Assembly (NCBI GenBank): GCA_964417965.1
Contig: CAYQJX010000014.1
Location: 50-64,049 of the forward strand
Source of the DNA: an uncultured Elusimicrobiaceae bacterium
GTDB taxonomy: Bacteria; Elusimicrobiota; Elusimicrobia; Elusimicrobiales; UBA9959
Direction: 5' to 3'
Length of the DNA: 64,000 nucleotides
Shown: positions 1 to 64,000 of the stretch, in pieces
Position numbering within the stretch: position 1 is the first letter of the stretch
Layout of the letters: every line of letters starts with the position of its first letter
The notes under the pieces: generated by a model
The model's database searches: none
What the model saw: the letters and a program-made list of their open reading frames with translations, nothing else
What the model was told of the DNA's origin: nothing
Program-made: the position numbers and the translations under genes

Positions 1-43
1 CAGCGGTTTATCCCCTGTTTATCCCCTGGTTGTGCCGGATTGG

Positions 44-667
44 CTATTCTATCGCTATCAGCACTTCGTTGCGGCGCATGAACGGCGGGGTCCACGGCGG
101 GTTATAAAAAGCTGTGACAGGGGCTGAAACCGGCTTCAGCCCGTCGCGTTCCAGGGCGGCCGCCAGCTTTTGCGTCTTGCTCTTTACTGTCGCCGCGGAA
201 CCCCAGCCCGAAAAGCGGAGCACGGCGGCCTTGTAGCCGGGCACCGCGCGCAGCGTAACTTTCTGGCTCGCGGGTTTCGGCAGGTCTTCAAGCTTCATGC
301 CGGCGGGCATGATAAAAGCCATAACTCCGCCGCCGGGGCTTTCCCGCTGCAGCACCGGCGCGGTCATGGCCAGTTTCTGCCCGCCGCCCCCGCCGGATCG
401 CAGCACCGGCGCGGTCATAGCCAGTTTTGAATTGGCTGTGTTGCCGCCGGAAATATAATTGAACAGTTCGCGGAAGCCGCTGTCCCCGGCTGCGTCCGGC
501 ATGGGCGTCTCGGCCAGTATATACGGCGCATACTGCCTTATCTCATAACCGTCTTTCTTGGCGACGACGGAGTATTCGGGCACGGGCACGTTTCTCGTAG
601 GCAGGTAGCCGCTGATGACCCAGGCGCCTAGCAGGACGACCGGTACCAATATAAACGCGGGGCTCAT
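44..667 (-). CDS. SOUL heme-binding family protein with N-terminal membrane anchor
   Basis: 207-aa ORF. Hydrophobic N-terminus followed by YEIRQY, FRELFNYISGGN, AMTAPV and FIMP motifs typical of SOUL/HBP proteins. Confidence 0.7.
   Translation of the reverse strand: MSPAFILVPVVLLGAWVISGYLPTRNVPVPEYSVVAKKDGYEIRQYAPYILAETPMPDAAGDSGFRELFNYISGGNTANSKLAMTAPVLRSGGGGGQKLAMTAPVLQRESPGGGVMAFIMPAGMKLEDLPKPASQKVTLRAVPGYKAAVLRFSGWGSAATVKSKTQKLAAALERDGLKPVSAPVTAFYNPPWTPPFMRRNEVLIAIE
349..427. repeat. In-frame 51-nt tandem duplication inside the SOUL-family gene
   Basis: The 28-mer gcagcaccggcgcggtcatRgccagttt occurs at 349-376 and 400-427. The protein reads KLAMTAPVL...GGGGG...KLAMTAPVL. Confidence 0.8.
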
Positions 668-668
668 A

Positions 669-1250
669 TTAAAGCCCGCCGACGACAGCCCGGACCCGGG
701 CCAGGTAGGCCGCGCGCTTCTCGTCGGTGGAAGAGGGCACCCCGCCGAACCAGGCGTGCTCTTTCACCTTCATCTTGCAGAACCCGAAGATGCCGCCGTC
801 GCTGGTCTTGGCCATGGCGGCCAGCATCAGCGTGAGGCGGTAGAACAAGGTCGGCGCCCCCATAGTGGTGAACAGGCAGACTTCCTTGCCCGCCAGTTTG
901 AATGTCGAGAGGTCCTTAAAGTCGTAGGAATAAGCGAAGCCGTACGAGAAGACCCGGTCGATATAGCCTTTGAGCAGCGCGGGCAGGCCGGCCCACCAGA
1001 CGGGATAGATCACGATGACGCGGTCCGCCTTCAGCAGCAGTTCCTGTTCCGCCCGGATGTCGTCGGAGACGCGGCCGTCCTTGGCGTCCATAAAGTCCCC
1101 CGCTGTTTTGACCGGGCTGAAGTTAAGCGAATAAAGGTCGCGCACTTGCGCCTCCTGGCCTTTTGCTTTCAGGCCGTCCAGCACGGTTTCCAGGATGGCG
1201 TGACAGAAACTTTTGGGGTTGGGGTGGCAGTAAAGAATAAGGTTTTTCAT
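669..1250 (-). CDS. NAD(P)H dehydrogenase (quinone), flavodoxin-like fold family (YwrO/KefG-like)
   Basis: 193-aa ORF with MKNLILYCHPNPKSF N-terminus and a later YPVWW motif typical of Flavodoxin_2 quinone reductases. GAGG Shine-Dalgarno upstream. Confidence 0.7.
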   Translation of the reverse strand: MKNLILYCHPNPKSFCHAILETVLDGLKAKGQEAQVRDLYSLNFSPVKTAGDFMDAKDGRVSDDIRAEQELLLKADRVIVIYPVWWAGLPALLKGYIDRVFSYGFAYSYDFKDLSTFKLAGKEVCLFTTMGAPTLFYRLTLMLAAMAKTSDGGIFGFCKMKVKEHAWFGGVPSSTDEKRAAYLARVRAVVGGL

Positions 1251-1318
1251 AGGATACCTCTATGGCTGATCCGGCAGTGCAACCTGATCATCTAAGCATT
1301 TTCTGAGCGCAGGCGCGG

Positions 1319-2134
1319 TCACGGGGCGGTCAGGTGGCGGACGGCGGCGGAGGCGCAGGCCATGCCGAAGGCGCCGGTCACGAAGCCCGCCGTTCCCAGT
1401 ACCACGCTTTTCTTGGTGCAGCTCTGAAAGTCGTTCTCTCCCTGGGGGCAAAGGCAGCCGGCTTTGCAGTCGGTCAGCGCCACGGATTCGTGCGGCCTGC
1501 GGAACGGTTCCAGGGTGCAGACGGCCTGCACGCCGAAATCTCCCTTTTTGGGGAAGCCGTACTTTTCCCGCAGGATGCCGCGCACCGCCCGCGCCAGCGG
1601 GTCCGCCTCGGTCCTTCCCAGGTCCATCAGGCGCACCTGCGTCGGGTCCAGCCTGCCGCCGGAGCCGGTGGAAACCACCAGCGGCACCTTCTGCTCGCGG
1701 CAGTAGTTGATCAGGAAGCACTTGGAGGTGATGTGGTCTATGGCGTCTATGACGAAATCCGGGCGTTCGGCCATGAGGGAAGCGCAGGTGTCGTGGTTGA
1801 AGTAATTCGCCACGCCGTCTACGCGCGCCTCCGGGTTCACCAGGCGCAGGCGGGCCGCCAGCAGCGTGGCCTTGGGCTGGCCTATGGTCCCGCTCAGCGC
1901 CTGCAGCTGGCGGTTGAAGTTGCGGATGCAGACCGTGTCGAAATCCACCACCGTCACGCGCCCGACGGCCGCGCGCGCTACCGTCTCCGCCGCCCAGGAG
2001 CCCACCCCCCCGCAGCCTATCACCATGACGTGGGCCTTGCGCAGCTTCTCCATGGCTTCCGGGCCTACCAGCCGGGTCATGCGGTCGAAGCGGCGCTCCG
2101 GGTCTTCCATCTGTGAAAAATCGGTATTGTTCAT
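1319..2134 (-). CDS. tcdA: tRNA threonylcarbamoyladenosine dehydratase (ThiF/E1-like)
   Basis: 271 aa. RFDRMTRL, VIGCGGVGSWAAE, FNRQ and DAID motifs are collinear with E. coli TcdA/CsdL. Confidence 0.8.
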   Translation of the reverse strand: MNNTDFSQMEDPERRFDRMTRLVGPEAMEKLRKAHVMVIGCGGVGSWAAETVARAAVGRVTVVDFDTVCIRNFNRQLQALSGTIGQPKATLLAARLRLVNPEARVDGVANYFNHDTCASLMAERPDFVIDAIDHITSKCFLINYCREQKVPLVVSTGSGGRLDPTQVRLMDLGRTEADPLARAVRGILREKYGFPKKGDFGVQAVCTLEPFRRPHESVALTDCKAGCLCPQGENDFQSCTKKSVVLGTAGFVTGAFGMACASAAVRHLTAP

Positions 2135-2803
2135 TTAAAGCTCCATGTCGCGCCCGGAAGTCTCCGCCGAGAACTGCCGCAGGAAAGCTTCCATGAAGCG
2201 GTGGCGGCCGGCGGCGGCGCGCCGGCCTTTGGGCGTGTTCATCAGGCCCTTGAGCAGCAGCAGCTTCTCGTGGAAATGGTTTATGGTCGGGCCGGCCGAG
2301 CCGGAGTAGGCTTTTGCGGACTTGTGCAGTACGGGTTTTACCGCCGGGTCGTAGATGTCCCTGCCCTTGGCCCCGCCGTAGGCGAAAGCGCGGGCTATGC
2401 CGATGGCCCCTATGGCGTCCAGGCGGTCGGCGTCCTGCATGAGGCGGCCTTCCAGGGTGGCTATGCGGTTGCGCACCTTTGCCCCTTTAAAGGACGACTT
2501 GGCTATGATGTCGGCTACCTTCGCCACTGTGGGCGTGTCTACTCCCAGGCTCCGCAGCCAGGCCGCGGCCTTCTTCGGCCCGGCGGCTTCGTCGCCGCCG
2601 TGGAATTTCCAGTCGGCGATGTCGTGCAGCAGGGCCGCCAGCTCCACCACGTACATATCGGCCCCGGAGCCTTTGCCCAGCAGCCTGGCGTTGGCCCACA
2701 CGCGCTCGACGTGCAGCCAGTCGTGCCCGGTGGCCTCGCGGCCCAGGGTCTTGCGCGCGTAGGCGGCGGTCCTGCGGACTATCTCCCGCTGTTCTTTGTT
2801 CAT
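2135..2803 (-). CDS. HD-domain metal-dependent phosphohydrolase
   Basis: Real start is the internal ATG at 2803 (MNKEQREIV), which overlaps the upstream stop as ATGA. H...HD (LLHDIAD) and DADRLDAIG motifs. The upstream part of ORF 2135..3220 is Arg/His-rich junk overlapping the peptidase gene. Confidence 0.75.
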   Translation of the reverse strand: MNKEQREIVRRTAAYARKTLGREATGHDWLHVERVWANARLLGKGSGADMYVVELAALLHDIADWKFHGGDEAAGPKKAAAWLRSLGVDTPTVAKVADIIAKSSFKGAKVRNRIATLEGRLMQDADRLDAIGAIGIARAFAYGGAKGRDIYDPAVKPVLHKSAKAYSGSAGPTINHFHEKLLLLKGLMNTPKGRRAAAGRHRFMEAFLRQFSAETSGRDMEL

Positions 2804-4599
2804 CAGCGGGCGAGGTTGGCGATGGCGGCGTTGACGGCCGCGGCGTAGGCCTTGAACCCCGTCTGCAGGTCGCCGGGCTGCACCGCGTACGGGATGTCCG
2901 GGGTGACGCCGAGGCTCTCTATAGGCTGCCCGTTGGAGCGGATGGCGATGGTCTCGGTCAGGCTGAAGTTGTTCATGCCCAGCAGGCTGTTCTGGTATTT
3001 GTATTTTTTCACCGCGCCGCCGGCGCCGCCGGTGCGGGCGCCGAAGGTGACGGCCTTGCGGTTGTCCTGCATGATGGCCGGGAAGAAGTCGCCGCAGGAG
3101 GCGTCCAGTTCGTTGGTGAGGATCATGATGGGCTTGGTGAAGCGCGGCCCGTAGGCGGGCTGTATCCTGGAGATGCCCATGTGCGGCAGGGGGTCGGTGA
3201 GCTTCTTGCCTTCGCCCCATTGCTTGATCACGGCCTTGTCGAATTCGCGGAAATCGTTAACAAAGCCGAGAGAAACGGGGTAGCCGGCTATGGTTTCGCC
3301 CATCTCCGCTATGGCGTCCGCCTCGGTTTTGATGGCCATGGATTCTCCCAGGTCCGCAACCGCGGCTGACACGTCGGCGGGGGTGAGCGTTATCCGGTGC
3401 CTGGGGACTTCCAGCGGCGTGTCGGTCAGCATGGACGCCAGGGCGTACATGTAGACAACTATGCCGCCGGGGTTGTTGAGCTGGTCTATCACCAGCGCGT
3501 CCGCGCTCCGGGCGAACTCGGAAATTATTTTCGCGAAGTCGCGCGCCAGGGCGTCGGGTTTGTCCACCATGTAGGTGGGGATGCGGATATAGCCGGTATT
3601 TTTTCCGTTGGCCGGGTTGCGGTAGATGTAAGCCCTGAACCCGGAATTAGGCGCCTGCCAGACTTTCTCGCCGAGGTCGGGCAGGTAGCCGTCCCTGTCC
3701 CCCGAGCCGAAGCCGGCGGCCTGCGCGCCGGCGTAAGGCAGCAGGTCGGCGTACATCACCGACATCCAGTCGAAAGGCAGCTGCCGGCCGAGGGACTTTG
3801 AGACGAAAGCCTGGGGCGGGATGAGCTCCGGGCGGTAGGTCCAGTCAAGTTTTACGGGCACGGCCTCTACGGCGCCCGCCGGCTTTATGGAGATGGAGAC
3901 GGGGCCCTGGGGCATGTCGTCGGCGATGGCGCCCGCGCGGACCCGCAGCAGCGAGGCGGCCTGGGCGCGGTCCGCGCCGGGCACGTTGTTCATGCCGGCG
4001 GCAGCCATGTAGTCGGCTATCGCCGTATCCATGTCCTTGCCGTCGAAAGCCGTCACCTCGTCGCCGATCTTGAACGGGAACGCGGCCTCGGGCAGTTTGG
4101 TCCGGTCGATGAAAGTAAGGTAGTACTTGCCGCCGGATTCGGTGATGGCTATGGGCAGCACGGCCACCGCGGTGGAATAAAAGTCGACGGAGACGTGGTA
4201 GTCCTGGGTGGAGGCGAAGAGCCGTTTTACCAGCCTGCGGTATTCGGTCACGCTGATGTTAGGATCGGCGTTCACCGCGTCCCTGGCCTTCTGTATCTCG
4301 GCGTCCAGGCTCCAGCCGTTGAGCTGGCCTTTCCAGCCGGCCGGCGCGTAGCGGGCCTCGAAGAGGTTCTTTATCGAGTCCAGGTCGGAGAGCATCATCT
4401 GCCTGAGCTGAGCCTGGTTTACGCCCGGGTTGTCGGGAACGCCGGCCGCGCGCGCCGCGTTGTCGTAGGCCCTGCCGTAATCTTGCGGCGAGGAGCCGGC
4501 CAGGCCTTCCAGCTCGTCGAGGGAGGAGGCGGAGGCGGAGGGAGCTAAAAGCATGAAGGAGCAAAGGGCGGAGAACAGTCCTTTAACGGGATATATCAT
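2803..4599 (-). CDS. Secreted S41-family serine peptidase (tail-specific / CPAF-like architecture)
   Basis: 598 aa with a signal peptide (LLAPSASASS). IDQLNNPGG and LTNELDASCGDFFP...GARTGGAGG motifs match the S41 catalytic core. A PDZ-like stretch (FKIGDEVTAFDG) lies upstream of it. Confidence 0.65.
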   Translation of the reverse strand: MIYPVKGLFSALCSFMLLAPSASASSLDELEGLAGSSPQDYGRAYDNAARAAGVPDNPGVNQAQLRQMMLSDLDSIKNLFEARYAPAGWKGQLNGWSLDAEIQKARDAVNADPNISVTEYRRLVKRLFASTQDYHVSVDFYSTAVAVLPIAITESGGKYYLTFIDRTKLPEAAFPFKIGDEVTAFDGKDMDTAIADYMAAAGMNNVPGADRAQAASLLRVRAGAIADDMPQGPVSISIKPAGAVEAVPVKLDWTYRPELIPPQAFVSKSLGRQLPFDWMSVMYADLLPYAGAQAAGFGSGDRDGYLPDLGEKVWQAPNSGFRAYIYRNPANGKNTGYIRIPTYMVDKPDALARDFAKIISEFARSADALVIDQLNNPGGIVVYMYALASMLTDTPLEVPRHRITLTPADVSAAVADLGESMAIKTEADAIAEMGETIAGYPVSLGFVNDFREFDKAVIKQWGEGKKLTDPLPHMGISRIQPAYGPRFTKPIMILTNELDASCGDFFPAIMQDNRKAVTFGARTGGAGGAVKKYKYQNSLLGMNNFSLTETIAIRSNGQPIESLGVTPDIPYAVQPGDLQTGFKAYAAAVNAAIANLAR

Positions 4600-4605
4600 A
4601 AATAT

Positions 4606-4611
4606 ATTATA
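4606..4611 (-). promoter_or_regulatory. -10 box TATAAT placed 6 nt before the ATG (leaderless-type start)
   Basis: The sense strand reads TATAAT-ATATTT-ATG(4599). No Shine-Dalgarno is possible in that space. Confidence 0.45.
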
Positions 4612-4663
4612 GCCGCGCGGGAAGCGCGGCGACAGGTACTAAAGGCCCTGCTTTTTATGGGCC

Positions 4664-5698
4664 TTAAGGTCTGGGGCGGCAGCCTTCGGTGTGTTTGATT
4701 ATCTGGTTCATCATGCGCACGGCCTCTACGGGGTATTTGCCCGCGGCGGTCTCGGCCGAGAGCATCACGTAGTCGGTGCCGTCCAGCACGGCGTTGGCCA
4801 CGTCGGAAACTTCGGCCCGGGTGGGGATGGGGTTGCCGGTCATGGTCTCCAGCATCTGCGTGGCGGTGATGACGGGTTTGCCGAGGCGGTTGCACAGGGC
4901 GATAATGCGCTTCTGCAGCATGGGCACTTCCCACAGCGGGAACATCACGCCCATATCCCCCCGCGCCACCATTACGCCGTCGGCGGCCTTAACTATCTCT
5001 TCCAGGTTCTTAACGGCCTCGCGGGCCTCTATCTTGGCTATGATCCTGCAGTTCGGCAGGCGCGGCTTTACCAGCCGGGCCACTGCCAGCACGTCTTCTT
5101 TTGTGCGCACGAAGGACTGGGCTATAAAATCTGGCTTGAGCGTAAGGCCGAAAGCTATGTCCGCCCTGTCCTCGTCAGACAGGAGCGGGAAGTCCAGGCG
5201 GGCCAGGGGAATGTTCACGCCTTTGCGCTCCTTCAGCGTCCCCCCCGCCGTCACCTCGCAGGCCAGCGAGTCGCGCCCCACGCTTTTAACTTCCAGGGCG
5301 ATGTTGCCGTCGTCGATGTAGACGAAGTGGCCTTTCTTTATCACCTTGAGCGAGCCGCGGTAATCGAAAGGGATCTCCCCCGAGCGGCAGGCGCGCCCGG
5401 GCTGCACCAGGGCTACGCGGTCGCGCTTCTTTAACTCCAGCGGCGCGGGCAGCCGGCCTATCCTGATGCGGTTGCCCTTGAGGTCCTGCAGTATGAGTAT
5501 ATGGCGGCGCAGTTTGCGGTTGAGTTCGCGTACCAGGGCCACGCGGGCGGCGTGGCTGGCGTTGTCGCCGTGGGAAAAGTTCAGGCGGACGGCGTCCAGG
5601 CCGGCGGCGTAGAGCCGGCGCAGCAGGGCCGGGGAGGAACTGGCCGGGCCGAGGGTGGCGAGGATCCTGGTCCTGGGGCAGCGGGGCTTTTTTAGCAT
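4664..5698 (-). CDS. pyk: Pyruvate kinase, short form lacking the C-terminal domain
   Basis: [27 protein letters not shown] and [12 protein letters not shown] motifs. ATG at 5698 is preferred over the TTG at 5713. The protein is 344 aa and ends just after the barrel. Confidence 0.85.
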
Positions 5699-5704
5699 GT
5701 GATT

Positions 5705-5710
5705 ATTGTA
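5705..5710 (-). promoter_or_regulatory. -10 box TACAAT placed 6 nt before the pyk ATG
   Basis: The sense strand reads TTTTTG-TACAAT-AATCAC-ATG(5698). Confidence 0.45.
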
Positions 5711-5726
5711 CAAAAACGTAGATATG

Positions 5727-5781
5727 GGAACAGCCGCCTAGACGGGGCCCCTGGGGAGCTCCACGAAAAGACGGCTGTTCC
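5727..5781 (-). other. Intergenic hairpin between tal and pyk (10-bp stem)
   Basis: ggaacagccg (5727-5736) pairs with cggctgttcc (5772-5781). The loop contains the ggggcccc palindrome. Confidence 0.3.
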
Positions 5782-5800
5782 TGCGTTAGAGAGACAGTTT

Positions 5801-7777
5801 TTACAGCGCTTTGCAGCGGCGGCGCTTGGAGATCAGGTACTCGCCGTTGCGCTTGTGCATGCGGGCCACCAGCTGGTGGGTGCCGGGCTGGAAGTTGTTC
5901 CAGTCGAACCACCAGTAGCCGACCGCGTGCCTGCAGGGCTGCCAGGGCTGGTCGTTGACGGAAATGTCCACGCCGGTGCAGTCGCTGGCGCCGATGCGCA
6001 CCGAATACTGCCTGGTGGTGACGCTCTCCAGGTTCTTCGGGTAGTCTACGACCACGTATTCGTTGGTGTCAACGATCTTGGTGGCGGGCTTGGTATTGTT
6101 GGTTTTGTTGTTCTTTTTCACGGCTAACTTAAGCATTTCGCTTTCCTCCGCTTGTGGGGCTTTGCCGGTGACTCCGGCTTTGCCAACCCGGGCTAGCCGC
6201 TCGCCCAGAAGGGCCAGGGACTTGTCCAGGGGGTGTTTCAAATGCAGCCTCAGAACGCGCCTGTTCCGTAAATCCATGGCTTCAAAGTCGCCAATGGCCT
6301 GCGCTGTTTCCAGCTGCCAGAAAATATATTTTTCCCCCGAAGCTACTATATCTTTTTCGGCGCCCGCCGTCAAGATGAGCACCAGGGGCCGGCCGGGGCC
6401 GCGGCGGCGGATCTCGCCGGAGGAACGCAGCGCGCCGGTGCCCCGCGTGAGCGGGCACTTTTTGGCGTTGCCCGGGAGGGCGGCGCGGAAATTCTCCACG
6501 GCTTCGGCTACGCCCGGGGCGTCCGGCAGGCAGGAGACCAGCAGCACCCCGCTGCTGACGGAGCGAGCCAGAGCTTCCTCCGGGGTTCCCGCGCCGGCGG
6601 CGGCTGTCTTAAGCGCGGCGGACAACCAGGCTTCGGCCGCGTCGTCGGCCAGGTCCGGCGGCGCCGGCGGGGGCGCGGGCTTTTCCTTGGGCGCGGCCCG
6701 GCGCGCGGCTTCCATAAGGGCCAGGATGCCGTCGTAGGCGCGGGCGAACTTGGCTATGCCGTCGGCCTCCAGCTCCAGCAGGAGGCGCTTGAAATCCACC
6801 CCGGTTTTGGCCAGGGCGGCGAAATAGGCGCGGGCGGCGGCCGCGCGGTCCGCCAGGGGCTGCTTGTTTATCCGCCCGGCGGCGAAGTAAGCCTCCAGGG
6901 CGTCCTCCGGGGCCGTATTGACGGAGCCCTCCAGCGCCAGCTCCTCCATATAGAGGGATGGGCGGTAGGCCGGGTCCTTCACGCTGGTAGACGCCCAGAG
7001 TATGCGCTGCGGCGGCATGCCGGAAGCCATGAAAGGCGTGGTGTAGAAAAGTTCGCGGTACAGCTCGTAGGCCAGCACCGAGTTGGCTATGCCGGCGCGG
7101 CCGAGCAGTTCTTTCGGCGCCCCCCCCGGCAGGGCCTTCAGGGCGGCGTCCACGGCGGTGTCGATGCGGCTGACGAAGAAGCTGGCCACCGAAGCCACGC
7201 CCTCCAGCGGCAGGCGGTTGCGCGAGCGCCAGCTCAGGGCCCCCGTATAGGCCTGGGTGACCGCGCGGTAGCGCTCGACGGAGAAGATCAGGGTGAAATT
7301 TACGCTGACGCCTTTTTTCAGCAGGGCTTCGCCGGCGCTCAGGCCTTCCGGGGTGGCGGGGACCTTTATCATCAGGTTGCGGCGGCCTATCTTTTCGAAC
7401 AGGCGCAGGCCCTCGGCCTCGGTGGCGGCCGCGTCGCGGGCGAGCCTGGGGGCGACTTCCATGCTGACAAAGCCGTCCAGGCAGCCCGAGGCCTCGTAGA
7501 CGGGCTTGAAGATGTCCGCGGCGCGCTGGATGTCCTCTACCGCCAGGGTTTCAAAGATCTTCTCGGCGCCCGCGCCGGCCGCCGCCAGGGCGCGCAGGGG
7601 GCCGGCGTAGCAGTCCAGGGCCAGCGCTTTCTCGAAGATGGAGGGATTGGAGGTGAGCCCCCTGATGACGCGGAAGTCCTTCAGGCGCGAGATCGTGCCG
7701 TCGAGGACCAGGTCGCGCCGCAGGTTGTCCAGCCAGAGGCTCTGGCGGGTGGCGGCTATGTCGGCGGGGGTCAGCAT
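5801..7777 (-). CDS. tal: Transaldolase with ~290-aa C-terminal extension
   Basis: Start is the ATG at 7777, overlapping the rpiB stop (TAATG). SLWLDNL, GLTSNPSIF, IKVPAT and SFFVSRID motifs. A Pro-rich linker and two extra regions follow in one continuous frame. Confidence 0.8.
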   Translation of the reverse strand: MLTPADIAATRQSLWLDNLRRDLVLDGTISRLKDFRVIRGLTSNPSIFEKALALDCYAGPLRALAAAGAGAEKIFETLAVEDIQRAADIFKPVYEASGCLDGFVSMEVAPRLARDAAATEAEGLRLFEKIGRRNLMIKVPATPEGLSAGEALLKKGVSVNFTLIFSVERYRAVTQAYTGALSWRSRNRLPLEGVASVASFFVSRIDTAVDAALKALPGGAPKELLGRAGIANSVLAYELYRELFYTTPFMASGMPPQRILWASTSVKDPAYRPSLYMEELALEGSVNTAPEDALEAYFAAGRINKQPLADRAAAARAYFAALAKTGVDFKRLLLELEADGIAKFARAYDGILALMEAARRAAPKEKPAPPPAPPDLADDAAEAWLSAALKTAAAGAGTPEEALARSVSSGVLLVSCLPDAPGVAEAVENFRAALPGNAKKCPLTRGTGALRSSGEIRRRGPGRPLVLILTAGAEKDIVASGEKYIFWQLETAQAIGDFEAMDLRNRRVLRLHLKHPLDKSLALLGERLARVGKAGVTGKAPQAEESEMLKLAVKKNNKTNNTKPATKIVDTNEYVVVDYPKNLESVTTRQYSVRIGASDCTGVDISVNDQPWQPCRHAVGYWWFDWNNFQPGTHQLVARMHKRNGEYLISKRRRCKAL

Positions 7778-8226
7778 TAATTCTTTTTTTCCAAGGCGTT
7801 GATCTTGTCCAGGCGGCGTTGGTGGCGCTCCTCTTTGCTGAACTCGGCGGCGAGGAAGGCCTTGGCGATCTCGAAGGCGAGCGCCTGGCCGATGATGCGG
7901 GCGCCGAGGCAGATCACGTTCATGTCGTCGTGCTCCACGCCCTGGTGGGCGGAGTAGGTGTCGTGGCAGAGGCCGGCGCGGATGCCTTTGATCTTGTTGG
8001 CCGCCACGCAGGCGCCTACGCCGGAGCCGCACACCACTATGGCGCGCCGCGCGGCGCCCGAGGTGACCGCCCGGGCGGCCTTCTCGGCGAAATCGGGGTA
8101 GTCCACGGCCCGGTCAGGAGAGTCGGTGCCGAGGTCCGCCACTTCGTGGCCCAGGGTCTGCAGGTGTTTGGCTAGCAAAACTTTCAGGGGGTATCCCGCG
8201 TGGTCGCTGGCGATGGCTACGTTCAT
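7777..8226 (-). CDS. rpiB: Ribose-5-phosphate isomerase B
   Basis: 149 aa. IASDHAGY, VCGSGVG and NVICLGARI motifs. AAGGAAAA Shine-Dalgarno upstream. Confidence 0.9.
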   Translation of the reverse strand: MNVAIASDHAGYPLKVLLAKHLQTLGHEVADLGTDSPDRAVDYPDFAEKAARAVTSGAARRAIVVCGSGVGACVAANKIKGIRAGLCHDTYSAHQGVEHDDMNVICLGARIIGQALAFEIAKAFLAAEFSKEERHQRRLDKINALEKKN

Positions 8227-8244
8227 ATTGTTTTCCTTGCGCCG

Positions 8245-8991
8245 TTAAAGGCGTTCCACTTCGGTCTTCAGGGCCCAGCCCTTTATCCCTTCCTTGGGCA
8301 GGCCGATCTCGTAATAGGTCTCGTCGTCGTAATCCAGGATCTTCACCAGGCGGCCCTCGGGGGCCGAGGCGTAGGTCTTAAAGCTCTCACCCGGCCCGCT
8401 CAGCATGCGCGCCCCCCCCGGCCTGGTGACCACGCCGGCGGCCGTGAAGGTGGAGGACTGCCTGGCGCCCAGCCAGGCCAGCGACAGCAGCAGCAGCGCG
8501 CCCAGCGCCAGCGAGGCCCGGCCCGCCGCCCGCCCCGGCCCGCTGCCGTCGAGCAGGAAGCCGGCGCCGCCGGTGAGGCAGGCCAGCCAGAAGAACAGGA
8601 TGGCGGCCGCCTTCAGCTCGCCGTCGGAGAACAGGTAGTAAAGCAGGTGCAGCGCCTTGGGCGCGCCTTCGGGCACCAGGTTCTGGCCGGTCTGGCGCAG
8701 GGCGAAATCCAGGTTGGCCCTGATGTCGCCCGAGCGCGGGTTGAGCGTGAAGGCCTTGGCGTAGTTGAAGACGGCCGGGCCCATGCGGCCTAGCCTGAAC
8801 TGGGCGTTGCCGGCGTTATACCAGCCCCAGGGGTTGGCCGGCTCTTTTTTTATGACCTTCCGGTAGCCTTCCAGCGCCTCTTCGTAGCGGGCGTTCTTGT
8901 AATGGTCGTTGAACTCGGCCATCTCGCTCAGGTCGTAGGCATAGGCGGCGGCCGGCAGGGCCAGCAGGCAGGCGAGCAGGAGCTTGTTCAT
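8245..8991 (-). CDS. batE: BatE-like TPR + SH3 domain protein
   Basis: Signal peptide, TPR-like N-terminus, two TM helices and a C-terminal SH3-like region (VKILDYDDETYYEI...GWAL). Last gene of the Bat-type operon, with a 4-nt overlap to batD. Confidence 0.6.
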   Translation of the reverse strand: MNKLLLACLLALPAAAYAYDLSEMAEFNDHYKNARYEEALEGYRKVIKKEPANPWGWYNAGNAQFRLGRMGPAVFNYAKAFTLNPRSGDIRANLDFALRQTGQNLVPEGAPKALHLLYYLFSDGELKAAAILFFWLACLTGGAGFLLDGSGPGRAAGRASLALGALLLLSLAWLGARQSSTFTAAGVVTRPGGARMLSGPGESFKTYASAPEGRLVKILDYDDETYYEIGLPKEGIKGWALKTEVERL

Positions 8992-10850
8992 CGGAGTTCC
9001 TTCTCCAGCAGCTCTATGAGCAGGGAATATTTTTTAGCCAGGTCGCGCGCGCCTTCGGCCTCGGCGGCGGCCGGCGAGAAATGGCGCAGCTCCAGGGCGG
9101 ACCAGAGGTCTTTGATCTCCTCCAGCGCGCCGGCGCTGGCGCGCGGGAAGCGGGCCTTTATCAGGTCCGTCGCTTTCCGGATGGTGAGCGCGCTCACCTT
9201 GACGCCGCACTTGTCGGACAGGTAGGCCATGTAGGAGTCGTAAAGGGTGGAGACGGCCTCGTTATGCTTGCCGGCCTTGATCAGGACTTCCGTCTCGTCT
9301 ATGTCCCGGGCGGCCTCGCTGCGGGCCCGGCGGAACCTGAACAGCAGCGGGTTGGCGAGCTTGAAGCGGTTCATCCTGGCCAGCAGGAACGACACGGCCA
9401 GCAGCGCCGCGGGCACGGCGTGCGACCAGTAAGGCAGCGAGTTGACCTGGCCCGCCACGAAGGGCAGGGCGTCCCCGCCCTTGCGCTCGCTGACGTAGCG
9501 GATATCCGAGTCCGACTGGGTGACGGCGGAGCCTCCGGCGTTGGCCGGGGTGAAATTGAGGCTCTTGCCGGCCGGCGCGCCCTTTTCCACTGTCAGCGTA
9601 ACCGCGTCGGTGGCCAGTTCTTTATAGGAGCCGGAGCGCGGGTCGAAGAAAGCGAATTTCACCGGCGGCACGGTCTTGCGGCCCTCGGCGCGCGGCACCA
9701 GGATATAAGTGAAGGTCTTCTTGCCGCTGATCACGTCCCCGTCCTTGCGGATGTCGAGGGAGCTCATGGTGTCGAAGACTTTAAAGTCGGCCAGGTCGGG
9801 CAGCTTGGGGGCGGTGACGGCTTTCAGGTTGCCGCTGCCGGTGATGGTGACGGAAAAATTGACGGCCTCCCCGGTGCGCGCCTCGGACCGGTCGGCCGAG
9901 GCCAGCACCGAGTAGCTGCCTACCGCCCCGCCGAAAGAGGCCGGGGCCCCGGCGGGCAGCGGCTTGATGTCGATGCTGAGGGGCTCGGTGGAAAAATCCC
10001 TGCTCTGGCCCTGCGCCCCGCTCATGGACATGAACTTCTGGAAGAAGTTGGGGTCGAACGGGTCTATCTGGTCGTCGGCCGGCACCTGGGCGATGACGGT
10101 GGCGGACTTGATCTCGGCCGGGCCCGGGGTCAGCGCGAACATGGCCGCCTTGATCTCGCTGTAGGCGTAGCGCACGCCGTTGATGTCGGTCTCGCCGTTG
10201 CGCACCGGCGGCAGGTCCTCGGAGATGAGGTTCTTGAAGGCCGGCGGCACGTACTGCGGGTTGGAGGAGAGCGGCACCGAGGTGTAGAACTTTATGCTGA
10301 CGTTTATCTGCTCGCCGGGGTAGGCCGACTTCCGGTCGGTCTCGGCCTTAATGAAGATGGGCACGCGGTCGGCGCCGCCGGCGGCCTGCCTGCGGGCGGC
10401 CGGGCGCGCGGCCTGCGCCGGGCGCGACGCGGGCTGCGCCGGAGCGGCCTGCGCGGCTTTCGCCTTGGTGACGGTCACCTGGATCTCGGACGTTACGGCC
10501 TTCTCCTTGCCGTTGAAGACGGAGATGGCGGGGATGGTCTGGGCGCCGATAAAGCGCGGGGTCAGGATAAAGGTGAAAGAGACCGAGGTGGTGATCTTGC
10601 CGTTGATGATGGAGATGCTCTGGCTGCGCCCGGAGGAATAGACGTTGAAATTCTGCATGTTCGGCAGCTTCGGTTCGGGGACGTTGGCCGAATCGCCGGA
10701 GACGGTCACGGAGAGGTAAAGGTTGCCGTCTATCTCCACCGTGTTGCGGTCGGTTTCCGCCGTTACGGCCAGGTACGCGGCCGCCGGGGCGGCCAGCAGC
10801 AGCGCCAGCGCCAGGGCGGCTAAAAATTTTGACGGGCGGGAGACTGTCAC
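8988..10850 (-). CDS. batD: BatD-like oxygen-tolerance protein
   Basis: 620 aa with a signal peptide, repeated Ig-like segments, a late TM helix and a helical tail. Position between batB/C and batE fits the known operon order. Confidence 0.65.
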   Translation of the reverse strand: MTVSRPSKFLAALALALLLAAPAAAYLAVTAETDRNTVEIDGNLYLSVTVSGDSANVPEPKLPNMQNFNVYSSGRSQSISIINGKITTSVSFTFILTPRFIGAQTIPAISVFNGKEKAVTSEIQVTVTKAKAAQAAPAQPASRPAQAARPAARRQAAGGADRVPIFIKAETDRKSAYPGEQINVSIKFYTSVPLSSNPQYVPPAFKNLISEDLPPVRNGETDINGVRYAYSEIKAAMFALTPGPAEIKSATVIAQVPADDQIDPFDPNFFQKFMSMSGAQGQSRDFSTEPLSIDIKPLPAGAPASFGGAVGSYSVLASADRSEARTGEAVNFSVTITGSGNLKAVTAPKLPDLADFKVFDTMSSLDIRKDGDVISGKKTFTYILVPRAEGRKTVPPVKFAFFDPRSGSYKELATDAVTLTVEKGAPAGKSLNFTPANAGGSAVTQSDSDIRYVSERKGGDALPFVAGQVNSLPYWSHAVPAALLAVSFLLARMNRFKLANPLLFRFRRARSEAARDIDETEVLIKAGKHNEAVSTLYDSYMAYLSDKCGVKVSALTIRKATDLIKARFPRASAGALEEIKDLWSALELRHFSPAAAEAEGARDLAKKYSLLIELLEKELR

Positions 10851-12598
10851 CAGTCCTCCAGCCGGTTCTCGGTCTGCGGCTTGCCGGGGGCGCGCTGCGC
10901 GGCGTCCTTCTGCTGCGCCGCGGCCTTTTCGCGTTCTTTCATCATTTCCAGTATCTGGCGGCTCTTCTCTTTGGCTTCGTTCTTCTTTCTTTCCTCTTCC
11001 TTCTGCTTGTCCTGCTCTTTCTTCTGGTCCTGCTGCTGCTTGTCCTTGCCTTCGCCGCCGCCTTTATCGTCCTTCTTGGGGTCCTTCTTATCCTGGCCCT
11101 TGTCGTCCTTCTTGTCCTTGTCGTCCTTGCCGCCGCCGCTGCAGGAATTCTTTTTCTTCTGCTCCAGCGCCTTCTGCAGGTTGAACTTGGCGTTCTTGTC
11201 GTCCGGGGCCAGGGCCAGGGACTTGCGGTAGCTGGCTATCGCCCCGGGCAGGTCGCCGGCCTTGAAGGCGGCGTTGCCGCGGTTATAATGCGCTCGCGCC
11301 GCCACTTTGGGCGAGGCCGCGGCCTGCTCGAAGGCTTCGCCGGCCTTGGCGTAATCTTCCAGGCGGTAGTAGGCGTCGCCCTGGTTGAAGGTCAGCCGCT
11401 TGTCGGCGGGGTCCTTCTGCGCCGCGCGGGAGTAATACTCGGAGGCCGAGGGCCAGTCGCCCTTCTTGTAGGCGGAGTTGCCCTTGCGCGCGTCGGAGGA
11501 GGCCCCCCCCGCCGCGGCCGCGGCTCCGGCGGAAAGCAGCAGCGCTCCCGCCAGGGCCCCAACGGCCTTGCCGGCTTTCCGGGAGAACCGTAATTCCAGC
11601 CTGAAGCCCTTCTCCATAAGCAGTAATTCTATCAAAAGGAGGAGCAGGGCCACAGCCAGCGGCCACTGGTAGCGGTTCTTGAAGCTGGAGCGGCCCTTGC
11701 CTTTGCTCCCCTCCAGCTCCAGCGCGCCTACGGCCCCGCGCACCTCCTCGGCGGCCGCGTCGGGCCCCGAGTAGCGCAGGAAGGCCGCCCCGGTCTTGCT
11801 GGCTATCTTGATGAGTGTATTCTCGTCGAGGCGGGTCACCACGGTCTTGCCGGCCCGGTCCTTCTTGTACTCCATGGTGTTGCCGGCGGAATCCGTCATG
11901 GGCACCAGCTCGCCGTCGGGGCTGCCGATGCCGATGGTGAAGATCTTGAGCTTCTGCTCGGCGGCGGTCTTCAGCGCGGTGTCCAGGCCGGCGGAATGGT
12001 CCTCGCCGTCGGTGACCAGCACCATCACCTTCTGCCCGCCGTAGCGCGACAGCATGTTGAGCACGGTGTCTATGGCTATGGAAAAGTCCGTGCCCTGGGA
12101 CGGCAGCATGCCCGGCGTCATGGACGAGGAGAAATAGGTGATGGCCTCCAGGTCGGTGGTGAGCGGGCACTGCACGTAGGCGTCGCCGGCGAAAGCCACC
12201 ACGCCTATGCGGTAGTCGGCGAACTTTTCGGCGATAGCGCCCAGCAGCAGGCGGGCGTTGGCCAGGCGGTTGGGCTTGAAGTCCCGGGCGCCCATGGACA
12301 GCGAGACGTCCACGGCGATGACGATGTTGCCCTTGAGGTCGGTGACGGGAGAAAGCTCCGCGCCCCATTGCGGGCCCGCGGCCGCCAGGGCGGCCAGCCC
12401 GACGGCGGTTATGAAGAGGAGGCCGCGCAGGCGGCGCCTGGCCGCGGGCGTGCCCGAAGCGAGGCGGTCGAAGGACTCGCCGAAAATAAGGCGCGCGGCG
12501 GCCTGGCGCGACTCCTCCGCCTTATAGCGGAACAGCAGCAGCAGCGCGAAGCCGGCGGCCAGCCAGACGAGCGCGAGAGGGTAGCGGAACAGTTCCAT
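10847..12598 (-). CDS. batB: BatB-BatC fusion: membrane vWA-domain protein fused to TPR repeats and a K/D/E/Q-rich tail
   Basis: A vWA MIDAS motif (VDVSLSMG...VTDGEDHS), then a TM helix, then TPR repeats (YKKGDW...YNRGNAAFKAGD), then a ~100-aa charged low-complexity tail. Confidence 0.75.
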   Translation of the reverse strand: MELFRYPLALVWLAAGFALLLLFRYKAEESRQAAARLIFGESFDRLASGTPAARRRLRGLLFITAVGLAALAAAGPQWGAELSPVTDLKGNIVIAVDVSLSMGARDFKPNRLANARLLLGAIAEKFADYRIGVVAFAGDAYVQCPLTTDLEAITYFSSSMTPGMLPSQGTDFSIAIDTVLNMLSRYGGQKVMVLVTDGEDHSAGLDTALKTAAEQKLKIFTIGIGSPDGELVPMTDSAGNTMEYKKDRAGKTVVTRLDENTLIKIASKTGAAFLRYSGPDAAAEEVRGAVGALELEGSKGKGRSSFKNRYQWPLAVALLLLLIELLLMEKGFRLELRFSRKAGKAVGALAGALLLSAGAAAAAGGASSDARKGNSAYKKGDWPSASEYYSRAAQKDPADKRLTFNQGDAYYRLEDYAKAGEAFEQAAASPKVAARAHYNRGNAAFKAGDLPGAIASYRKSLALAPDDKNAKFNLQKALEQKKKNSCSGGGKDDKDKKDDKGQDKKDPKKDDKGGGEGKDKQQQDQKKEQDKQKEEERKKNEAKEKSRQILEMMKEREKAAAQQKDAAQRAPGKPQTENRLEDW

Positions 12599-13584
12599 CA
12601 GGGCACCGTCCTGAAATAGGTCCGCTCCAGCAGGAACAGCAGCGCCAGCAGCAGCAGCGCCGGGACCAGGAAATATTCGTACTTGTCCGAGTAGTCCGTG
12701 TAGCTCTTGGCCTCGAACCTGGTGGTCTCCAGGGCGTTTATCCGGTCGTAGATCTTCTCCAGCTCCTGGTAGTTCTTCGCCCGGTAGAACTCGCCGCCGG
12801 TCAGGGCGGCTATCTCGCGCAGGGTCGGCTCGTCGAGATCCTCTTCTATGTAGACCACCGGCTGGGCCGGGTCGCCGGTAGGCACCTGCGCCTGGCCTTT
12901 GCCCGCCGTGCCGATGGTGTAGACCTTTATGTCGTAGGCGGCGGCGGTCCGGGCCGCCAGGGCCATGTCGGTCACCAGGCCCACGTTGGAGCGGCCGTCG
13001 GTGAGCAGGATGATCACCTTGCTCTTGGCCTTGCTGTCCTTCAAGTGGTTGACCGAGGTGACTATGGCGTCGCCCACGGCCGTGCCGTCGGCGCGCGTCA
13101 TGCCCATGGAGATGGTGTCTATCAGGTCGAAGACCGACTGGTAGTCTAGGGTGAGCGGGCAGGTGAGCATGGCGAGGCCGCCGAAGACGGTGACGCCGAT
13201 GCGGTCGTTCTGGCGCTGCTTGACGAAATCCGTCGCGGCCGACTTGGCGGCGTCCAGGCGGTTATAGGGGGCGAAATCCAGGGCGGCCATGCTCAGCGAG
13301 GTGTCGATGGTCAGCATGATGTCTATGCCTTCCGCCGGCGGCACCTCGCCGCGGCTGGCCTTCTGCGGCCGGGCCAGCGCCAGGATGATCAGGCAGATGG
13401 CCAGCACCCTGCCCCAGAAAGGCAGGTACCGGAAGAGCCTGGAGCGCAGGCTGTCCCTGGGCGGCATGGGGGCGGTGACGCCGGCCGAATGCAGGCGGCG
13501 GTGGCGCTGGTTCCAGGCCAGGCCCGCCAGCACGCCTGCGAGCGGCATCAGCAGCAGGATCCAGGGGTGCTTGAAAAGGTTCAC
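12598..13584 (-). CDS. batA: BatA-like membrane vWA-domain protein
   Basis: 328 aa. Two N-terminal TM helices, vWA motifs (IDTSLSMAA...LTDGRSN) and a C-terminal TM helix. Confidence 0.8.
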   Translation of the reverse strand: MNLFKHPWILLLMPLAGVLAGLAWNQRHRRLHSAGVTAPMPPRDSLRSRLFRYLPFWGRVLAICLIILALARPQKASRGEVPPAEGIDIMLTIDTSLSMAALDFAPYNRLDAAKSAATDFVKQRQNDRIGVTVFGGLAMLTCPLTLDYQSVFDLIDTISMGMTRADGTAVGDAIVTSVNHLKDSKAKSKVIILLTDGRSNVGLVTDMALAARTAAAYDIKVYTIGTAGKGQAQVPTGDPAQPVVYIEEDLDEPTLREIAALTGGEFYRAKNYQELEKIYDRINALETTRFEAKSYTDYSDKYEYFLVPALLLLALLFLLERTYFRTVP

Positions 13585-14531
13585 GGCTTGTACCCCGATT
13601 GGGACTGGGCCGTGGTCACTACCTTATCCACCACGGTCCGGGCGTTCTCGGCGGCGCGCGCGAAGTCCCCGAGCAGCTCCAGCAGGCCGGCCGCGTCGGC
13701 CGCGGCGTCGCCGGGCTGCAGCTTCGCGAACTTCACCAGGTCCGCCTTGTGCAGGAATTCCCGGGCCCGCAGCGTGGTCTTTACGTCCGTCCCGGTCCGC
13801 TTGAGCTCCCGGGTCAGGTCGGCGGTGGTCATGAGCTCGGCGTCTATGGCGAACTCTTCGCGGAGATAGAGGCGCAGCACATAGGTGAAGCCGGTGTAGA
13901 GCTCCCGCATTTTCCCGGCGGCGGCCAGCGGGCAGGCGGCGAGCCTTTCCAGGCGTTCCCTGGCGCGCTGGTAAGGCGTGCGTGGGTCTTTCCAGGCGGC
14001 GTAAGCCGCGGCGGCGGCGCCGGCGGGCCGGAAGCGGCGGTAGAGGAAGACGCCCAGCAGAATGGCCAGCGCGGCGGCCAGGAGCCAGAGCCACGGGATA
14101 TAGCGGAAGGGCGGGTAGATATCCTTTATGTCGCCTTCCGTCTTTTCGAAGATCGGTTTTATATCCACCAGGAACGGCGGACTTTTAGCCTGCAGGGAAG
14201 GCTTGTCCGGAGCGTAAAGTTCCCAGGTCACCGCCGGGAAGGTGCTCTGCCCGAGCGCGAAGGCCTTGGCCGCTATCTCGAAAGTGTCTATCTTCGCCCC
14301 CCCCGCCGCGGCGGAGTTGAGCCGGGAGAAGGAGAGCACCTCGAACTCTTCCCCGCCGGCCGCGGCGGTGTCGGGCCGGATGGAATAATGGGCGGGGTAG
14401 GTGGCCTGCAGGTGCAGCTTGAAAGGCTCGGCCAGCACGACCGCGCCTTTAGGCAGCGTCAGCTTGAAAGAGACCTCCTCCGCGGCGGCGGGGAGCGTCA
14501 GGAGCAGGAGGGCGAGGGCGGCGGTCTTCAT
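13581..14531 (-). CDS. DUF4381-type Bat-operon membrane protein with extra N-terminal secreted Ig-like domain
   Basis: Signal peptide plus a ~150-aa beta-rich domain, one TM helix (WLWLLAAALAILLGVFLY), then a helical tail ending KADLVKFAK as in DUF4381. 4-nt overlaps on both sides. Confidence 0.5.
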   Translation of the reverse strand: MKTAALALLLLTLPAAAEEVSFKLTLPKGAVVLAEPFKLHLQATYPAHYSIRPDTAAAGGEEFEVLSFSRLNSAAAGGAKIDTFEIAAKAFALGQSTFPAVTWELYAPDKPSLQAKSPPFLVDIKPIFEKTEGDIKDIYPPFRYIPWLWLLAAALAILLGVFLYRRFRPAGAAAAAYAAWKDPRTPYQRARERLERLAACPLAAAGKMRELYTGFTYVLRLYLREEFAIDAELMTTADLTRELKRTGTDVKTTLRAREFLHKADLVKFAKLQPGDAAADAAGLLELLGDFARAAENARTVVDKVVTTAQSQSGYKP

Positions 14532-15430
14532 AGCAGCTTGAACCTGCGGCGCTGGCGGAAGAATTTCTCGACCGGCCCGTGCACCGGCAGGGCGGGGTCC
14601 ACGTCTATCCAGTCGGCCCCGGCGGAGCGCAGCACCGCTTCCATCGACGCTCTACGGGCGGAGGCCGCGGCTTCGTACGCGGCGCGGAAGGCCGGGCTGC
14701 CCAGGTCGGCGGTGAAGGCCGGCCCCCCCTCCAGCTGGTCCGTGACCAGCAGGGCCCTGGCCTGCGGCAGCGACCGCTCGAAGCGGTCGGTGATCACTAC
14801 GGGGATCAGGTCGTGGCGGCGGGCGGTGAGGCGCACCTCTTTGGTGTAATCCGGCGAGATGAAATCAGAGATGAGGATGACGATGCCGCTGTGCTTCATG
14901 ACGCTGTTGGCCATACGCAGCGCCATGGCCACGTCGGTGCCGCGGCTTTTGGGCTGGTAGGCCAGCAGTTCGCGGATGATGCGCAGGCTGTGGTTACGCC
15001 CCTTGCGCGGCGGGATGTAAAGTTCGGGCTTGTCGGAGAACAGCAGCAGGCCGCTCTTGTCCGAGTTCTTGAGCGCCGAGAAGGCGAACATGGCGGCCAG
15101 CTCGGCGGCGGCCTCGCTCTTGGGCTTGGCGCCGGAGCCGAAGGCCTGCGAGGCCGAGATGTCGCACATGATCATCAGCGTCAGCTCGCGCTCCTCGATG
15201 AAGCGCTTCACGAAAGGCTTGCCCGCGCGGGCGGTGACATTCCAGTCTATCGAGCGGATGTCGTCGCCGGGCACGTACTCGCGCACTTCCGAAAACTCTA
15301 TGCCGCGCCCCTTGAACACGCTCTGGTACTGGCCGGCGAAAGTTTCGCTGACCAGGCGGCCGGTCTTGATCTCTATCTGCCGGACCTTTTTAAGCAATTC
15401 AGCTGTGTTCATCTTTTTTTTGCCCGTCAT
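14528..15430 (-). CDS. DUF58 family protein (vWA-like, MoxR partner)
   Basis: The REYVPGDDIRSIDW motif and position directly after moxR. The start could instead be the ATG at 15412. Confidence 0.8.
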   Translation of the reverse strand: MTGKKKMNTAELLKKVRQIEIKTGRLVSETFAGQYQSVFKGRGIEFSEVREYVPGDDIRSIDWNVTARAGKPFVKRFIEERELTLMIMCDISASQAFGSGAKPKSEAAAELAAMFAFSALKNSDKSGLLLFSDKPELYIPPRKGRNHSLRIIRELLAYQPKSRGTDVAMALRMANSVMKHSGIVILISDFISPDYTKEVRLTARRHDLIPVVITDRFERSLPQARALLVTDQLEGGPAFTADLGSPAFRAAYEAAASARRASMEAVLRSAGADWIDVDPALPVHGPVEKFFRQRRRFKLL

Positions 15431-15489
15431 GCCGGCGCTAAGCCGGCATCCAGCGCACTGAACTGGATCCCGGCTTTCGCCGGGATGAC
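15426..15489. repeat. Inverted pair of REP-like hairpin units
   Basis: gtcatgccggcgctaagccggcatcca (15426-15452) faces tggatcccggctttcgccgggatgac (15464-15489). The second unit recurs exactly at 62237-62262. Confidence 0.8.
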
Positions 15490-15497
15490 AGAGTGTT

Positions 15498-16487
<990 letters not shown>

Positions 16488-16505
16488 GTGTAGCTCCTTG
16501 GTATC

Positions 16506-16565
16506 GGGGTCAGGTCTTGAATCTTGACATTTTTTCTAAAATGTCAAGATTCAAGACCTGACCCC
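16506..16565. repeat. Perfect 28-bp inverted repeat with a 4-nt loop
   Basis: ggggtcaggtcttgaatcttgacatttt (16506-16533), loop ttct, then the exact reverse complement (16538-16565). Lies between the HEAT gene stop and the moxR start. Confidence 0.9.
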
Positions 16566-16570
16566 AGGGA

Positions 16571-17194
16571 TTACTCGATGCGGAAGAGAGGCTTGTTCTC
16601 CATCTCGCGCAGCTGCTGCTCTTTGTGGGCTTCTATGTCCTGGCGGATGCGGTTGACGGCTTCGAGGGCCTTCAGGCGCACTTCTTCGTCGTAGTCCTCC
16701 ATTGCGCGGTTGAGGGAGGGGATGGCGTCCTTGTTGGAGAAAGTGCCGATGGCCTCTACCGCCTTCAGGCGGGTCTCCCTGTCGTAGTCCTTCAGGGCCT
16801 CGCTGAGGAGGGCCAGGCTGAGCTTGCTCTTGTCCTTGGCCAGCATCTGGATGAGCTGCTGCTTCACGGAGATCTCGGTCTCGTTCTCGAAGAGGTTCTT
16901 GATCACTCCGGGGGCGCTCTCGTCCTGCAGCTGCCAGAGCAGCTCGGCGGAGGCGAAGCGCACCTTCTCGTTGGAGTCCTGCGTCAGCGAGCGCAGGGTC
17001 TTGAGGGTGGCCATGGAGAACTTTATGACGTAGGTCTTTTCCGGCTTCACCGGCAGGCCGGGGTCGGGCAGGGCGATGATCTGGTCCTTCTTGGCCAGCT
17101 GGGCGACCTCTTTCTGTTTCACCTCGGTCCTGTGCTGGTTGACGAGGTAGTAGATGCCGGCGATGAAAATAAGCAGCAGCAGGAACCATTTCAT
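16571..17194 (-). CDS. Membrane-anchored HEAT-repeat protein
   Basis: N-terminal TM helix followed by repeated D..VR..A...L HEAT-like units (EKVRFASAELL, RETRLKAVEAI, EEVRLKALEAV). Confidence 0.55.
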   Translation of the reverse strand: MKWFLLLLIFIAGIYYLVNQHRTEVKQKEVAQLAKKDQIIALPDPGLPVKPEKTYVIKFSMATLKTLRSLTQDSNEKVRFASAELLWQLQDESAPGVIKNLFENETEISVKQQLIQMLAKDKSKLSLALLSEALKDYDRETRLKAVEAIGTFSNKDAIPSLNRAMEDYDEEVRLKALEAVNRIRQDIEAHKEQQLREMENKPLFRIE

Positions 17195-18021
17195 AGTTTT
17201 ATCCTCTTGAAAGAAACCTCAAGCCTGCCGGCCTTTACGGAGGCGGAGGCTATTTCGGGGTCGTTCATCTTGCGCCAGCCCGGGCCGCCGTCGGCCGGTT
17301 CGCTGGAAAAAACGAGGCGGGACTTCTCCCTGCGCCAGGCGATGCGCCCGTATTCCCAGCCCGGGGTGAGCAGGGCGCCCTTGCCCCCTTCCTTCCTGGA
17401 CTGGTAATGGCAGAGCACGGTGAGCGCGCCGGGCGAGGCCAGGAACATGTTGAGGCCGCGGTAGGGCGCGGGGCGGCCGGGGTACTTGCCGCGGCAGGAG
17501 AGCCAGACGGTGCGGATCTCGTCGAGCGCCATCTCCAGGGCCGTCTCCGGGGAGCCGTAGGCGTCGAGCATCTTCATGACCTGCCAGAACAGGACTTCGG
17601 AATCGTTGTCGCCCCTGACCTTGGCGGCGTACTTGCCGAGCAGGCTGCGGATCTCGTCCTTTATGAAAAGCGTGCCGTTGTGGGCGAACAGGCAGCCGCC
17701 CGCCGCGAAGGGCTGGGTGTTGGCGCGGCCCAGCAGGCTCGCCCTGGGCAGGCCCGCCGGGTTGGACGCGTCGCGCAGGTGGCCTATCACCAACCCCGAG
17801 CGCGCCCCCGCCGCGGCCGAAAATTTTTTCTTTTCCAGGCGGGCGGGCCGCGGGCTCTTTCTCACAACGGGCTCGCCGTTAAAAAAGCCTATCCCCCAGC
17901 CGTCGTCCTGGAAACGGCCGGCCGCCGCGTCCGCCTGGGCGAGCAGGCTTTTGGGGCCGCCGCACAGCAGATCGGAGCCGTTTTGCGGCCGGGTTGAAAG
18001 TATGGTTGTCATCCTGCACAT
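17191..18021 (-). CDS. Class II (Ntn) glutamine amidotransferase, YafJ-like
   Basis: Start chosen at MCR (ATG at 18021) so that Cys2 is the Ntn nucleophile. GHLRDAS, NTQPF and HNG motifs. The rest of ORF 17191..18981 is junk. Confidence 0.65.
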   Translation of the reverse strand: MCRMTTILSTRPQNGSDLLCGGPKSLLAQADAAAGRFQDDGWGIGFFNGEPVVRKSPRPARLEKKKFSAAAGARSGLVIGHLRDASNPAGLPRASLLGRANTQPFAAGGCLFAHNGTLFIKDEIRSLLGKYAAKVRGDNDSEVLFWQVMKMLDAYGSPETALEMALDEIRTVWLSCRGKYPGRPAPYRGLNMFLASPGALTVLCHYQSRKEGGKGALLTPGWEYGRIAWRREKSRLVFSSEPADGGPGWRKMNDPEIASASVKAGRLEVSFKRIKL

Positions 18022-18054
18022 ATAAGGCATATTTAAACAATTTTTGGCCGGGTA

Positions 18055-18084
18055 TTCAAATACTTCGCAAAGTTTATATATAAT
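18055..18084 (+). promoter_or_regulatory. Sigma70-type promoter TTCAAA-N18-TATAAT
   Basis: The hexamers sit at 18055-18060 and 18079-18084, 48 nt upstream of the ATG at 18133, which has a GAGGGG Shine-Dalgarno. Confidence 0.45.
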
Positions 18085-18132
18085 GGTTTTACAAGGTTTC
18101 CCCGCGAGTCCGAAAGTAGAGGGGCCGATATT

Positions 18133-19041
18133 ATGGAAAACAACGATTTCGAATTCAAGCCGCTGCCGCAGATCCCGGGCCTGACCGCCCCGCCCGATGC
18201 CGACGCTGCCGACGGGCCGCGCCCGGAAGGCCCCGTGCCGGCGGGCTTCAACGAACGCTTCGTGGCCTACGTGATAGACGCGCTGCCTTTTGTGCTGATG
18301 ATCTACTGGACGCTGAAGCCCGCGGTAAAAGCCGGCCTCGTGGACCCCGCCTCGGGCGGGGAGCTGAAGTGGAAGCTGCTGTGGATAGCCGCGTACGTGA
18401 TTTACGAGACCATCTTCTCCAGCGGCGGGCGGGCCACGCTGGGCAAGTGGCTGATGAACATCCGCGTCCGCGCCGCCGACGGCGGGGACCTGTCCGTGGG
18501 CAAGGCCTTCGTCCGGTCCGTAGCCTATTTCCTCAGCTCCGGCACCCTGAACCTGGGGTATATCCTGGCCCTTTTCACCAACAACAACCGCGCGCTGCAC
18601 GACCTGGTGGCCGGCAGCCGGGTGGTCAGCATAAAGGAGCGGGGCGATGTGGCCTCCGGCCTGGTGCTGGCGGTGTCCTGGGGCCTGATGGCTATTTTCC
18701 TGGGCTCCTGGCTCAATAAGACGGTGCTCCGTATCACCCCTTCCGAAAAAAAGCAGATAGTGATGGCCCACCGCACCATCTCGAAGCTGGCCAAGCTTGA
18801 AGAGATCTACATGCAGCAGGAGGGCCGCTACACCAACGACCTGAGGAAGCTGGCCGACCTGACCGGCAACGTCAACGCCGTGCGCGCCGAGCTTTACAAG
18901 ACGCTGGAGCCTAACACGCTGGCCATCGCCTCCAACGGCCGCAGGTTCCAGATAACGGCCAAGGCGCGCAACTGGCGGCATACCGAGGTGCAGGTGGCCT
19001 CCAAGACGGACGCGCCGCCCCCCCGCGAGCTGATGCCCTGA
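18133..19041 (+). CDS. RDD-family membrane protein with C-terminal pilin-like domain
   Basis: RDD-domain features (FNERFVAYVIDALP...GKWLMNIRV...ALHDLVAGSRV). After the last TM helix comes a segment resembling the type IV pilin helix/globular domain. Confidence 0.65.
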   Translation: MENNDFEFKPLPQIPGLTAPPDADAADGPRPEGPVPAGFNERFVAYVIDALPFVLMIYWTLKPAVKAGLVDPASGGELKWKLLWIAAYVIYETIFSSGGRATLGKWLMNIRVRAADGGDLSVGKAFVRSVAYFLSSGTLNLGYILALFTNNNRALHDLVAGSRVVSIKERGDVASGLVLAVSWGLMAIFLGSWLNKTVLRITPSEKKQIVMAHRTISKLAKLEEIYMQQEGRYTNDLRKLADLTGNVNAVRAELYKTLEPNTLAIASNGRRFQITAKARNWRHTEVQVASKTDAPPPRELMP

Positions 19042-19052
19042 CGCTGCCCGCC

Positions 19053-19090
19053 AAAGAAAAAGCCCCGCCTGCCGCGGGGCTTTTCTTTTT
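19053..19090. terminator. Bidirectional rho-independent terminator
   Basis: agccccgc (19061-19068) pairs with gcggggct (19074-19081). An A-run lies on the left and a T-run on the right. Sits between convergent genes. Confidence 0.7.
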
Positions 19091-19102
19091 ACGCCGGGCC
19101 GG

Positions 19103-19603
19103 TCAGACTCTGTTCTTTTCAGAACCGCTCTGGCAGGTCATGCAGTAGCGCGCCGAGGGCAGGGCCTTGATGCGCTTTTTCTCTATGGCCTTCTTGCAGT
19201 GCTCGCAGAGGCCGTAGGACCCCTTCTCCATCTTGCGCAGGGCCGCGTCTATGTCGCGCAGCATCTTGCGCTCGTTGTCGGAGAGCTCGAAAAGGATCTC
19301 CTTGTCCAGGCTCTGGGTGGCCTGGTCTATGGAGTCGCCGACTTCGGGCTCCAGCATGTCCAGGTTCTTCTTGTCCTCTACGTTCTTGGCCAGGTCCACC
19401 TTCATCTCGTTGAGCGAGGCGGAGATCTCCGCCAGCTCCTGCTTTGACAGGGGGCCGCCCGGCTGCAGCTTCTCCGGCGCGGCTTTCTTTACCGGGGCGA
19501 GCTTGACCGCGGTTTTTTTGGCCGGGGTTTTCTTAGCCGGGGCTTTTTTAGCGGCGGGCTTTTTGGGAGAGGACTTGGGGGCTGCCTTCTTTGTTTTTTT
19601 CAT
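19103..19603 (-). CDS. DksA/TraR-family C4 zinc-finger protein with Lys/Ala/Pro-rich N-terminal tail
   Basis: C-terminal CEHC...CMTC zinc finger and a coiled-coil with an acidic tip. The first ~45 aa are AKKP/AKKT repeats. AGGAG Shine-Dalgarno upstream. Confidence 0.75.
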   Translation of the reverse strand: MKKTKKAAPKSSPKKPAAKKAPAKKTPAKKTAVKLAPVKKAAPEKLQPGGPLSKQELAEISASLNEMKVDLAKNVEDKKNLDMLEPEVGDSIDQATQSLDKEILFELSDNERKMLRDIDAALRKMEKGSYGLCEHCKKAIEKKRIKALPSARYCMTCQSGSEKNRV

Positions 19604-19612
19604 TTTAAACTC

Positions 19613-20584
19613 CTAATGCTGCGAAGTGCTGAAAAACATCGGGCGCGCCTCGGTGATCACGGCGCGCGAGGCCTTTATCCTGTCGCGGTAGTACTTCGGC
19701 AGGCAGAAGGCCCCGGTTATGGTCTCCCCGTCGGAATAGACAAGCCGGCGCTTCAGCCTGGCGGCCGCCGCCCTGTCCAGCGCCGCCGCCGAGAGCCGCT
19801 GCGGCGCCAGGCGGGTGTCGTCGGTGCAGTACAGGAAGGTCCACGGCATGTCGTACGAGGGGATGAAAGCGGTATAGCTGCCCACGCAGCGGAACGCCCT
19901 GGCCAGCGTGTTGACCAGCGCGGGGTGCAGGTCGAACTGCAGCGGCGTGCCGGGGCCGGCCTGCACGGTGAATACGGCGCCGGGGGCCAGCACGCGCTTG
20001 AGGCGGCGGTAGAATTCCAGGGTGTAGAGCTGCACCGCCGGGCCGCCCTCTATGGGGCTGGGCAGGTCGGAATAGACCAGGTCGAATTTAAGAGAGGTGC
20101 GCTCCACGTATTTCTTCGCGTCCTGGGCCAGCAGGCGCAGGCGCGGGTCGGCAAATGCGCCCTTGTGCCAGGACCCGAGGTGCTTTTTAGCGAAGCGCAG
20201 GATGTTGTAGTCGATGTCGGCCATCACGACGCGCTCCATGCCGCGGTCGTTGAGGAGCTCCCTGGCGGTGGCGCCTTCCCCCCCGCCGAGGATCAGCGCG
20301 TTCCTGGGGGCGCGGTGGGCCAGCAGGGCGGGGGCCACCAGGGATTCGTGGTAGAAGGCCTCGTCGTACTGGCTGGACTGGGTCTCGCCGTCTATTACCA
20401 GCACTTTGCCGAAAGTATGGGTCTGTATCAGCGCGGCTTCCTGGAAGGCCGTGGCCGAGGTCTCCAGCACCTTCTCCGAGCGGTGGGCGTGCAGCTCCCC
20501 GGGCGTGAAGAACTCCACGAACCAGTCTCCCCCCGGCAGCACGCTGCGCGAGTTCTTTATCCAGTCGAAGACGGGCTTTTTCAT
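19613..20584 (-). CDS. speE: Spermidine synthase-like polyamine aminopropyltransferase
   Basis: LVIDGETQSS, ILGGGEGATAREL and a D..DLP motif. 4-nt overlap with the AdoMet decarboxylase gene. Confidence 0.8.
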   Translation of the reverse strand: MKKPVFDWIKNSRSVLPGGDWFVEFFTPGELHAHRSEKVLETSATAFQEAALIQTHTFGKVLVIDGETQSSQYDEAFYHESLVAPALLAHRAPRNALILGGGEGATARELLNDRGMERVVMADIDYNILRFAKKHLGSWHKGAFADPRLRLLAQDAKKYVERTSLKFDLVYSDLPSPIEGGPAVQLYTLEFYRRLKRVLAPGAVFTVQAGPGTPLQFDLHPALVNTLARAFRCVGSYTAFIPSYDMPWTFLYCTDDTRLAPQRLSAAALDRAAAARLKRRLVYSDGETITGAFCLPKYYRDRIKASRAVITEARPMFFSTSQH

Positions 20585-20934
20585 TTGGGCAGCAGCCCCC
20601 GCTCCATCTTCATCACGCTGAAATGCGTCGCCTTGAAAAGCTTTTTAACGGCCTTGAAGGCCTCCCACGGCCGGGTCTTGTCCCCGCAGGTGTAGAGGTC
20701 CACCGAGGCGTAGCGGTGCTCGGGCCAGGTGTGGATGGCGAAATGCGATTCGGCTATCACCACCACCCCCGAAACCCCATGGGGCTTGAAGAGGTGGAAG
20801 ATGGAGTCGATGATGGTGGCGTCGGCGGCGCGCGCGGCCTTGAGCATGGCGTCCTGCACGCCGGAGACCGACGAGAGGGTTTTGGAACTGCAGCCGTAAA
20901 GCTCCAGTATTAAGTGTTGTCCGAGCGCTTTCAT
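20581..20934 (-). CDS. speH: S-adenosylmethionine decarboxylase proenzyme (small, SpeH type)
   Basis: The MKALGQHLILELYGC N-terminus and AESHFAIHTWPE self-cleavage motif. ATG at 20934 is preferred over 20955 because a promoter-like box abuts 20955. Confidence 0.8.
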   Translation of the reverse strand: MKALGQHLILELYGCSSKTLSSVSGVQDAMLKAARAADATIIDSIFHLFKPHGVSGVVVIAESHFAIHTWPEHRYASVDLYTCGDKTRPWEAFKAVKKLFKATHFSVMKMERGLLPK

Positions 20935-20955
20935 TGTGTTTTTCCGATTTATCAA

Positions 20956-20982
20956 TTTATATTATTTACCCCCCCCTGTCAA
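20956..20982 (-). promoter_or_regulatory. Candidate promoter TTGACA-N15-TATAAA upstream of speH
   Basis: The sense strand reads cggTTGACAggggggggtaaataaTATAAAttg. The spacer is shorter than optimal. Confidence 0.3.
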
Positions 20983-21018
20983 CCGCGTAAAAACAGGGGG
21001 TCGGCCCTCCCGGCGCCT

Positions 21019-21056
21019 GAAAAAGAAAGAGCCGGGCTCGAGACCCGGCTCTTTCT
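21019..21056 (-). terminator. Rho-independent terminator after the PorV-like gene
   Basis: 13-bp stem: agaaagagccggg (21024-21036) pairs with cccggctctttct (21044-21056). A T-run follows on the minus strand. Confidence 0.7.
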
Positions 21057-21071
21057 TCGGGCTGGCGGGAC

Positions 21072-22112
21072 CTACTTGAAGGAGATGCCCTTCATCTTGG
21101 TGAAGATCGTGCGGTCCCTGCGCTGGAAGATCGGGCTGCGGAAAGGGAAGTCGAACGTCAGCGAGATGCGGTGCGTGGTGCCCAGTTCGCCCATCGGCAC
21201 AAAAGCGTAGTCCAGGCTGAAGAAGTGCAGCGTCGCGCCCAGGCCCATGGAGAAGCCCGTCAGGCCGTCGCGCATCTGCTGCGCGTTCAGGCCGCCGCGC
21301 ACGCACAGGCGGGTGAGCTCGTTGGGGGCGGTGGCCAGCTCCGCGCCGAACAGCACGTTAGGCCGGTTGCTCTTGGGGAACACCACGTCGGCCGCCACCA
21401 GCATGTTCCGGAAAGGGTTTATCGCGCCGCCGAGCTTGAGGGTCAGCGGCAGCGGGTTGGACTCCTCGGCGTACTTCAGGCCGCCGCCCATATTGGTGGC
21501 CGTGACGGCCAGGCGGTAGGGGATGTCGCCGAAGTTGTAGGTCATGATGCCGATGTCGCCGGCGTAGGCCTTGGCCGACTCCACGATGGTGGACCGGATG
21601 TACTTGGCGGAGACGCCGATGGACACGTCTATGTCCTTGTCCGAGAACTCCAGCACGGCCTTGCTGTAGGAGAGCGTAAAGACCTGGTCGCGCGGGGTGA
21701 AGGCGCCCAGGGTGTTGCCAGAGACGTCGGTGCGGTCTATGGAGCCGATATCCGTCATCAGGATGGAGGCGGCCAGCACCGAGTCGTAATTCAGGCGGTG
21801 CGCGTAGGCGGCGTACTGGTAGCTGATGTCCTCCACGTACTGCGCGCGCATGAACACGGCTGAAAGCTTGGGGATCTGCACCAGGCCGGCGGGGTTCCAG
21901 TAGATGGCGGAGGCCTCTTCCGCGACGGCGGAATAGGCGCCGCCCATGGCCGCGGCGCGCGCGCCGACGGGCAGGTTAAGGAAGTCGGCCGTGGTGGTGC
22001 CGGCCGCCGTCTTGGCGAAATACCGGGGGTCGTCCACCGCCCGGGCGGGCAGGGCCGCGGCCAGCAGCAGGGCCGAAGTCAGAGCGAGATGTATGGCGGT
22101 GTGGTTCTTCAT
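21072..22112 (-). CDS. PorV/PorQ-like outer-membrane beta-barrel protein
   Basis: Signal peptide, then FLNLPVGARAAAMGGAYSAVAEEASAIYWNPAGL, which resembles the conserved N-terminal PorV motif. Alternating beta-strand pattern and a C-terminal aromatic residue (ISFK). Starts 2 nt after the giant gene stop. Confidence 0.5.
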   Translation of the reverse strand: MKNHTAIHLALTSALLLAAALPARAVDDPRYFAKTAAGTTTADFLNLPVGARAAAMGGAYSAVAEEASAIYWNPAGLVQIPKLSAVFMRAQYVEDISYQYAAYAHRLNYDSVLAASILMTDIGSIDRTDVSGNTLGAFTPRDQVFTLSYSKAVLEFSDKDIDVSIGVSAKYIRSTIVESAKAYAGDIGIMTYNFGDIPYRLAVTATNMGGGLKYAEESNPLPLTLKLGGAINPFRNMLVAADVVFPKSNRPNVLFGAELATAPNELTRLCVRGGLNAQQMRDGLTGFSMGLGATLHFFSLDYAFVPMGELGTTHRISLTFDFPFRSPIFQRRDRTIFTKMKGISFK

Positions 22113-22113
22113 A

Positions 22114-25100
22114 TCATCTCTCCACCGCCAGCTTCAACACTTTCTTGCCTGCGCTGGAATCTATGACCGCCAGGTAAATGCCGCTGGCGACGAGCTCGCC
22201 CGACTTGTTTACGCCCTTCCAGATGATGATGCCGGTGGTGCCGGCCGTGCCGTCCCAGACCTTCTCGCCGGAGAGGGTGTAGATGCGCACCTTGGCCAGG
22301 GCCGGGATGTTGGCGATGGTTACAAAGCCGTTGCCCCTGTTGGTGTAGAAGGGGTTTGGATACACCAGCACGTCGGCCAGGCTGGTGGAGGCGTTGCGGA
22401 TGATGAGCTGGAAGAGGCTGAAGTGGTTGAGCGTGGCGGTGATGGAGCGCGGGCCCGTATCGATGGTGGTCTCGAGCGGCAGGCACTGCCCGGACACCGG
22501 GTTGTAGCGGGCCATCACCATGCGGGTGCGGTTGTTGGCTATGGCCGCGGCCGATTCCGCGGCGTTATAGTAGAGCGTCAGGTTCACGGGGGTCTGCGGC
22601 TGCGCGCCGTCCTGCGAGTAGATGGAGACCGCTATTGGGTTGGCCCCCACCAGGTACGAGCAGGGATTGAGGTTGGAAGAAGAGATGGCTATGGCCGTGG
22701 CCGACGGGAAGGCGCCGGCCGGGATGTACATGGACACGGCCCTGCCGTCGGGCAGGGTACCGGAGATGGTGGTGGCTACCGTGGGATCGCTGGTGCCGCC
22801 GACCGAGCCGGACGGGGCGCTCTGGGGGCCGGCCAGGGTGAAGGCCGCGGGCACGGCCTGTATGCGGGCCGTCACCTTGCCGTCGCCGTTGCGCGCGGCC
22901 ACGTCGAAGTAGTAGGTGGTGCCGGTCAGCAGGCCGGTAAGCTGCACGTAATTCTGCGTGTAGAGGGCCGCGAACGGCACATAGGTGGTGACGGAGAGCG
23001 TGAAGTTCTCGGTAGTGCCGCGCACCTCGTAGATGGTGGTGGAGGAGTTGTCGGCCGTCTCCCAGCCCAGGGTAACGCCGGACATGGTGGTGGCCACCGG
23101 GACCACCGCCAGCGGGGCGCGGGCCAGCGTGTACTTGGAGCCGAGGTTCAGCGGGGTGCCTTCGGCGCCGGCGCCGTTAAGGGCGGTGATCTGCACGAAA
23201 TAGCGCTCGTTGGGCAGCAGCCCCGAGAAATTCATCGAGTCGCCGGTGGTAGTGAAAGAGGAGTACGCCACAAAGCCGCTGTGCGTGGACAGCAGCAGTT
23301 TGTAGTTGGTCCCATCCGGGTTGCCGTTGGTTATCCAGTAGGCGGTAAAACTGCCGGTACTGACGTTGGTGAATACGTTGGGGGTGGCCGGCAGCGGCTG
23401 CACCGTAAGTGAATAGATGGAGCGGGAAACGGCCACCGGGCCCCTTACCGTGCCCAGCCCGGTGAGGTCCTTGGCCGCGTTTACGGTTACGGTGTGGCTG
23501 GTGTTGGCCAGCAGCCCCTGCTGCATGTAGTAATTGTAGGTGGTACTGCCGACATACACCACGTTCTGCGTGCCGCCGGTCACGTCGAAAACCTCGTAGT
23601 AGATGCCGGAGCCGTCCACCTGGTCCCAGGACCAGCTGATGGCGGAGCTGCTGACGGCCGTGCCGGTGAGGTTGGTCACGCCGCCCACCGTCACGGTGGA
23701 GGTGGCGTTGCTGTTGAACGGCGTCTCTATGCCGGCGCCGTTGCGCGCCCTGACGCGGAAGAAGTAGAGCTGGTTGGCCGAGAGCTGGTAGATGGTGGTG
23801 AAGGTGCTGGTGTAGTTAACGCTGAAAGGCACCGGCGTGGAGATGGCCAGCGGGTCCGCGAAGTTGTCCGGGGACATGGACAGCTCGTAGGTGGTGGCCG
23901 GGGTGTTGTCGTTGGGCTCCCAGGACAGGGAAACCCGCTCGAAACTGGCCGAGGTGACGGTAAGGGTGCTGGGCGTGGCCGCGAGGGTATAATAGGTGGC
24001 CGACCGGGTGAGCGGTCCGTAGCCGCCCAGATTATAGGCCGAGATCATGATGGAGGCCTGGGTGTTGGGCCTCAGGCTGGTCTGAGTGAACTCAGCCGGG
24101 GAGACGAAGGCGACGGTGGTGATGAAGATGCTGCTGCTGGCCGAGTACACGGAGTAGCCCAATGCGCCGGTTATGTCCACGTTGCTCCAGCTCCAGGTTA
24201 TGGAACTGGTGCCGAGGATGTTCGCCGCGGGCACCGTGGTGGTGCCGGTGGGGCGCGGCACGGTTACCTGCACCGTGTGGCCGGGCGAGAACTGGCCGTT
24301 GGCGGCCACGCGCACGTGGTACCAGCCGTGGGGCAGGGCGCCTATTTCCGAAGGCGCGGTGATGGTGATGGAGGAAAGCGTGCTTTCCCAGGTGCCGGTG
24401 CTGTAGATGCCGCCGTAATGCTGGTAGATGCGGGTGGAGAGGTCAACCATGAAGCCGCTGGCGTTGTCTATCTGCTGCATGTAGACCCGGGGATTGGAAT
24501 GCGAGGAGTTCATGGGGCCGGCGCTGCCGCCGGAGGCCTCGCTGATGCCGTGGAAATTTGTAGTGTCGCTCTGCAGCGTCAGTTTGTCCCCCCGGTCGAA
24601 GAACACCGTGCCGGTGGAGACGGCGGGGTTGCGCCTGGTCTCCGCCTCAAGGCCTTCAGCGTCGGGCGAGTAGGAGAAATAGGCCAGGTCGGTGGTGTCG
24701 AGGTACTTGGAGCCGTCCCAGCCGCCTATGTTTATGATGTAGTTGTCCCGCGTGATCAGGGAGGTGTGGTGGCTGCGGGCTTCGGTGCCGCCCTGGTCCG
24801 TGAAGCTCATGAAATCGGGGTCGAAACTTTCGGAGCGGCTCTGGGCGCCGCCGGCGGTTTCGCCGCCGGTGACCATTACCTTGCCGTTAGGCAGCAGCAC
24901 GGCCCTGTGGCTGGCGCGGTTGTAGGTGAGCAGTATCGGAGCGGCCGCGGCGGTCTGCGTATAGGTCCAGGAGGCGCCGTTGTAGATCTCGCCTGTGAGC
25001 TGGGCTACCTCGTTGTTGGAGCCGCCTATGGCCAGCACGCGCCCGTCCTTGAGCAGGGTGGCGGAGTGGCTGTAGCGGGCGGTGTTCAGATTGGGGCCGG

Positions 25101-27927
25101 CCGCAAAAGACCTGCCCGTGTAACTGTAGACCTCGCTCTCGCGCACGGCGCCGTAGCCGTTAACGCCGCCCGTCATCAGCACGTTGCCGTTCTTGAGCAG
25201 GGTGGCCGTATGCTGGGCCCGCGGTTCGGTCATCCTGTAAGGGGCGGTGTTCCAGTTGGGGTGGCGCTCCCAATAGGAGGTGGAAGTTATAAATACTTCG
25301 GTGGTGGCGGAGAAGGTGCTCTGCGTGGCGCCGCCGGCCACCAGCACGTTGCCGTCGGGCATAAGGGTGGCGGTGTGGTACTGGCGCGTCTCGTACATGG
25401 GCGTGGTCAGCACCCAGCTCCTGGAAGCAGGATAATAGATCTCGGCCGTGTTGACGGCCGAGCTGGACGGGGTGACGCCGCCGGCCACCAGCACGTTGCC
25501 GTTGGGCAGCAGGGTGGCGGTGTGGCGGGTCCTGGCGAAATTCATGCTGGCGGCGGGGGTCCAGGTCCGGGTTTCGGGGTCCATCAGCTCGCAGGTGGCC
25601 AGCGGCCTGACGCCGTCGGAGCCGCCGCAGGTGAGGATCCGGCCGTCGAACAGCATGGTGCTGGTATGGAAGGCGCGCTTGGAACTCAGCTTGCCGCCTT
25701 TGGCCCAGTCGGTGCTGCCGTCGCCGGTGCCCTTGTAGACAGGGATAAAGATGGTGCCGACGTCGGTGGCGGAGAAGGTCCTGGTGAGGCAGGGGGCGGA
25801 CGGGATGTCGGGGTCCAGCACGCCGTCTTCGCAGTTGCGGCCGCCGATTATAACGCTGTCGGCGGCGGGGGTGAGGAGCGCCGTATGGTTGTAGACCGGT
25901 GTGGCGAGGGTGGGAGAGACGTCGATATTGTTGAGGGGCTTCCAGGTATTGGCGTTGGGGGTAAAGCCCAGCGCGCTGGAGAAGATCATTTCCCGGACTA
26001 CCGCGTCCGCACGGCTGAAATTTATAGCGGGCTGGGAAGCGCCGGTGAAAATCTGGTTGGCGGTATAGGTAAGCCGCAGGGTGACGCTCAACAGGCCGGT
26101 GTTAAGGGGGAGGTTGGCGCCATTAGCCTGGATCGTAACCGTTTCGCTGAGGTTGCTTATCTCTCCGGTAATGCTGGGAATGGCCACCGAGACCTGGAAA
26201 ACGCAGGTGGAATCGCCGCAGGCGCCGGTCGGGTTGTCCACTGAAATGGCGACGTTCCCGGCCCCGGCTATGGTGATGCCGTAGTTGCCCGCGGGGTCGG
26301 TTATGGTGCCGCTCAGTATGTCGGCCGTGCCCCTGATGCCGCGGTAGATCTTGGGCAGGGTGAGGGCTATGGTGCCGGTTAAAGACCCGGTAATGTCCTG
26401 GGGAGAGTTAGGGGTTATGGAAGTTGTCGGGTTTACCGCGATGAAGGTCAGTCCCCAGGCCGAGACTGTAAGGGCCGGGTTGGAACTGCCGTCCGAGCTC
26501 AGATTGGCCGGTTCGAAAACAGCGGTGCCGGTAGGGGCCGTCAGTCTGACTATACTGTCGAAATCTCCGGGCGCATGCTTGTCGTCTATCAGCGTGCCAA
26601 CGGGGTAGCCGTCCAGCGTGGCCGTGCTGTGGTTGGGCAGGAAGATATTGACGTTCTCTATGGCGATGGCCGGCTCTACCAGCGGTTCCGTAGTTCGGGC
26701 AAAATAGGCGTCGGCGTCTACCAGGCGGCCGGAAACGTCCCTGGCGAACTTGAACTCCAGCGGGAACCTGATGTTGGAATTGACGGGGTCCAGGTCCGCG
26801 GTGCCGGGGGTGGCGGAAGGAACGGTGACGATGACTACGGCCGGGTCGTCGTCCAGGTTGGGGCTGGCCTCGAATACCGTGCGCACTATGCCGCCGTAGC
26901 CGCCGTGCATGCCCCAGCCGCCGTCGGGCAGCAGCAGGGAGGAGTGTTTGTGCACCCGGTAGGGGGCCGTGCCAAAGGTGTTTTCGCCGAGCACCATGCG
27001 GCCGCCGTTCTGGTCAAAGAGCTCGGCGCCGTCCAGGTAGCCGTGGCTGCCCATGTCCTGATGGTTCCGGTCGTAGCCCCAGGCTTCCTCATCGGCGGGG
27101 GTCCAGCATTCCTCCCCCTCGTCGTTGACGCATTTGTAGGTGTTGGTGGAATTGTAGCCGCCGGCTATCATGATGATGCCGTTGTTGAGCACCGTGGCGG
27201 AATGGTCTATCCTGCCCTGCAGCAGGGCGTCCTTGGGGGACCAGGAAGAGAGCAGCACGTCGTACATCTCGTTCATCGGCTCGTAGATCCAGGCGGTGTT
27301 GGCCGCGTTGCGGCGGCGGCCGCCGGTGACGAAGACGTTGCCGGACCTGAGCAGCAGGGCGGAATGGCCCATGCGCGCGCTCACCATGGAGACGGCGTCG
27401 GCCACGGTATTGTTGACCGGGTCAAAAAGATCGCAGGTCTCGGTGATCGTTTCGGGGTTGGCGACGCTGGTCTGGCCGCCGCAGAGCAGCACTTTGCCGT
27501 TGTTGTTGCCCTTGGACAGCAGGGTGGCGGTATGTCCCCCCCTGGCCGGGGAAAGGACAGGCATGCCTGCATTGGTGCAGGTCCTGGCTATCGGGTTGCA
27601 GACCTCGATGCTGGTAAGCGGGGTGCCGGCGTTGAAGCCGCCGGCTATCAGTATGCGGCCGTCGGACATCAGCGTGGCGGTATGGGAGGACCTGGCCTGG
27701 GCCAGCGTGCCGGCCCAGTTGTCGACGGTGTTGGTCACCATGTTGTACATCTGGGCGCTGTTGGTGGGCGTATTGCCGACGCCGGTAACGCCGCCTGTTA
27801 TCAGTATATTCCCGTCGGGCAGCAGGGTTGTTGCGTGGCTGTGACGCCCCAGCATAACGGCGCCGGCGTCAGGCAATAAAACTGCCAACGCCAGCAGGGA
27901 TAAGGAAAGGACTTTTCTAAAATTCAT
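22114..27927 (-). CDS. Giant secreted Kelch-repeat / fibronectin-III surface protein with T9SS-type C-terminal domain
   Basis: 1937 aa from the ATG at 27927 (a TTG at 27951 is also possible). Signal peptide, ~14 Kelch-like units (R..HTATLLP(D/N)G.VL..GG) in two blocks, about six FN3-like modules, and a terminal ~85 aa (VYPNPF...VRIYTLSGEKV...SGIYLAV...KLAVER) resembling a Por secretion tail. Confidence 0.85.
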   Translation of the reverse strand: MNFRKVLSLSLLALAVLLPDAGAVMLGRHSHATTLLPDGNILITGGVTGVGNTPTNSAQMYNMVTNTVDNWAGTLAQARSSHTATLMSDGRILIAGGFNAGTPLTSIEVCNPIARTCTNAGMPVLSPARGGHTATLLSKGNNNGKVLLCGGQTSVANPETITETCDLFDPVNNTVADAVSMVSARMGHSALLLRSGNVFVTGGRRRNAANTAWIYEPMNEMYDVLLSSWSPKDALLQGRIDHSATVLNNGIIMIAGGYNSTNTYKCVNDEGEECWTPADEEAWGYDRNHQDMGSHGYLDGAELFDQNGGRMVLGENTFGTAPYRVHKHSSLLLPDGGWGMHGGYGGIVRTVFEASPNLDDDPAVVIVTVPSATPGTADLDPVNSNIRFPLEFKFARDVSGRLVDADAYFARTTEPLVEPAIAIENVNIFLPNHSTATLDGYPVGTLIDDKHAPGDFDSIVRLTAPTGTAVFEPANLSSDGSSNPALTVSAWGLTFIAVNPTTSITPNSPQDITGSLTGTIALTLPKIYRGIRGTADILSGTITDPAGNYGITIAGAGNVAISVDNPTGACGDSTCVFQVSVAIPSITGEISNLSETVTIQANGANLPLNTGLLSVTLRLTYTANQIFTGASQPAINFSRADAVVREMIFSSALGFTPNANTWKPLNNIDVSPTLATPVYNHTALLTPAADSVIIGGRNCEDGVLDPDIPSAPCLTRTFSATDVGTIFIPVYKGTGDGSTDWAKGGKLSSKRAFHTSTMLFDGRILTCGGSDGVRPLATCELMDPETRTWTPAASMNFARTRHTATLLPNGNVLVAGGVTPSSSAVNTAEIYYPASRSWVLTTPMYETRQYHTATLMPDGNVLVAGGATQSTFSATTEVFITSTSYWERHPNWNTAPYRMTEPRAQHTATLLKNGNVLMTGGVNGYGAVRESEVYSYTGRSFAAGPNLNTARYSHSATLLKDGRVLAIGGSNNEVAQLTGEIYNGASWTYTQTAAAAPILLTYNRASHRAVLLPNGKVMVTGGETAGGAQSRSESFDPDFMSFTDQGGTEARSHHTSLITRDNYIINIGGWDGSKYLDTTDLAYFSYSPDAEGLEAETRRNPAVSTGTVFFDRGDKLTLQSDTTNFHGISEASGGSAGPMNSSHSNPRVYMQQIDNASGFMVDLSTRIYQHYGGIYSTGTWESTLSSITITAPSEIGALPHGWYHVRVAANGQFSPGHTVQVTVPRPTGTTTVPAANILGTSSITWSWSNVDITGALGYSVYSASSSIFITTVAFVSPAEFTQTSLRPNTQASIMISAYNLGGYGPLTRSATYYTLAATPSTLTVTSASFERVSLSWEPNDNTPATTYELSMSPDNFADPLAISTPVPFSVNYTSTFTTIYQLSANQLYFFRVRARNGAGIETPFNSNATSTVTVGGVTNLTGTAVSSSAISWSWDQVDGSGIYYEVFDVTGGTQNVVYVGSTTYNYYMQQGLLANTSHTVTVNAAKDLTGLGTVRGPVAVSRSIYSLTVQPLPATPNVFTNVSTGSFTAYWITNGNPDGTNYKLLLSTHSGFVAYSSFTTTGDSMNFSGLLPNERYFVQITALNGAGAEGTPLNLGSKYTLARAPLAVVPVATTMSGVTLGWETADNSSTTIYEVRGTTENFTLSVTTYVPFAALYTQNYVQLTGLLTGTTYYFDVAARNGDGKVTARIQAVPAAFTLAGPQSAPSGSVGGTSDPTVATTISGTLPDGRAVSMYIPAGAFPSATAIAISSSNLNPCSYLVGANPIAVSIYSQDGAQPQTPVNLTLYYNAAESAAAIANNRTRMVMARYNPVSGQCLPLETTIDTGPRSITATLNHFSLFQLIIRNASTSLADVLVYPNPFYTNRGNGFVTIANIPALAKVRIYTLSGEKVWDGTAGTTGIIIWKGVNKSGELVASGIYLAVIDSSAGKKVLKLAVER

Positions 27928-27991
27928 AATCGCCCGGGTATAGTCTACCAAACGCCTGTTACAGGATTGTTAACAAAAGTTTAAGTGTTAC

Positions 27992-28483
27992 CTAGTTTAC
28001 ATCCACCAGCGAGTCGCCGGTAGGGGCTTTGGGCTTGCCGGGGGCCAACTTCTTGTTGCCGTCCACCGTGAAGTGGTAGGGATAGGTGCCGGGCAGGATA
28101 TAGATCTCGGCCTTCCAGACCCCGTTCTTCTTGGCCATCTTGACGTTCTTCCAGGAGGTGAAGCTGCCGGCTATGGAGACCGACTTGGCCTTGGCGTCCT
28201 TGTATTCGAAAACGGTCTTTAAGGCGTGCGCCTTTTCGGCGGCAGGGGTCTGGGCGGGGTTCTGGTCCGCGGCCTTCTCTTCGGAGACCTTGGCCTCTTC
28301 TTTGGCCGCGGGGGTTGTCTCTTCCTCGTCCTCCTGCGAGACGGGCAGGGGCACGGGGCGCACTTCTATGGTGTCGCCGGAGAAGTGCAGCGAGACGCGT
28401 TCGTAAATGGCGTAGCCGGCGTAGGACATTACGGCCAGGCAGACTACCGCCGCCGCCGCCCAGAAAGTCTTGGATTTTGTCAT
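27992..28483 (-). CDS. Membrane-anchored protein with CBM48/AMPK-beta-like glycogen-binding domain
   Basis: N-terminal TM helix, an acidic linker, then VFEYKDAKAKSVSIAGSFTSW...WKAEIYILPGTYPYHFTVDG, matching the E-set/CBM48 pattern. Confidence 0.55.
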   Translation of the reverse strand: MTKSKTFWAAAAVVCLAVMSYAGYAIYERVSLHFSGDTIEVRPVPLPVSQEDEEETTPAAKEEAKVSEEKAADQNPAQTPAAEKAHALKTVFEYKDAKAKSVSIAGSFTSWKNVKMAKKNGVWKAEIYILPGTYPYHFTVDGNKKLAPGKPKAPTGDSLVDVN

Positions 28484-28522
28484 GTTTTAATGAAAGGTGT
28501 GTCGATACTATTCTTGATCTAA

Positions 28523-28700
28523 AGCGGGTGAAATGAAATTCCCATCACCCAAATACTAACCCAGTAAATTCTGAGCGGGTGACATGCGAGCGTCAGCGAG
28601 CTCTCCCCATAAGGAATATTCCCATCACCCAAGTCTAAATCAGAGCGGGTGACAGCGAGCGTCAGCGAGCTTCCCCTATAAGGAACTATTCCCATCACCA
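28523..28700. repeat. Tandem array of three tRNA-3'-end-derived units (50- and 70-bp periods)
   Basis: Units start at 28523, 28573 and 28643. Each begins (g)agcgggtga and ends attcccatcacc(c). Both ends match the acceptor/T-arm of the adjacent tRNA-Gly, in direct and inverted sense respectively. Confidence 0.75.
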
Positions 28701-28763
28701 CAAAGTTTAGAACGTTGCTAAAAACCTACATCAGTAACAAACACTACAACCGATACTAAAATT

Positions 28764-28837
28764 TGGAGCGGGTGATGGGAATCGAACCCACGTCTAATGC
28801 TTGGGAAGCACTCGTTCTACCATTGAACTACACCCGC
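28764..28837 (-). tRNA. tRNA-Gly (anticodon CCC), CCA encoded
   Basis: The 74-nt minus-strand sequence GCGGGTG-TA-GTTC-AATGGTA-GAAC-G-AGTGC-TTCCCAA-GCATT-AGAC-GTGGG-TTCGATT-CCCAT-CACCCGC-T-CCA folds as a cloverleaf. Confidence 0.9.
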
Positions 28838-28879
28838 GTTAAAACTACGCCCCGCTCTTAATAAGAATAATACTCGTAA

Positions 28880-28908
28880 ATTCTACTTAAAAGAGTATAA
28901 GAATTCAA
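28880..28908 (-). promoter_or_regulatory. Sigma70-type promoter TTGAAT-N17-TAGAAT for tRNA-Gly
   Basis: The hexamers sit at 28908-28903 and 28885-28880 on the minus strand, ~40 nt upstream of the mature tRNA 5' end. Confidence 0.55.
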
Positions 28909-28913
28909 TAATA

Positions 28914-29471
28914 TTATTGTTTCTTTATAAGGTTCAGGAATTCCTGCCGCACTTTGCTGTCGCTCTGGAAGACGCCCAGCATGGAACTGGTGGTGGCGAA
29001 GGAGGTTTCGTTCTTCACCCCCCGCATGCTGACGCAGAGGTGCTCGGCCTCCATTACCACCCCCACCCCGCGCGGCTTGAGCACCTTGTAGAGCATGCCG
29101 GCTATCTCCCCGGTCAGGCGCTCCTGCACCTGCAGGCGGCGGGCGAAAGCTTCCACCAGGCGGGGTATCTTGGAGAGGCCCACTATGCGCCCGTTGGGGA
29201 TATAGGCCACGTGGGCCCTGCCGAAAAAGGGCAGCATGTGGTGCTCGCACAGCGAGTAGAACGCTATGTCCTTTACTATCACCATCTCCTTGTAGTCGGC
29301 CTTGAAGAAGGCGCCGTTGAAAACCTTGGTCATGTCGGCGTTATAGCCGGAGGTGATCTCGCGCAGGGCCCGCGCCACGCGCTGCGGGGTTTTTATCAAA
29401 CCTTCGCGCGCCGGGTTTTCGCCCAGGGCTTCAAGGATCTGCCGGGTGGCCGCTTCAAGGGGGTCTTTCAT
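28914..29471 (-). CDS. folE: GTP cyclohydrolase I
   Basis: 185 aa. REGL..TP.RV, SLCEHHMLPF and GLSK..R motifs. Confidence 0.9.
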   Translation of the reverse strand: MKDPLEAATRQILEALGENPAREGLIKTPQRVARALREITSGYNADMTKVFNGAFFKADYKEMVIVKDIAFYSLCEHHMLPFFGRAHVAYIPNGRIVGLSKIPRLVEAFARRLQVQERLTGEIAGMLYKVLKPRGVGVVMEAEHLCVSMRGVKNETSFATTSSMLGVFQSDSKVRQEFLNLIKKQ

Positions 29472-29478
29472 GGTTATA

Positions 29479-29484
29479 ATTTTA
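29479..29484 (-). promoter_or_regulatory. -10 box TAAAAT placed 7 nt before the folE ATG
   Basis: The sense strand reads TATTG-TAAAAT-TATAACC-ATG(29471). No Shine-Dalgarno. Confidence 0.35.
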
Positions 29485-29552
29485 CAATACTTGCGGACGC
29501 CAAAAAAATCCCCTGCGGGCGCGGGGGATCCGGCGGCGCTCGGCCGGCCTTT

Positions 29553-30170
29553 TTACTTGGAGGCGATGTAGAGCCACTTGCTGGTGGCGTTGAGGCTGCG
29601 GGAGGCGGCGCCCAGGCCCTTAAGCTCGGCGGCGAGGGCGTCCATGGCTTCCTGCTCCGCCACTATCTGGGTGATCTTTTTGCCGCGGACTTTCTTGCCG
29701 CCCTTCCTGGAGGCGACGGCGTCGCGCATGGCCGCTTTCTTGTTCCTGGCCGCCAGCCCGGCTACCAGCCCGTTGACCTGGCCCACCTTGCGGTTGACCT
29801 TGCGGCTGTAGCTCATGATGGTGTTGGTATAGGCGGAAAGCTCCGAGCCGGCCTCTATGGAGGAGAACTCGGCCTTGTTGAGGGCGGAGATGTGGCGGAG
29901 GTTGCCGGCGATGGACTTCAGGCTGACGCGCAGGGCGGAGAGGTCCTCCACCGTCAACTTGCCGTTGGCCGTGTCGAGGGTTTCCACGGCTTCGTCGAGG
30001 TATTCGTCCTGGCGGACCAGCTTAAAAAGGATGTCCTTGAATTCTTTGACTTTGGGATTTTCTACCTTCACTCCGGAGTCGGCCGGGGTTTTAACGTCGG
30101 CGGCGGCGAAAGCGAGGCCCAGCCCCGCGAAGAGTACCAGCCCGGCCGTAAGCGCAAATTTGTTCTTCAT
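29553..30170 (-). CDS. Secreted hypothetical protein (helical)
   Basis: Internal ATG at 30170 with a GGAGGA Shine-Dalgarno. Signal peptide MKNKFALTAGLVLFAGLGLAFAAA. No recognisable motif. Confidence 0.5.
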   Translation of the reverse strand: MKNKFALTAGLVLFAGLGLAFAAADVKTPADSGVKVENPKVKEFKDILFKLVRQDEYLDEAVETLDTANGKLTVEDLSALRVSLKSIAGNLRHISALNKAEFSSIEAGSELSAYTNTIMSYSRKVNRKVGQVNGLVAGLAARNKKAAMRDAVASRKGGKKVRGKKITQIVAEQEAMDALAAELKGLGAASRSLNATSKWLYIASK

Positions 30171-30253
30171 GTTTTTCCTCCACTTGCCTGTAATATAGTC
30201 TAGCTTTTGGAGGAGGTCACGGCACGGGCCTATGGAACCATATATTAAAGATA

Positions 30254-30279
30254 AAAGGCCCACCTTACAGTAGGCCTTT
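30254..30279 (-). terminator. Possible terminator after cca
   Basis: aaaggcc (30254-30260) pairs with ggccttt (30273-30279). TTTTATCTTT follows on the minus strand. Confidence 0.35.
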
Positions 30280-30337
30280 CGGGTAATTAGGCTACAGGAG
30301 CAGCGGGGCCGTGTTTTGCGTTCCGGTCCCACTGCGA

Positions 30338-31816
30338 CTACTTCATGCCCTTCAGGGCTTTAAGGGCCTGGTCGCGGGTCTTCACCTTGCCTTCGAACTG
30401 CAGCAGCTGCACCTTCTCCAGCAGTTCCCCTATGCGGGGCCCCTCGGTCAGCTTCAGGATCTTTATCACGTCGTTGCCGTCCACCAGCCTGGCGGCGCGC
30501 AGCTTGAGGTTCTTCCGGATGTACACCGAGAGCAGCCCGTTGAGCACCTGCATGTAGCGCAGGGTCTTCTTGGGAGAATTGTAGGGCAGGCCCGGCTTCA
30601 GCGGGGCCGGCGCTTCGTGCAGGCGCTTGCGGAACTTTTTAAGCTGTTCGGCCGAGACGTAGCTGGCGTGGTCCGCCCAGGACAGCACCAGCAGCGGCAC
30701 CGTGTATTCGCCCATGCTGCGGAAGAAGCGGAACATCGCCCTGTCGGAGATGACGTCGTTGGCGGCCAGGTTGCCGGGGCGCAGGTGCGTGCCTATTATG
30801 GCGGTGACCAGGCGGATCTCGTCGCGCGCAAAGCGCAGGTCCCCCATCACCTTCTCGGTCATCACGGCGCCGAATTCCTCGTGGCCGAAGAAGCGCAGGC
30901 GTCCTTTGACCATGGCGGCCTTGGGCGGCTTGGCGATATCGTGAAGGAGGGCGGCCAGCTTGAACAGGCGCGGGGCGGGGATCAGCCCGGCTACTTTCTT
31001 GTGGTCCCGCAGGTAGGCGGCCTGGTTGGCGAAAAGATGGTCCATGCGCTCCACCACGCGCAGGGTATGGGTGAGCACGCCGCCTTTGCCGTAATAGCCC
31101 ACGGCGCAGGTCTCCTGGGCGGCCAGGTCCGGGAACACGGCGCAAAGCAGGCCGGCCTTGTGCATGAGCGCCAGCCAGAGGTGGGACTCGCGGCTTTCCA
31201 GCAGGCGCATCAGCTCTTCCCGCACGCGCTCCCTGGCGGGCTTGGCGATGAGCGGAGCGTGTTTCTTTATGGCCCTGAGCACGGGCGCGGGAATGGCGAA
31301 GTCCAGCCCGGAGGCTATGCGGAAGGCGCGCATCAGGCGCACCGGGTCTTCGGTGAAGATATCGGGGGCTACCGGCTTTATCTTTTTTGCGGCCAGGTCT
31401 TTGAGCCCGCCGAACGGGTCGGTTATGGCGGCGCGCGCGGGTTTAAAAGTGTAGGCGCCGTCGCGGCCAGCCTTAAAGGTGTGGCCCCGCTCCAGGCGCA
31501 GGGCCATGGCGTTTATGGTGAAGTCGCGGCGCGCCAGGTCCGAGGCCAGCGTGCCGCCCACGAAGGGCATGAGGTCCACCTGCAGGCCGGCCTGGCGGCG
31601 CGGGCTGAGGCGGTACACCTGGTTCTCCTCGTCTAGCGGGAAGCAGGCGGCGTCCAGGGCGCGGGCCAGCGCGCGCACCCGGGAGGCGAAGTCGGCCGAC
31701 GGCGGCACGGCCAGGTCTATGTCTTTGAAAGGGCGCTTCAGGACGGCGTCGCGCAGGGCCCCGCCCACAAGCCAGGCTTCGGGGAAAACGCGTAGTATCT
31801 TTTGTGTCAGTTCCAT
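30338..31816 (-). CDS. cca: CCA-adding tRNA nucleotidyltransferase / poly(A) polymerase family with HD domain
   Basis: GGALRD..L....DIDL head-domain motif followed by an HD domain (LLHDIAKP). Confidence 0.8.
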   Translation of the reverse strand: MELTQKILRVFPEAWLVGGALRDAVLKRPFKDIDLAVPPSADFASRVRALARALDAACFPLDEENQVYRLSPRRQAGLQVDLMPFVGGTLASDLARRDFTINAMALRLERGHTFKAGRDGAYTFKPARAAITDPFGGLKDLAAKKIKPVAPDIFTEDPVRLMRAFRIASGLDFAIPAPVLRAIKKHAPLIAKPARERVREELMRLLESRESHLWLALMHKAGLLCAVFPDLAAQETCAVGYYGKGGVLTHTLRVVERMDHLFANQAAYLRDHKKVAGLIPAPRLFKLAALLHDIAKPPKAAMVKGRLRFFGHEEFGAVMTEKVMGDLRFARDEIRLVTAIIGTHLRPGNLAANDVISDRAMFRFFRSMGEYTVPLLVLSWADHASYVSAEQLKKFRKRLHEAPAPLKPGLPYNSPKKTLRYMQVLNGLLSVYIRKNLKLRAARLVDGNDVIKILKLTEGPRIGELLEKVQLLQFEGKVKTRDQALKALKGMK

Positions 31817-31846
31817 CGCTGCCTTACCGGTTGCTGCTCCCCCGCG

Positions 31847-33454
31847 TCAGTGGGCCGAGGGCGCGGGCTTATGCGCGGCGCCGGCGGCGGCGGCCCGCTT
31901 CTCGAGTTCTTTTTTAAGCAGCTCGCGCTTGAGCACTTTCTGCAGGGCGTTCTTGGGCAGGGCGGAGACTATCTCCACCTCGCGCGGGCGCTTGTAGGCG
32001 TCGAAATTTTCTTTTATGAACTTCATGATCTCGGCCTTCTCCAGCTGCACGTCGGGCCGGGCCACGCAGAAACATTTCATGGTCTCGTTGCCGGAGCCGT
32101 CGGGAATGCCGATGACGGCGTTCTCGAGGACCTTGGGGTGCGTGCAGATGGTGTGCTCGATCTGGGCCGGGAACACCTTGAGTCCCTTCACGATGACCAT
32201 GTCCTTCTTGCGGTCGCGGATGAACAGGAAGCCGTCGGTGTCGAGCACGCCGATGTCGCCGGTCTTGAGCCAGCCGTCGTCGGTAAACAGCTCGCGGGTG
32301 GCGGTCTCGTTGGCGTGGTAGCCGCGGGTGATGTTGGGGCCCATCACGCAGATCTCGCCTTCCTCGCCGTGCTTGAGGTTGTTGCCCTGCTCGTCCACGA
32401 TCCGGATCTTCACGCCGGGGATGGCCTTGCCCACCGAGCCGTGCCTGCGGGACTTGGGCGGGACTATGGTGACCACGGGGCTGGTTTCGGTGAGGCCGTA
32501 GCCCTCCAGGATGTGCAGCGCGAAGGACTTGTGGAAATGGTCCGTGATGGTGCGGTTGAGCGGGGCGGCGCCGGACAGGCACAGGCGCACCTTGCGCAGG
32601 CTCCAGAACTTCAGGAAGAACTTCTTGAGGCCGCGGGCTTCCTTGGCCAGCACGCCGTAGATCTGCGGCACGGCTATCATGATGGTGACGCCCTCGCGGC
32701 CCATGGCCTGCAGCCAGGGCTTGGGCGGGGTGATGCTCTTAACTATGAGCGTCTTGGAGCCGAGCAGGATAGGGGTGATCACGTTGCCGGTCCAGGAGAA
32801 AGTGTGGAACATGGGCAGCAGCGCCATGAACACGTCTTTTTTTGTGGGCTCCAGGGTGGCGATGGCCGACTTGGAGTTCTCTATCATGTTGTGGTGCGTC
32901 AGCAGCACGCCCTTGGGGTGGCCGGTGGTGCCGGAGGTGTAGAGGATGGTGGCCAGGTCGTGCTCGTCGGCGGCGGCCTTCTGGGTCTGCGGGTGGTAAT
33001 GGGCGTGCTTGAGGTATTGCCAGAAGTCGGTGACGCCGTCGAGGCCGCAGAAGTCGGCGGAGAGTATGAATTTGAGGGCCGGCAGGTTCTTGCGGATGGA
33101 GGTGTAGTTCTTGGCGAATTCCTTTTCGGTGATCACGCCCTTGCAGGCCGAGTTCTCCAGGATATAGGAGATCTCCTCGCCTTTGGAGACCAGGTAGTTG
33201 ATCGGTACGGCCACCGCGCCTATCTTGGCCATGGCGAAATAGGAGATGACGAATTCCGTGGAGTTGCGCAGCACTATGGCCGCGCGGTCGCCCTTGCGCA
33301 GGCCCAGCTGCCAGAACATGTCGGCGGCGCGGTCCACGGAGAACAGGACCTCGTGCCAGGACATCCTCTTGTCCCCGGTCACATAAGCCGTCTCTTCCGG
33401 GCTCCTTTCTGCCGTTTTGGCCAGGCATGAGTACAGGTCTTTGGGTTGGGTCAT
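31847..33454 (-). CDS. Long-chain fatty-acid--CoA ligase-like AMP-binding enzyme
   Basis: 535 aa. LYTSGTTGHPKGV, GYGLTE, TGDIG and VKGLKV motifs. Confidence 0.85.
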   Translation of the reverse strand: MTQPKDLYSCLAKTAERSPEETAYVTGDKRMSWHEVLFSVDRAADMFWQLGLRKGDRAAIVLRNSTEFVISYFAMAKIGAVAVPINYLVSKGEEISYILENSACKGVITEKEFAKNYTSIRKNLPALKFILSADFCGLDGVTDFWQYLKHAHYHPQTQKAAADEHDLATILYTSGTTGHPKGVLLTHHNMIENSKSAIATLEPTKKDVFMALLPMFHTFSWTGNVITPILLGSKTLIVKSITPPKPWLQAMGREGVTIMIAVPQIYGVLAKEARGLKKFFLKFWSLRKVRLCLSGAAPLNRTITDHFHKSFALHILEGYGLTETSPVVTIVPPKSRRHGSVGKAIPGVKIRIVDEQGNNLKHGEEGEICVMGPNITRGYHANETATRELFTDDGWLKTGDIGVLDTDGFLFIRDRKKDMVIVKGLKVFPAQIEHTICTHPKVLENAVIGIPDGSGNETMKCFCVARPDVQLEKAEIMKFIKENFDAYKRPREVEIVSALPKNALQKVLKRELLKKELEKRAAAAGAAHKPAPSAH

Positions 33455-33460
33455 GGCTAA

Positions 33461-33466
33461 ATTGTA
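33461..33466 (-). promoter_or_regulatory. -10 box TACAAT placed 6 nt before the ATG
   Basis: The sense strand reads TATC-TACAAT-TTAGCC-ATG(33454). Confidence 0.45.
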
Positions 33467-33526
33467 GATAATAAATAGCGTTTATTAAAGACCTTGTAAC
33501 CAAAATAACGCGGCCTGCTGGCGTGA

Positions 33527-33665
33527 CAAGGGTGCCGGATAAGCAAAACCGTCGTTGAGCCCGCCGCTTGCATAAGCGCGGCGGGCGAATACCGAGCGAG
33601 GGCACGGTGTGCCCGCGTGGAGCGGAGCGACACTTTCTTGCGTGTTTTGCGTTCCGGCACCCTTG
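33527..33665. repeat. Structured ~140-nt intergenic element, copy A
   Basis: Outer stem caagggtgccgga / tccggcacccttg. Inner gcttgcataagc hairpin inside a gcccgcc/ggcgggc stem. Contains the gggcacggtgtgccc hairpin. Collinear with 59173-59309. Confidence 0.7.
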
Positions 33666-33686
33666 GCGCGCCGGCATACTCAGGGG

Positions 33687-35177
33687 TTATTCTCTTCCGG
33701 CTTCGTGTACCTGGATGTAGCGTTTGGCCAGGAGCAGGCCGATAGGGGTTACCAGGGCCATGCCCCCCACCCACACCCAGATCATCTGGGAGTTGCGCGC
33801 GCCTTCGGCCGGGCAGTAGGCCGCCAGCAGGAAGCCCGAGAGCGGCCCCACCAGGAACTTGGCGAAGAAATACGGCAGCATGGACAGGGCCATGTAGGAG
33901 CCTTCCTGGCCCTTGGGCGCTATCGCGGCCGGATACTCGTAGAGCCGCGGCGAGTAGAAAGCCTCGCCGATGGAATAGATGAACACCGTCAGCACTATGG
34001 CCGGGAACAGCGGGTTGAGCGGCTTGGAGACTATGTCCAGGTTCAGCCACCAGGCGATGAGAGAGCCGAAGGGCCCGTCCGCCAGCGGCTGGAACATAAC
34101 CGGGTTCACGGCCATCAGGAACACCGAGAGCGCCGCGATGGTAGTGCCTATGATCACAGACTTGTAGGCGGTGAACTTCTGCGTCAGCGCGCCCACGATA
34201 GGCGCCAGGATGATGACGACGACGGCGTTGAGCGTGCCGAAGAGCTGGCCTATGGGCGCGCCCTCGCCCAGCTCGCGGATGCCGAACTTGGGGAAGGTGT
34301 AGTAGAAGTGGTAGAGGATGAACTTCACGAACACCACGAAGCCGAAGAAGGCCAGGAAGCGGTAGAACGCCGGCTGCTGCCAAAGCGAGCTGAAGATGCG
34401 CCACCAGTCAGCCATCGCGTCGCGGCTGGAGAGCAGAAAGGCGTTCCCGAAGGACTCGCCCTGGTACTTGACGACGGCCGGGGTGATCTTCACGCCCTCG
34501 TCGGTGGCCTCCACGCCCTCGCGCATGGCGAACCAGGTCAGGATGAGGTTGGGCAGCGTGCACAGCATGCCCAGCAGGATGATGGTCTGGTAGGTGCTGA
34601 TCTGGATGCCGAGGTAGGGCACGGTGAAGTGGCCGTATTCGCCCAGGCCGCCGCGCACCTTGTCCACCACGTAGCCGGCTATCGCGAAGCCTACGTTCAT
34701 CATGGAGTAATAGACGGAGAAGGCGATGGAGCGCTGCTTGGTGGTGGTAAAGCGCCTGACCGCGGCCACCATGACGGGCGTCTGCAGCGCCTCGCCCAGG
34801 GCCAGCGGGAACAGGCCGAACGGCACCGCTATGTACTGGATGGCGAAGAAGGCCATCACAAAGCGCGCCAGCGCGGCCAGGCCGAAGCCCACCAGCAGCG
34901 AGCGGCGGATGCCGACGGCGTCCACGAGCGAGCCGACCATCACGGTGAAGGTGGTAAGGATGATGGACCAGCTGGCTATCACGAAGCCGGCGCTCTTGTC
35001 GCCGAACTTCAGGTCCGAGGAGAGCCACAGCACCAGCACCGAGTTCACCAGGCTGTAGGCCAGGATGGTCATGATCTTCGTGCCGAAGATTATCCACAGT
35101 TCCCTCACGGCGCCCTTGAGCACCATGAACCTGCCTATAAAGGTCTCTTCTTTCACAGCGGTCGTTGCGTCGGTCAT
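33687..35177 (-). CDS. MFS-type transporter
   Basis: 496 aa with ~12-14 hydrophobic segments. G..VD..G.RR loop motif between TM2 and TM3. GGAGAA Shine-Dalgarno upstream. Confidence 0.65.
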   Translation of the reverse strand: MTDATTAVKEETFIGRFMVLKGAVRELWIIFGTKIMTILAYSLVNSVLVLWLSSDLKFGDKSAGFVIASWSIILTTFTVMVGSLVDAVGIRRSLLVGFGLAALARFVMAFFAIQYIAVPFGLFPLALGEALQTPVMVAAVRRFTTTKQRSIAFSVYYSMMNVGFAIAGYVVDKVRGGLGEYGHFTVPYLGIQISTYQTIILLGMLCTLPNLILTWFAMREGVEATDEGVKITPAVVKYQGESFGNAFLLSSRDAMADWWRIFSSLWQQPAFYRFLAFFGFVVFVKFILYHFYYTFPKFGIRELGEGAPIGQLFGTLNAVVVIILAPIVGALTQKFTAYKSVIIGTTIAALSVFLMAVNPVMFQPLADGPFGSLIAWWLNLDIVSKPLNPLFPAIVLTVFIYSIGEAFYSPRLYEYPAAIAPKGQEGSYMALSMLPYFFAKFLVGPLSGFLLAAYCPAEGARNSQMIWVWVGGMALVTPIGLLLAKRYIQVHEAGRE

Positions 35178-36199
35178 TTTTTCTCCGTTGTCGCGGTCAG
35201 CGCCTCGCCCGGCTTAACGCCGTCGCGCATTTTTTTGTAAAGCTCGTCGAACTGCGGGGCCAGCTTCAGGAAGGCGGCCATCACCACCGGGTCGAAATGG
35301 GCCGGCTTCATCCTGTCGTCGCCCTCGGTGATTATCTTGAAGGCCCCGCCGTGGTCGTAGTTGGGCTTGTACACGCGCGAGTTGCGCAGCGCGTCGTAGC
35401 AGTCGCAGATGGCGGTGATGCGGGCCTCCAGGGGGATCTCCTCCCCCTTCAGGCCCCTGGGATAGCCGGTGCCGTCCCAGCGCTCGTGGTGGCACAGGGC
35501 GATGCGCCGGCCGAACTGCAGGTGGGGATGGTCGCCGATGATCATGGCGCCGAAAGTGGTGTGCTGCTTCATCTCCTCCATTTCCTCGGGCGTGAGGCGG
35601 CCGGCCTTCTTGAGGATGTGGCTGGGGATGTGCACCTTGCCCACGTCGTGCAGCGTGGCCTGGGAGCGGATGGTCTCCACGAACTTCTCGGATTGGTTCA
35701 GCTCGCGCGAGACCAGCCCGGCGTATTCGGCCACGCGCAGGATATGGTTGCCGGTGTCTATGTCGTTGGCCTCGGCCGCGCGCGCCAGCGCCAGGATGAG
35801 GTAGTCGAAAGCCCCCTCGAATTCGGCCGTGCGCAGCATGTTGCCGATGCGCAGCAGCAGCTCGGCCTGGTCGTAGGGCTTTGAAAGGAATTCCTCGGCG
35901 CCGGACTCCATGCCCTTCATCTTGTTCTCCTTGTTGTCCATGGAGGTGATCATGATGACCGGGATATGGGTGAGCTGGGGGTCGGCTTTCAGCTGTTTGC
36001 AGAGCTCGTGGCCGTTCATGACCGGCATGTTGATGTCGAGCAGCACCAGGTCCACGGGCTTGGCCGCCAGCACCGCCAGCGCCTCTTTGCCGTTAAGGGC
36101 CGTAAGGGTCTCGTAGCCGTGCGGCTTGAGCAGCGCCTCGAGCAGGTCCAGGTTAAAGTCCTCGTCGTCGACGGCTAGGATGCGGTAGGCGCGTTTCAT
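35174..36199 (-). CDS. Response regulator with HD-GYP (c-di-GMP phosphodiesterase) output domain
   Basis: Internal ATG at 36199. Receiver domain (ILAVDDE...DLVLLDINMP...K). HD-GYP motifs (LHDVGK, HHERWDGTGYP). Confidence 0.85.
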   Translation of the reverse strand: MKRAYRILAVDDEDFNLDLLEALLKPHGYETLTALNGKEALAVLAAKPVDLVLLDINMPVMNGHELCKQLKADPQLTHIPVIMITSMDNKENKMKGMESGAEEFLSKPYDQAELLLRIGNMLRTAEFEGAFDYLILALARAAEANDIDTGNHILRVAEYAGLVSRELNQSEKFVETIRSQATLHDVGKVHIPSHILKKAGRLTPEEMEEMKQHTTFGAMIIGDHPHLQFGRRIALCHHERWDGTGYPRGLKGEEIPLEARITAICDCYDALRNSRVYKPNYDHGGAFKIITEGDDRMKPAHFDPVVMAAFLKLAPQFDELYKKMRDGVKPGEALTATTEKK

Positions 36200-36210
36200 C
36201 AGTATCGATT

Positions 36211-37629
36211 TTATCTTACTTTCTTCAGGATTACCAGCGCCGCGGCGGCCAGCGTGAAAAGAAAAGAGAAGGGCGCCAGCAGCCAGCCGTAGCGGGTATA
36301 GGCGGTTCCCCCGGAGGCAAGCCGGGCCTGCGCTACCAGGGCGCCCTCGGCGCCGTTGGCGAGGGCAGCCCGCTCGCGGCCCAGGCCGTCTATCACCTGC
36401 GACCTGCCGGAGGAGGCGGCGCGGATTATCCACAGGCCGGTCTCTACCGCGCGCGCGGCCGTCATGTCGGAGTGCTGCGTATGCTGCAGGGCGCTCCATT
36501 CCATGGGGTCGAGGGTCGGGGTTATGATTATTTCGGCGCCGGCCTCCGCCATGAGCCTGCTGCCGTTCTCGAAAGCCAGGTCGTAGCAGATCTGCGGGCC
36601 GAGCAGCCCCAGCGGCGTGCGCACCGGCCGGGGCGAGCGGTTCTTGGGCAGGCCCCACTCCACGAACTGCACCGGGTGCATCTTCTGGTAGGTCCCTATG
36701 ACCCGTTTATCGCGCCCGAGGTGCAGCGTGTAGTTGGCGCGCTCCACGCCCCGCGCCCTGTAGGCGGGCACGCAGACGCCGACCACGGCTTCGGCCTTGG
36801 AGCCGCCGAGCCGCGAGGCGATGTAGGCCTCGTAGTTCTTTTCATCCGCGCGCGGCGGGTACACCGCGCATTCCGGCCAGACCAGCAGGTCCGCTCCGGC
36901 GGCTTCGGTCGAGAGGCTCAACCGGGCCATTTTGTTTATATCGGAGCGTTCGGCCTGCAGCAGCGCCGCCGTGAAGGGCCGCCCGGCGTCGGCCGGATAA
37001 TTCTTCAGCCTGTGTTCCCCCCAGGCCCAGGCGGCCGCCACGGCGGCCAGGGCGAGGGCCGCGGGCAGGCGGGAGCGGCGCCTCAGCGCCAGCGCCAGGG
37101 CCGCGTTGACGGCCACGATAAAAGCGGAGAGCCCGTAGACGCCCCAGACGCTGAGCGTCTGGTACAGCCCGGGGACGGTGACCTGGCTGTAGCCCAGCAC
37201 CAGCCAGGGGCATTCCAGCCACCAGAGTTCGGAGCGGAAATATTCCAGACCGGCCCAGCAGAGGCCGGCGGCGGCGGCCACGGCCAGCGCGCGCCTGTAG
37301 TCCAGGCCGCCGCGTTCGGCGAGGCCCCAGAGCCCGCGCAGCAGGGCCGCGTGCAGCGCCACCCAGAACGCGAAGATCGCCCAGAAGACCAGGGCCGGGA
37401 AATTAACCACGTTGGGCATCCAGGAGAGGGAGAGGGAGTAGAAGAGCAGGCCGGCCAGGCCGCCCAGCCACGCCGCGCGCCGCGCCGAGGGCGCGGCCGC
37501 CGCGGCGCAGAACAGCGGGACCAGCGCCACCCAGGCGGCCCAGCCCAGCGACAGCGGGGCGAAGCAGGCGGCCAGCAACAGTCCGGAGAGTGCGGCCAGC
37601 GCCGGGCCGGCCAGTTTTTCCCTGTTCAT
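36211..37629 (-). CDS. lnt: Apolipoprotein N-acyltransferase
   Basis: Internal ATG at 37629, overlapping the upstream stop as ATGA. Multi-TM N-terminal half, then a CN-hydrolase domain (LLVWPE...ICYD). Confidence 0.8.
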   Translation of the reverse strand: MNREKLAGPALAALSGLLLAACFAPLSLGWAAWVALVPLFCAAAAAPSARRAAWLGGLAGLLFYSLSLSWMPNVVNFPALVFWAIFAFWVALHAALLRGLWGLAERGGLDYRRALAVAAAAGLCWAGLEYFRSELWWLECPWLVLGYSQVTVPGLYQTLSVWGVYGLSAFIVAVNAALALALRRRSRLPAALALAAVAAAWAWGEHRLKNYPADAGRPFTAALLQAERSDINKMARLSLSTEAAGADLLVWPECAVYPPRADEKNYEAYIASRLGGSKAEAVVGVCVPAYRARGVERANYTLHLGRDKRVIGTYQKMHPVQFVEWGLPKNRSPRPVRTPLGLLGPQICYDLAFENGSRLMAEAGAEIIITPTLDPMEWSALQHTQHSDMTAARAVETGLWIIRAASSGRSQVIDGLGRERAALANGAEGALVAQARLASGGTAYTRYGWLLAPFSFLFTLAAAALVILKKVR

Positions 37630-38210
37630 CAGGCGGCTTTCTTCCGGCAGGTGTAGAGCATGTGGGCGTCGGAGAGGGGCGCGGCGGCCGGTTCGGTGAA
37701 GCCGGCTTTCTTGAGCAGCACCTGCATCTCGTCCTCGGAGAGGCGTTCCTTGAGCGGCGGGCCCTTGGGCGTTTCTTTCTTCGCCCATTCTATGACCGAC
37801 AGCCGGGTGCCGGGTTTTATGGCGGCGGCCACGGCGGCCAGGAAGGCCTTCTTGTCCTCCACCTCGTGCAGCACGTCGGAGAGCAGCACCAGGGAATAGT
37901 CGGCCTCGGGGATATTGAGCTTTGCGTGGGTGGCCTGCGCGGTCTGGATGTTGAACAGGCCGGTGGCGGCGCTCATGGAGCGCAGGTCCGCCAGCATGAC
38001 GCCGGAGAGGTCCACGGCGTAGACCATGCCCTTGGGGCCGGTCATCTTTGAGGCGGGCACCGCGAAGTAGCCCATGCCGCAGCCTATGTCGAGGATGATG
38101 TCGCCGGGCTTTATGCCGGCTTTCACCAGGGTCTCCTCCGGCGGCATTTCGGCGCGGCGCTCGGGGTTGTCCAGCTTATGCCTTTCGGCGGGGTCGAAGA
38201 TATGGGTCAT
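37629..38210 (-). CDS. Class I SAM-dependent methyltransferase
   Basis: The ILDIGCGMGYF motif I and downstream motifs. 193 aa. Confidence 0.75.
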   Translation of the reverse strand: MTHIFDPAERHKLDNPERRAEMPPEETLVKAGIKPGDIILDIGCGMGYFAVPASKMTGPKGMVYAVDLSGVMLADLRSMSAATGLFNIQTAQATHAKLNIPEADYSLVLLSDVLHEVEDKKAFLAAVAAAIKPGTRLSVIEWAKKETPKGPPLKERLSEDEMQVLLKKAGFTEPAAAPLSDAHMLYTCRKKAA

Positions 38211-38232
38211 AGGTTTGTCCGGCTGCGTTCCT

Positions 38233-39402
38233 CTAATTCTTTATGTTCCCCAGCCGGGTCCAGCCTTCGAGCACTTTGAGGGTGAGCCGGGCGCAGGCGA
38301 AGAAATCTTTGAGGTCCAGGTATTCGTGGGTGGTGTGCACGTCGCGCATGCCGGTGGAGAGCACCGGGGCTTTTATGCCGTGGCCGTACATGATGTTGCT
38401 GTCGGTGCCGCCGCCGGAGGCGGACGGGATCATCTTGAGGCCTTCTTCCTTCATGGCGGCGGCGATGAGCGGCAGCACGGGGTTGGCTTTGTCTATGCGG
38501 AGGTTGGGGAACTTCTGTTCCACCAAAAATTCGTAGCGGGGCGTTATCAGTTTTCCCCCGTCCCGCACCTTTATTTTTTTAACGGCCTTCTTCAGGCAGT
38601 CCTCCATGTGGCGGGTCTGCTTCTTTAATTTGGCGGGGTCGTGGGAGCGGGCTTCGCCGGAGAGTTCCACCAGGGGCGGTACGATATTGATGGCGTTGCC
38701 GCCGGAGATGAAGCCGATGTTGGCCGTGGTCTCCTTGTCTATGCGGCCGAGCTTCATGGCGGCGATGGCGCTCGATACCACCTTGATGGCGGAGATGCCT
38801 TTTTCGGGCGCGACGCCGGAGTGGGCGGCGGCGCCGTAGACCTTGATGTCCATCTTGTCGGCGGCCGGGGCGCTGGTGATGACGTGCGCGAGGGACTGTT
38901 CGTTGTCGAAGATGAGGCCGTAGCGGGAGCGGAGGGCGGCGTAGTCGAGGTACTTGGCGCCCATCAGGGCCATTTCTTCGCTGATGGTGAAGACGGCTTC
39001 TATGGGCGGGCGGGGCACCTTGTTCTCGTCGAGGGTCTTGATGACCTCCACTATGATGGCGATGCCGGCCTTGCAGTCGGCGCCGAGCACGGTGGTGCCG
39101 TCGGAGGTGATGCGGTCCTTTGTGACCACGGGGCGGACGTTGGCGGCGGGGCCGACGGTGTCCATGTGGGCCGAGAGGAGGAAGGGGGCGGCGGGGGCGG
39201 TGCCGGGGAAGCGGGCTACCAGGTTGCCGGTCTCGCCGCCTATCTTGCGGCCGGCGTCGTCGATGGTGACCTCGGCGCCCATGAATTTGAGGAGGATGGA
39301 GAGGCGGCGCGCGATGGCGCCTTCCTTGCCGGAGAGCGACGTGATCCTGGCCAGGTCGCAGAACAGCTGTACCATCCGTTTTTCGTTGATAGCGGGGGTC
39401 AT
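38233..39402 (-). CDS. M20-family metallopeptidase (PepT-like)
   Basis: Start at the ATG at 39402 (MTPAINEKRMVQLF). SAHMDTV, GADCKAG and EE motifs. The longer ORF start would run into the divergent gene. Confidence 0.7.
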   Translation of the reverse strand: MTPAINEKRMVQLFCDLARITSLSGKEGAIARRLSILLKFMGAEVTIDDAGRKIGGETGNLVARFPGTAPAAPFLLSAHMDTVGPAANVRPVVTKDRITSDGTTVLGADCKAGIAIIVEVIKTLDENKVPRPPIEAVFTISEEMALMGAKYLDYAALRSRYGLIFDNEQSLAHVITSAPAADKMDIKVYGAAAHSGVAPEKGISAIKVVSSAIAAMKLGRIDKETTANIGFISGGNAINIVPPLVELSGEARSHDPAKLKKQTRHMEDCLKKAVKKIKVRDGGKLITPRYEFLVEQKFPNLRIDKANPVLPLIAAAMKEEGLKMIPSASGGGTDSNIMYGHGIKAPVLSTGMRDVHTTHEYLDLKDFFACARLTLKVLEGWTRLGNIKN

Positions 39403-39459
39403 AGGACTATTATTTAATTTTTGACCGCGCGTTGACAATGAATATTTAAGGCAAAGTGA

Positions 39460-39465
39460 TATAAT
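39460..39465 (+). promoter_or_regulatory. -10 box TATAAT placed 6 nt before the ATG
   Basis: Reads TATAAT-TGGGGC-ATG(39472). The TTGACA at 39432 is 22 nt upstream, which is a poor spacer. Confidence 0.45.
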
Positions 39466-39471
39466 TGGGGC

Positions 39472-40197
39472 ATGACTTTTAGAAAAAACCACTTATTGAT
39501 CCTCTTCGCGGCGCTGGCGCTGAGCGGCGGCGCCTGTTCTTCTACCCGCACCCAGATCGCGCTGAAGAAGGCGCACCTGGTAGAGCACAAGGTCTATTAC
39601 GTGCCGGCGGACCAGTTCAAGACCGCGCAGTTCGCCCCTCCCCCCGCTAAGGACTCGCGCGAGCAGGAGGCCGACATCGCCGCGATCATGGCCTGGCAGA
39701 ACAAGCGTACCGAGGCGGACTGCGAGAAGGCCAGGTTCACCGCCAAGGCGGAGATAGATTTTTTGTGGGGCAAGGCCAGCCCGTTCCCGGAGCCGGCGCC
39801 CGAAGAGTTCAATAAGTTCGTGGAGCGCCTCGCCCTGGACCTGGAGGAGGCCGTGACCAACATGAAGAAGCGCTGGGAGCGCCCCCGCCCGTTCAAGGCC
39901 TATCCCGGCCAGGCCGAGCCCTGCATAAAGAAGAGCAGCGGCTTCTCCTATCCCAGCGGCCACTCTTCTTTCTCCCGGGTGTTCGCCAATGTGATGTCCG
40001 ACATCGTGCCGGAGCGCCGGGAAGAATTCCTGGGCAGGGCCGACGAGATAGCCATGGACCGGGTGATAGGCGGCGTGCATTTCCCCACGGACATCGCCGC
40101 CGGCAAGGTCTTCGGCGACCTGTACCACGCCGAACTGCTCAAGTCCGAAGCTTACCGCGCCGACGTGGAGCGGATGAAGGCCCTGCTGCTCAAGTAG
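39472..40197 (+). CDS. PAP2-family (class A acid phosphatase-like) lipoprotein
   Basis: Signal peptide with a Cys (LSGGAC). K......RP (KKRWERPRP), PSGH and R....H...D (DRVIGGVHFPTD) motifs. Confidence 0.8.
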   Translation: MTFRKNHLLILFAALALSGGACSSTRTQIALKKAHLVEHKVYYVPADQFKTAQFAPPPAKDSREQEADIAAIMAWQNKRTEADCEKARFTAKAEIDFLWGKASPFPEPAPEEFNKFVERLALDLEEAVTNMKKRWERPRPFKAYPGQAEPCIKKSSGFSYPSGHSSFSRVFANVMSDIVPERREEFLGRADEIAMDRVIGGVHFPTDIAAGKVFGDLYHAELLKSEAYRADVERMKALLLK

Positions 40198-40213
40198 GCC
40201 GGGCCGAATAAAC

Positions 40214-40246
40214 AAAAAAACCGGAGGATGTCCTCCGGTTTTTTTA
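40214..40246. terminator. Bidirectional rho-independent terminator
   Basis: An A7 run, then the ccggagg-atgt-cctccgg hairpin, then a T7 run. Sits between convergent genes. Confidence 0.8.
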
Positions 40247-40261
40247 TCGCCCGGTTCCGGG

Positions 40262-42295
40262 CTAGCCTTTACGGCCCCTGCCGCGTCCGCGGCCCCTGCC
40301 CCTCCCCCCGCCGCCCTTGTCCTGGCCTTTTTTCCAGGGCGAGACTTTCCAGCGGTCCGCGCCCCCGGGCTGCTGCCCGCCGCTCCCGCGGGGCTGCGCC
40401 TGCTGCTGCGGGCGGCCTTCCAGCGAGAGGTCTATCTTGCCGGTAGTGCTGTCGATGGAGGCGATCATCACCTTCACCTTGGTGCCGGGCTTGAGGCCGT
40501 TGACGCGCAGCAGCCCTTCGGCGCCGGTGTCCCCGACCATCACAAAAGCCCCGCTCTCGATCACGGAGGTGACCGAGCCTTCCATCACCGTGCCGACCAG
40601 GTCCTTCATCAGTTCGGCGCGCATGATGTCCACTGACTTGTGCTCGGCGTCGGAGGCGGCGCGTTCGCGCTCGGAGCAGTGCACGCCGGCCTTCTCCAGG
40701 GACTGCGCCCCGTAGTTCTCTTTCCTGTTTTCCAGCAGGGCCTTTATCGCCCGGTGCGTCATCAGGTCGGGGTAGCGGCGTATCGGCGAGGTGAAGTGCG
40801 AGTAGAAGCGCGTGGCGATGCCGAAATGGCCCTGCGACACCGGCGAGTACACCGCCTGGCGCATGCTGCGCACCATCAGCGAGTTTATCAGGTTGGCCAG
40901 CGGGTGGCCTTCGGCCTGGCGCAGTATGTCCTGCAGGCCTTTCTGCACGTTGGCGCCGTGGATGTGCCCGGCGGACAGCCCGAGCGAGCCCAGCGCCGTC
41001 GCCAGCGTCTTGAGCTTGAGTGGGTCGGGCGAGTCGTGCCGGCGGTGCAGGAACTGGCGCTTGGCGTTGTTGAGCTCGGTGGCTACCGCCTCGTTGGCGA
41101 GCAGCATGAACTCCTCTATCAGCCGGTGGGCCTTCAGGCGCGGGCGCAGCGAAACGCCCAGCGGCCGGCCGTGCGGGTCCGCGTTGATCTTGTATTCGGG
41201 CAGGTTGAAGTCCAGCGCCCCGCGGGCTACGCGCCTGCGGTAGAGGAGGTCGGTGAGTTCGCTCATGCGCGCTACGGCCTCGCCCACGGCCTTCTGCACA
41301 TCCGGCACTTTATTGCCTTCGAGCATGGCCTGGATCTCCTCGTAGGTGAAGCGCCGCCAGGAGCGGATCACGGTGGAGGCCAGGCGCCGCTTTACCACGT
41401 TGCCGGCCTTGTCCAGGTCCATGAAGACGGACATGGTCAGGCGCTCCTGGCGCGGCACCAGGCTGCAGAGGTTGTCGGAGAGGGCCGGGGGCAGCATGGG
41501 GACCACCCGGTCGGGCAGGTAGACGCTGGTGGCCCTGGCGTAGGCTTCTTTGTCCAGGGCGGTGCCGGTCTTGACGTAATGCGCCACGTCGGCGATATGC
41601 ACGCCCAGGCGCAGCATGCCGCCGGGCAGCGGCTCCAGGGAGACCGCGTCGTCGAAGTCCTTGGCGTCCGCGCCGTCTATGGTGCAGACGGGCAGGTCGA
41701 AGAGCTCCTCGCGGCCCTTCCAGGCGGCCGGGTCGAGGCGGATGCCGTAGGCCTCGGCCTGGGCCATGACCTCTTTCGGAAAAACTTCGTTGATGCCGCG
41801 GGCGCGCAGGATGGAATCTATGCGGGCGCTGACGTCGGCGGGGTTGCCGAGGATCTCGGTGACGATCCCGGAGGCGGGCTCGCCGTTCTCGGGCCAGCGC
41901 TTGACTTCCAGCACGGCGAAGACGCCTTCGGCCGGGGTTATCCCGGGCGCGAAGCCGGACACCAGGGCCGGCGGCGCCGACCCCTTCTCGGGGAACAGGG
42001 CCCAGGCCGTCCTGACGCCCCTGAGCACGCCTACCATGGTGGTATGGGCGCGCTTGATGACTTTTACTATCTCTCCGGCGAGCCGCCCGGTCTTTTCGGG
42101 GCGCACCTTCGCCTGTACCCTGTCGCCGTCCATGGCCATGTCCAGGCCGCGGCCGCGCAGGAACGCGTCGCCAATGCCTTCCGTTTCCGAGAGCAGGAAG
42201 GCGAAAGTGCCGTGGTGCTGTATTACGCCCTCTACCAGGGCTTCGTGGCCGCCGGAGGCGGCGCGCTTTTCTTGTTTTTTCCAATGTCGTTTCAT
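40262..42295 (-). CDS. rnr: Ribonuclease R
   Basis: 677 aa. RNB catalytic motifs (IDGADAKDFDDAV, YLPDRVVPMLP), a C-terminal S1 domain and a GRG-repeat basic tail. Confidence 0.9.
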   Translation of the reverse strand: MKRHWKKQEKRAASGGHEALVEGVIQHHGTFAFLLSETEGIGDAFLRGRGLDMAMDGDRVQAKVRPEKTGRLAGEIVKVIKRAHTTMVGVLRGVRTAWALFPEKGSAPPALVSGFAPGITPAEGVFAVLEVKRWPENGEPASGIVTEILGNPADVSARIDSILRARGINEVFPKEVMAQAEAYGIRLDPAAWKGREELFDLPVCTIDGADAKDFDDAVSLEPLPGGMLRLGVHIADVAHYVKTGTALDKEAYARATSVYLPDRVVPMLPPALSDNLCSLVPRQERLTMSVFMDLDKAGNVVKRRLASTVIRSWRRFTYEEIQAMLEGNKVPDVQKAVGEAVARMSELTDLLYRRRVARGALDFNLPEYKINADPHGRPLGVSLRPRLKAHRLIEEFMLLANEAVATELNNAKRQFLHRRHDSPDPLKLKTLATALGSLGLSAGHIHGANVQKGLQDILRQAEGHPLANLINSLMVRSMRQAVYSPVSQGHFGIATRFYSHFTSPIRRYPDLMTHRAIKALLENRKENYGAQSLEKAGVHCSERERAASDAEHKSVDIMRAELMKDLVGTVMEGSVTSVIESGAFVMVGDTGAEGLLRVNGLKPGTKVKVMIASIDSTTGKIDLSLEGRPQQQAQPRGSGGQQPGGADRWKVSPWKKGQDKGGGGRGRGRGRGRGRKG

Positions 42296-42305
42296 TTTTT
42301 TCCTT

Positions 42306-43034
42306 TTATCTTAAAACTTCGGTGCCGTTCAGTTTCAGGCTTTTCAGGCGCATGTGCGCGCCCTGCGGGTCGCCCCCGGAGAACCCGCCGATGAAGAGCT
42401 TCTGCGACGGGGCCGAGGCGGCGCTCCCGGCGTCCAGCCGGAAGACGGGGACGAAGGTCTTGCGGTTCAGGGCGTACGAGACCGAGAAGAAATTGCCGTC
42501 GCGCTCGAAGCGCAGGACCTTCAGGTCTTTCGGCAGGGCGAAGGGCCGCGCGCCGGGCAGGCAGAAAACCAGCAGGCTGTCGTCGGCGGGCCGGGGCCCG
42601 TTCTGGCGCTGGGCTATGATCTTCAGCGTGGCCGAGGCGCTGCCTATGGAGGGCCTGGCGGCGTCGCCGCCCACCCAGATGCCGTAGGAGAAGCGCTTCA
42701 TCGCGCCCGGGGGGAGCTTGAAATCCGCTTCCAGGTCGGCCCGCCACTTGGCCCCGGTTATCTCCCGGGAGATGATCAGGCCGGGCGCGTAGCCGTCGGA
42801 CGGCTCGTCGCGGGTGTCGTCCTGGCCGGCGGCCAGGCGGTAATACAGCCCGTCGTTGGCGGCTTCGTTGGAGCCGTGGGTGTCGTTCCAGCCGGTCCAG
42901 CTTTCCCAGTCGTCCACGGCGTAGGCGCCCTTCTTGAACATCGCGGGGTTTATGCACCCCGCGGCCAGGACTGCCGCCAGGAGCGGCGCCAGGAGAAACA
43001 GTTTGTTGTCGCGCATAATTTTTTTGTCCGTCAT
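42306..43034 (-). CDS. Lipoprotein with probable concanavalin/LamG-like jelly-roll domain
   Basis: LAAGC lipobox and beta-rich sequence. The start is uncertain (ATG at 43034 or 43016). Confidence 0.45.
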   Translation of the reverse strand: MTDKKIMRDNKLFLLAPLLAAVLAAGCINPAMFKKGAYAVDDWESWTGWNDTHGSNEAANDGLYYRLAAGQDDTRDEPSDGYAPGLIISREITGAKWRADLEADFKLPPGAMKRFSYGIWVGGDAARPSIGSASATLKIIAQRQNGPRPADDSLLVFCLPGARPFALPKDLKVLRFERDGNFFSVSYALNRKTFVPVFRLDAGSAASAPSQKLFIGGFSGGDPQGAHMRLKSLKLNGTEVLR

Positions 43035-43061
43035 GAGGGGGTAAGGGGACTTGAGCGGCGC

Positions 43062-43502
43062 CTACTTCCTGCTGTCGAGCCAGATGGTCACGGGGCCGTC
43101 GTTGAGGATCTCCACTTCCATGTCCGCTCCGAACACGCCGGTCTTTACGGGCAGGCCCAGGCCGAGCAGCGCCTGGACGAAAATATTGTAGAGCCGGTCG
43201 GCTTCCGCCGGCGCCGCCGCGTCCGTGAAATCCGGCCTGCGCCCTTTTGACGCGTCGCCGTAGAGGGTGAACTGGGAGACTACCAGCACTTCCCCCTTCA
43301 CGTCCAGCAGGGAGCGGTCGAATTTGCCGGCTTCGTTGGGGAAGATCCTGAGGTTGGCCGTCTTCTCGGCCAGCAGGCCGGCGTCGGCTTCGGTATCGCC
43401 TTTGCCCACCCCCAGCAGCACCACCAGGCCCCGCCCGACGGTGTTGTGGACGCTCCCCGTTCGCACGCCCCCGCGTTTAACGCGCTGTATAAGAACACGC
43501 AT
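43062..43502 (-). CDS. dtd: D-aminoacyl-tRNA deacylase
   Basis: 146 aa. MRVLIQRV N-terminus, SQFTLYGD and a GPVT motif. Confidence 0.9.
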
Positions 43503-43508
43503 GCTCTA

Positions 43509-43514
43509 ATTATA
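43509..43514 (-). promoter_or_regulatory. -10 box TATAAT placed 6 nt before the dtd ATG
   Basis: The sense strand reads ATAATT-TATAAT-TAGAGC-ATG(43502). Confidence 0.45.
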
Positions 43515-43545
43515 AATTATTTATCCCCCTGCCGCTATCGCCGCT

Positions 43546-43574
43546 TGAATTAGCGCGGAGCCGGTTGTATAATA
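43546..43574 (+). promoter_or_regulatory. Sigma70-type promoter TTGAAT-N17-TATAAT
   Basis: The hexamers sit at 43546-43551 and 43569-43574, with TG immediately upstream of the -10. 42 nt upstream of the ATG at 43617, which has a GGAAGGA Shine-Dalgarno. Confidence 0.55.
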
Positions 43575-43616
43575 GGAGTGTTGGGCGCGGGCCTGTCCCG
43601 CGGAAGGAAAAAGCTT

Positions 43617-43850
43617 ATGGTAACCGGACTTGTGCTAGTTAAACTGATGCCTGGCAAGGAGAAGCAGACCCTCTCCAAGCTGAAGGGCCTTAAGAGCGTG
43701 GTTCACATGTCGGCCGTTTTCGGCCGCTGGGACCTCGTGCTGGATATGGAGACGGACGACCTTCCCACCCTTTCCAATATCGTGGTGCAGGAAATACGCT
43801 GCATACCGGGCGTGCTCACCACCGAGACCCTGGTCACTACTTCCCTCTGA
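43617..43850 (+). CDS. Stand-alone Lrp/AsnC-type ligand-binding (RAM) domain protein
   Basis: 77 aa from the internal ATG. The pattern V.V........L..L......V......G.WD..L......D......V...I..I.GV..T.T is present. Confidence 0.55.
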   Translation: MVTGLVLVKLMPGKEKQTLSKLKGLKSVVHMSAVFGRWDLVLDMETDDLPTLSNIVVQEIRCIPGVLTTETLVTTSL

Positions 43851-43853
43851 CGC

Positions 43854-44366
43854 ATGCGCCGGCTGACGGCCCTGCTGCTGCTGGCCCTCTCCGTCCCCGC
43901 CGCCGCCCAGATGTACCTGGGGGCGGAGGTCGGGCCGGACGCTTTTTTGCGGGGTGAGGAGGCCAAACCCGACACGTCTGGGGAGGACGCTTTCGCCTGG
44001 GCCCTGGGCACGGAAGTGAGCACGGCCACGCTCTACTCCGTTTTTGAATCCACCGAGCCCGAGCGGGAAATGTTCAAATACCTGCGGCGCGGGATCTACC
44101 GGCAGGAGCTGGCCGCGCTGCTGCTGCTCTCCGAAAGTTCGTCCGTCCCGGTCTCCAAATTGGCCGCCGAACTGCCCAAGGCCGGAGGTTTTTCCGGGCT
44201 GGCTAAAAAGCACAAGGCCGACGCCGTGGCCCTGTTCGCCGCCGCGGGCAGGCTTAAGGCCGCCGCCGACCTGCGCCTCCCGCTTTTCCTGGCGGTCTCC
44301 ACTTCAACTTTCTCGGTCCCGGTTTCTACCGCCGCGGCTCCGGCGCTGCCCGATGAAAAGAAATAG
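43854..44366 (+). CDS. Secreted hypothetical protein
   Basis: Signal peptide LLLALSVPAAAQ, then Ala-rich sequence. Coding status is supported mainly by operon position. Confidence 0.4.
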   Translation: MRRLTALLLLALSVPAAAQMYLGAEVGPDAFLRGEEAKPDTSGEDAFAWALGTEVSTATLYSVFESTEPEREMFKYLRRGIYRQELAALLLLSESSSVPVSKLAAELPKAGGFSGLAKKHKADAVALFAAAGRLKAAADLRLPLFLAVSTSTFSVPVSTAAAPALPDEKK

Positions 44367-44820
44367 CCTCCTCCTCGCCGCCGTCCTGTGCTGCCTCGGT
44401 TCGGCCGCCGCCGCGCTGCGGGTGCCGGCCGGCGCCGCCTCCGCCGAGCTCACGCTGCCGGATGGCTACAAGGTGGCCGCGGAACTCGCGCTCACTCCTG
44501 ATGAGCAGGCGAAAGGCCTGATGTTCAGGGAAACCCTTCCCCCCGGCCGCGGCATGCTTTTTGTTTTCGGCGACTACGCCCCCAGGTCTTTCTGGATGAA
44601 GAATACTTTTGTGGACCTGGATATGGTGTTCCTGGACGACAGGCTGAAGGTGGTGAAGGTCTTTCACCGCGTGCCCCGGTCCCGGGCCGGCCAGCCCGAC
44701 TCCGAAGTGGCCCGGGCCACCGCCTCCGCCGCCTTGGTACTGGAACTGCCCGCCGGAGCCGCCAGGGCCCACGGCGTAAAACCCGGCGCCAGGCTGAAAA
44801 TAATTTTCCCCAAAAAATAA
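44353..44820 (+). CDS. DUF192 family protein
   Basis: Internal ATG at 44353 and a signal peptide. GLMFR....GMLFVF....FWMKNT..DLD..F motif. Confidence 0.65.
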   Translation: MKRNSLLLAAVLCCLGSAAAALRVPAGAASAELTLPDGYKVAAELALTPDEQAKGLMFRETLPPGRGMLFVFGDYAPRSFWMKNTFVDLDMVFLDDRLKVVKVFHRVPRSRAGQPDSEVARATASAALVLELPAGAARAHGVKPGARLKIIFPKK

Positions 44821-44842
44821 GGCCGGCCCCGAAGGGCCGGCC
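44811..44842 (-). terminator. Rho-independent terminator for the 564-aa gene
   Basis: The ggccggccc-cgaa-gggccggcc hairpin is followed on the minus strand by TTATTTTTT. Confidence 0.6.
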
Positions 44843-44863
44843 CTTTACGCTGCTCCCGCGGGT

Positions 44864-46558
44864 CTAGCGGAAGTAGTAGTAATGCTGCACGCGCTCAAGC
44901 CCGGCGAGCGGGAAGGGCGCGCAGCTCTTGCCCGACACCGGTACCGTCAGCACCAGCTGGTGCTGGTTATAGTATTCGTCGTAGTCCGCGAGCACCCTGA
45001 GCTCCCCTTTCGGCAGGGCTTCCACCGGCCTCTCCAGCACCAGCGGCGGGAACTTGGGCCTGGAGTGCAGCAGCTTGGCGCCGCTGGTCAGGTTCACCGA
45101 ATGGTACTGGCCGTACCCCGAGGCGCAGAAGCTGCGGTTGGTGGCGGAGTTGGGCACGAAATTAACCGTGACGGCGCAGGACTGGTGCGGGGCCAGCGAC
45201 TGCCCGGTGCAGCCGTCCGACACGACCTTGAAGACGCCCGGCAGGCGGGAGGTGTCCAGCTTTATCCTGTGCCAGGTCTCGCCGCCGGTATTGTAGACCC
45301 GCAGCACCTCGGCCATGTTGTAGCCCTCGGGCACCAGGTCGAAATCCAGCCTGTTGGAGTAGCCGGCGGAGCCGTTCCAGTTGTGCTGCCACCACCAGGT
45401 GAGGTAGGAGTATTTGGACTCGCCCTTCAGCTCCACGTAGGTCTGGTAGTCCATCGCCCCGTCGTCGTTGGAGCCTATGGAGAGGCCGCTGTAGTACTCC
45501 TTGGCCGCCTTCGGCGAGAAGCGCACGCTGAACGTGCAGCTCTTGCCCGGCGCCAGCCTGGCGGAGGTGCACTTGTCCTGTTCCAGGTAGAACGGCGTCT
45601 CGTCGTCCATGTTCTCTATCCTGCCCAGCCGCAGCTCGGCGTCGCCGATGTTCATGATGATGACCAGGCGGGCGCCTGTTTCGTAGTTGTACATCTTGCC
45701 GAAGTCCAGCGAGCGGGGCCAGATGAAAGCGACCGGCATGGGGTCGCGTTTTGTCTTTTCCTCCCGCGGGCCGCCGCCGGTGGTGGAGGCCTCTTCCGGG
45801 CTCTGCGCGTTCTGGGCGGCCGACTGGCCGCCGCCGTGGGAGCCGTAGTCGCCGGAGCTGAGGTCGCGGCCGCTCCCCTGCCCGCCGGAGGAGGAAAAAG
45901 AAGAATCTTCGGAGCCCGACTCGCTGCCCTGGCCCAACCGGCCCTGCGGCCCGGAGCCCTGCCGCCCGCTCCGGGAGAGGCCCGCGCCGGAGAACCCGGA
46001 GGAGAAGGCGCTCTTTTTTCCGCCCGAAGCGGCTCCGCTCCCCGCAGCCTGCAGGCGCGGGGCCTGCTGCCCGGCGACGCGCAGCGTCCCGGCCCCGGCC
46101 GACTGGCCGCCGGTCCCGTTGCCGGACCGGGGGTTGTAAACGTTGCCGCCCTGCTGCTGCGCTTCCTGCGCCTGAGCCGCGGCCGCCAGCGCTTCCGGGT
46201 CGTACTTGACCTCCGCGCGGGCCTGCCGCATGAATTCCCGCAGCTCCGCCTTGCTCATCTGTTTTCGCGGTTTTACGGGCGCCTCTTTGACGGCGTCGGT
46301 TTCTTTGGAGTAGCCTTGGTTGACCTTGCGGAACAGCTCTATGGAGGAGCCTGACTGCTGCTCGGTGCGCGCCAGCGGGGAGGAGCCGGGGGCGTATTTG
46401 GGGCCGGAGTCGAATTTAAAGTCGGGAGTGGCGCCGGCGGGAGAGGTCGAATCCCCGGAGCCGCCCGCGAAATAACCTATCCCTACGGCCAGCGCGGCGG
46501 TAAGCACCACCGCGGGCGCGGCCGCGGCCTTCCAGTTAATCACATACCTGCCGTTCAT
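44864..46558 (-). CDS. Membrane-anchored protein with long G/S/Q-rich disordered region and two Ig-like (choice-of-anchor-D/ASH-type) domains
   Basis: 564 aa with a GGAGGA Shine-Dalgarno and an N-terminal TM helix. ~200-aa low-complexity region. Two modules carry C...L.PG.SC...V.F.P signatures (CTSARLAPGKSCTFSVRFSP; CTGQSLAPHQSCAVTVNFVP). Confidence 0.55.
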   Translation of the reverse strand: MNGRYVINWKAAAAPAVVLTAALAVGIGYFAGGSGDSTSPAGATPDFKFDSGPKYAPGSSPLARTEQQSGSSIELFRKVNQGYSKETDAVKEAPVKPRKQMSKAELREFMRQARAEVKYDPEALAAAAQAQEAQQQGGNVYNPRSGNGTGGQSAGAGTLRVAGQQAPRLQAAGSGAASGGKKSAFSSGFSGAGLSRSGRQGSGPQGRLGQGSESGSEDSSFSSSGGQGSGRDLSSGDYGSHGGGQSAAQNAQSPEEASTTGGGPREEKTKRDPMPVAFIWPRSLDFGKMYNYETGARLVIIMNIGDAELRLGRIENMDDETPFYLEQDKCTSARLAPGKSCTFSVRFSPKAAKEYYSGLSIGSNDDGAMDYQTYVELKGESKYSYLTWWWQHNWNGSAGYSNRLDFDLVPEGYNMAEVLRVYNTGGETWHRIKLDTSRLPGVFKVVSDGCTGQSLAPHQSCAVTVNFVPNSATNRSFCASGYGQYHSVNLTSGAKLLHSRPKFPPLVLERPVEALPKGELRVLADYDEYYNQHQLVLTVPVSGKSCAPFPLAGLERVQHYYYFR

Positions 46559-46675
46559 AAATCCTCCGTCCCCGCCCCGGACCCTATGAAGTTAGTATAC
46601 ACCACGCCCGGCCGGTTTTCAAGGTTTAAAAGTAACCTTTGTCTCTTTTTATTTTTATTGTAGAATAATAAGCCA

Positions 46676-47008
46676 ATGGGCATCTGGGACAACGCCTTCA
46701 AAATTCCGGAACCTCCGGAACCGACTCCGGAAGAAAAACGGCTTTTGGAGATCCTTGCAGGAAAAGTCCGCAAGCGCAGTATGGGAGATGTGGCCGCTTT
46801 CATGGTGGAGAGCACCCGGCCCCTGCACGAGCTCGGAGCCCAGAGCTTAATTTTTATAGAACCGGCGCTGGCGGCCTTCTTCGGCAAAGAGGAGACCGCC
46901 AAGTACCGGGCCATACTGGAAAACAGTAAGGCTGTTACATACCTGGTCAACAAGCTTAGCGAAGAAACCGCGAAAAAGGAAGACCCCAATGTCAAAAAAA
47001 GACCTTGA
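46676..47008 (+). CDS. Small helical hypothetical protein, first gene of the nine-gene operon
   Basis: 110 aa. TAGAAT lies 9 nt upstream of the ATG. Overlaps the next gene by 20 nt. Confidence 0.45.
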   Translation: MGIWDNAFKIPEPPEPTPEEKRLLEILAGKVRKRSMGDVAAFMVESTRPLHELGAQSLIFIEPALAAFFGKEETAKYRAILENSKAVTYLVNKLSEETAKKEDPNVKKRP

Positions 47009-48782
47009 AGTTATCATAGCCACCGACTGCGGCAGCACCACCACCAAGGCCGTGCTGATAGAAAAGAAAGGCGACACCTACCGCCAGACTTTCCGGGGCG
47101 AGGCTCCGACCACCGTGGAAGCTCCCTTTGAGGACGTGACGAAAGGCGTGCTTAACTCGATAACCGAGGTAGAAGAACTCTCCGGCCGCAAGATCCTGGA
47201 CGGCGAGAAGATCATAACGCCCAATAGCGGCAACATCGGCGCGGATATCTACGTGTCCACCTCCTCGGCCGGCGGCGGCCTGCAGATGATGGTGGCCGGC
47301 GCCGTGAAGGCCATGACCGGAGAATCCGCCCAGCGCTGCGCGCTCGGCGCGGGCGCCATAGTGATGGACGTGCTGGCCTCCAACGACGGCCGCGCGGACC
47401 ACGAGAAGATCGAGCGCATCCGCCAGCTGCGCCCCGACATGATGCTGCTTTCCGGCGGCACCGACGGCGGGACCGTGACCCATGTGGTGGAGCTCGCCCA
47501 GTTCCTGAAAGCCGCGGACCCGAAGCCCCGCCTGGGCGCTTCCTACAAGCTGCCGGTCATCTACGCCGGCAACAACATGGCCCATGAGAAGATCAAAGAG
47601 ATCCTCGGCGACCGCACCGCGCTGATCATTACCGAGAACCTGCGCCCGACCCTGGAGCGCGAGAACCTGATGCCCGCGCGCCACAAGATCCACGATATTT
47701 TCCTTGAGCACGTGATGCAGCAGGCTCCCGGCTACCCGCGCCTGATGAAGATGGTGGGTGCGCCCATCATGCCCACCCCCGCGGCCGTGGGCACCATGAC
47801 CGAGAAGTTCGCCAAGGCCAACGGTTTTAACGTGCTGGCCGTGGACATCGGCGGTGCCACCACCGACGTCTTCTCCGTGTTCAGCGGGGTGTTCAACCGC
47901 ACCGTCAGCGCCAACCTGGGCATGAGCTACTCCATCTCCAACGTGATGGCCGAGGCGGGCCTGGCCAACATCCTGCGGTGGCTGCCGTTCGACATAGACG
48001 AGCAGGACCTGCGCAACCGCCTCAAGAACAAGATGATCCGCCCCACCACTATCCCGCAGACGGTGGAGGACCTGCAGATAGAGCATGCTGTATCCCGCGA
48101 GGCGCTGCGCCTGGCTTTCGACCAGCACAAGGCGCTGGCCGTCGGCCTGAAGGGCGTGCAGCAGGAGCGCTCCATCTCCGACGCTTTCGACCAGACCGCC
48201 TCCGGCCAGAGCCTCATCAACGTGATGAAGCTCGACTATGTGATCGGCTCCGGCGGCATCCTGGCGCATTCCCCCCGCCGCACCCAGTCGATGATGATGA
48301 TGATAGACGCCTACCAGCCCGAAGGCATCACCCGCATGGCCGTGGACAGCATCTTCATGATGCCGCACCTGGGCGTGCTGGCCCAGATCAGCGAGAAGGC
48401 CGCGCTGGACGTGTTCTACCACGACTGCCTAGTGCGCATGGGCACCTGCCTCGCGCCCAAGGGCCTGGCCAAGGACGGCCAGCTGATCATGGAGTGGGAA
48501 GTCACCGGCTCCGACGGCAAGAAACAGGCCGGGCAGCTGCGCTTCGGCGACATCCTGCATGTGCCTTTTGATTCCCCGAAAGCCAGGCTCGTGGCCAAAC
48601 CCGTAAAGGGCTTTGACATGGGCGCCGGTTCCGGCAGCAGGGTGGAGGCGGAGATAGAGGGCGGCGTGGTGGGCCTGGTGCTCGACGGCCGCGGCCGGCC
48701 CTTCAATATCTCCAAGGAACCCGCCAAGCGCCGCGATAACCTTAACAAGTGGTACAAGTCCATGGGGATGTACCCGGTGTAA
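46989..48782 (+). CDS. GlmL/MutL-like ASKHA-fold ATPase
   Basis: 597 aa with an AAGGAAGA Shine-Dalgarno. ATDCGSTTTK phosphate-1 motif, a second VDIGGATTDV motif and SGGTDGG. Collinear with the glutamate-mutase accessory protein family, but no mutase genes are nearby. Confidence 0.65.
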   Translation: MSKKDLEVIIATDCGSTTTKAVLIEKKGDTYRQTFRGEAPTTVEAPFEDVTKGVLNSITEVEELSGRKILDGEKIITPNSGNIGADIYVSTSSAGGGLQMMVAGAVKAMTGESAQRCALGAGAIVMDVLASNDGRADHEKIERIRQLRPDMMLLSGGTDGGTVTHVVELAQFLKAADPKPRLGASYKLPVIYAGNNMAHEKIKEILGDRTALIITENLRPTLERENLMPARHKIHDIFLEHVMQQAPGYPRLMKMVGAPIMPTPAAVGTMTEKFAKANGFNVLAVDIGGATTDVFSVFSGVFNRTVSANLGMSYSISNVMAEAGLANILRWLPFDIDEQDLRNRLKNKMIRPTTIPQTVEDLQIEHAVSREALRLAFDQHKALAVGLKGVQQERSISDAFDQTASGQSLINVMKLDYVIGSGGILAHSPRRTQSMMMMIDAYQPEGITRMAVDSIFMMPHLGVLAQISEKAALDVFYHDCLVRMGTCLAPKGLAKDGQLIMEWEVTGSDGKKQAGQLRFGDILHVPFDSPKARLVAKPVKGFDMGAGSGSRVEAEIEGGVVGLVLDGRGRPFNISKEPAKRRDNLNKWYKSMGMYPV

Positions 48783-48816
48783 CGCGACAGATCTTACGAA
48801 AACTGGAGAAAACAAT

Positions 48817-49941
48817 ATGGCTCACGCATATACCCCCGGACTTAAAGTAATGCCCTGCACGCTGTTCAGGAAGAAGCGCCTGCTGCCGATCCCCGGCAAA
48901 GTGCTGGTGGCCGAAGGCAAGCAGGTGGAAGCTACCGACATAGTGGCCCAGACCGAACTGCCCGGCAAGGTGTTCCCGATCAATATAGCCAACCGCATGT
49001 CGGTCGCCCCGGAAGAGATAAAGGACCTGCTGCTGAAAAAAGAGGGCGATACGGTCAGGAAGGGCGAGATCATCGCCGAGAACAAGCCTTTCATCAAGTG
49101 GTTCAAAACTACCCTGGAATCGCCGATAGACGGGACGGTGGACTCTGTCTCCCACCTTACCGGCCAGATCATGCTGCGCGAGCCTCCGAAGGTGCTGCCG
49201 CTGCCGGCCTACATTAAAGGCAGGGTGGTGGAGGTGACCCCCGAGTTCGGCGTGACCATAGAGTCCGAAGGCACGTTCATCCAGGGCATCTTCGGCATCG
49301 GCGGCGAGACCAACGGCGAGATCCACATGGCCGCGAAGAGCCCCGACGAAGAGCTTACCCCGGAATCCATTAACGAAGCCTGCCGCGGCAAGATCGTGAT
49401 CGGCGGCAAGCACGCGGGGATCACCGCCATCAAGCGCGGCGTAGAGATGGGCGTGAAAGCCATCGTGGTGGGCGGCATTCACGACCGCGACCTGCGCCAG
49501 CTGCTGGGCTACGACATAGGCGTGGCCGTGACCGGCACCGAGAAGATAGGGCTGACCGTGATCGTTACCGAGGGCTTCGGCATGATCCCGATGGCCGAGT
49601 ACACCTTTAAACTGCTGGCCTCCCGCAACGGCGAGAAAGCTTCCGTCTCCGGCGCCACGCAGATCCGCGCCGGCGTGATGCGGCCCGAGATCATCGTACC
49701 CGGCTTCCCCAAGAACGTCACCGAGTGCAAGAAGGACCAGGGCCGCGGCTGGATAGAACCCGGCGACCCCATCCGCATCATCCGCGAGCCGCACTTCGGC
49801 GTGATCGGCACGGTGAAGTCCCTGCCCCCGGAGCTGACCGTGATCGGCAGCGAATCCCACGCCCGCGTGCTGGAAGTTACCCTTGACGGCGGGGAAGTGA
49901 TAGTAATCCCCCGCGCCAACATCGAAGTTTTGGAGAAGTAG
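48817..49941 (+). CDS. Conserved hypothetical protein (N-terminal barrel-sandwich hybrid, central Rossmann-like region, C-terminal KOW-like region)
   Basis: 374 aa with a GGAGAA Shine-Dalgarno. The domain guesses come from sequence patterns only (GDTVRKGEIIAE; VVGGIHDRDL; TVIVTEGFG). Confidence 0.5.
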   Translation: MAHAYTPGLKVMPCTLFRKKRLLPIPGKVLVAEGKQVEATDIVAQTELPGKVFPINIANRMSVAPEEIKDLLLKKEGDTVRKGEIIAENKPFIKWFKTTLESPIDGTVDSVSHLTGQIMLREPPKVLPLPAYIKGRVVEVTPEFGVTIESEGTFIQGIFGIGGETNGEIHMAAKSPDEELTPESINEACRGKIVIGGKHAGITAIKRGVEMGVKAIVVGGIHDRDLRQLLGYDIGVAVTGTEKIGLTVIVTEGFGMIPMAEYTFKLLASRNGEKASVSGATQIRAGVMRPEIIVPGFPKNVTECKKDQGRGWIEPGDPIRIIREPHFGVIGTVKSLPPELTVIGSESHARVLEVTLDGGEVIVIPRANIEVLEK

Positions 49942-49962
49942 GCAGCGCGGCCGGCGGCCGTT

Positions 49963-50010
49963 TATCGGTAACCAGCCGGGAGCTTTAAGCCCCTGAACTG
50001 GTTACCGATA
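49963..50010 (+). other. Intra-operon hairpin (13-bp stem, 22-nt loop)
   Basis: tatcggtaaccag (49963-49975) pairs with ctggttaccgata (49998-50010). No T-run follows. Confidence 0.4.
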
Positions 50011-50039
50011 ACTATTCCCGGGCCGCCCCCCGGCAACTT

Positions 50040-52271
50040 ATGGCTAAAAAAGCACAGCAAAAAAAGACGCCTCCCGCCGCGGCCGCGGTGACCCCCAGGC
50101 TGCCTGCCATGGCCGTGACCGCCCTGATCGCGGCGTGGCTGCTCGTCGTGCTGGTAAATTACACGGCCCAGAATGGCTTTTTTACGCTGTCCCCTTTCGC
50201 CCCCCCGCTCTGGCTGACCAACCTGGGCCGGGCCGGCCACCTGTTCATGTACGCGCCGCAGCTGCTGCTGCTGGCCCTGTTCTCGGCCTCCGCGCTGCTG
50301 CTCGGCGGGACCCTGCTGCGGGCGGTCGCCGGGCCGGAGAATAAAGACATCGGCGGCCTGGACTGGCTGCTGTTCTCGCTGGGCCTCGGCTTCGGCGCGC
50401 TTTCGCTGCTGACCCTGGGCCTGGGTTTTGCCGGCCAGCTCAACCGGCCCGCCCTCCTCGCCGTCCTGGGCGCCGCCTGCGTGCCCGGGGCCGTTTGGTT
50501 CAGGGCGGATTTCAGCGGGCGGCTGGCCGGGCTGCTGGCCGAAGTCAGGTCCGTCCGGTTCTCCGGCTTCGACCTGGTGCTGTTGTTCCTGCTGGCGCTG
50601 TACGGCGCCTCGGCGCTGGTCTGGACCCTGGCGCCGGAGATCTTCTTTGACTCCCTGGTCTACCACCTCGCCGTGCCGTCATCCTACCTGCAGGAGGGCC
50701 GCGTTCTCGCCGAGCCCCACAACCTCAATTCCGCCTTCCCGCTGCTGATGCAGATGCTTTACGCGGCCGGCCTGCTGCTTTCCGACGACGTGCTGCCCAA
50801 GCTGATGCATTTCTCCACGGGGCTGTTCCTGCTGGGCACGCTGTTCGCCATGGGCCGGCGCTGGTTTTCGGTTACCGCCGGGCTGCTCGCCTGCGTCATC
50901 TTCCTGGGCATGCCGATGTCGCTTATCAACATGTGCAGCACCGGCGTGGAGATAGGTTCGGCCTGGTTCACCGCGCTGGCCGTCTACGCCCTGCTCCTTT
51001 TTTCCGCCAGGGAGGGCGGCCCCGGGCCCGTTTTCGACAGGACCCTGCTGCTGGCCGGGATCTTCGCGGGCCTCGCCTGCGGCACCAAGTACCCGGCCCT
51101 GTTCACCGTCATTGCCGGCGGCGCGGTGGTCCTCTACCGGCGCCCGGACATGGACTCGCCCCGCGACTACGGCCTGGCCCTCAAGCGGGCGCTGGTCTTC
51201 GGAGGGGCGGCCGCGCTTGTCTTTCTGCCGTGGCCGCTGAAGAACCTGGTCTTCCACGGCAACCCGCTGTACCCGTTCTTCGGCAAGTTGCTGGGCGGGC
51301 AGCTGGTGGACCCGGTGAAGTGGGCTATCTTCAACTCTGACTGTTTCTCGCGCGACCTGGGCGCCGCCTTCCGCACGGTCAGCGACTTTTTCCGGTTCGT
51401 GTTCCACCCCTGGTACATTACTATGTCCGGGATGGGCAACGCCGATTTCGTCGGACCGTTCCTCCTGATCTGCCTGCCGCTGCTGCTGCTGTACCGGCTG
51501 CAGAAGCCGGTGCTGCGCCACCTGGCGCTGTACCTGGCCGTGATGTGGTGCCTGTGGGCGCTGTCCACCACCATGCCCCGCTACTTCCTCCCCTCCCTGT
51601 CCCTGCTGAGCCTGCTGCTGGCCGCGGTGATAACGGAGTCGGGCAGCGCCGTCCTGAAATGGACCCTGCAGGGCGCGCTGGTGGTTTTCTCCCTCTACAG
51701 CGCGCAGTGGATCAGCGAGCTGACAAAATCCCAGGAGGGCTGGCGGGTGGTCTTCGGGCTGCAGTCCAGGGCGGAGTACCTGAGCGCCGCCCATTCGGCG
51801 TATCCCATGCCCTACTACCCGGCCATGGAATATATAAATTCCTCGCTGCCTCCGGACAGCCGGGTGCTGTTCGCCGGGGACAGCCGGAGCTTTTTCTGCG
51901 AGCGCAAGTCGGTCGGGGTTTCCGTGCACGACGTGCACCCGCTGGTGCTCTTCGCCCGCGCCTCCTCCACCCCGGAGGAAATGCAGGCGCGGGTAGCCGC
52001 CGCCGGGATAACCCACCTTTTCCTCAACCTGGGCGAGGCGGTGCGCCTGGATAAGAGCTACCACCTGTTCCAGTGGGACGAGAAAAGCCTCGGCGTCTTT
52101 AACGCCTGGTGGGCCCGTTACGCCGAGCAGCTCTGGAGCGACATGCGCAACAGCCCGTCGGATTACCGCCTGCTGTTCGTCTACAGGCTGACCCCCGGGG
52201 GCAGGCCCGCCTCGGCGCCGCAGCCCCACAATTACATTTACGACCTTTACCTGAAGGGTCTGGAAAAATAG
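50040..52271 (+). CDS. GT-C fold membrane glycosyltransferase (ArnT/PMT-like) with C-terminal soluble domain
   Basis: 743 aa with ~13 TM segments. An early periplasmic-loop acidic motif (EIFFDSLVYH). ~200-aa C-terminal non-membrane domain. The start is uncertain because there is no Shine-Dalgarno. Confidence 0.6.
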   Translation: MAKKAQQKKTPPAAAAVTPRLPAMAVTALIAAWLLVVLVNYTAQNGFFTLSPFAPPLWLTNLGRAGHLFMYAPQLLLLALFSASALLLGGTLLRAVAGPENKDIGGLDWLLFSLGLGFGALSLLTLGLGFAGQLNRPALLAVLGAACVPGAVWFRADFSGRLAGLLAEVRSVRFSGFDLVLLFLLALYGASALVWTLAPEIFFDSLVYHLAVPSSYLQEGRVLAEPHNLNSAFPLLMQMLYAAGLLLSDDVLPKLMHFSTGLFLLGTLFAMGRRWFSVTAGLLACVIFLGMPMSLINMCSTGVEIGSAWFTALAVYALLLFSAREGGPGPVFDRTLLLAGIFAGLACGTKYPALFTVIAGGAVVLYRRPDMDSPRDYGLALKRALVFGGAAALVFLPWPLKNLVFHGNPLYPFFGKLLGGQLVDPVKWAIFNSDCFSRDLGAAFRTVSDFFRFVFHPWYITMSGMGNADFVGPFLLICLPLLLLYRLQKPVLRHLALYLAVMWCLWALSTTMPRYFLPSLSLLSLLLAAVITESGSAVLKWTLQGALVVFSLYSAQWISELTKSQEGWRVVFGLQSRAEYLSAAHSAYPMPYYPAMEYINSSLPPDSRVLFAGDSRSFFCERKSVGVSVHDVHPLVLFARASSTPEEMQARVAAAGITHLFLNLGEAVRLDKSYHLFQWDEKSLGVFNAWWARYAEQLWSDMRNSPSDYRLLFVYRLTPGGRPASAPQPHNYIYDLYLKGLEK

Positions 52272-52286
52272 CGGGAGGATAAGCCA

Positions 52287-53456
52287 GTGAGCGAAAAACT
52301 TTCGATAGTCATACCGGCGTACAACGAGCAGGCTTCCATCGCCGGCATAGTCGGGCGCTGCCTCGCCGCCGGGGCGCCGATCTGCGCGGCCACCGGCCTG
52401 ACAGGAGTGGAAGTGCTGGTCGTGGACGACGGCTCGCGCGATAAGACCGGCGAGATCGCCGCCGCTATCCCGGGCGCCAGGCTGATAACCCACCCGCAGA
52501 ACAAGGGCTACGGCCAGGCCCTGATGACGGGGTTCGCCGCCGCGACGGGCGACTACCTCAGCTTCCTCGACGCCGACGGGACCTGCGACCCGCTGGCTTT
52601 CATAGAACTTTACAAGGCCCTTAAGCGGGAGAACGCCGACATGGCCGTGGGCAACCGCCTGCACGCCGGCTCGCAGATGCCGCGGGTGCGGTATATAGGC
52701 AACCGCCTCTACGGCTGGCTGATCTCGCTGCTTTCCGGCGTGCACGTGGAGGACACGGCCAGCGGCATGCGCCTCTTTTCCGCCCGGCTGCTGCCGCGCC
52801 TGGCCCCGCTGCCGAGCGGCCTGCACTTTACCCCCGCCATGACCGCCCGCATGGCCTGCATGGGCGCGCGCATAACGGAAACCCCCATCCCTTACGCCGA
52901 GCGGGAGGGCAGGTCCAAGCTGAGCGTGGTGAGGGACGGGCTCAGGTTCCTGCGCGTCATCCTGGGCATCATCTTCGCCTATTTCCCGCTGCGCATCTTC
53001 GGCCCCATAGGCCTGGTCTTCCTGGTCACCGCGCTGGCCTATTCCATCGGCCCCGTTTCCTTTTACCTGCGCAACCGCTACCTGCACGAGGACGTGATCT
53101 ACCGGCTGATCACCATCTCCACGCTGTGCGTCTGCGGCCTTACGGCGCTGATCTTCGGGCTGATAGGCCAGAGGGTGTCCAATGTTTCGGTGCGCCGCGT
53201 CCGCGGCGCCCTGGAAGCCGGCTGGCTGCGGGGCGGCTCCCTGCTGGCCGGGGCGCTGCTCGGCGCCGCCGGGGTGGCCCTTAATTCCTGGACGATCCTG
53301 GAGTACCTCTCGAGCGGGCGCATAACCATCCACTGGGTCTACGTGCTGACCGGGGGCCTGCTGGTCATCCTGGGCACGCTGCTGCTCTGCGCCGGCATCA
53401 TGATGGCGATACTGGACCACCTGCCCGACTCCGGCGCCCCCAGCCGTTCGCTTTAG
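52287..53456 (+). CDS. GT2 polyprenyl-phosphate glycosyltransferase-like enzyme with C-terminal TM helices
   Basis: GTG start with a GGGAGGA Shine-Dalgarno. IVIPAYNE, VVDDGSRD, NKGYG and a DAD motif. Four C-terminal TM helices as in ArnC/GtrB/DPM1-like enzymes. Confidence 0.8.
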   Translation: MSEKLSIVIPAYNEQASIAGIVGRCLAAGAPICAATGLTGVEVLVVDDGSRDKTGEIAAAIPGARLITHPQNKGYGQALMTGFAAATGDYLSFLDADGTCDPLAFIELYKALKRENADMAVGNRLHAGSQMPRVRYIGNRLYGWLISLLSGVHVEDTASGMRLFSARLLPRLAPLPSGLHFTPAMTARMACMGARITETPIPYAEREGRSKLSVVRDGLRFLRVILGIIFAYFPLRIFGPIGLVFLVTALAYSIGPVSFYLRNRYLHEDVIYRLITISTLCVCGLTALIFGLIGQRVSNVSVRRVRGALEAGWLRGGSLLAGALLGAAGVALNSWTILEYLSSGRITIHWVYVLTGGLLVILGTLLLCAGIMMAILDHLPDSGAPSRSL

Positions 53457-53504
53457 TGTTTTCCCTTGCCTGAAAAATCCATAAAGTGTATATTATTAAC
53501 AGTT

Positions 53505-54758
53505 ATGTTAAAAACACGACTCAACCTTGCTGTGTTATCTGTTTTCCTTGCGGCTTCCGTTGTTTCAGCCGCGACTCCCGCCTCCCAGAAAAATGCCCCG
53601 ACCGCCCCGGACCTGTCCGGCTTCGCGGCCAAGGACATGCCCTATGACAAGGGCGAGGCGGTTCTCCTTACCTGGCCCTCCGGGCCCGCCGACGTGCCAG
53701 GCGCCGTCTACCAGGTCTACGCGGCCTCCGGTAAAGACTGGGTCAAGGTGGAAGAGTTCCCGGCCGAAACGAAGCTGGCCGCCGACGTCGAGCTGCCCTT
53801 CTGGGCGTGGGACCGCCACGCCGCGCTGCACGTGGTGCAGCTGGACCTGCCCGGCTTCTTCAATGATTTCAAGATAGGCAACGAGTACCGGTTCAAGGTA
53901 AAGTACGTCAACGGCAAGGTGACGGCGGAAAGCGCCGAACTCCCGGCCGCGCCCAAGCCTAACCTCTTCAACCTGGCCCGGCTCAACAACCTGCTGCTGC
54001 TCATCGTGACGACCATCGTCTTCTTCTGGACCGTGTCGCACGCCAAGCGCAAGGGCGGGCTGTTCATCCGCCGCATCGCCGGCCTCGACGCCATAGACGA
54101 AGCCGTCGGCCGCGCCACCGAAATGGGCCGCCCGATCTTCTACTCCACCGGCATCGGCGGCATGAGCGGCGTGCCCACCATCGCCTCTACCTCTATCCTG
54201 GCCGAGGTCGCCAAAAAAGTCGCCGCGCACGACACCCAGCTCAAGGTGCCGCACTTCGACCCCATCGTGATGACCGTCTCCAAGGAGATAGTCAAGCAGG
54301 CCTACGCCGAGGTGAATCGCCTGGACTCCTACCGCGACGACATCAACTTCTTCGTCAGCCAGGACCAGTTCTCCTACGCCGCCTCCGTGGACGGCATGAT
54401 CCACCGCGAGAAGCCGGCCGCCTGCTTCTTCATCGGCCACTTCATGGCCGAGTCGCTGCTGCTGGCCGAGGTCGGCGCCACTACCGGCGCCATCCAGATC
54501 GCCGGCACCGAGCAGGAATCGCAGCTGCCGTTCTTCTTCACCTCCTGCGACTACACGCTCATCGGCGAGGAACTCTACGCCGCCGGCGCGTACCTGTCCA
54601 AGGAGCCCATGCTGCAGAGCACGCTCAAGGTGCAGGACTTCGGCAAGGCCTTCGTGATGTTCTCCATAGTCGCGGGGTCGGCGCTGCTGCTGGCCGGCAC
54701 CTGGTTCAAGATGGACACGCTGGTCACGGTGGTAAAGCACCTCTTCAAGGCCTATTGA
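53505..54758 (+). CDS. Uncharacterised bitopic/polytopic membrane protein (module gene 1)
   Basis: ATG at 53505 is preferred over the TTG at 53466. Signal peptide, a ~130-aa beta-rich exported domain, one TM helix, a ~230-aa soluble domain and a C-terminal TM helix. Confidence 0.55.
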   Translation: MLKTRLNLAVLSVFLAASVVSAATPASQKNAPTAPDLSGFAAKDMPYDKGEAVLLTWPSGPADVPGAVYQVYAASGKDWVKVEEFPAETKLAADVELPFWAWDRHAALHVVQLDLPGFFNDFKIGNEYRFKVKYVNGKVTAESAELPAAPKPNLFNLARLNNLLLLIVTTIVFFWTVSHAKRKGGLFIRRIAGLDAIDEAVGRATEMGRPIFYSTGIGGMSGVPTIASTSILAEVAKKVAAHDTQLKVPHFDPIVMTVSKEIVKQAYAEVNRLDSYRDDINFFVSQDQFSYAASVDGMIHREKPAACFFIGHFMAESLLLAEVGATTGAIQIAGTEQESQLPFFFTSCDYTLIGEELYAAGAYLSKEPMLQSTLKVQDFGKAFVMFSIVAGSALLLAGTWFKMDTLVTVVKHLFKAY

Positions 54759-54759
54759 T

Positions 54760-55431
54760 ATGACATTGATAAAAAAACACATACCGCTGGCTATCTGCTT
54801 CATCGTCGGCCTCCTGACGCTGAGCTCCTATTATGTCCCTACACAGGCCTCTGAAAAATATGTGGAGACCATGAATAAGTGGGAGAACATCGTGGCCGGC
54901 TTCGCGTTCCTGCTGGGCCTGTTCAGCCTGTTCTTCTCGCATACCCGCAAGATCACCCGCAAGGTGGACGGCTGGGGCTACAGCCTGTTCGTCTTTGTGG
55001 GCTTCCTCGCGATGGTCGTCCCGGCCATCGTGAGCAACGGCAAGCAGATGGTCGGCGCCGACCTGACCGGTCTGGGCTGGGGCTACCGCTTCCTGTTCAA
55101 TGCCCTCTCCGGCACGATGTTCTCGGTGCTGGCATTCTACATCGTCTCCACGGCGTACCGCGCGTTCCGCATCAAGTCGCTGCAGGCCGGCGTGCTGTTC
55201 GCGGCGGCGCTGGTGCTGATGCTCGCCAAGGTGCCGCTCGGCCAGATGATCTGGGAAAGCCTGTTCGGCTGGACCGGGGTCTGGGATATCGCCCAGATCG
55301 GCCAGTGGCTCATGGACGTCCCGGCGGTGGCCGGCAAGCGCGGCATCATGATGGGCCTCGCGATAGGCGGCATCGTGACGGCGCTGAAGATCATCTTCGG
55401 CATCGAGCGCCAGTACATGGGTAAGGACTGA
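54760..55431 (+). CDS. Uncharacterised polytopic membrane protein (module gene 2)
   Basis: 223 aa with ~6 TM segments. Starts 1 nt after the upstream stop. Confidence 0.55.
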   Translation: MTLIKKHIPLAICFIVGLLTLSSYYVPTQASEKYVETMNKWENIVAGFAFLLGLFSLFFSHTRKITRKVDGWGYSLFVFVGFLAMVVPAIVSNGKQMVGADLTGLGWGYRFLFNALSGTMFSVLAFYIVSTAYRAFRIKSLQAGVLFAAALVLMLAKVPLGQMIWESLFGWTGVWDIAQIGQWLMDVPAVAGKRGIMMGLAIGGIVTALKIIFGIERQYMGKD

Positions 55432-55434
55432 ACC

Positions 55435-56262
55435 ATGAAAAACATTATCGAAAAGATCCTGAAAATTGACAGGCGCCTGATCTTCCTGGCGCTGACGATC
55501 CTGCTGGTGTTCCCGATCGTCAGGCCGCTGGGCCTGCCGAACAAGAACATCGGCAACGAAGTGAAGGCCCTCTACGAGAAGATCGAGAGTCTGCCCGCCG
55601 GCTCCTTCCTCCTGCTGTCGCTGGATTACGACCCGGCGACCCGCCCCGAGCTGCACCCGCAGGCGGTGGCGGTTATCAAGCACGCCTTCCGCAAGGACCT
55701 GCGCGTCATGATCCTGACGCTGAACGCCGGCGCTACCGGCCTCATCGACGAGATCGGCGAGCGCATCCCCAAGGATATCGCCCCGTCCAAGAAGTACGGG
55801 ACCGACTACGTGATCCTGCCCTACCAGCCCAACCCGGTGGCCGTGATGACGCAGCTCGGCATGGACATGTACCAGATCTACGACAAGGACCGGGACGGCG
55901 CCCTGCTCAGGGAGATGCCGGTCATGAAAGGCATCCGCAACGTCAAGGATATGCAGCTCGGCATGTGCATCACCGGCACGGCCATGCTGGACTACTGGGT
56001 CGCCTACACGGGCGACAAGTTCAAGATGCCCTTTGCCGGCGGCACCACCGCAGTCAGCCAGATAGGTTATGCGCCTTACCTGCAGACCGGCCAGCTGAAG
56101 GGCCTGATGGGCGGCATGAAGGGCGCGGCCGACTACGAGCTGCTGATAGGCGCCAAGGAAAAGGGCACGGCCGGACTGGACGCGCTCAGCCTCGCCCACA
56201 TCATGGTGATAGGCCTGATCGTGGTGGCCAACATCATGATGTTCTGGCTCAAGTACCTGTAA
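55435..56262 (+). CDS. Uncharacterised membrane-anchored protein (module gene 3)
   Basis: 275 aa with N- and C-terminal TM helices flanking a soluble alpha/beta-looking domain. AAGGA Shine-Dalgarno upstream. Confidence 0.55.
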   Translation: MKNIIEKILKIDRRLIFLALTILLVFPIVRPLGLPNKNIGNEVKALYEKIESLPAGSFLLLSLDYDPATRPELHPQAVAVIKHAFRKDLRVMILTLNAGATGLIDEIGERIPKDIAPSKKYGTDYVILPYQPNPVAVMTQLGMDMYQIYDKDRDGALLREMPVMKGIRNVKDMQLGMCITGTAMLDYWVAYTGDKFKMPFAGGTTAVSQIGYAPYLQTGQLKGLMGGMKGAADYELLIGAKEKGTAGLDALSLAHIMVIGLIVVANIMMFWLKYL

Positions 56263-56275
56263 TTTAGGAGAAATT

Positions 56276-57013
56276 ATGTCAGAAACAATGTTCATCTTCG
56301 GCGGGTGGGTGGCGGCGGGCCTGACCATCTTCCTGTTCAGCTTCCTCTACAAGGATAACCCGTTCTTCAAAGCGGCGGAGCACCTGTACCTCGGCGCGGG
56401 CATGGGCTGGGTGTTCCAGACCGTGCTCTTCCAGACCTGGATTCCCAAGGTCTGGGAGCCGCTGACCAAGAGCGGCGACTGGACGGTGCTGGTCCCGACC
56501 GTGCTCGGCCTGACGCTGGTGACGCAGTTCTTCCCCAAGATCTCGTGGATGTCGCGCTACGGCTTCACCTTCATCATGGGCTATGGTTCAGGCCTGGTGA
56601 TCCCGCTGACGATCTCCACCGACCTGCTCAAGCAGATCGGCGGCACGATGGCGCCCTTCATGGTCTCCGAGGTCACGCGCGGCAACATCTGGTCGCTGGT
56701 CAACGGCGGCATCATCGCGGTGGGCTTTATCTGCGTGCTGTTCTACTTCTTCTTCTCGGTAGAGCACAAGGGCGCCATAAAGAAGGCCTCGAATATCGGC
56801 ATCTACTTCCTGATGCTCTACTTCGGGGCGGCCTTCGGCAATACCGTCATGGGCCGCTTCTCGCTGCTCTACGGGCGTTTCGACGACCTGTACAAGTATT
56901 CGTCGCCCAAGTACTTCTACGCCACGCACATCATCCTGGGCGTAATGGTGCTCTACTTCATAGTGGACCACTTCCGCACGCGCAAGCCCGCGGTAGAGGA
57001 AGAAGCCGCTTAA
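56276..57013 (+). CDS. Uncharacterised polytopic membrane protein (module gene 4)
   Basis: 245 aa with ~7 TM segments. AGGAG Shine-Dalgarno upstream. Confidence 0.55.
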   Translation: MSETMFIFGGWVAAGLTIFLFSFLYKDNPFFKAAEHLYLGAGMGWVFQTVLFQTWIPKVWEPLTKSGDWTVLVPTVLGLTLVTQFFPKISWMSRYGFTFIMGYGSGLVIPLTISTDLLKQIGGTMAPFMVSEVTRGNIWSLVNGGIIAVGFICVLFYFFFSVEHKGAIKKASNIGIYFLMLYFGAAFGNTVMGRFSLLYGRFDDLYKYSSPKYFYATHIILGVMVLYFIVDHFRTRKPAVEEEAA

Positions 57014-57030
57014 GGCCGAAAGGCAAAAAG

Positions 57031-57063
57031 AAAGGCGGGCCGGTTATCCGGCCCGCCTTTTTT
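57031..57063. terminator. Bidirectional rho-independent terminator ending the nine-gene operon
   Basis: The aggcgggccgg-ttat-ccggcccgcct hairpin with an A-rich left flank and a T6 right flank. Confidence 0.8.
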
Positions 57064-57082
57064 GCGCCCCGCCGGCGGCTTT

Positions 57083-57940
57083 TTACTTTATTATCTCTAT
57101 CTTGGCTTTGGCCCTGAGCTCGGCGGCGAGTTCGGGCAGCTTCTGGGTTACCGCCTGGTTGAGCATGGCGGCCTTTATTTCCTCTTTTACCGCGGCGAAG
57201 TCCGCTTCCTTGCCGGGCCGGCGCTCTTCGGAGCGGAAGATGCTGTAGCCGTTGCCGGTGGTCAGGGGCTTGGTGAACTGGCCGGGCTGCAGGGCGAAGA
57301 TCTCCTTCTCTATCTCCGGGACCAGCATGCCTTTGGCGATGAACCCCAGGCTGCCGTTGTTCTTCTTGAGGTTGGCGTCGGAGGATTTCAGCGAGGACAG
57401 CTTGGCGAAGTCGGCGCCCACCGAGGTCAGCAGGTCGTAGGCGTCGTCGGCCTCGGCCTTGGTGTTAACGAAGATCTGGCTGAGCTTTACGGATTCCGGC
57501 GAGCCCAGGCGCTCTTTGTTCTTGTCGAAGAAGGCCCTGGCGTCCTCGTCGGTGACGGCCAGGCGGCCGGCGGTTATGACCGCGGACCGGATGAGCATCT
57601 GGCGGCGGATCAGGTCGCGCAGTTCTCCTTTAGACCAGCCTACGGACTTCAGGTTCTTCTCGAACTGGGCCTTGTCGGGGTAGTTGGCCTCCAGGCTGGT
57701 CAGCCGGGCGTCCACCTGCTTGGGGTCCGCTTTCAGGCCGAGGCGGGCGGCCTCTTCGAGCAGGAGCTTCTCGTCGATAAGCTCGGAAAGGCCCTGCGCG
57801 CTGTACTGCCACCACAGCTTCTTGGTGAGTTCCTCGGGCGCTATTTTAGTCCCGTTGACTACCGCTACGTTCTTTTCGGCCGCGTACAGGCCGGTGCCCA
57901 GCAGGGCCACGGCGGCGGCGGCTAATATGGTTCTTTTCAT
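57083..57940 (-). CDS. SurA/PrsA-like parvulin peptidyl-prolyl isomerase
   Basis: Signal peptide, a chaperone-like N-terminal domain, and a parvulin core (SQIFV...GSLGFI......FAL..G....P..T..GYSIF). Confidence 0.8.
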   Translation of the reverse strand: MKRTILAAAAVALLGTGLYAAEKNVAVVNGTKIAPEELTKKLWWQYSAQGLSELIDEKLLLEEAARLGLKADPKQVDARLTSLEANYPDKAQFEKNLKSVGWSKGELRDLIRRQMLIRSAVITAGRLAVTDEDARAFFDKNKERLGSPESVKLSQIFVNTKAEADDAYDLLTSVGADFAKLSSLKSSDANLKKNNGSLGFIAKGMLVPEIEKEIFALQPGQFTKPLTTGNGYSIFRSEERRPGKEADFAAVKEEIKAAMLNQAVTQKLPELAAELRAKAKIEIIK

Positions 57941-57953
57941 TTTTTTACCTCCG

Positions 57954-59033
57954 TTATTTCTTTACTAAAACTGTCTGCGTCGGGTAAGCCAGCTCGGCCC
58001 CGGCGGCGTGCAGGCCTTCCAGGACGCCCAGCAGGGTCTTCTCGTGGGCGGCCATATAGGCGTTGTAGTCCGGCTCGGTGAGGTAGTACACGGTCTCGAA
58101 TTCCAGCGCGTAGTCGCCGCAGTTGAAAAGGTTGCAGCGGTCGAACTCGGCCTTGGGCACGCCCTGTACCGCCTTTTTCATGAGCGCCGGTATCTTTTTT
58201 AGTATCTCCGGGCTGGTGCCGTAGACGATGCCGGTCTTGAAGACGACGCGGCGCTTGGTGAGGTCCTTGTAGTTGCGGATGCGCGAGCCCAGCAGGTTGG
58301 AATTGGAGACTACCACCATCTCGCCGGAGATGCTGCGGATGCGGGTGGACTTCAGGCCCACGTGCTCTATGGTGCCGGAGACGGCGTCGGAGACTATGAA
58401 GTCGCCTATGGCGAACGGTTTGTCGAGCAGGATGACGAAGAAGTTGAACAGGTCGCCGAGGATGGCCTGCGCGGCGAGGGCCACGGCGACGCCGCCGATG
58501 CCGAGGCCGGTGAGGACGGCGGAGATGTTGACGCCCAGGTTGTCGAGCACGAACAGGACGGCGGCGACCCAGACGAGGGTGCGCAGGATGACCTGGGTGC
58601 TCTTGACCACGGAGTTCTTGGCCTGGCCGTCGAGCTCGCGGCCGGCGGCGACCTTGTTGATCCAGTAGGTGAGCAGGTCCTGGGCGATGGTGATGGCGCG
58701 GTAGGTGAAGACCACCAGTAGGAGGACCTTGAAGGCTTTGTCGAAGGCCGCGCCGCGCTGCAGGTAGCGGGTGGCCACGAAGAGGGCGACGAGCTGGTAC
58801 TCGAACCAGCGGAACTTCTCTATGAGGGCGATGACGAGGTCGTCGAGGTCCGTCTCCGTCTTAAGGGCCAGGGCCTTGAGCCGGTTGATGCCGATGTTCT
58901 TTACGATATAGAGCAGAGCGAGCGCGGCGCAGAACGCCGCCAGCGCCAGCCCGTAGCCGGTGGGCGTATTCCCCAGTATAAGCGTAGTGTCAGCCCAGTT
59001 GGAAAAAGCCCCGCTATTAAAAGCTATGTTCAT
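57954..59033 (-). CDS. MscS-family mechanosensitive channel
   Basis: 359 aa with N-terminal TM helices. The pore-helix/beta-domain signature GIGGVAVALAAQ...PF.IGD.I...G.V...G...T.IR. Confidence 0.85.
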   Translation of the reverse strand: MNIAFNSGAFSNWADTTLILGNTPTGYGLALAAFCAALALLYIVKNIGINRLKALALKTETDLDDLVIALIEKFRWFEYQLVALFVATRYLQRGAAFDKAFKVLLLVVFTYRAITIAQDLLTYWINKVAAGRELDGQAKNSVVKSTQVILRTLVWVAAVLFVLDNLGVNISAVLTGLGIGGVAVALAAQAILGDLFNFFVILLDKPFAIGDFIVSDAVSGTIEHVGLKSTRIRSISGEMVVVSNSNLLGSRIRNYKDLTKRRVVFKTGIVYGTSPEILKKIPALMKKAVQGVPKAEFDRCNLFNCGDYALEFETVYYLTEPDYNAYMAAHEKTLLGVLEGLHAAGAELAYPTQTVLVKK

Positions 59034-59039
59034 CCCCTA

Positions 59040-59045
59040 ATTATA
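59040..59045 (-). promoter_or_regulatory. -10 box TATAAT placed 6 nt before the ATG
   Basis: The sense strand reads TTTTT-TATAAT-TAGGGG-ATG(59033). Confidence 0.45.
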
Positions 59046-59172
59046 AAAAATTAGCGCCTCCTAATGAAACCTCAATATCGACGGGTGCCGGGCCGGGGCA
59101 GGTTCCCCGCTCCTGGCTGACCGCAGGAAAACCGTTGCGCGGTTTTCAACGTCTATGTAGTTAGTGTGACAT

Positions 59173-59309
59173 GCGGCCTGGCAAGGGTATGGGTTCGGCG
59201 GGCCCTCCCGGAGCCCCGAGCTTGCGTAAGCGCGAGGGGCGAGGGAGGAGGGGCGGGCACGGTGTGTCCCGACCCCGTGCCCGACGGGCCCATACCCTTG
59301 CCAGGCCGC
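59173..59309. repeat. Structured ~140-nt intergenic element, copy B
   Basis: Perfect 21-bp outer stem: gcggcctggcaagggtatggg (59173-59193) pairs with cccatacccttgccaggccgc (59289-59309). Inner gcttgcgtaagc hairpin and gggcacggtgtg motif lie in the same order as copy A. Confidence 0.75.
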
Positions 59310-59323
59310 GGAGCGGGTATAAA

Positions 59324-59353
59324 CAAAAAAGCCGGCTTGGGGGCCGGCTTCTT
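59324..59353 (-). terminator. Rho-independent terminator after the pilin-like cassette
   Basis: The agccggc/gccggct hairpin is followed on the minus strand by T6. Confidence 0.65.
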
Positions 59354-59371
59354 TGTGGCAGGGGTTACTGG

Positions 59372-59407
59372 TTACTTGTAGTGGCGGCGGAGTTTGGCTT
59401 TGTCCAC
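59372..59407 (-). pseudogene. Orphan 3' fragment of the nuoI-like gene
   Basis: Encodes VDKAKLRRHYK-stop. This matches the last 10 of the 11 codons at the end of the intact gene at 60875 (TDKAKLRRHYK-stop). Confidence 0.75.
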
Positions 59408-59433
59408 CTGGGCGGGCCGCAAATTCTTTGCCT

Positions 59434-60300
59434 CTACCCGGGGAGGACCGTCACGGAATCGAACTCCGCTCTGGTGCTGTCCCACGTTCGCAGTCCGGCG
59501 CTGCCGGAGGTGAAGGTGGAATCAGTGAGGGTCAGCATTTTCACTCCGTCCACGTAGATGGTCTGCGCGCTGCCGGATACGGTTATCTGTATCTGGTGCT
59601 GGGTATTGTAAATAGGGAATCCGGCCGGGATCTTTGTGACCGCGATCGGGGAACTTTCGGTCCCGTTCACCACCTTTCTTACGAGGAAAGCCCCGCCGCT
59701 GCCCCAGCCTGGGTCGTACTGGAAACAATAGCCGCTGATGGCGCTTTTGCCGTCGGCCCGGTAATACACGCCATAACCGCTGCCGGTGGTTAAATTGGCG
59801 TTAAGAGATATCGAGTAATCTGTCCATGTGTCGTCTCCGAAAGAAAGGCGAGACTCCATGGAGGCTAAGCTTTGAAGGATACCGCCTGCCGTTACCCATT
59901 TTCCTGAAAGGACTTTAAGCATGCTCATGGAACTGAAATCCGAACTAAAGAGCGGGGTGGGGCCGCTGGGGTTGGAGAAAGGCCAGTAGTGGACGCTGCA
60001 GCCGACGATAGCCGCGGAGGTGGAAACCCAGACGTAAGTGCCGCCCGCCGTACAATAAGGGCTCCTGTCTATGTATTTGCTGTCTTTGAGCTCTTCAATG
60101 GAGGCGGCGGGGGTGTTGTTGTGTTCTATGCGGTAGCGCATTTCAGCGCTCTGTATCTCCTGGCGGTTGGCGTCGCATTGCGCTGTTTTTGATTTGGCTA
60201 TGGCAGTGCGTATTCTTGGGATGGCGGAAGTGGCAAGGATGGAAGCTATCGCTACCGTTACCATAAGCTCCATGAGCATGAAAGCCGGCCTGCGGTTCAT
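59434..60300 (-). CDS. Prepilin-type N-terminal domain protein fused to a LamG/DUF1080-like lectin domain
   Basis: The N-terminus MNRRPA-FMLMELMVTVAIASILA is a class III signal with Glu at +5. The C-terminal ~170 aa have a jelly-roll pattern (GKW...W.DY......GYGVYYRA...GYCFQYDPG). Confidence 0.7.
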   Translation of the reverse strand: MNRRPAFMLMELMVTVAIASILATSAIPRIRTAIAKSKTAQCDANRQEIQSAEMRYRIEHNNTPAASIEELKDSKYIDRSPYCTAGGTYVWVSTSAAIVGCSVHYWPFSNPSGPTPLFSSDFSSMSMLKVLSGKWVTAGGILQSLASMESRLSFGDDTWTDYSISLNANLTTGSGYGVYYRADGKSAISGYCFQYDPGWGSGGAFLVRKVVNGTESSPIAVTKIPAGFPIYNTQHQIQITVSGSAQTIYVDGVKMLTLTDSTFTSGSAGLRTWDSTRAEFDSVTVLPG

Positions 60301-60749
60301 TTGTCCCTCCTTGCTGCCACGCCTTTGTCCGGGGAGAAATAAAGCGCGGTTAAGCCGTGCTTTTCAGGAGAAGGACACTGAATCGTCTGTCCTTCTGCTT
60401 TGTAGGGGAGGCCGGAAACCGGGCAGGCCCCGGCCTTTCCCGAGGCCCCCGCCGCCTTCCAGAGGGCCGCTATACATTTTTCCGTGCCGCCGTCGGTGTC
60501 GTAAACGCCGAAACGCACCTGTCTCTCCGGCTGGAGGGCGCTCTTCAGTTCGGGAAAGGCGGAGTAAACGGATACTGCGGCTGCGGCTATTATGGCCAGC
60601 TGGGCTGTCAGTACCAGACGCGGGTGCCGTTTTAAAAACGGGACCCGGGCCACAGGGAGGGCCGCGGGCGGCTTCGCCGCCTGCTCCTTTGCCTGTGTCT
60701 CCAGGAATTCCCGGAGTTCATCCATGGGTTCTTTGTCTTTCTCGTCCAT
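60297..60749 (-). CDS. Small membrane-anchored hypothetical protein with four Cys
   Basis: 150 aa with a GGGAGGG Shine-Dalgarno and one TM helix. 4-nt overlap (ATGA) with the pilin-like gene. Confidence 0.45.
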   Translation of the reverse strand: MDEKDKEPMDELREFLETQAKEQAAKPPAALPVARVPFLKRHPRLVLTAQLAIIAAAAVSVYSAFPELKSALQPERQVRFGVYDTDGGTEKCIAALWKAAGASGKAGACPVSGLPYKAEGQTIQCPSPEKHGLTALYFSPDKGVAARRDK

Positions 60750-60824
60750 AAATATGCGGTCCCTCCCGCGCCCGGCGCCAGGCTACATTCTAATATATTC
60801 CCCCCCGGTTCGGGAGAGCTGCCG

Positions 60825-60860
60825 CAAAAAAGCCGGCTTGGGGGCCGGCTTTTTTGTTTG
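60825..60860 (-). terminator. Rho-independent terminator after the hydrogenase operon
   Basis: The same hairpin as at 59324, flanked by an A6 run and T6GTTT. Confidence 0.65.
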
Positions 60861-60916
60861 GTTTGGAATTCCGCTTATTTGTAGTGGCGGCGGAGTTTGG
60901 CTTTGTCGGTCTGGGC
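60825..60916. repeat. Direct repeat, copy 2 (native terminator and 3' end of the 4Fe-4S gene)
   Basis: See copy 1. The two copies start 1501 bp apart. Confidence 0.85.
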
Positions 60917-61276
60917 CAGTTCGTAGTCCTGGGTCATGATCAGGGCCTTCTTGGGGCAGATCTCTACGCACTGGGCGCAGTACACGCAGTGGTCGAGCTT
61001 CATGATGCAGTCGAACTTCTTCTTGGCCGCCACGGCGGGCTGGCCTTCCACCTGGGCCGGCGCCGGCGGCTGGTGCTCGTCGAGCGGTATCTCTATGGCC
61101 TTCGACGGGCAGACGCGCACGCACATCTGGCAGCCTATGCACTTCGACGAGTCGAAGTCTATGCGGCCGCGGAAATTAGGGAAGATGTGGGCCTTTTCAA
61201 AAGGATAGGCGATCGTGGCCGGCTTCTTGAAAAGGTGCTTTATAACTTCGCTGAAGACTCTTGCGGGTTTTTTCAT
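60875..61276 (-). CDS. 2x[4Fe-4S] ferredoxin subunit (NuoI/EchF/HycF-like)
   Basis: Two CxxCxxCxxxCP motifs (CIGCQMCVRVCP; CVYCAQCVEICP) separated by a Pro/Ala-rich insert. Confidence 0.8.
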   Translation of the reverse strand: MKKPARVFSEVIKHLFKKPATIAYPFEKAHIFPNFRGRIDFDSSKCIGCQMCVRVCPSKAIEIPLDEHQPPAPAQVEGQPAVAAKKKFDCIMKLDHCVYCAQCVEICPKKALIMTQDYELAQTDKAKLRRHYK

Positions 61277-61280
61277 GGAG

Positions 61281-62222
61281 TTATCCTAATTTGTATTTGA
61301 GGAAGATGTCGAAGACCAGCTGGGCCATGGCCACCGGGGCCAGGTATTTCCAGCAGAAATTGATCATCTGCTCTATGCGGATACGGGCCATCAGCACCTT
61401 CAGCAGCGCCAGCAGGAAGGTGATGAACAGCGTCTTGGCCAGGAACAGGGCTATGGCCGCGGGGCCCGTCAGGCCCAGCGCACCGCCGAGGAACACCGCG
61501 TTAAGCAGCGCCGCCCCGACCACCATCTCCATATCCACGGCCAGCAGGAAGAAGTCCAGCAGGCGGCCGGAATACTCGGTGAACTGCCCGCCCACGATCT
61601 CGTTCTTGGCGTGCGGGATGTCGAAAGGCATGCGCTCGAGTTTCCCCTGCAGCGCTATCAGCGCCGCCAGGAAGCCCAGCAGCTGCGCCGGGATCAGCAC
61701 CGGGTGCGCCGCGTAGAAAGCGGAGATCTCGGTGATGTTCCAGGTGCCGGCCAGTATCGCCGGGCCGATCAGGGAGAGCATCAGCGGCACCTCGTAGGCG
61801 AACAACTGCGTCAGCACGCGCATGGCGCCCACGGTGGAATACGGGCTCGAAGAGCTCCAGCCGGCCAGGAAGAAGGTCACCGTCGGGATGGTCAGCAGGT
61901 AGATCACGGCTATCAGGTCGCCCTGGAAGCCGTACACGGCCGTGCCCCAGACCGGGATCGAAAGCAGCGCCGTAATTATGGCCGCCATCGCGAAGAAAGG
62001 CAGCACGCGGAACATCCGCGTATTCGCCTCGTCCGGCACGATAACTTCCTTGGCCAGCAGCTTTATGAAGTCGGCGTAGCCCTGGAACCACGGGGGGCCC
62101 ATGCGGTTCTGCATCACCGCGCAGAGCTTCCGGTCCACCCACTGGAGGAACAGGCCGTACACGGCCAGGAACAGGAAGCCCGGGAAGATCAAGAGGTAAG
62201 CGAGGGGTGTTATTAATTCCAT
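61281..62222 (-). CDS. Membrane subunit (NuoH/EchB/HycD-like)
   Basis: 313 aa with 8 TM segments. RK..A..Q.R.GP motif (DRKLCAVMQNRMGP). EY..G and PFD...E-type motifs. Confidence 0.85.
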   Translation of the reverse strand: MELITPLAYLLIFPGFLFLAVYGLFLQWVDRKLCAVMQNRMGPPWFQGYADFIKLLAKEVIVPDEANTRMFRVLPFFAMAAIITALLSIPVWGTAVYGFQGDLIAVIYLLTIPTVTFFLAGWSSSSPYSTVGAMRVLTQLFAYEVPLMLSLIGPAILAGTWNITEISAFYAAHPVLIPAQLLGFLAALIALQGKLERMPFDIPHAKNEIVGGQFTEYSGRLLDFFLLAVDMEMVVGAALLNAVFLGGALGLTGPAAIALFLAKTLFITFLLALLKVLMARIRIEQMINFCWKYLAPVAMAQLVFDIFLKYKLG

Positions 62223-62236
62223 TTGTTATCCTTATC

Positions 62237-62262
62237 TGGATCCCGGCTTTCGCCGGGATGAC
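62237..62262. repeat. REP-like hairpin unit inside the hydrogenase operon
   Basis: tggatcccggctttcgccgggatgac is identical to 15464-15489. It fills most of the 41-nt gap between two subunit genes. Confidence 0.8.
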
Positions 62263-62263
62263 G

Positions 62264-63457
62264 TTAAAGCCTGGTGAAATCGACGCCGCGGCGCTTGTAC
62301 TGCTCTATGCTCAGCTTGCGCAGGTCTTCCCAGCTGTACACCTCGGTCTTGCCCTTTTTGGGGTTCCAGACCGCGGCGCGGTCCGTGCAGGACATGCACG
62401 GGTCTATGGCCGCTATCACCAGCGGCACGTCGGCCAGCCAGCCGCCTTCCAGCATGTACTGCACGCTCTGCAGGTTGGCCAGGGTTGGGGCGCGCACCTT
62501 CAGGCGCTCGGGCTTGTCGGTGCCGTTGGACTTAAGGTAATGGATGTCTTCGCCGCGGGGCGCCTCGTAATGGTTGACGCACTCGCCGGGGGCGATGCGC
62601 ATGTTCACCTTCACGGCGATCGGGCCTTCGGGCAGGTCGTTAAGCACCTGCTTGATCATCTTGTAGGACTCTACCAGCTCCAGCGCGCGCACGACCAGGC
62701 GGCCGAACACGTCGTTGGTGTTGTGCGTGATGAGCTTGAAGTCGAGCTCGTTGTAGATCAGGTAGGGCTCGTCCTTGCGCACGTCGCGGGCCAGGCCGGA
62801 GGCGCGGGCGGTGGGCCCCACGGCGCCGCGCTCTATGGCCACGTCCAGCGGCAGCTTGCCCACGTTGGCGGTCCGGGCGGCCACGGTGGGCTCCTCGAGG
62901 GCCAGCTTGATGTAATAGTTGGTGCGCTCGATGAGGTAGTTGATGCGCTGCACCACGCCGGCTTTCTGCTCCGGGGTGATGTCGCGGCGCACGCCGCCTA
63001 TGGTGTTGATGGAATAGTGCACGCGGTTGCCAGAGAGCATCTCCAGGCAGTCCAGCACCTGCTCGCGGTCGCGCCAGGTGTACATGAACAGCGTTTCGAA
63101 GCCCATCTCGTAGCCGGCCACGCCCAGCCACAGCAGGTGGCTGTGCACGCGCTCCAGCTCGGCGAAGAGCGTGCGGATGGCAAGGGCCCGCTTGGGGGTC
63201 TCGCACTTGGCCAGCTCTTCCACGTTGGTGATGTAGGTGGTGGTGTGGGAGTGGGAGCAGATGCCGCAGACGCGCTCGATGAGGTAGAGGTTCTGGAGGT
63301 AGGTGCGGCCTTCGGCGGCCTTCTCCATGCCGCGGTGGTTATAGCCGAGGTTCACGGTGGCGCCGGAGATCTGCTCGCCTTCGAGCACGAGCATGAAGTT
63401 CTCGGGCTCCTTCAGGGCGGGGTGCTGGGGGCCCAGCGGGATGGTTATCTTGGACAT
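62264..63457 (-). CDS. Group 4 [NiFe]-hydrogenase large subunit (EchE/HycE/NuoD-like)
   Basis: 397 aa. Retains both metal-ligand motifs: RVCGICSHSH (Cys64/Cys67) and DPCMSCTDR (Cys354/Cys357). 37 residues follow the second motif. Confidence 0.8.
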   Translation of the reverse strand: MSKITIPLGPQHPALKEPENFMLVLEGEQISGATVNLGYNHRGMEKAAEGRTYLQNLYLIERVCGICSHSHTTTYITNVEELAKCETPKRALAIRTLFAELERVHSHLLWLGVAGYEMGFETLFMYTWRDREQVLDCLEMLSGNRVHYSINTIGGVRRDITPEQKAGVVQRINYLIERTNYYIKLALEEPTVAARTANVGKLPLDVAIERGAVGPTARASGLARDVRKDEPYLIYNELDFKLITHNTNDVFGRLVVRALELVESYKMIKQVLNDLPEGPIAVKVNMRIAPGECVNHYEAPRGEDIHYLKSNGTDKPERLKVRAPTLANLQSVQYMLEGGWLADVPLVIAAIDPCMSCTDRAAVWNPKKGKTEVYSWEDLRKLSIEQYKRRGVDFTRL

Positions 63458-63458
63458 G

Positions 63459-63953
63459 TTATTTGGCCTCCGTCTTGGGGAAAAGCGGGTTCTTGGCGAG
63501 GTACTCCTCCGTCTTCCAGTCCTTGCGGAGCGGGTACTGGTCGGTCGGGAACTCCTCGTCCAGGGGGTAGCGGCGGCCGGGCGGCAGGCCCTGCACCTTT
63601 ATGCCCAGCATGTCTTCGAGCTCGCGCTCGTAGGACAGGGCGCCGGGAAAGGTCTTCAGGATGGACGGGATGGACGGGTTGGCGCGCGGGGTCTTCACCT
63701 TCACGGTGACGATGAGCTTGGTGTCGGTGGCGTGGTAGTAGGCCCCGAGGTTCTCCCCCTCGTCGAAACCGGTCACGGTGGCGAGGTGGTCGAAGCTGTT
63801 GGCCTTCAGCCAGGCCATCAGCTCGGGCAGCTTCTCCGTGGTGACGTCCAGCCACACGCGGTTCTTGCGCTGCACCAGGGCGTTGGAGACGGCCCCGCCG
63901 AACTTGGCCTCTATGTCGGCCTTGATCTTTTCTTCTCTGGGAAAATCGCTCAT
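63459..63953 (-). CDS. NuoC/EchD-like 30-kDa-type subunit
   Basis: 164 aa. ERE..DM.GI motif (YERELEDMLGIKV) and P.RKD. Confidence 0.8.
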   Translation of the reverse strand: MSDFPREEKIKADIEAKFGGAVSNALVQRKNRVWLDVTTEKLPELMAWLKANSFDHLATVTGFDEGENLGAYYHATDTKLIVTVKVKTPRANPSIPSILKTFPGALSYERELEDMLGIKVQGLPPGRRYPLDEEFPTDQYPLRKDWKTEEYLAKNPLFPKTEAK

Positions 63954-63967
63954 GGTAGGCTCCTTGA

Positions 63968-64000
63968 TTATTTCGAAGCGGCTTCGACGCTCTGGATCAT
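63968..64000 (-). CDS. 3' end of the upstream gene (probably a NuoB-like small subunit), truncated by the window edge
   Basis: The minus strand reads ...MIQSVEAASK-stop in the operon position expected for the small subunit. Only 10 codons are visible. Confidence 0.3.
   Translation of the reverse strand: MIQSVEAASK

Follow-up and report, generated by a model that had tools for sequence, protein, structure and literature searches.

The window, that is, the whole 64,000-nt stretch of DNA analysed here, carries on its minus strand three consecutive genes that encode a small CBM48-like protein, a giant exported protein and an outer-membrane barrel, with an intrinsic terminator behind them. The genes and the features predicted within them map as follows:

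27992..28483, minus strand: gene of the small CBM48-like protein, with which the conserved module opens (163 aa; Pfam AMPK1_CBM)
22114..27927, minus strand: gene of the giant exported protein (1,937 aa; coordinates include the stop codon)
27859..27927, minus strand: predicted Sec signal peptide, residues 1-23, MNFRKVLSLSLLALAVLLPDAGA (read by eye from the sequence)
27145..27852, minus strand: Kelch beta-propeller block 1, residues 26-261 (Pfam Beta-prop_ATRN-LZTR1 and Kelch_3)
25681..27144, minus strand: residues 262-749, the part with the lowest conservation (contains the end of propeller 1 along with beta-rich sequence)
24856..25680, minus strand: Kelch beta-propeller block 2, residues 750-1024 (Pfam Kelch_1/4/6 and Kelch_KLHDC2 over 754-969)
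22828..24207, minus strand: about 5 FN3 modules forming a putative stalk, residues 1241-1700 (Pfam fn3)
22117..22365, minus strand: T9SS type A CTD, residues 1855-1937, ending ...SGIYLAVIDSSAGKKVLKLAVER (TIGR04183, AF2/Foldseek)
21072..22112, minus strand: gene of the outer-membrane barrel of the PorV/PorQ family (346 aa; starts with a signal peptide and ends, past the last strand, in a conserved basic tail)
about 21056-21020, minus strand: intrinsic terminator at the end of the operon (stem-loop and T-run seen in the sequence)

The ORF of the giant protein extends from an ATG at position 27927 to a TGA stop codon at 22116-22114. Its frame is open back to a TTG at 27951; orthologue alignments, however, begin at the ATG. 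A single base separates the stop from the start codon of the barrel ORF (junction GAGAGA-TGA-t-ATG), which runs from an ATG at 22112 to a stop at 21074-21072 and has a GGAG 7-10 nt upstream of that ATG. The terminator reads AGAGCCGGG-tctcga-CCCGGCTCT before entering the T-run and, at the opposite end of the module, 64 nt lie between the end of the small gene and the start of the giant one, which share a strand. The initial annotation had placed the barrel directly after the giant gene with a terminator behind the pair, and had described a 1937-aa protein with a signal peptide, two Kelch blocks and a run of FN3 modules. The 1-nt spacer and the stem-loop with its T-run bear out this layout, as do the Pfam domain matches and the signal peptide, read by eye, for the protein architecture.

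The giant protein has a mass of roughly 200 kDa, and the signal peptides discerned by eye in this protein and in the barrel are MNFRKVLSLSLLALAVLLPDAGA and MKNHTAIHLALTSALLLAAALPARA, respectively, each followed by V. Its second Kelch block matches Kelch domains in the PDB with E-values down to 2e-23, and Pfam fn3 scores 97.9 bits in four stretches within residues 1318-1681, with a fifth, weaker one at 1241-1309; residues 262-749 returned no Pfam match at E<0.05. Two other identities were considered for this body. A radical copper oxidase (galactose oxidase/GlxA) seems unlikely, since the GlxA (67 bits vs 800) and Glyoxal_oxid_N matches look like similarity among Kelch blades and the GO-like E-set match has only 14-16 bits. 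A disguised PorU was ruled out, with no C25/PorU (NF033707) match outside the tail, where the CTD end of the PorU model alone aligns at 20.8 bits.

Both profile and fold comparisons place the C-terminal tail among T9SS CTDs. TIGR04183 (Por_Secre_tail) matches residues 1855-1935 of 1937, thus at the extreme C-terminus of a protein with an N-terminal signal peptide (by eye), with 26.8 bits when the whole protein is searched and 34.0 bits for the tail alone (cut-off 23). The tail scores higher, at 50-58 bits (E 1e-13 to 8e-16), with the CTD part of the PorZ model; the alignment to NF052228 is limited to this part (model positions 664-750 of 757), and its 50.3 bits compare with a cut-off of 260 for PorZ as a whole. 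The Pfam CTD models stayed under their GA of 27 (CHU_C, 21.2; Por_Secre_tail PF18962, 15.5). AF2 modelled the tail as a beta-sandwich with a mean pLDDT of 78.7 that rises to about 90 in the CTD, and Foldseek searches of the PDB with this model retrieved at E<=1e-3 only PorZ (5m11), the NucA CTD (8glk_D), which is a CTD bound in the translocon, and PorU (6za2). PorZ was the top match (E 4e-7, 25% identity), the CTDs of RgpB and RemA ranked next, and generic Ig domains came lower than T9SS CTDs, so that the seven-stranded beta-sandwich lies nearer to solved CTDs than to a generic Ig fold. Type A CTDs contact the loops of PorV mainly via one conserved C-terminal Lys (PMC10994853). Three lysines of the tail, K1928, K1929 and K1932, are invariant in 15/15 sequences and present in a divergent Elusimicrobia lineage (see below), and one of them may be the counterpart of RemZ K1110.

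When the products of 52 window genes were scanned over their last 120 aa, only the giant protein was found to carry a CTD. Likewise, a local and narrow CTD HMM run over 1.1 Mb of DNA found no CTD proteins besides the orthologues at Elusimicrobia loci. A search of a large database with the last 127 aa yielded 14 fragments, all from orthologues, and tells little about other CTD proteins of the phylum.

The barrel aligns with the PorV/PorQ family model NF033709 over its full length (positions 1-326 of 326) at 167.5 bits (cut-off 90), and with Pfam PorV PF19572 at 35.6 bits (GA 27). It scores under the cut-offs of all equivalogs, that is, PorQ NF033711 (107.8/220), PorV2 NF052325 (80.9/325) and PorV NF033710 (77.7/250), PorQ being the best-scoring one. 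F. johnsoniae PorV (6h3i_F, E 1.2e-4) is its only meaningful sequence match in the PDB and includes the N-terminal signature. In a sample of relatives, 40 of 40 matched the generic family model, with a best PorQ E-value of 5.8e-41. The tail and the barrel are therefore what had been proposed from the letters alone, a T9SS CTD rather than a generic Ig fold and a PorV/PorQ protein rather than an unrelated porin. No Omp85/POTRA match was found in the barrel with Pfam or NCBIfam, and its AF2 model, built on a 14-sequence alignment, was too poor for a fold search (pLDDT 44.7). With 16,821 representative clusters at E<=1e-3, the PorV/PorQ family is so large that membership alone is no proof of T9SS function. 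The NCBI pipeline already gives both proteins these labels in Elusimicrobia MAGs; what is new here is the conserved module and the phylum in which it occurs, not the domain names.

The two genes are translationally coupled in about 60 Elusimicrobia species; in most of these loci they overlap by up to 4 nt or stand up to 10 nt apart. Every Elusimicrobia locus with enough upstream DNA has an ORF of roughly 1,800-2,150 aa with the same tail before the barrel. Orthologues of the giant protein from 45 loci are collinear end to end at 29-88% identity, and the barrel is 57-99% identical across 64 loci. Among the 45 orthologues, column identity peaks in the CTD (0.71-0.79 vs 0.22-0.65 elsewhere in the giant protein) and is 0.22-0.53 in residues 262-749, which are also the most divergent part with respect to the closest genome; in that comparison the CTD is 100% identical, the barrel 99% and the N-terminal half of the giant protein 74-89%. 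Much of the neighbourhood is syntenic in this main lineage, so that adjacency there carries less weight than the count of loci would imply. The CBM48-like, giant and barrel genes recur, with a 4-nt overlap, in another Elusimicrobia lineage that is deeply divergent (barrel 39% and giant protein 32-34% identical), where the genes upstream of them and directly after the barrel differ from those of the main lineage. Coupling in about 60 species and persistence in this second deep lineage substantiate the earlier suggestion that cargo and barrel form a dedicated pair. The module looks single-copy across Elusimicrobia, a non-FCB phylum.

The small protein begins with a transmembrane helix, continues in an acidic/Pro-rich linker and ends with an AMPK1_CBM/CBM48-like beta-sandwich at residues 89-153 (46.1 bits to Pfam AMPK1_CBM); it matches no T9SS, motor or secretion family. 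In 44 Elusimicrobia loci, as well as in the divergent loci L070, L072, L074 and L075, the gene right before the giant one encodes a homologue. This conserved adjacency suggests that the protein belongs to the module as a candidate third component.

The closest relatives of the locus are all Elusimicrobia/Elusimicrobiales MAGs, outside the FCB superphylum, in agreement with the initial impression that the genome is not from Bacteroidota. The T9SS, its CTD signal and PorV-type carriers are treated as confined to Bacteroidota/FCB phyla (PMC11285876, PMC4793230), and reviews consider T9SS genes absent outside the latter (PMC11285876). We read about 74 kb of the 126-kb contig (window positions 1-64000 and 10 kb beyond) for core genes, and SprA/Sov, PorK/L/M/N, PorU, PorT and PorW all failed to appear in this region; the annotated flanks of five related loci (within L070-L075) revealed no T9SS core genes either. 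TXSScan, which calls a T9SS once 7 or more of its 10 components are present, scored it as 0 in the complete genome of Elusimicrobium minutum Pei191 (PMC4793230, Table S3), and recognised no secretion system of any type in this bacterium (PMC4793230), whose genome is the only complete one of the phylum's cultured representative. Searches of the literature on a T9SS in Elusimicrobia retrieved no relevant paper, nor did the literature searched include one on the elusimicrobial cell surface; a paper on groundwater Elusimicrobia mentions neither secretion nor the outer membrane nor the cell surface.

Among characterised systems, the PorZ-PorQ attachment complex of Porphyromonas gingivalis offers the closest resemblance, PorZ being the best match of the tail by HMM and fold, and PorQ the best equivalog of the barrel. 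PorZ is described as combining, like the giant protein, two beta-propellers with a CTD, and as a partner of PorQ in the attachment complex (PDB 5m11; PMC12365241). Unlike PorZ, the giant protein has propellers of the Kelch type, is 2.5 times longer and bears an FN3 stalk; its match to the PorZ model is confined to the CTD, and the barrel remains below the PorQ cut-off. The genes are here adjacent and translationally coupled, in an Elusimicrobiota host and with no PorU, PorV or Sov found in the searched region. The gene order recalls that of PorU-PorV operons (sortase plus type A carrier), in which a large CTD protein precedes a PorV-family barrel. This is also the arrangement at two loci outside Elusimicrobia (L068 and L069, the latter from Candidatus Edwardsbacteria), where CTD-bearing ORFs precede a related barrel. 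PorU supplies, with its CTD, one of the three best fold matches of the tail, and PorV the one meaningful PDB sequence match of the barrel; however, the giant body lacks any PorU/C25 peptidase match, and the barrel stays at 77.7 bits against a PorV cut-off of 250.

A surface protein encoded beside its own anchoring carrier is likewise typical of type B CTD adhesins with PorP/SprF, such as SprB-SprF of Flavobacterium johnsoniae (PMC12618676; PMC10994853), and the pairing of a cargo gene with that of its own carrier is an established arrangement among type B CTDs (PMC12618676). In contrast, the CTD is here of type A (TIGR04183, not TIGR04131) and the barrel belongs to PorV/PorQ, not PorP/SprF; the type B adhesin systems need SprA and the GldLM motor. 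The genes of a very large exoprotein and a dedicated outer-membrane barrel also stand side by side in two-partner secretion (T5bSS, TpsA-TpsB). This is an analogy only, as the targeting domain is here C-terminal instead of an N-terminal TPS domain and the barrel is devoid of Omp85/POTRA; indeed, Pfam and NCBIfam yielded no Omp85/POTRA or TPS-domain match in either protein.

We consider it probable (roughly 60%) that these genes make up a conserved three-gene surface-display module in which the CTD anchors the giant protein to its dedicated barrel. In such a module, Sec would export the giant protein, which would then get to the cell surface, and its uncleaved type A CTD would bind non-covalently to extracellular loops of the cognate barrel and thereby retain it there. 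The FN3 run beside the CTD would serve as a stalk that keeps the two Kelch propellers, probably the ligand- or glycan-binding parts, off the membrane. The barrel may thus act as carrier and anchor dedicated to one cargo, in the manner of PorQ for PorZ, PorV for PorU, or PorP/SprF for type B adhesins. The upstream protein, putatively anchored in the inner membrane and reaching out with its Pro-rich linker and CBM48-like domain, would be the candidate third component. We infer physical CTD-barrel binding, the surface location, CTD retention and the role of the small protein from this combination of features, and the giant protein is a likely major surface protein of Elusimicrobia. Judged from sequence comparison, the pair appears closer to PorZ-PorQ than to a generic cargo with PorV. 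Since PorQ is the best equivalog of the barrel and PorZ the best match of the tail, with two propellers and a retained CTD, a permanent anchor is at least as likely as a shuttle.

Alternatively, the pair could belong to a T9SS, complete or reduced, whose other genes (for a translocon like SprA/Sov, a motor of the GldLM type and perhaps PorU) lie elsewhere in Elusimicrobia genomes; in that case the barrel would serve as one of its usual carriers. We regard this as unlikely, even though type A CTDs and PorV/PorQ barrels work with SprA in every studied case (PMC10994853), the tail matches the fold of a translocon-bound CTD (8glk_D) and the contig was read over about 74 of its 126 kb. The region read and the annotated flanks of the five related loci are free of core genes, TXSScan counted no T9SS in E. 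minutum Pei191 (PMC4793230), and reviews place T9SS genes in FCB phyla alone (PMC11285876). Moreover, the scan of window genes found one CTD protein, and the narrow HMM run over 1.1 Mb of DNA found none besides its orthologues at Elusimicrobia loci. If a translocon were encoded elsewhere in these genomes, the range of the T9SS would widen beyond FCB. If there were none, CTD-to-barrel recognition would work outside the T9SS, which would bear on the evolution of this system and provide a very small one for studying CTD-carrier binding. The data are consistent with the minimal or divergent route envisaged initially; a stand-alone route of the CTD plus PorV/PorQ type by which Elusimicrobiota would export and display one giant surface protein, with the periplasm-spanning CBM48-like protein as the product of its third gene and no need of SprA/GldLM, either as the ancestral core of T9SS carrier-signal recognition or as a minimal offshoot, strikes us as doubtful.

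It is more improbable still that the three genes constitute a self-contained export-and-anchor system, in which the barrel, alone or with the Pro-rich protein of the inner membrane, would itself carry its CTD-tagged cargo through the outer membrane. Such a system would follow the logic of two-partner secretion, though with a C-terminal signal and a barrel of the FadL/PorV type. The conserved set of a giant exoprotein, a barrel and a periplasm-spanning protein would fit this idea, as would the lack of a recognised secretion system in E. minutum by TXSScan and the conserved basic tail of the barrel, which could contact a periplasmic partner. Nevertheless, we know of no PorV-type barrel that conducts a polypeptide. 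PorV is, by published description, a small carrier barrel at the SprA pore; the barrel here shows no POTRA/Omp85 features, and the small protein no match to any motor or secretion family. Least credible is that the adjacency means nothing, the barrel being a FadL-like channel for uptake of hydrophobic compounds and the giant product an unrelated periplasmic or secreted Kelch protein with an Ig-like tail. PorV proteins are indeed FadL-like barrels, and weak Pfam matches of the barrel to Toluene_X (14.2 bits) and Treponema UPF0164 (20 bits), as well as the broad synteny of the main lineage, could be reconciled with it. Yet in most loci a single nt separates the stop from the start codon or the two genes share 4 nt, the pair is kept where the upstream and directly following genes differ, T9SS CTDs are the only significant fold matches of the tail, and this tail is the most conserved part of the giant protein. 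A CTD protein also precedes the barrel in L068, where the ORF right before it is PorU-like (317.6 bits to the PorU model) and has a CTD of its own.

The giant Kelch/FN3 gene and the barrel gene lie on the minus strand behind a small CBM48-like gene, in the following layout.

27992-28483, minus strand: small-protein gene, 163 aa, ending 64 nt before the giant gene
27927 (ATG) to 22116-22114 (TGA), minus strand: giant gene, 1,937 aa
22112 (ATG) to 21072, minus strand: barrel gene, 346 aa
~21056-21020, minus strand: terminator closing the pair, a GC-rich hairpin followed by a T-run

Codon-position GC supports both long ORFs as real genes (GC3 of 0.86 for the giant and 0.93 for the barrel gene, at a genome GC of 63%). 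A single base separates the giant-gene stop from the barrel ATG, which is preceded at 7-10 nt by a GGAG placed within the final codons of the giant gene; translational coupling of this kind favours equal amounts of both proteins. Upstream, between tRNA-Gly(CCC) (28764-28837) and the small gene, the minus-strand reading of 28520-28700 holds three direct repeats of ~60-80 nt each, with the unit GGGTGATGGGAATA..TTCCTTAT.GGGGA.GCTCGCTGACGCTCGC.TGTCACCCGCTC and inverted ends GGGTGA...TCACCC; since they adjoin the module, these could be regulatory or small mobile repeats.

Domain searches divided the giant protein as follows, leaving residues 262-749 without a family match.

Residues 26-261: Kelch propeller block 1 (Pfam)
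Residues 750-1024: Kelch propeller block 2 (Pfam)
Residues 1241-1309: fifth fn3 stretch, weak (Pfam)
Between residues 1318 and 1681: four fn3 stretches (Pfam)
Residues 1855-1935: C-terminal tail (CTD), T9SS type A sorting domain (NCBIfam TIGR04183)

The tail exceeded the TIGR04183 cut-off of 23 bits both in the full protein (26.8 bits) and alone (34.0 bits), and the CTD end of the PorZ model fitted it better still (50-58 bits, E 1e-13 to 8e-16), while Pfam CTD models stayed below threshold. Modelled with AlphaFold2 from an alignment of 15 sequences, the final 127 residues reached a mean pLDDT of 78.7, and ~90 in the CTD. PDB fold matches of this model at E<=1e-3 were T9SS CTDs only, namely those of PorZ (5m11, E 4e-7, 25% identity), of translocon-bound NucA (8glk_D, target TM-score 0.74) and of PorU (6za2), with the RgpB and RemA CTDs ranking next and generic Ig domains lower. 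A tail matching generic Ig folds alone, which the initial annotation named as an outcome that would refute it, is thus not what the searches show. K1928, K1929 and K1932 are invariant lysines.

The PorV/PorQ family model NF033709 matched the barrel with 167.5 bits (cut-off 90) and along the whole of the model (positions 1-326 of 326), yet the barrel missed the equivalog cut-offs for PorQ (107.8 of 220 bits), PorV2 (80.9 of 325) and PorV (77.7 of 250). By these scores it belongs to the PorV/PorQ family without being orthologous to any named T9SS component. Searching the PDB with a 14-orthologue profile gave Flavobacterium johnsoniae PorV (6h3i_F, E 1.2e-4) as the sole meaningful sequence match, and the N-terminal motif read earlier as PorV/PorQ-like falls inside that alignment. 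The structure model of the barrel (pLDDT 44.7) was too low for use. After its last beta-strand, residues 322-346 (window 21072-21150) form a conserved basic extension of ~25 residues (PFRSPIFQRRDRTIFTKMKGISFK); divergent-lineage barrels have a shorter one, LPAK.SRR.RER, that is likewise basic. Given how barrels of this type usually sit in the membrane, the extension would face the periplasm, and it may therefore be a candidate partner-binding site.

The initial annotation had also held that the genome does not look like Bacteroidota. All named relatives of the barrel among the at least 120 matches listed are Elusimicrobia, including a 99% identical protein of 'Elusimicrobia bacterium GWB2_63_22', and by these relatives the host is placed outside Bacteroidota and the FCB superphylum. 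A survey with one genome per species yielded 66 loci, 64 of them from Elusimicrobia (barrel identity 42-99%, nearly all >=57%). Wherever upstream DNA sufficed, the barrel is preceded by a ~1,800-2,150-aa ORF with the same tail, ending ...GSGIYL..V.DS..GKK..K.AVER, and in most loci the two ORFs overlap by up to 4 nt or lie up to 10 nt apart. The giant-protein orthologues align collinearly over their whole length with 29-88% identity; their nearly constant length speaks against a repeat-variable adhesin. Column identity is highest in the CTD (0.71-0.79, versus 0.22-0.65 in the rest of the protein). Against the closest genome, DNA identity is 93-95% in the flanks and 90.6% over the giant and barrel genes together; the barrel is 99% identical, and giant-protein identity rises from 74-89% in the N-terminal half to 84-100% in the C-terminal half and 100% in the CTD. 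Such a gradient fits an outward-facing end that would be changing fast and an anchor end under constraint.

Since gene order around the module is largely shared within the main lineage (folE, small gene, giant, barrel, speD, speE, dksA), passive inheritance could account for giant-barrel adjacency there. An exhaustive profile search, in which scores dropped sharply from 390-496 bits for the orthologues to at most 281 bits beyond them, led to a next barrel group that is also from Elusimicrobia (representative P0139, 39% identity). Four contexts of this second lineage (L070, L072, L074 and L075) share the order CBM48-like gene, giant, barrel. In their small proteins (223-254 aa), a long Pro-rich linker joins a single transmembrane helix to a CBM48/AMPK1_CBM-like domain, the latter not detected by Pfam in L074; the window homologue is the 163-aa protein. 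The giant Kelch/FN3 proteins span 1,805-2,146 aa, those of L070 and L072 being collinear with and 32-34% identical to that of the window, with CTDs scoring 94-101 bits on our local HMM, and giant and barrel genes share a 4-nt overlap. Upstream neighbours differ (TAL/PGI and HAD hydrolase), and directly downstream lie a coiled-coil protein, ADH in most cases and a PMT_2 glycosyltransferase; RDD, HEAT and MoxR genes occur further downstream in both lineages. Because the three genes recur together where surrounding genes differ, comparison of these loci indicates a three-gene unit that has stayed intact through rearrangement in deeply separated branches of the phylum.

The protein directly after the second-lineage barrel (309-547 aa) lacks a Pfam match, has a Pro-rich N-terminus followed by the coiled-coil in L070 and L072, and has no counterpart behind the barrel in the window.

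L070, 10984-11913: post-barrel protein
L072, 11007-12650: post-barrel protein
L074, 11174-12649: post-barrel protein
L075, 11046-12560: post-barrel protein

At E<=1e-3 the PorV/PorQ family comprises 16,821 representative clusters, a very large number, and all 40 sampled relatives matched its generic model. Only two non-Elusimicrobia loci were recovered, from an uncultured bacterium (L068) and Candidatus Edwardsbacteria (L069), each with three consecutive CTD-bearing ORFs ahead of a related barrel. The annotated one, L068, has a barrel nearest to PorV2, a PorU-like sortase with its own CTD directly ahead of it (NF033707, 317.6 bits, E 1.5e-94), and genes for heptose and LPS-core glycosyltransferases behind it. 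The order of CTD protein and PorV-family barrel thus appears with a T9SS-type sortase too, and these loci may represent NCBI's putative 'PorU2/PorV2' sorting system; in Elusimicrobia, by contrast, the upstream slot holds a Kelch/FN3 protein without a peptidase match.

The closest likeness of the giant-protein tail is that of PorZ, and of the Elusimicrobia barrel, PorQ; PorU and PorZ retain their CTDs. We put at roughly 0.6 the probability that the barrel is a dedicated outer-membrane anchor or carrier for the giant protein alone, acting via an uncleaved CTD. Family membership, coupling and conservation are the observed elements of this reading. From them we infer CTD-barrel binding, CTD retention and surface exposure: with its order of propellers, stalk and anchor, the giant protein would be held at the surface by an uncleaved CTD bound to its cognate barrel. 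In T9SS the CTD docks on PorV extracellular loops, with a C-terminal lysine as the only conserved contact (PMC10994853), type B cargoes remain on dedicated PorP/SprF carriers encoded by adjoining genes (PMC12618676), and the attachment complexes are made up of PorQ, PorU, PorV and PorZ (PMC12365241).

How the giant protein would cross the outer membrane is a separate matter. The window takes up positions 134-64133 of a metagenome contig of 126 kb. Pfam and NCBIfam annotation of the window and the contig to position 73.6 kb yielded no SprA/Sov, PorK/L/M/N, PorU, PorT or PorW, the flanks of L070-L075 contained no T9SS core genes, the TIGR04183 tail occurred within the window in the giant protein alone, and a locally built, narrow CTD HMM run over 1.1 Mb of Elusimicrobia DNA picked up no second CTD-bearing protein. 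TXSScan confined T9SS to Bacteroidetes among 1,528 diderm genomes and scored zero for every system, T9SS included, in the complete genome of Elusimicrobium minutum Pei191 (Table S3), a T9SS call requiring at least 7 of 10 components (PMC4793230); a 2024 review likewise reports T9SS genes as absent outside FCB phyla (PMC11285876). The module itself occurs in Elusimicrobium sp. MAGs (L047, L059). Passage through an undetected translocon is an unlikely route, export by the module itself is more doubtful still, and something else could serve.

The domain calls are not new: in Elusimicrobia MAGs the two proteins already carry the NCBI pipeline labels 'T9SS type A sorting domain-containing protein' and 'PorV/PorQ family protein'. 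In the literature searched, no paper was found that describes the three genes as a conserved module, its occurrence throughout a phylum outside FCB, its likeness to PorZ-PorQ or the apparent lack of a T9SS core.

Elsewhere in the window, a sparsely annotated cluster (46989-57013, plus strand) encodes a 598-aa MutL-like PF13941 protein, 375-aa and 744-aa proteins without a Pfam or NCBIfam match, a GT2 glycosyltransferase, a DUF6754 protein and three small unannotated genes. An NCBIfam scan of the C-terminal segments of window genes gave a strong CPAF-like match (E 1e-43), which probably stems from a 598-aa PDZ and S41 peptidase (2803-4599, minus strand). Past the window end, positions 1-709 of locus L003 (contig ~72.9-73.6 kb) hold the end of a polyketide synthase gene (2,907 aa), after which come a phosphopantetheinyl transferase and a membrane-bound NADH-dehydrogenase/Mbh-like cluster reaching the window end. 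A Bat-like aerotolerance operon (MoxR ATPase, DUF58, VWA/BatA, VWA-TPR, BatD, TPR) occupies 8245-16487 on the minus strand, and HEAT and MoxR genes also lie downstream of the module in the divergent-lineage loci L074 and L075.

Follow-up and report, generated by a model that had tools for sequence, protein, structure and literature searches.

Organization of the Locus

The window, that is, the whole 64-kb stretch of DNA analysed here, carries nine genes at 46676–57013 that all lie on the + strand according to their ORF coordinates (g1–g9, Table 1). Gene calling done independently on the source contig (ENA ERZ27284381 k139_675306, 126 kb) yields the same nine genes, which confirms the same-strand operon reported in the preliminary description; for g6, it uses the ATG at 53505 (417 aa) in place of the TTG at 53466. 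The first two genes overlap by 20 nt, and the later gaps from g2 to g9 are, in order, 34, 98, 15, 48 (or 9), 1, 3, and 13 nt, so that the tight junctions listed earlier (the overlap and the gaps of 1, 3, 13, and 15 nt) are recovered.

The boundaries given earlier, a divergent promoter region and a strong bidirectional terminator, are recovered as well. The promoter-like region is located between g1 and a minus-strand upstream gene of 564 aa, in AT-rich intergenic DNA, and the terminator is common to the operon and a convergent SurA/PpiC-like gene; it is regarded as bidirectional because the hairpin is preceded by an A-run and followed by a T-run. Within the operon, the candidate internal promoter sits in the AT-rich gap 5' of g6. 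The predicted hairpin between g3 and g4 is stable (MFE −51.9 kcal/mol, z = −4.35), and hairpins of other sequence occur 3' of g3 in 38% of related loci; in the window, it lies where the core meets the inserted cassette described below.

Table 1. Genes and other features of the operon.
Feature	Coordinates	Strand	Basis
g1, 110-aa soluble helical protein	46676..47008	+	first gene of ATPase trio
g2, 597-aa ASKHA-fold ATPase, MutL/GlmL family	46989..48782	+	PF13941 E=5e-127
g3, 374-aa cytoplasmic four-domain partner	48817..49941	+	AF2 model, alignments
g4, 743-aa polytopic GT-C-like (PMT_2/ArnT type) protein	50040..52271	+	weak PMT_2 match
g5, 389-aa GT2 polyprenyl-phosphate glycosyltransferase (ArnC/GtrB/DPMS type)	52287..53456	+	PF00535 E=2e-31
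g6, 417-aa DUF6754 protein	53505..54758	+	PF20539 E=2e-105
g7, 223-aa polytopic membrane protein, ~6 TM helices	54760..55431	+	TM analysis
g8, 275-aa bitopic protein	55435..56262	+	topology inferred from charge distribution
g9, 245-aa polytopic membrane protein, 5–7 TM helices	56276..57013	+	alignment
Divergent promoter-like region	46594..46692		sigma-70-like hexamer pairs, both strands; consensus match only
RNA hairpin in 98-nt g3–g4 gap	49947..50026	+	29-nt arms, 14-bp perfect core
Candidate internal promoter of membrane quartet	53466..53494	+	TTGCCT-17-TATATT, 9/12 matches; consensus only
Bidirectional intrinsic terminator	57028..57063		16-nt arms, 94% complementary, 4-nt loop, GC-rich

The Cytoplasmic ATPase Trio

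The earlier family calls for the GlmL/MutL-like ATPase, its multi-domain partner g3, and the GT2 enzyme all hold. For g1, no family was found in Pfam or NCBIfam; its gene is kept 5' of g2 in all phyla examined, and the motifs W..AF and ES.RPL.F.GSQ are conserved. In Oligoflexia, g1 forms one polypeptide with an anchor protein of two TM helices (g0), which is counted as support for membrane tethering of the trio. In g2, the MutL/GlmL region covers residues 1–480 and is followed by a beta-rich C-terminal extension (~480–597). The protein scores below the NCBIfam GlmL equivalog cut-off (233 versus 475 bits), and it is taken as ATPase-competent since its ASKHA motifs are invariant in the alignment (phosphate-1, D13..K20; phosphate-2, D286–D293; adenosine, G420–G423). 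Its identity is 72–98% across Elusimicrobiota and 68% to Latescibacterota, and it has no sequence relative in the PDB. Relatives of g2 are named 'glutamate mutase L' or 'methylaspartate mutase' in public records, names given by homology that are probably misleading.

The g3 protein belongs to a family of at least 8000 members and consists of a barrel-sandwich hybrid domain, a beta-barrel, a small alpha/beta domain, and a KOW/SH3-like C-terminus (AF2 model, pLDDT 85.7, pTM 0.75). Its N-terminus, MAHAYTPGL, is invariant in the alignments, and a Foldseek comparison of the model with the PDB gave domain-level matches only. A PilZ domain is present at the N-terminus of some g3 homologues and is lacking in g3 of the window.

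The Membrane Quartet

The four membrane proteins had been described as having no characterised family, which holds for g7–g9, whereas g6 is a DUF6754 protein. From the N-terminus, g6 comprises a signal peptide, a periplasmic Ig/FN3-like beta-sandwich, a TM helix, the near-invariant DUF6754 region, and a C-terminal TM helix. Its AF2 model has a pLDDT of 69.8, with the DUF6754 region at moderate confidence, and Foldseek matched the N-terminal beta-sandwich alone. The motifs DxPxDxG and GAIQIAGT..CDYTLIGEELYAA are invariant across phyla, and the N-terminal part is variable within a family of 2112 clusters at 50% identity, so that a variable, CBM-like outward-facing part is set against an invariant inner part.

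The g7 gene always lies 3' of g6, and its product has the conserved motifs SxAYRxFR and AxxRGIxxGxxxG...GIE. The window protein matched no Pfam family, NCBIfam gave a sub-threshold CrgA match only (E = 0.002), and the family profile found no credible relative in the PDB (best E = 0.77). The predicted topology of g8 is an N-in TM helix, a periplasmic alpha/beta domain of ~215 aa, and a C-terminal TM helix; DRR is invariant before TM1, and DYDP and GAAEYE motifs are present. In g9, AEH and EH(K/R)G are conserved. Neither g8 nor g9 could be assigned to a family, and hhalign indicated that g9 and g7 are not homologous. Taken together, g3 and g6–g9 could not be linked to any established family of transporters or secretion systems through Pfam, NCBIfam, PADLOC, PDB sequences, or Foldseek, and no paper mentioning them was found, in agreement with the earlier view of the ATPase set plus membrane module as a system not described before.

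These features could also be read as a membrane-anchored signalling or cytoskeletal scaffold rather than a transporter, in which g2, tethered via g1 and g3 to the bitopic and polytopic membrane proteins, would play the part of an ASKHA protein of the actin, FtsA, PilM, or MreB type, and the g6 N-terminus would be a periplasmic receptor coupled to some process in the cytoplasm, for example cell shape, division, adhesion, or motility. The actin/Hsp70-like degree of g2 conservation, the receptor-like pattern of g6, the PilZ fusion on g3, the docking-peptide appearance of the invariant g3 N-terminus and g8 DRR, and the weak CrgA-like match of g7 are all in line with this. We nevertheless consider a scaffold unlikely, as two polytopic subunits with conserved polar and charged intramembrane motifs better fit a translocation path, the neighbourhood of the genes is nutritional rather than morphogenetic, and, to our knowledge, GlmL-family proteins do not polymerise.

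Conservation of the Core and the Glycosyltransferase Cassette

The nine proteins were compared by tblastn with 80 GTDB loci, and more than 90 related loci were compared overall. The quartet is colinear in 57/57 Elusimicrobiota loci and in 11/12 loci of other phyla, and g2 and g3 occur within 10 kb in 35 of 40 Elusimicrobiota loci. Outside Elusimicrobiales, DUF6754 adjoins in all nine look-ups anchored on g2 or g3, and the trio abuts the quartet with no glycosyltransferase genes in deep Elusimicrobiota, Latescibacterota, Gemmatimonadota, Planctomycetota, and Oligoflexia. The quartet has no trio within 10 kb in seven of eight other-phyla loci anchored on DUF6754, and it is also found alone in WOR-3, Stahlbacteria, TA06, Eisenbacteria, and one Planctomycetales genome; a Poribacteria contig carries g6 and is too short to show g7–g9.

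The operon is thus a mosaic of a seven-gene core, made up of the cytoplasmic trio and the inner-membrane quartet, and inserted glycosyltransferase genes. The seven genes are inherited together in Elusimicrobiota, Latescibacterota/Handelsmanbacteria, Gemmatimonadota, Planctomycetota, and Oligoflexia, and they represent an ATPase–membrane machine without prior study that is conserved in about ten bacterial phyla. A chance juxtaposition of unrelated units on one strand would agree with the independent behaviour of the glycosyltransferase cassette and with the possible internal promoter and hairpin separating three blocks, but is extremely improbable for the operon as a whole given the colinearity of the quartet, the adjacency of DUF6754 in every g2/g3-anchored look-up across five or more phyla, and junctions that overlap or measure 1–13 nt. 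It is effectively refuted for the trio and quartet and holds for the cassette only.

The cassette consists of g4 and g5. The PMT_2 score of g4 (21.6 bits) is below the cut-off of 26.1, so the GT-C call made earlier is weakly supported in the window, although slot homologues in loci L009 and L029 exceed the cut-off; the protein has ~12 hydrophobic segments and a soluble C-terminal part of 205 aa. The best NCBIfam matches of g5 are AglJ and dolichyl-phosphate hexose transferase, both under cut-off, and its PDB matches are full-length to ArnC (E = 1e-16) and GtrB; a DAD motif (in FLDADGT) and about four C-terminal TM helices are present. A GT-C gene follows g3 in most Elusimicrobiales. In tblastn, g4 is 26–40% identical to its slot-mates in most loci, 59% in L022 and L034, and 93% in L002, the nearest relative; the core genes are mostly ~55–95% identical in loci where the GT-C is mostly at 26–40%, and the GT-C therefore diverges faster. 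Among the 80 GTDB loci, the GT2 gene is limited to the window and L002. Elsewhere, the slot between g3 and g6 holds OppABCDF, TldD/E, GT4, epimerase, or B12-radical-SAM genes, a second membrane module, or nothing, and g3 directly abuts g6 (gap <250 nt in the layout table) in 16 loci, five other lineages included. Besides the four lineages beyond Elusimicrobiota named above and deep Elusimicrobiota, the glycosyltransferases are absent from the cluster in several Elusimicrobiales. As judged by sequence comparison, the GT-C and GT2 genes are lineage-specific cargo in a variable insertion slot.

The preliminary description had combined all nine genes into an ATP-dependent machine for envelope glycoconjugate modification or export. 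In such a machine, the GT2 would charge a lipid carrier, the quartet and ATPase would flip or export the product, and the GT-C would transfer it outside. The type of g5, the position of the GT-C gene, the GT4, epimerase, and B12-radical-SAM genes among other cargo, and the resemblance of the g3 PilZ fusions to c-di-GMP-controlled polysaccharide secretion fit this reading, as does the lack of a recognisable flippase for a lipid-linked sugar in the operon. However, the restricted GT2, the many clusters without glycosyltransferases, the far faster divergence of the GT-C, and slots filled by importer and peptidase genes make it improbable. The glycosyltransferases do not belong to the machine proper; in the neighbourhood comparison that the preliminary description had suggested, they are distributed independently of the core, while the other sub-clusters, the trio and quartet, proved tightly linked.

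Gene Neighbourhood and Proposed Function

Opp importer parts, a Tricorn protease, a TonB-type receptor, and an aminotransferase recur beside the core. Six Elusimicrobiales loci carry OppABCDF within the slot, and three others show OppD/F fragments where the contig ends; OppD/F is directly 3' of g3 in E. minutum-like loci, where a second OppD/F paralogue has been recruited; and in the Latescibacterota-type lineage, OppD/F and Tricorn follow g9, with OppA-B-C between g2 and g3 in L082. In Gemmatimonadota, an orphan OppA-type binding protein is encoded upstream and a TonB-receptor-like gene downstream, and the slot of L065 holds a TldD/E peptidase pair. No Opp, protease, or receptor gene was found near several clean seven-gene clusters, namely those of Planctomycetota (L086), Oligoflexia (L085), and deep Elusimicrobiota (L061–L066), nor in the 64-kb window.

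It is conceivable that the quartet serves as permease in an ABC-type transporter driven by OppD/F-like ATPases, and that g1–g2–g3 is a regulatory, reactivase-like chaperone module, not a motor, that assembles, gates, or repairs the complex. GlmL relatives are thought to be ATP-dependent reactivating chaperones, which counts for this proposal; OppD/F adjoins the system without OppB/C in E. minutum-like and Latescibacterota-type loci (L058, L060, L067, L083, and L093), and the slot-borne OppD/F is conserved across phyla (57–61% identity), whereas the accompanying OppA/B/C is not (21–37%). Its likelihood is nonetheless small, because g7 and g9 have no match to BPD_transp_1 or another ABC permease and no evident EAA-type coupling loop, no ABC ATPase lies close by in the window or in most other loci, and g2 is more conserved than OppD/F.

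The recurrence of Opp parts, Tricorn, and a TonB-type receptor favours uptake over glycoconjugate export, and the core is tentatively read as an ATP-driven inner-membrane machine for nutrient translocation or uptake, with a probability of about 35%. The peptidase pair in the slot of L065 and the variable, CBM-like outer part of g6 are likewise counted in favour of uptake. This reading comes from gene neighbourhood only, g6–g9 having no apparent homology to transport proteins, and the context suggests uptake at least as strongly as export. The earlier interpretation is thus partly supported: the observation itself is confirmed and the ATPase–membrane system is real, but its assignment to glycoconjugates is no better founded than uptake. 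In the proposed uptake mechanism, outer-membrane and periplasmic uptake components would pass an oligomeric substrate, most probably peptides or glycopeptides, to the periplasmic modules of g6 and g8, and the membrane path would be built from g7, g9, and the DUF6754 region. A g1–g2–g3 complex, with g1 as adaptor, would dock on the cytoplasmic face, where its binding and hydrolysis of ATP may gate or ratchet transport, possibly by client-affinity switching as in related ASKHA chaperones and reactivases; the PilZ domain of g3 could add c-di-GMP control in some lineages. In the window, g5 would load a sugar onto polyprenyl phosphate in the cytoplasm and g4 transfer it to an outer-face acceptor, the two forming a self-contained periplasmic glycosylation cassette of this lineage; in Elusimicrobiales, the co-transcribed GT-C may glycosylate either a component of the machine in the periplasm or a different acceptor in the envelope.

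Several points stand against uptake, among them the clusters with no Opp, protease, or receptor gene in the vicinity and the moderate confidence of the DUF6754 model. Glycan-related cargo, as carried in Elusimicrobiales, and a PilZ fusion are seen more typically in systems for export or adhesion, the quartet often occurs with no nearby trio in DUF6754-anchored loci of other phyla, and we know of no bacterial transporter driven by an ASKHA ATPase. In addition, the conservation of g2 far exceeds that of ordinary transport ATPases, which could indicate a structural, polymer-forming, or chaperone role.

Comparison with Known Systems

As in GlmL/MutL and the B12 reactivases (DdrAB, GdrAB, and EutA), g2 matches PF13941 end to end with intact ASKHA motifs, and, as in DdrA/DdrB, it is paired with a smaller partner containing an alpha/beta domain. 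Unlike GlmL, it carries an extra beta-rich C-terminal domain of ~120 aa and scores far below the equivalog cut-off, it has four membrane proteins as obligate neighbours, and it is far more conserved between phyla; no mutase or B12 enzyme was found in any gene context examined.

Parts of Opp/Dpp-type (PepT family) importers are interleaved with or adjoin the core in at least five arrangements, and both systems span from periplasm to cytoplasm. However, g6–g9 do not resemble OppB/C in sequence, the dedicated ATPase is of the ASKHA rather than the ABC fold, and the conserved core contains no binding-protein gene. Among the ArnC/ArnT, GtrB/GtrC, and DPMS/PMT systems, g5 resembles ArnC/GtrB in its full-length alignment, DAD motif, and C-terminal TM helices, and g4 resembles ArnT/PMT in its large, polytopic form, PMT_2-like signal, and soluble C-terminal domain. 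In contrast to these systems, no flippase of ArnE/F or GtrA type is recognisable, g4 remains under the Pfam cut-off, and the pair is lineage-specific cargo inside a foreign operon.

PilZ is N-terminal on some g3 homologues, a point shared with the PilZ-controlled envelope machines BcsA, Alg44, and YcgR being the PilZ domain itself, and the g3 family, like Alg44, combines PilZ with a barrel-sandwich hybrid domain; by comparison, g3 is cytoplasmic with no TM helix, that of the window lacks PilZ, and the core has no synthase. Parallels in architecture include PilM–PilNOP, FtsA, and MreB–MreCD, in which a cytoplasmic ASKHA protein is likewise encoded with bitopic or polytopic membrane partners. 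This analogy, like that with Hsp70 motors, is drawn from general knowledge, there being no sequence or fold relationship beyond the ASKHA core, and by it the invariant short cytoplasmic peptides of the core could be docking motifs. The eukaryotic Hsp70-driven motors mtHsp70–TIM23 and BiP–Sec61 show that ASKHA ATPases are able to drive translocation to the side where ATP is present.

Gene Order, Boundaries and RNA Elements

The nine co-directional open reading frames of the operon (g1–g9) were found exactly where the preliminary description had placed them and were reproduced by an independent gene call on the ENA metagenome contig ERZ27284381:k139_675306 (126 kb), which contains the window, the sole discrepancy being the start of g6, for which that call uses an ATG (417 aa) rather than a TTG. 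The first junction is a 20-nt overlap; the remaining ones, in order, are gaps of 34, 98, 15, 48, 1, 3, and 13 nt. The proposed divergent promoter region is matched by promoter-like hexamers in both orientations, and the bidirectional terminator is present as a GC-rich hairpin with an A-run on one side and a T-run on the other that is common to g9 and a convergent SurA/PpiC-like gene. The coordinates of these and other features are collected in the table.

Coordinates of the operon, its flanking elements and selected features of related loci (blank: not given)
Feature	Sequence	Position	Strand
tRNA gene	window	28767–28837	−
RAM-domain, secreted and DUF192 protein genes	window	43617–44820	+
Ig/ASH-like protein gene (564 aa)	window	44864–46558	−
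Promoter-like hexamers, divergent	window	46594–46692	both
Operon g1–g9	window	46676–57013	+
Hairpin in the g3–g4 gap	window	49947–50026	
g4 region of elevated G+C	window	50000–52000	
Promoter-like site 5′ of g6	window	53466–53494	
g6 start, TTG	window	53466	+
g6 start, ATG (ENA contig call)	window	53505	+
Bidirectional terminator hairpin	window	57028–57063	both
g0 fused to g1	L085	7377–8150	
g0	L082	1242–1706	
g0	L086	4169–4627	
g0	L090	9273–9689	
PilZ-fused g3 (P0192)	L083	10001–11425	
First g6–g9 set	L024	5922–9930	
Second g6–g9 set	L024	10001 onward	
g7–g9 set	L071	283–2408	
g6–g7–g8 set	L071	9803 onward	

The hairpin between g3 and g4 has a folding energy of −51.9 kcal/mol (z = −4.35) and a 14-bp perfect core without a T-run, and hairpins of unrelated sequence lie 3′ of g3 in 38% of related loci; the element may be an attenuator or an mRNA-stabilising structure that sets the ratio of g1–g3 to the downstream genes. 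In the window, this hairpin borders g4–g5 upstream, and the AT-rich gap 5′ of g6, with its promoter-like site, borders them downstream. Neither the window nor seven loci yielded a riboswitch or another ligand-naming RNA element, and the only Rfam match across the 64-kb window is the single tRNA gene.

Upstream of g1, the plus strand carries genes for a stand-alone RAM-domain protein of the AsnC type (77 aa), a secreted protein of 170 aa and a DUF192 protein. At a typical Elusimicrobiales locus (L087), these three genes continue directly into g1; in the window, the Ig/ASH-like protein gene is interposed between DUF192 and g1; and at L058, a rearranged E. minutum-like locus, DUF192 is immediately 5′ of g1. 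The DUF192 protein may be an eighth, phylum-specific member of the system.

A Seven-Gene Core with a Variable Slot

A scan with the DUF6754 alignment (the family of g6), taking one genome per GTDB species, yielded 80 loci, 65 of them from Elusimicrobiota, with Latescibacterota, Planctomycetales, Eisenbacteria, WOR-3, Stahlbacteria, TA06, and Poribacteria also represented, and gene content was assigned by tblastn of the nine window proteins. The closest relatives of the window are Elusimicrobia MAGs. Wherever the contig permits, the four membrane-protein genes g6–g9 (the quartet) are colinear, in 57 of 57 Elusimicrobiota loci and 11 of 12 in other phyla, the single exception holding a second copy. 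The three genes g1–g3 (the trio) always occur together, and in 35 of 40 Elusimicrobiota loci g6 is no more than 10 kb away; the gap between g3 and g6 is less than 250 nt in sixteen loci. Look-ups anchored on g2 and g3 homologues of other lineages (Latescibacterota/Handelsmanbacteria-type, Gemmatimonadota, Planctomycetota, Oligoflexia, and long-read circular MAGs) placed a DUF6754 gene directly 3′ of g3 in all nine cases, with further quartet genes downstream in eight of the nine, where the contig reaches far enough, and with no glycosyltransferase inside the cluster in any of them.

The g3–g6 junction is a permissive slot. In most Elusimicrobiales it holds a single GT-C gene; elsewhere it holds two GT-C genes, a GT-C gene with a GT4, an epimerase, a B12-radical-SAM gene or an FAD oxidoreductase, a TldD/E pair (one locus), OppABCDF with or without a GT-C gene, or a second complete g6–g9 module beside a GT-C gene. 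Outside the window, the GT2 gene was found in L002 alone, the window's closest relative, and GT-C proteins share 26–40% identity with g4 in most loci and 59% in two, compared with mostly about 55–95% for the core genes there. From the linkage of trio and quartet and the variability of the slot, it follows that the operon is a conserved seven-gene core carrying a lineage-specific two-gene glycosylation cassette. The preliminary description had treated the GT2 and GT-C enzymes as part of the machine and had called for a comparison of gene neighbourhoods: the ATPase and membrane genes proved to be linked, whereas the glycosyltransferases vary independently in the slot, are absent from most lineages and are passengers. 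Chance juxtaposition, which holds for the cassette only, is a very improbable account of the cluster. The absence of glycosyltransferases from most lineages likewise counts against the envelope glycoconjugate export or modification machine that the GT2–GT-C pair had suggested, and we consider that reading unlikely.

The seven-gene system spans about ten phyla. Among the matches listed, there are at least 8000 sequence clusters for g2, at least 8000 for g3 and at least 7926 for g6, and DUF6754 alone comprises 2112 clusters at 50% identity (E ≤ 1e-3). The identity of g2 is 72–98% across Elusimicrobiota (median 88%) and 68% to Latescibacterota, a degree of conservation that would be comparable to that of EF-Tu or ATP synthase beta; that of g3 is 58–98% and 53%, respectively, and that of g6–g9 between phyla is about 28–51%. 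Since genes of one cluster diverge so unequally, the high identity of g2 would reflect constraint rather than recent transfer.

In five Latescibacterota/Handelsmanbacteria-type loci (L067, L082, L083, L092, and L093), the cluster lies in a conserved synteny, in the order fab operon, rnc, BPL/LplA-type ligase, (g0), g1, g2, g3, g6–g9, OppD/F, Tricorn-like protease, and UbiA. Quartet duplication without duplication of the trio was observed: L024 carries two complete quartets in tandem, and L071 carries a g7–g9 set about 7 kb upstream of a g6–g7–g8 set, where neither a second g6 copy nor a g9 beside the second set was seen. In the WOR-3/Stahlbacteria loci L072, L073, and L078, no trio is within reach, the downstream genes are conserved (a ThiI/NFACT-R-like protein, TrkH, TrkA, and Memo), and a naive ORF call fuses g7 and g8 into a frame of 567–642 aa, which may be a start-codon artefact.

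The ATPase Trio

The 597-aa g2 matches the MutL family PF13941 with 424.9 bits (cut-off 27, E = 5e-127), its residues 9–479 covering profile positions 1–449 of 450, which makes it a full-length member. The ASKHA motifs D13/G15/T17–19/K20, D286-I-G-G-A-T-T-D293, and G420-S-G-G423 are unchanged in nine sequences from two phyla, and g2 is predicted to be an ASKHA-fold ATPase with all three nucleotide motifs conserved; an additional beta-rich domain of about 120 aa follows at its C-terminus. It scores below the equivalog of the methylaspartate mutase accessory protein GlmL, NF040745 (232.9 vs. 475 bits), below the Or-4 equivalog (215.9 vs. 600 bits) and below the TIGR01319 subfamily (168.5 vs. 204 bits). 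Neither the window nor the other-lineage contexts hold a mutase or another B12-dependent client (glutamate mutase, aminomutase, or dehydratase) at a distance of 10 kb or less, and B12-binding domains were seen only in radical-SAM cargo genes of two loci. A role as GlmL proper or as a B12-enzyme reactivase was rejected because of the low equivalog score and the lack of a mutase context. NCBI records nevertheless call relatives of g2 from Latescibacteria, Gemmatimonadetes, and Handelsmanbacteria (P0391, P0404, P0450, and others) "methylaspartate mutase" or "glutamate mutase L"; these names are homology-based and probably misleading because a mutase is absent from every context examined, and the naming of this subfamily is likely a systematic misannotation.

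The 374-aa g3 has only sub-threshold matches, to hybrid-barrel families. Its AF2 model (pLDDT 85.7, pTM 0.75) contains four domains, namely a barrel-sandwich hybrid, a beta-barrel, a small alpha/beta domain and a KOW/SH3-like domain, for which Foldseek against the PDB returned single-domain matches (NusG/Spt5 KOW, the hybrid barrels of BesA and RNAP, and PA-like domains) and no whole-chain structural relative. An RnfC/NqrA-like subunit was rejected, the RnfC_N match being sub-threshold (17.4 vs. 25.6 bits), and no NqrA or RnfC chain is among the best 50 Foldseek PDB matches listed for g3. The possibility of a biotinyl or lipoyl carrier was prompted by a weak Biotin_lipoyl match and by the BPL/LplA gene upstream in Latescibacterota-type loci. 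However, homologues have K, R or E at the hairpin position, no lysine is invariant among 116 sequences spanning other phyla, and K74, invariant in a 10-sequence set, lies outside the hybrid-barrel hairpin; the carrier role was rejected since the hairpin lysine is not conserved. The ligase beside a hybrid-barrel protein is suggestive, but g3 lacks an acceptor lysine. Some g3 homologues (P0180, P0182, and P0192) carry an N-terminal PilZ (c-di-GMP-binding) domain, so that the otherwise invariant MAHAYTPGL start becomes internal, as MTHAYTPGL or MTRAYTPGL. His3 as a phospho-relay residue is weakened by the Arg in its place in a PilZ-fused homologue. PDB profile searches of g2 and g3 gave no meaningful match.

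The 110-aa helical g1 belongs to no family. Outside Elusimicrobiota, it is preceded by g0, a small protein (138–154 aa, two TM helices, motif SRYFFPT) that looks, by eye, like a bacterial PH domain. At an Oligoflexia locus, g0 and g1 are fused into one 257-aa protein, which in this one phylum ties the trio physically to the membrane.

The Membrane Quartet

The DUF6754 protein g6 begins with a signal peptide and a periplasmic Ig/FN3-like sandwich; a TM helix then leads into a near-invariant region, and another TM helix follows at the C-terminus. Among its invariant features are DxPxDxG, which lies in the sandwich, and, within the inner region, GAIQIAGT...QLPFF.T.CDYTLIGEELYAA.AYLS. Its outward-facing part ranges from about 60 to more than 1000 aa, while the inner part is nearly invariant. 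The g7 protein has about six TM helices, g9 has five to seven, and g8 comprises a TM helix, a periplasmic domain of about 215 aa and a further TM helix; by sequence-based topology, the DUF6754 region is cytoplasmic, and both the N-domain of g6 and the domain of g8 are periplasmic. The outward part of g6 is built of beta-sandwich modules, CBM-like by eye, and g6 resembles a receptor. That the core is a receptor or a cytoskeletal scaffold, and not a transporter, is a reading we consider doubtful.

DUF6754 is the sole Pfam match among g6–g9, and Foldseek with the g6 model matched only the Ig/FN3-like N-domain. For g7, g8, and g9, no credible Pfam, NCBIfam, PADLOC or PDB relative was found, family-profile searches included: g7 has only a sub-threshold NCBIfam match to CrgA, the family-wide Pfam scans of g8 and g9 were empty, and four PDB profile searches for g6–g9 gave a best E of 0.3 and nothing credible. 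PADLOC anti-phage defence models returned no family for any of the nine proteins, and a search for Rosetta-stone fusions of DUF6754 gave none, its long N-terminal extensions being free of Pfam domains. An ABC importer permease (BPD_transp_1) was rejected for g7 and g9, neither of which has a Pfam or NCBIfam permease match, as was also the case for 13 members of the g9 family; internal paralogy of g6 with g8 and of g7 with g9 was rejected by hhalign. The earlier finding that the membrane proteins cannot be placed withstood every available comparison, and the homology to a known transporter or secretion family that would have overturned the proposal of a new system was looked for and not found.

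The Glycosyltransferase Cassette

The 389-aa g5 matches the GT2 family PF00535 with 109 bits (cut-off 23.3) and aligns in the PDB with ArnC over residues 3–299 (E = 1.4e-16), with GtrB over residues 4–300 and with DPMS over the GT2 domain. It has a DAD motif within FLDADGT and hydrophobic segments at 237–376, corresponding to C-terminal TM helices, and all NCBIfam equivalogs are below cut-off; it is predicted to be an ArnC/GtrB/DPMS-type GT2 polyprenyl-phosphate glycosyltransferase. The 743-aa g4 is polytopic in its N-terminal part and ends in a 205-aa soluble part, consistent with a PMT_2/ArnT-like family. Its PMT_2 match is weak (21.6 vs. 26.1 bits), with no PDB sequence match; same-slot proteins of L009 (45.2 bits) and L029 (34.8 bits) are above the cut-off, and g4 is probably a GT-C enzyme. 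The original gene-by-gene descriptions were thus essentially correct, with g2 MutL/GlmL-like, g5 a GT2, g6–g9 unplaceable and g4 a probable GT-C. The cassette is probably an ArnC/ArnT-like pair complete in itself, and its acceptor could be a periplasmic component of the machine. A Pro/Thr-rich linker of g6 was rejected as the acceptor, being alike, by eye, in loci with and without GT-C. The G+C content of the g4 region is 0.665–0.67, compared with 0.60–0.64 in the core genes, with a strongly negative AT skew, which fits a separate history of the cassette and could equally reflect membrane-protein codon content.

Possible Function and Mechanism

Oligopeptide-transporter genes recur around the core. 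A whole oppABCDF lies in the slot of six Elusimicrobiales loci, OppD/F fragments occur at contig edges in three more, and a separate Opp operon is divergently upstream in four; OppD/F is immediately 3′ of g3 in E. minutum-like loci and, with a Tricorn-like protease, 3′ of g9 in the Latescibacterota-type lineage, one member of which has oppA-B-(IS)-C between g2 and g3. In Gemmatimonadota, an orphan OppA-type binding protein, itself preceded by an aminotransferase, is directly upstream of the cluster, and a TonB-receptor-like gene is 3′ of g9. An Opp operon is present in about a quarter of loci, compared with roughly 1–2% expected per random 20-kb stretch by our rough estimate. Slot-borne OppD/F are 57–61% identical to those of the other phylum, OppA/B/C only 21–37%, and the E. 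minutum-type OppD/F is a different paralogue. One reading of this recurrence is a permease powered by OppD/F, with g1–g3 as its chaperone or regulator; the operon of the window has no ABC_tran gene, and we hold this reading to be improbable. Slot cargo in Elusimicrobiales is mostly glycan-related.

Our leading reading, with a probability of about 0.35, is that the core is an inner-membrane translocation machine that helps to take up nutrients in oligomeric form, with peptides or glycopeptides the most likely. The substrate would be received by the periplasmic modules, the membrane path would be formed by g7, g9, and the DUF6754 region, and the g1–g2–g3 complex might gate or ratchet transport through ATP-dependent affinity switching, by analogy with related ASKHA chaperones and reactivases. 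An undescribed ATPase-plus-membrane system had been proposed from the outset, and this stands; the glycosyltransferases as integral parts do not, and the function is more likely inward than outward. The PilZ domain on some g3 homologues is a clue that c-di-GMP may exert control in certain lineages.

A more far-reaching form of the uptake reading, tentative and clearly less probable, is that the core represents a new class of bacterial primary active transporter, common among phyla with few cultured members and c-di-GMP-gated in some of these, in which an ASKHA (actin/Hsp70-fold) ATPase complex moves peptides or oligomers across the inner membrane. Just as tentatively, its ASKHA motor would then replace an ABC, P-type or rotary ATPase, and its four-protein complex would be unlike any known permease. 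The remaining probability falls to explanations other than those considered here.

Significance and Comparison with Known Systems

A full-text literature search on DUF6754/PF20539, PF13941, GlmL, and glutamate mutase in Elusimicrobia returned no description of the system, and the seven-gene membrane machine seems so far to have been neither named nor studied. The mutase naming of g2 would mislead metabolic reconstruction of Elusimicrobiota, Latescibacterota, and Gemmatimonadota. If the core serves uptake, models of how these abundant environmental heterotrophs acquire nutrients have to change, and membrane transport gains a new principle of energy coupling; if it serves envelope assembly or as a scaffold instead, it remains a conserved system of major importance that is uncharacterised. 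For work on its function, the variable slot that separates trio and quartet offers a natural guilt-by-association library.

Among known systems, g2 falls within the broad MutL/GlmL Pfam family but, by equivalog score and mutase context, outside GlmL proper. PilM, FtsA, and MreB, ASKHA proteins docked on membrane complexes, and Hsp70-driven import motors resemble the core by analogy at most, and it is a member of neither group. Should the more far-reaching transporter reading hold, the core would be the bacterial counterpart of the mitochondrial and ER Hsp70-driven import motors.

Follow-up and report, generated by a model that had tools for sequence, protein, structure and literature searches.

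What do four adjacent genes for membrane proteins in an uncultured Elusimicrobiaceae bacterium build together, and how far does their functional unit reach? A sequence-only reading of the window (the whole stretch of 64,000 nucleotides that was analysed) had proposed a stable complex of four membrane proteins encoded by consecutive genes, with 1, 3 and 13 nt between them. The ORF list agrees with this layout and places all four genes on the plus strand:

g1, 53505–54758, plus strand: 417 aa, ATG start
g2, 54760–55431, plus strand: 223 aa
g3, 55435–56262, plus strand: 275 aa
g4, 56276–57013, plus strand: 245 aa

Sequence and predicted structure of the four proteins

The g1 protein belongs to DUF6754 (PF20539), a catalogued, uncharacterised family whose Pfam entry spans g1 only. 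The match covers residues 151–398 (352.3 bits, E=1.7e-105; gathering score 27 bits), and g1 orthologues of other phyla score 375–406 bits against the same HMM. NCBI names its relatives either 'DUF6754 domain-containing protein' or 'fibronectin type III domain-containing protein'. An alternative TTG start at 53466 would give 430 aa; the ATG start is supported by orthologues of 417 aa. The AF2 model (mean pLDDT 71.9) has an N-terminal signal-peptide helix followed by a β-sandwich (residues 41–148), TM helices at 157–183 and 368–400, and an α/β domain (190–365) between both TM helices. The sequence-only reading had recognised the exported β-rich domain, a TM helix and the soluble domain but missed the second TM helix, which makes the conserved domain a cytoplasmic loop held by two TM helices. 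The K/R bias predicts a cytoplasmic location for the DUF6754 domain, and the Fn3/Ig-like domain is predicted to be periplasmic. The only folds that Foldseek returned from the PDB for the N-terminal domain were Fn3/Ig, and a deep g1 profile matched the Fn3 domain of exopolygalacturonase 2uve (E=0.005). The fold match of the DUF6754 domain is weak (6y01, target-normalised TM-score 0.50); the domain has a Rossmann-like β-α pattern with invariant Gly-rich and acidic loops where the strands end. Over 45 orthologues of many phyla, 38 columns of g1 are invariant, including the motifs GRATEMG and CDY..GEELYAA, and C348 is the sole conserved cysteine. The cytoplasmic α/β domain is the most conserved part of the cassette, with 40–50% identity across phyla, which indicates a function under strong constraint.

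Family-averaged hydropathy gives 6 TM helices for g2 (N-in and C-in by K/R bias) and 7 TM segments for g4 (N-out), as anticipated for two polytopic proteins with about 6 and 7 helices. The AF2 model of g4 is all-helical and poor (pLDDT 63); its conserved motifs are FLYKDNPFF.AEH and YFFFS.EHKG. In g3, two TM helices surround about 220 soluble residues, in line with the earlier description of a soluble domain between two TM anchors. A K/R-rich N-terminus predicts that this soluble domain faces the periplasm. We thus predict that g3 is a bitopic hairpin, with its first TM helix N-in and the roughly 220-aa domain on the periplasmic side before the second helix. Long variants of g3 carry CARDB or HEAT insertions, and the CARDB insertions fit an extracytoplasmic location. 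The g3 family is large, with 2798 clusters at 50% identity matching at E≤1e-3.

The searches returned no shared Pfam match among 50 g2 orthologues and no PDB sequence match for g2; no Pfam family among 46 g3 orthologues and no PDB match for g3, even with a 130-sequence profile; and no match for g4 in Pfam (orthologues scanned), PDB sequences or Foldseek. NCBIfam likewise contained no family matching g2, g3 or g4. Three of the four membrane subunits are therefore not catalogued as families.

Conservation of the cassette

Among 83 related loci, g2 was present downstream of g1 in 82, g3 in 80 and g4 in 77, a near-perfect co-occurrence of the four genes; nearly all absences are at contig ends or inside short contigs. 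The order g1-g2-g3-g4 is invariant and the junctions are tight or overlapping. The hosts span at least 15 phyla, mostly uncultured, which include Elusimicrobia, WOR-3, Latescibacterota, Planctomycetota, Nitrospirota, NC10 and Gemmatimonadota. Since each of the four genes retains about 30–50% identity between phyla in the same order, we judge the arrangement to lie far beyond chance. Genome matches place the system in at least 594 GTDB species; the best 80 of these matches were inspected, and their hosts belong to phyla which we take to be diderm. No homologues of g1 (or of c4, described below) were found on plasmids.

Entire cassettes also occur in two or three tandem copies, in which the four genes diverge in parallel. 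In a planctomycete locus (L050), a g3-like domain is inserted into g2, in the predicted periplasmic loop between TM3 and TM4. Invariant synteny, co-duplication and the g2::g3 fusion argue for an obligate hetero-oligomer, and the four proteins are very probably different subunits of one inner-membrane assembly. The stable complex first proposed from a single sequence thus gains comparative support from co-occurrence, joint duplication and gene fusion.

The upstream ATPase module

The four genes are probably too small an extent for the unit. A trio of genes precedes g1 in the window, and in 31 of 54 g1 loci it is the immediate upstream neighbour:

Promoter-like site, 46639–46666, upstream of c8 (consensus scan)
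c8, 46676–47008, plus strand: 110 aa, first gene of the conserved trio
c6, 46989–48782, plus strand: 597 aa, GlmL/MutL-family actin-fold (ASKHA) ATPase
c4, 48817–49941, plus strand: 374 aa, cytoplasmic, RnfC_N-like barrel-sandwich hybrid domain at the N-terminus

In the window, the trio occupies 46676–49941 and two glycosyltransferase genes separate it from g1. Loci with the trio come from Armatimonadota, Binatia, Elusimicrobia, Gemmatimonadota, Latescibacterota, NC10, Planctomycetota and Sumerlaeota. The ATPase gene c6 precedes g1 in 31/54 loci, and 53 of 62 metagenome loci have it ahead of c4; c8 homologues precede it in 29 of the 54 g1 loci with enough upstream flank. Counted from the c4 side, g1 is downstream in 39 of the 60 loci with enough downstream sequence and adjacent in 35. 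A WOR-3 locus (L164) has a single trio upstream of two cassettes. The trio is not nearby in 23/54 g1 loci and some c6-c4 pairs have no nearby g1–g4; the link is therefore frequent, not obligatory at locus level. The functional unit probably extends upstream to the ATPase module, and in most lineages the cassette would be the membrane part, and c8, c6 and c4 the cytoplasmic part, of a larger system.

Pfam and NCBIfam searches with c8 gave no match. The c6 protein matches Pfam MutL (PF13941) at full length (profile positions 1–449 of 450, 424.9 bits, E=4.8e-127) and differs by about 120 additional aa at its C-terminus. It scores below the NCBIfam cut-offs (GlmL 232.9 against 475 bits, Or-4 215.9 against 600, TIGR01319 168.5 against 204), which points to a distinct branch and not to a bona fide GlmL. 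Published work assigns GlmL/MutL to the actin superfamily (PMC5597319) and describes it as a chaperone for the reactivation of glutamate mutase (PMC4682846). Pfam identified no genes for a B12-dependent mutase (GlmS/GlmE) near c6 in the window cluster, where the conserved partner of c6 is instead the membrane cassette. A search for a cobalamin riboswitch found none, and hhalign of the DUF6754 profile with a GlmS sequence, as a test for a B12-binding domain of the DxHxxG type, gave a probability of 0.3%, a value we take as a lead only.

The RnfC_N domain is matched by 18 of 29 c4 orthologues (best E=1.4e-6); the window copy matches RnfC_N/NqrA_N below cut-off (E=0.0046), and this fold class is common to biotinyl, lipoyl and many other domains. 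A KOW/SH3-like C-terminal part of c4 is possible on very weak evidence, PDB profile matches to the Spt5 KOW region at E 0.08–0.6 with no stretch passing alone. The RnfC_N-like barrel-sandwich domain of c4 recalls Rnf/Nqr, and the sizes and topologies of g2 and g4 loosely parallel RnfA/E and those of g3 RnfG, so that the complex could be a very divergent, cofactor-less relative of these ion-translocating redox enzymes. However, hhalign of the g1–g4 and c4 profiles with E. coli RsxA, C, D, G and E gave probabilities of at most 1.5%, Pfam has no Rnf-Nqr, RnfD/NqrB or FMN_bind match, and the cassette lacks cofactor-binding motifs, with no conserved Cys/His clusters or heme motifs and only C348 of g1 conserved. 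We regard the relationship as largely refuted and extremely improbable.

The cassette may instead represent a new transporter family for solutes or nutrients, with the GlmL-like ATPase and c4 as frequent neighbours of regulatory or metabolic function. The polytopic g2 and g4 would then form the translocation path, and g3 and the Fn3 domain of g1 would be tethered periplasmic binding or adaptor parts. This composition, in which two subunits are polytopic and another holds a periplasmic domain at the membrane, is consistent with transport, as are the diverged cassettes within one genome or locus (typical of transporter paralogues), the variable binding-type CARDB and HEAT insertions of g3 and the 23 loci that lack a nearby trio. 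In Latescibacterota, the cluster is flanked by an SBP_bac_5 gene and oligopeptide ABC ATPase genes, but this neighbourhood is confined to one phylum. Neither Pfam on about 45 orthologues per gene nor PDB profiles matched a transporter family, and conservation peaks in the cytoplasmic α/β domain rather than in the TM helices. The c4–g1 junction also speaks against the transporter: in other phyla, the c4 ORF ends about 4 nt ahead of the open frame holding g1 (in L164, the called genes are 10 nt apart), and this spacing across many phyla argues for co-function. We consider a transporter unlikely, while giving it real weight.

Proposed mechanism and gene neighbourhood

Our preferred reading, held tentatively and with somewhat less than even confidence, is that the g1–g4 complex and the upstream ATPase trio perform an ATP-driven action on the cell envelope. 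The ATPase module would dock on the cytoplasmic DUF6754 α/β domain of g1. An ATP-driven conformational change could then travel via the bundle of about 17 TM helices of g1, g2, g3 and g4 to the periplasmic parts, the Fn3 domain of g1 and the soluble domain of g3, and a substrate in the periplasm or envelope might there be moved, extracted or remodelled. Weak hints from gene context suggest envelope glycoconjugates or proteins as this substrate. Such a mechanotransmission or transport machine would be powered by a chaperone-like actin-fold ATPase, not by an ABC or AAA+ ATPase. To our knowledge, GlmL relatives are otherwise soluble chaperones of enzymes, and we know of none that drives a membrane complex.

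The nearest analogy, in working only and not in homology, is to type VII ABC systems (MacB, LolCDE, FtsEX). These likewise couple a cytoplasmic ATPase to membrane subunits with a periplasmic domain between two TM helices and act on periplasmic or envelope substrates, as proposed for the cassette; here, in contrast, the ATPase would have an actin fold and there are four different membrane subunits. An ABC transporter, including type VII, was rejected as no ABC_tran, FtsX, MacB_PCD or BPD_transp match was found in the seven proteins (c8, c6, c4 and g1–g4) or in about 45 orthologues each of g2–g4. A MotA/TolQ/ExbB stator was rejected for want of a match to MotA_ExbB (PF01618), ExbD/TolR or an OmpA-like partner. 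PilM-PilN-PilO and GspL-GspM also have a cytoplasmic ASKHA-fold protein encoded beside bitopic proteins with periplasmic domains; unlike these, c6 is of the GlmL family, the cassette adds two polytopic subunits and no family match to them was found. Family searches of g1–g4 and their orthologues gave no Walker, ABC, MFS, Sec, Tol/Exb or RND match, as the sequence-only reading had stated, and Pfam, NCBIfam, PADLOC, PDB-sequence and Foldseek-PDB searches revealed no homology to a characterised transporter or assembly complex. PADLOC-DB anti-phage models did not match any of the seven proteins. The literature and databases searched contain no description of the g2–g4 families, the fixed four-gene cassette or the ATPase link. 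The cassette is unexplored cell biology and resembles no characterised transporter or machine.

The same architecture could serve a transmembrane sensor, in which the Fn3 and g3 domains sense and the cytoplasmic domain relays to the ATPase and c4. TM hairpins do join periplasmic and cytoplasmic domains, and the periplasmic insertions vary against an invariant cytoplasmic domain. We rate this role as very unlikely: the window and the inspected related loci showed no sign of a kinase, cyclase, HAMP, PAS or DNA-binding partner, and four subunits with about 17 TM helices are heavy for it.

The seven genes for c8, the GlmL-type ATPase, c4 and g1–g4 might constitute an unrecognised class of ATP-driven trans-membrane machine of the diderm envelope or periplasm, energised by the actin-fold ATPase in place of an ABC, AAA+, P-type or rotary one, a proposal we consider doubtful. 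Such a machine would be common among uncultured phyla and missing from model organisms, which would explain why it escaped study. If real, this would be a large and ancient protein machine, present in at least 15 phyla and at least 594 GTDB species, with about 2800 clusters of g3 at 50% identity. Coupling to a GlmL-type actin-fold ATPase would, if true, be a new way to energise bacterial envelope processes and would give a 'reactivase-like' ATPase branch a function outside B12 enzymology. It would also aid the annotation of Elusimicrobia, WOR-3, Latescibacterota, anammox Planctomycetota and others, groups that abound in groundwater, sediments and bioreactors.

Between the trio and g1, and beyond g4, the window contains:

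GT-C glycosyltransferase, 50040–52271, plus strand: PMT_2/TMEM260-like, between c4 and g1
GT2 glycosyltransferase, 52287–53456, plus strand: polyprenyl-phosphate-sugar-synthase type
Promoter-like site, 53466–53494, plus strand: TTGCCT-17-TATATT in the AT-rich gap before g1; consensus match only, no functional evidence
GC-rich hairpin, 57031–57060, no strand assigned: 13-bp stem with 10 G-C pairs, in the gap between g4 and a convergent PpiC/SurA-like gene

The GT-C enzyme matches PMT_2 (E=2.7e-4) and TMEM260-like (E=4.9e-3) models, each below cut-off, and its orthologue in another locus (L001) carries PF02366 (PMT). The GT2 enzyme matches Glycos_transf_2 (E=2.4e-31) and, below cut-off, the NCBIfam AglJ, ArnC and PpgS-like models. 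Both genes suggest that the complex could be an accessory or scaffold of periplasmic glycosylation or envelope biogenesis, which presents or flips polyprenol-linked sugars, holds GT-C substrates or has its own Fn3 domain glycosylated. Other TMEM260-like GT-C genes, with TPR repeats, lie directly upstream of solo c4 genes (L151 and L161), further solo c4 genes sit between lpxB and accA, and the cassette regions have envelope-gene neighbours (a SurA-like PPIase in the window; rseP and dxr in L164; Omp85, LpoB and Wzi in L165). Yet just 9 of the 83 g1 loci have the GT-C gene, the labelled ones being from Elusimicrobia, and by this distribution it is a lineage-specific insertion; a GT2 homologue is found in 0/83, including a relative with 91% identical g1. 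In most phyla the cluster has no glycosyltransferase, and the heterogeneous neighbourhoods may be incidental. A role in glycosylation is thus improbable in our estimate.

The solo c4 genes between lpxB and accA lie beside a 304-aa ORF without a Pfam match, whose appearance by eye suggests an outer-membrane-protein-like product. In L164, a MotA_ExbB gene about 4 kb 3' of the second cassette is a separate gene. The terminator scan found the hairpin at 57031–57060 to be terminator-like on the minus strand, where it has a T-run; its palindromic stem could be usable for either strand.

The four-gene cassette and its co-inheritance

The cassette comprises four genes.
53505-54758, +, g1, encoding the DUF6754 protein, 417 aa
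54760-55431, +, g2, 223 aa
55435-56262, +, g3, 275 aa
56276-57013, +, g4, 245 aa

These lengths and the spacers between successive genes (1, 3 and 13 nt), taken from the ORF list, agree exactly with the sequence-only reading. An alternative TTG start for g1 lies at 53466, upstream of the ATG at 53505; the ATG is preferred because orthologues of 417 aa exist. A promoter-like TTGCCT-17-TATATT (53466-53494) is located within an AT-rich gap, and a GC-rich hairpin of 13 bp (57031-57060) lies downstream of g4. Rfam detects no riboswitch or regulatory RNA in the window or in nine related loci, and tRNA-Gly(CCC) at 28764-28837 (-) is the sole RNA gene found in the window by ARAGORN or Rfam.

Relatives of g1 occur in at least 594 species, as found by searching one genome per GTDB species with an alignment of g1. 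The best 80 loci carry the labels Elusimicrobia, Nitrospirota, NC10, Latescibacterota, Planctomycetota (including anammox genera), Binatia, WOR-3, Gemmatimonadota, Edwardsbacteria, Sumerlaeota, Poribacteria, Ignavibacteriales, Armatimonadota, Zixibacteria, Eisenbacteria, Stahlbacteria and others; the taxon label of a MAG can be wrong. The g1 of one locus labelled Desulfuromonadaceae (L061, CAYNIW010000018.1) is 84-88% identical to WOR-3 MAG proteins, which suggests that this contig is mis-binned or mislabelled. Top matches assign the organism to the Elusimicrobia, and those of two g1 searches include no cultured host.

Co-occurrence was counted in 83 loci with iterated HMMs and six-frame ORFs. 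The partners g2, g3 and g4 are found in 82, 80 and 77 loci, respectively, nearly all of the missing ones falling at contig ends or on short contigs. Within a locus the genes always share one strand and keep the order 1-2-3-4, and the junctions between called genes in other genomes are likewise tight or overlapping. Co-occurrence in other genomes is near-perfect. Complete tandem cassettes in two or three copies are present in seven loci; in three more, a complete cassette is followed by an extra copy, either incomplete or truncated where the contig stops. In paralogous cassettes all four genes diverge in parallel (35-80% identity), g3 the most. A planctomycete locus (L050:1249-2595) carries a g3-like domain inside g2, in the predicted periplasmic loop between TM3 and TM4. 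The g3 family numbers 2798 representatives at 50% identity (E<=1e-3). It includes tandem paralogues, two each in L031 and L032, and long variants in which a CARDB, HEAT-repeat or DUF2795 domain is inserted at a single surface site near residue 110 (proteins P0280, P0381 and P0312). Taken together, the synteny, tandem cassettes, parallel divergence, L050 insertion and g3 variants are strong indirect evidence that g1-g4 would form an obligate hetero-oligomer of co-evolving subunits. Synteny, co-duplication and the L050 insertion also support the earlier proposal of a stable membrane complex.

Subunit architecture and the search for relatives

Predicted structures cover g1 and g4. For g1 the AF2 model can be used (mean pLDDT 71.9); that for g4 is poor. 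In g1, which matches Pfam DUF6754 over residues 151-398 (E=1.7e-105), a signal-peptide helix at the N-terminus is followed by a β-sandwich (41-148), a TM helix (157-183), an α/β domain with a Rossmann-like β-α pattern (190-365), a second TM helix (368-400) and a short C-terminal helix. Family-averaged hydropathy and K/R bias were used to assign topologies. In g1, the Fn3 domain is predicted to be exported and the DUF6754 domain to be cytoplasmic, with a TM helix after each. For g2, six TM helices with both termini inside are predicted; for g3, two TM helices, the first of them N-in, on either side of a periplasmic domain of ~220 aa; and for g4, seven TM helices with the N-terminus outside. The sequence-only reading had described the domains of g1 correctly and had overlooked the second TM helix, seen both in the model and in the hydropathy; its assignments for g2 (~6 TM), g4 (~7 TM) and g3 (a soluble domain between two TM anchors) stand. 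A second g2 (L066:9025-9981) has an unassigned insert of ~108 aa at the same TM3-TM4 loop site as in L050.

Conservation peaks in the cytoplasmic domain of g1, with 38 invariant columns among 45 orthologues from many phyla, including the stretches A.GRATEMG, QLPFF and CDY..GEELYAA.AY. In g4, the juxtamembrane motifs FLYKDNPFF.AEH and YFFFS.EHKG are kept. The conservation analysis found no conserved Cys or His clusters and no heme motifs. The periplasmic Fn3-like domain is otherwise variable; its clearest cross-phylum motif is A-x-D-(T/M)-P-(N/Y)-D-x-G (g1 residues 42-50, window ~53628-53654), C-terminal to which W57 is nearly invariant. The extra domains in N-terminal extensions of g1 are Fn3 only.

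Neither Pfam nor NCBIfam assigns g2, g3 or g4 to a family, and when 45-50 orthologues of each were run one by one against Pfam, the matches were scattered chance ones with no common family. Single and profile searches of PDB sequences, including deep cross-phylum profiles, find no match to g2, to g3 or to the DUF6754 domain, and chance-level matches for g4 (best E=0.16). The cross-phylum g1 profile matches exopolygalacturonase 2uve alone, in its Fn3 domain (E=0.005). With Foldseek against the PDB, the N-terminal domain of g1 matches Fn3/Ig folds only, its α/β domain gives one weak flavodoxin-like match (6y01, target-normalised TM-score 0.50), and the g4 model finds no match. The profile searches and the Foldseek comparisons of the g1 and g4 models reveal no clear homology to a characterised system, the result that would have spoken against the earlier reading. 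None of the papers searched mentions DUF6754 or PF13941, and searches for GlmL gave only noise.

Several identities were rejected. Internal paralogy between g1 and g3 or between g2 and g4 was negative by BLASTP and hhalign, a defence system was negative by PADLOC, and neither g1 nor c4 (a gene upstream of the cassette) has plasmid homologues indicative of a mobile element. Comparison of DUF6754 with a B12-binding domain was provisionally negative as well. A search for the defining features of ABC systems (including MacB/FtsX), MotA/TolQ/ExbB, Rnf/Nqr, B12-mutase and defence systems found none of them; for Rnf/Nqr, this concerns the RnfA/E, RnfD/NqrB and FMN_bind subunits. That the complex is a degenerate relative of Rnf/Nqr is largely rejected by negative hhalign comparisons with the E. 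coli Rsx subunits, and we give it hardly any credence. The sole family memberships recognised are DUF6754 (g1) and, for the neighbouring ATPase, the broad GlmL/MutL family; a distant relationship of g1-g4 to some known fold may exist. The finding is real, and the cassette very probably encodes a widespread membrane complex that has not been described before and for which no relative could be detected among characterised systems.

The upstream trio and a possible mechanism

Clustering of the ORFs that neighbour g1 in related loci identified three further genes.
46676-47008, c8, no family, 110-134 aa across loci
46989-48782, c6, GlmL-family actin-fold ATPase of ~600 aa, matching Pfam MutL (PF13941) over its full length (E=4.8e-127)
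48817-49941, c4, with an RnfC_N-like barrel-sandwich hybrid domain, about 375-385 aa across loci

The c6 of the window falls below the NCBIfam GlmL cut-offs, and the RnfC_N-like domain of c4 is matched in 18 of 29 orthologues. GlmL/MutL, a member of the actin superfamily (PMC5597319), is considered to act as a chaperone in the reactivation of glutamate mutase (PMC4682846). The trio lies directly upstream of g1 in 31 of the 54 loci with enough flank, from eight named phyla, and is absent nearby in the other 23; in related loci, the c4 ORF ends ~4 nt before the open frame holding g1. In the reciprocal scan of metagenomes with a c4 alignment, 60 loci have a sufficient downstream flank, and g1-g4 follow c4 in 39 of these (adjacent in 35 of the 39, with one further locus in rearranged order), and c6 precedes c4 in 53 of 62 loci. 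One WOR-3 locus (L164) has a single trio before two cassettes. Some c6-c4 pairs, and also solo c4 genes, have no g1-g4 nearby, and no other membrane partner is conserved downstream of such pairs. The link of c6/c4 to g1-g4 is therefore frequent and not obligatory at the locus level. As genomes can hold several cassettes, those without a trio may share one encoded elsewhere. The conserved system extends to seven genes and is larger than the unit recognised earlier.

Four distinct co-inherited membrane proteins of complementary topology are seen in a frequent, cross-phylum operon link with a GlmL-type ATPase module. We propose that the target of the ATPase and c4 would be the invariant DUF6754 domain of g1 in the cytoplasm, and that the complex would pass their action on to the periplasmic Fn3 (g1) and g3 domains, which might then move or remodel a substrate in the envelope or periplasm. 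This mechanism as a whole is possible, and we advance it tentatively. The closest systems in possible working, by analogy only, are the mechanotransmission machines MacB, LolCDE and FtsEX and the modules of an actin-fold and a bitopic protein in PilMNO and GspLM. The rivals, in descending order of likelihood, are a solute transporter, an accessory to glycosylation or the envelope, a sensor and the Rnf/Nqr relative. Multiple paralogues and a peptide-ABC context in Latescibacterota would fit a new solute transporter, to which the neighbouring genes are incidental; we consider this rather unlikely. That g1-g4 form a sensor complex seems very improbable.

Glycosyltransferases and other neighbouring genes

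Between c4 and g1, the window carries two glycosyltransferase genes (50040-53456, +), a PMT_2/TMEM260-like GT-C and a GT2 of the polyprenyl-phosphate-sugar-synthase type (AglJ/ArnC-like). Only 9 of 83 g1 loci share the insertion of the GT-C, those labelled being Elusimicrobia. The GT2 occupies this site in the window only; none of the 83 related loci has it, not even that of a relative with 91% identity in g1. Solo homologues of c4 (374 aa in the window), with neither the ATPase nor g1-g4 nearby, occur in L151, L161, L125, L128, L132 and L134. Some directly follow a 1063-aa TMEM260-like GT-C with TPR repeats (e.g. L161:2682-5870); others are flanked by lpxB and accA and have next to them, downstream, a 304-aa ORF that has no Pfam match and resembles an outer-membrane protein by eye only. 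The solo c4 loci provide a second, independent GT-C association and also an envelope-biogenesis context. Both GT-C juxtapositions, and the solo c4 genes flanked by lpxB and accA, support an accessory role of g1-g4 in periplasmic glycosylation or envelope biogenesis, a reading we judge improbable.

Other features lie around the system.
22114-27951, -, very long ORF (1945 aa) that starts with TTG
44864-46558, -, 564-aa protein whose Ig-like domain is of the HYDIN/VesB/ASH type, divergent from the cluster
46559-46675, intergenic region shared by the 564-aa gene and the cluster, with promoter-like sites on both strands
57083-59033, -, SurA/PpiC-type periplasmic PPIase and MscS channel, convergent with g4
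59434-60300, -, 288-aa protein that joins a type IV prepilin-like N-terminus (MNRRPAFMLMELMVT...) to a 3-keto-disaccharide-hydrolase/LamG-like domain (Pfam E=1.6e-5, below cut-off)
61281-62222 and beyond, -, NuoH-like gene (NADHdh, E=4.5e-77)

Synteny with L001:15983-21254, which holds NiFeSe_Hases, Oxidored_q6 and Proton_antipo_M genes, is the basis on which the NuoH-like gene appears to be part of a complex-I/Mbh-like hydrogenase cluster. The pairing of PPIase and MscS recurs in L001-L003, three loci of a close relative, and MscS is found in nine loci overall.
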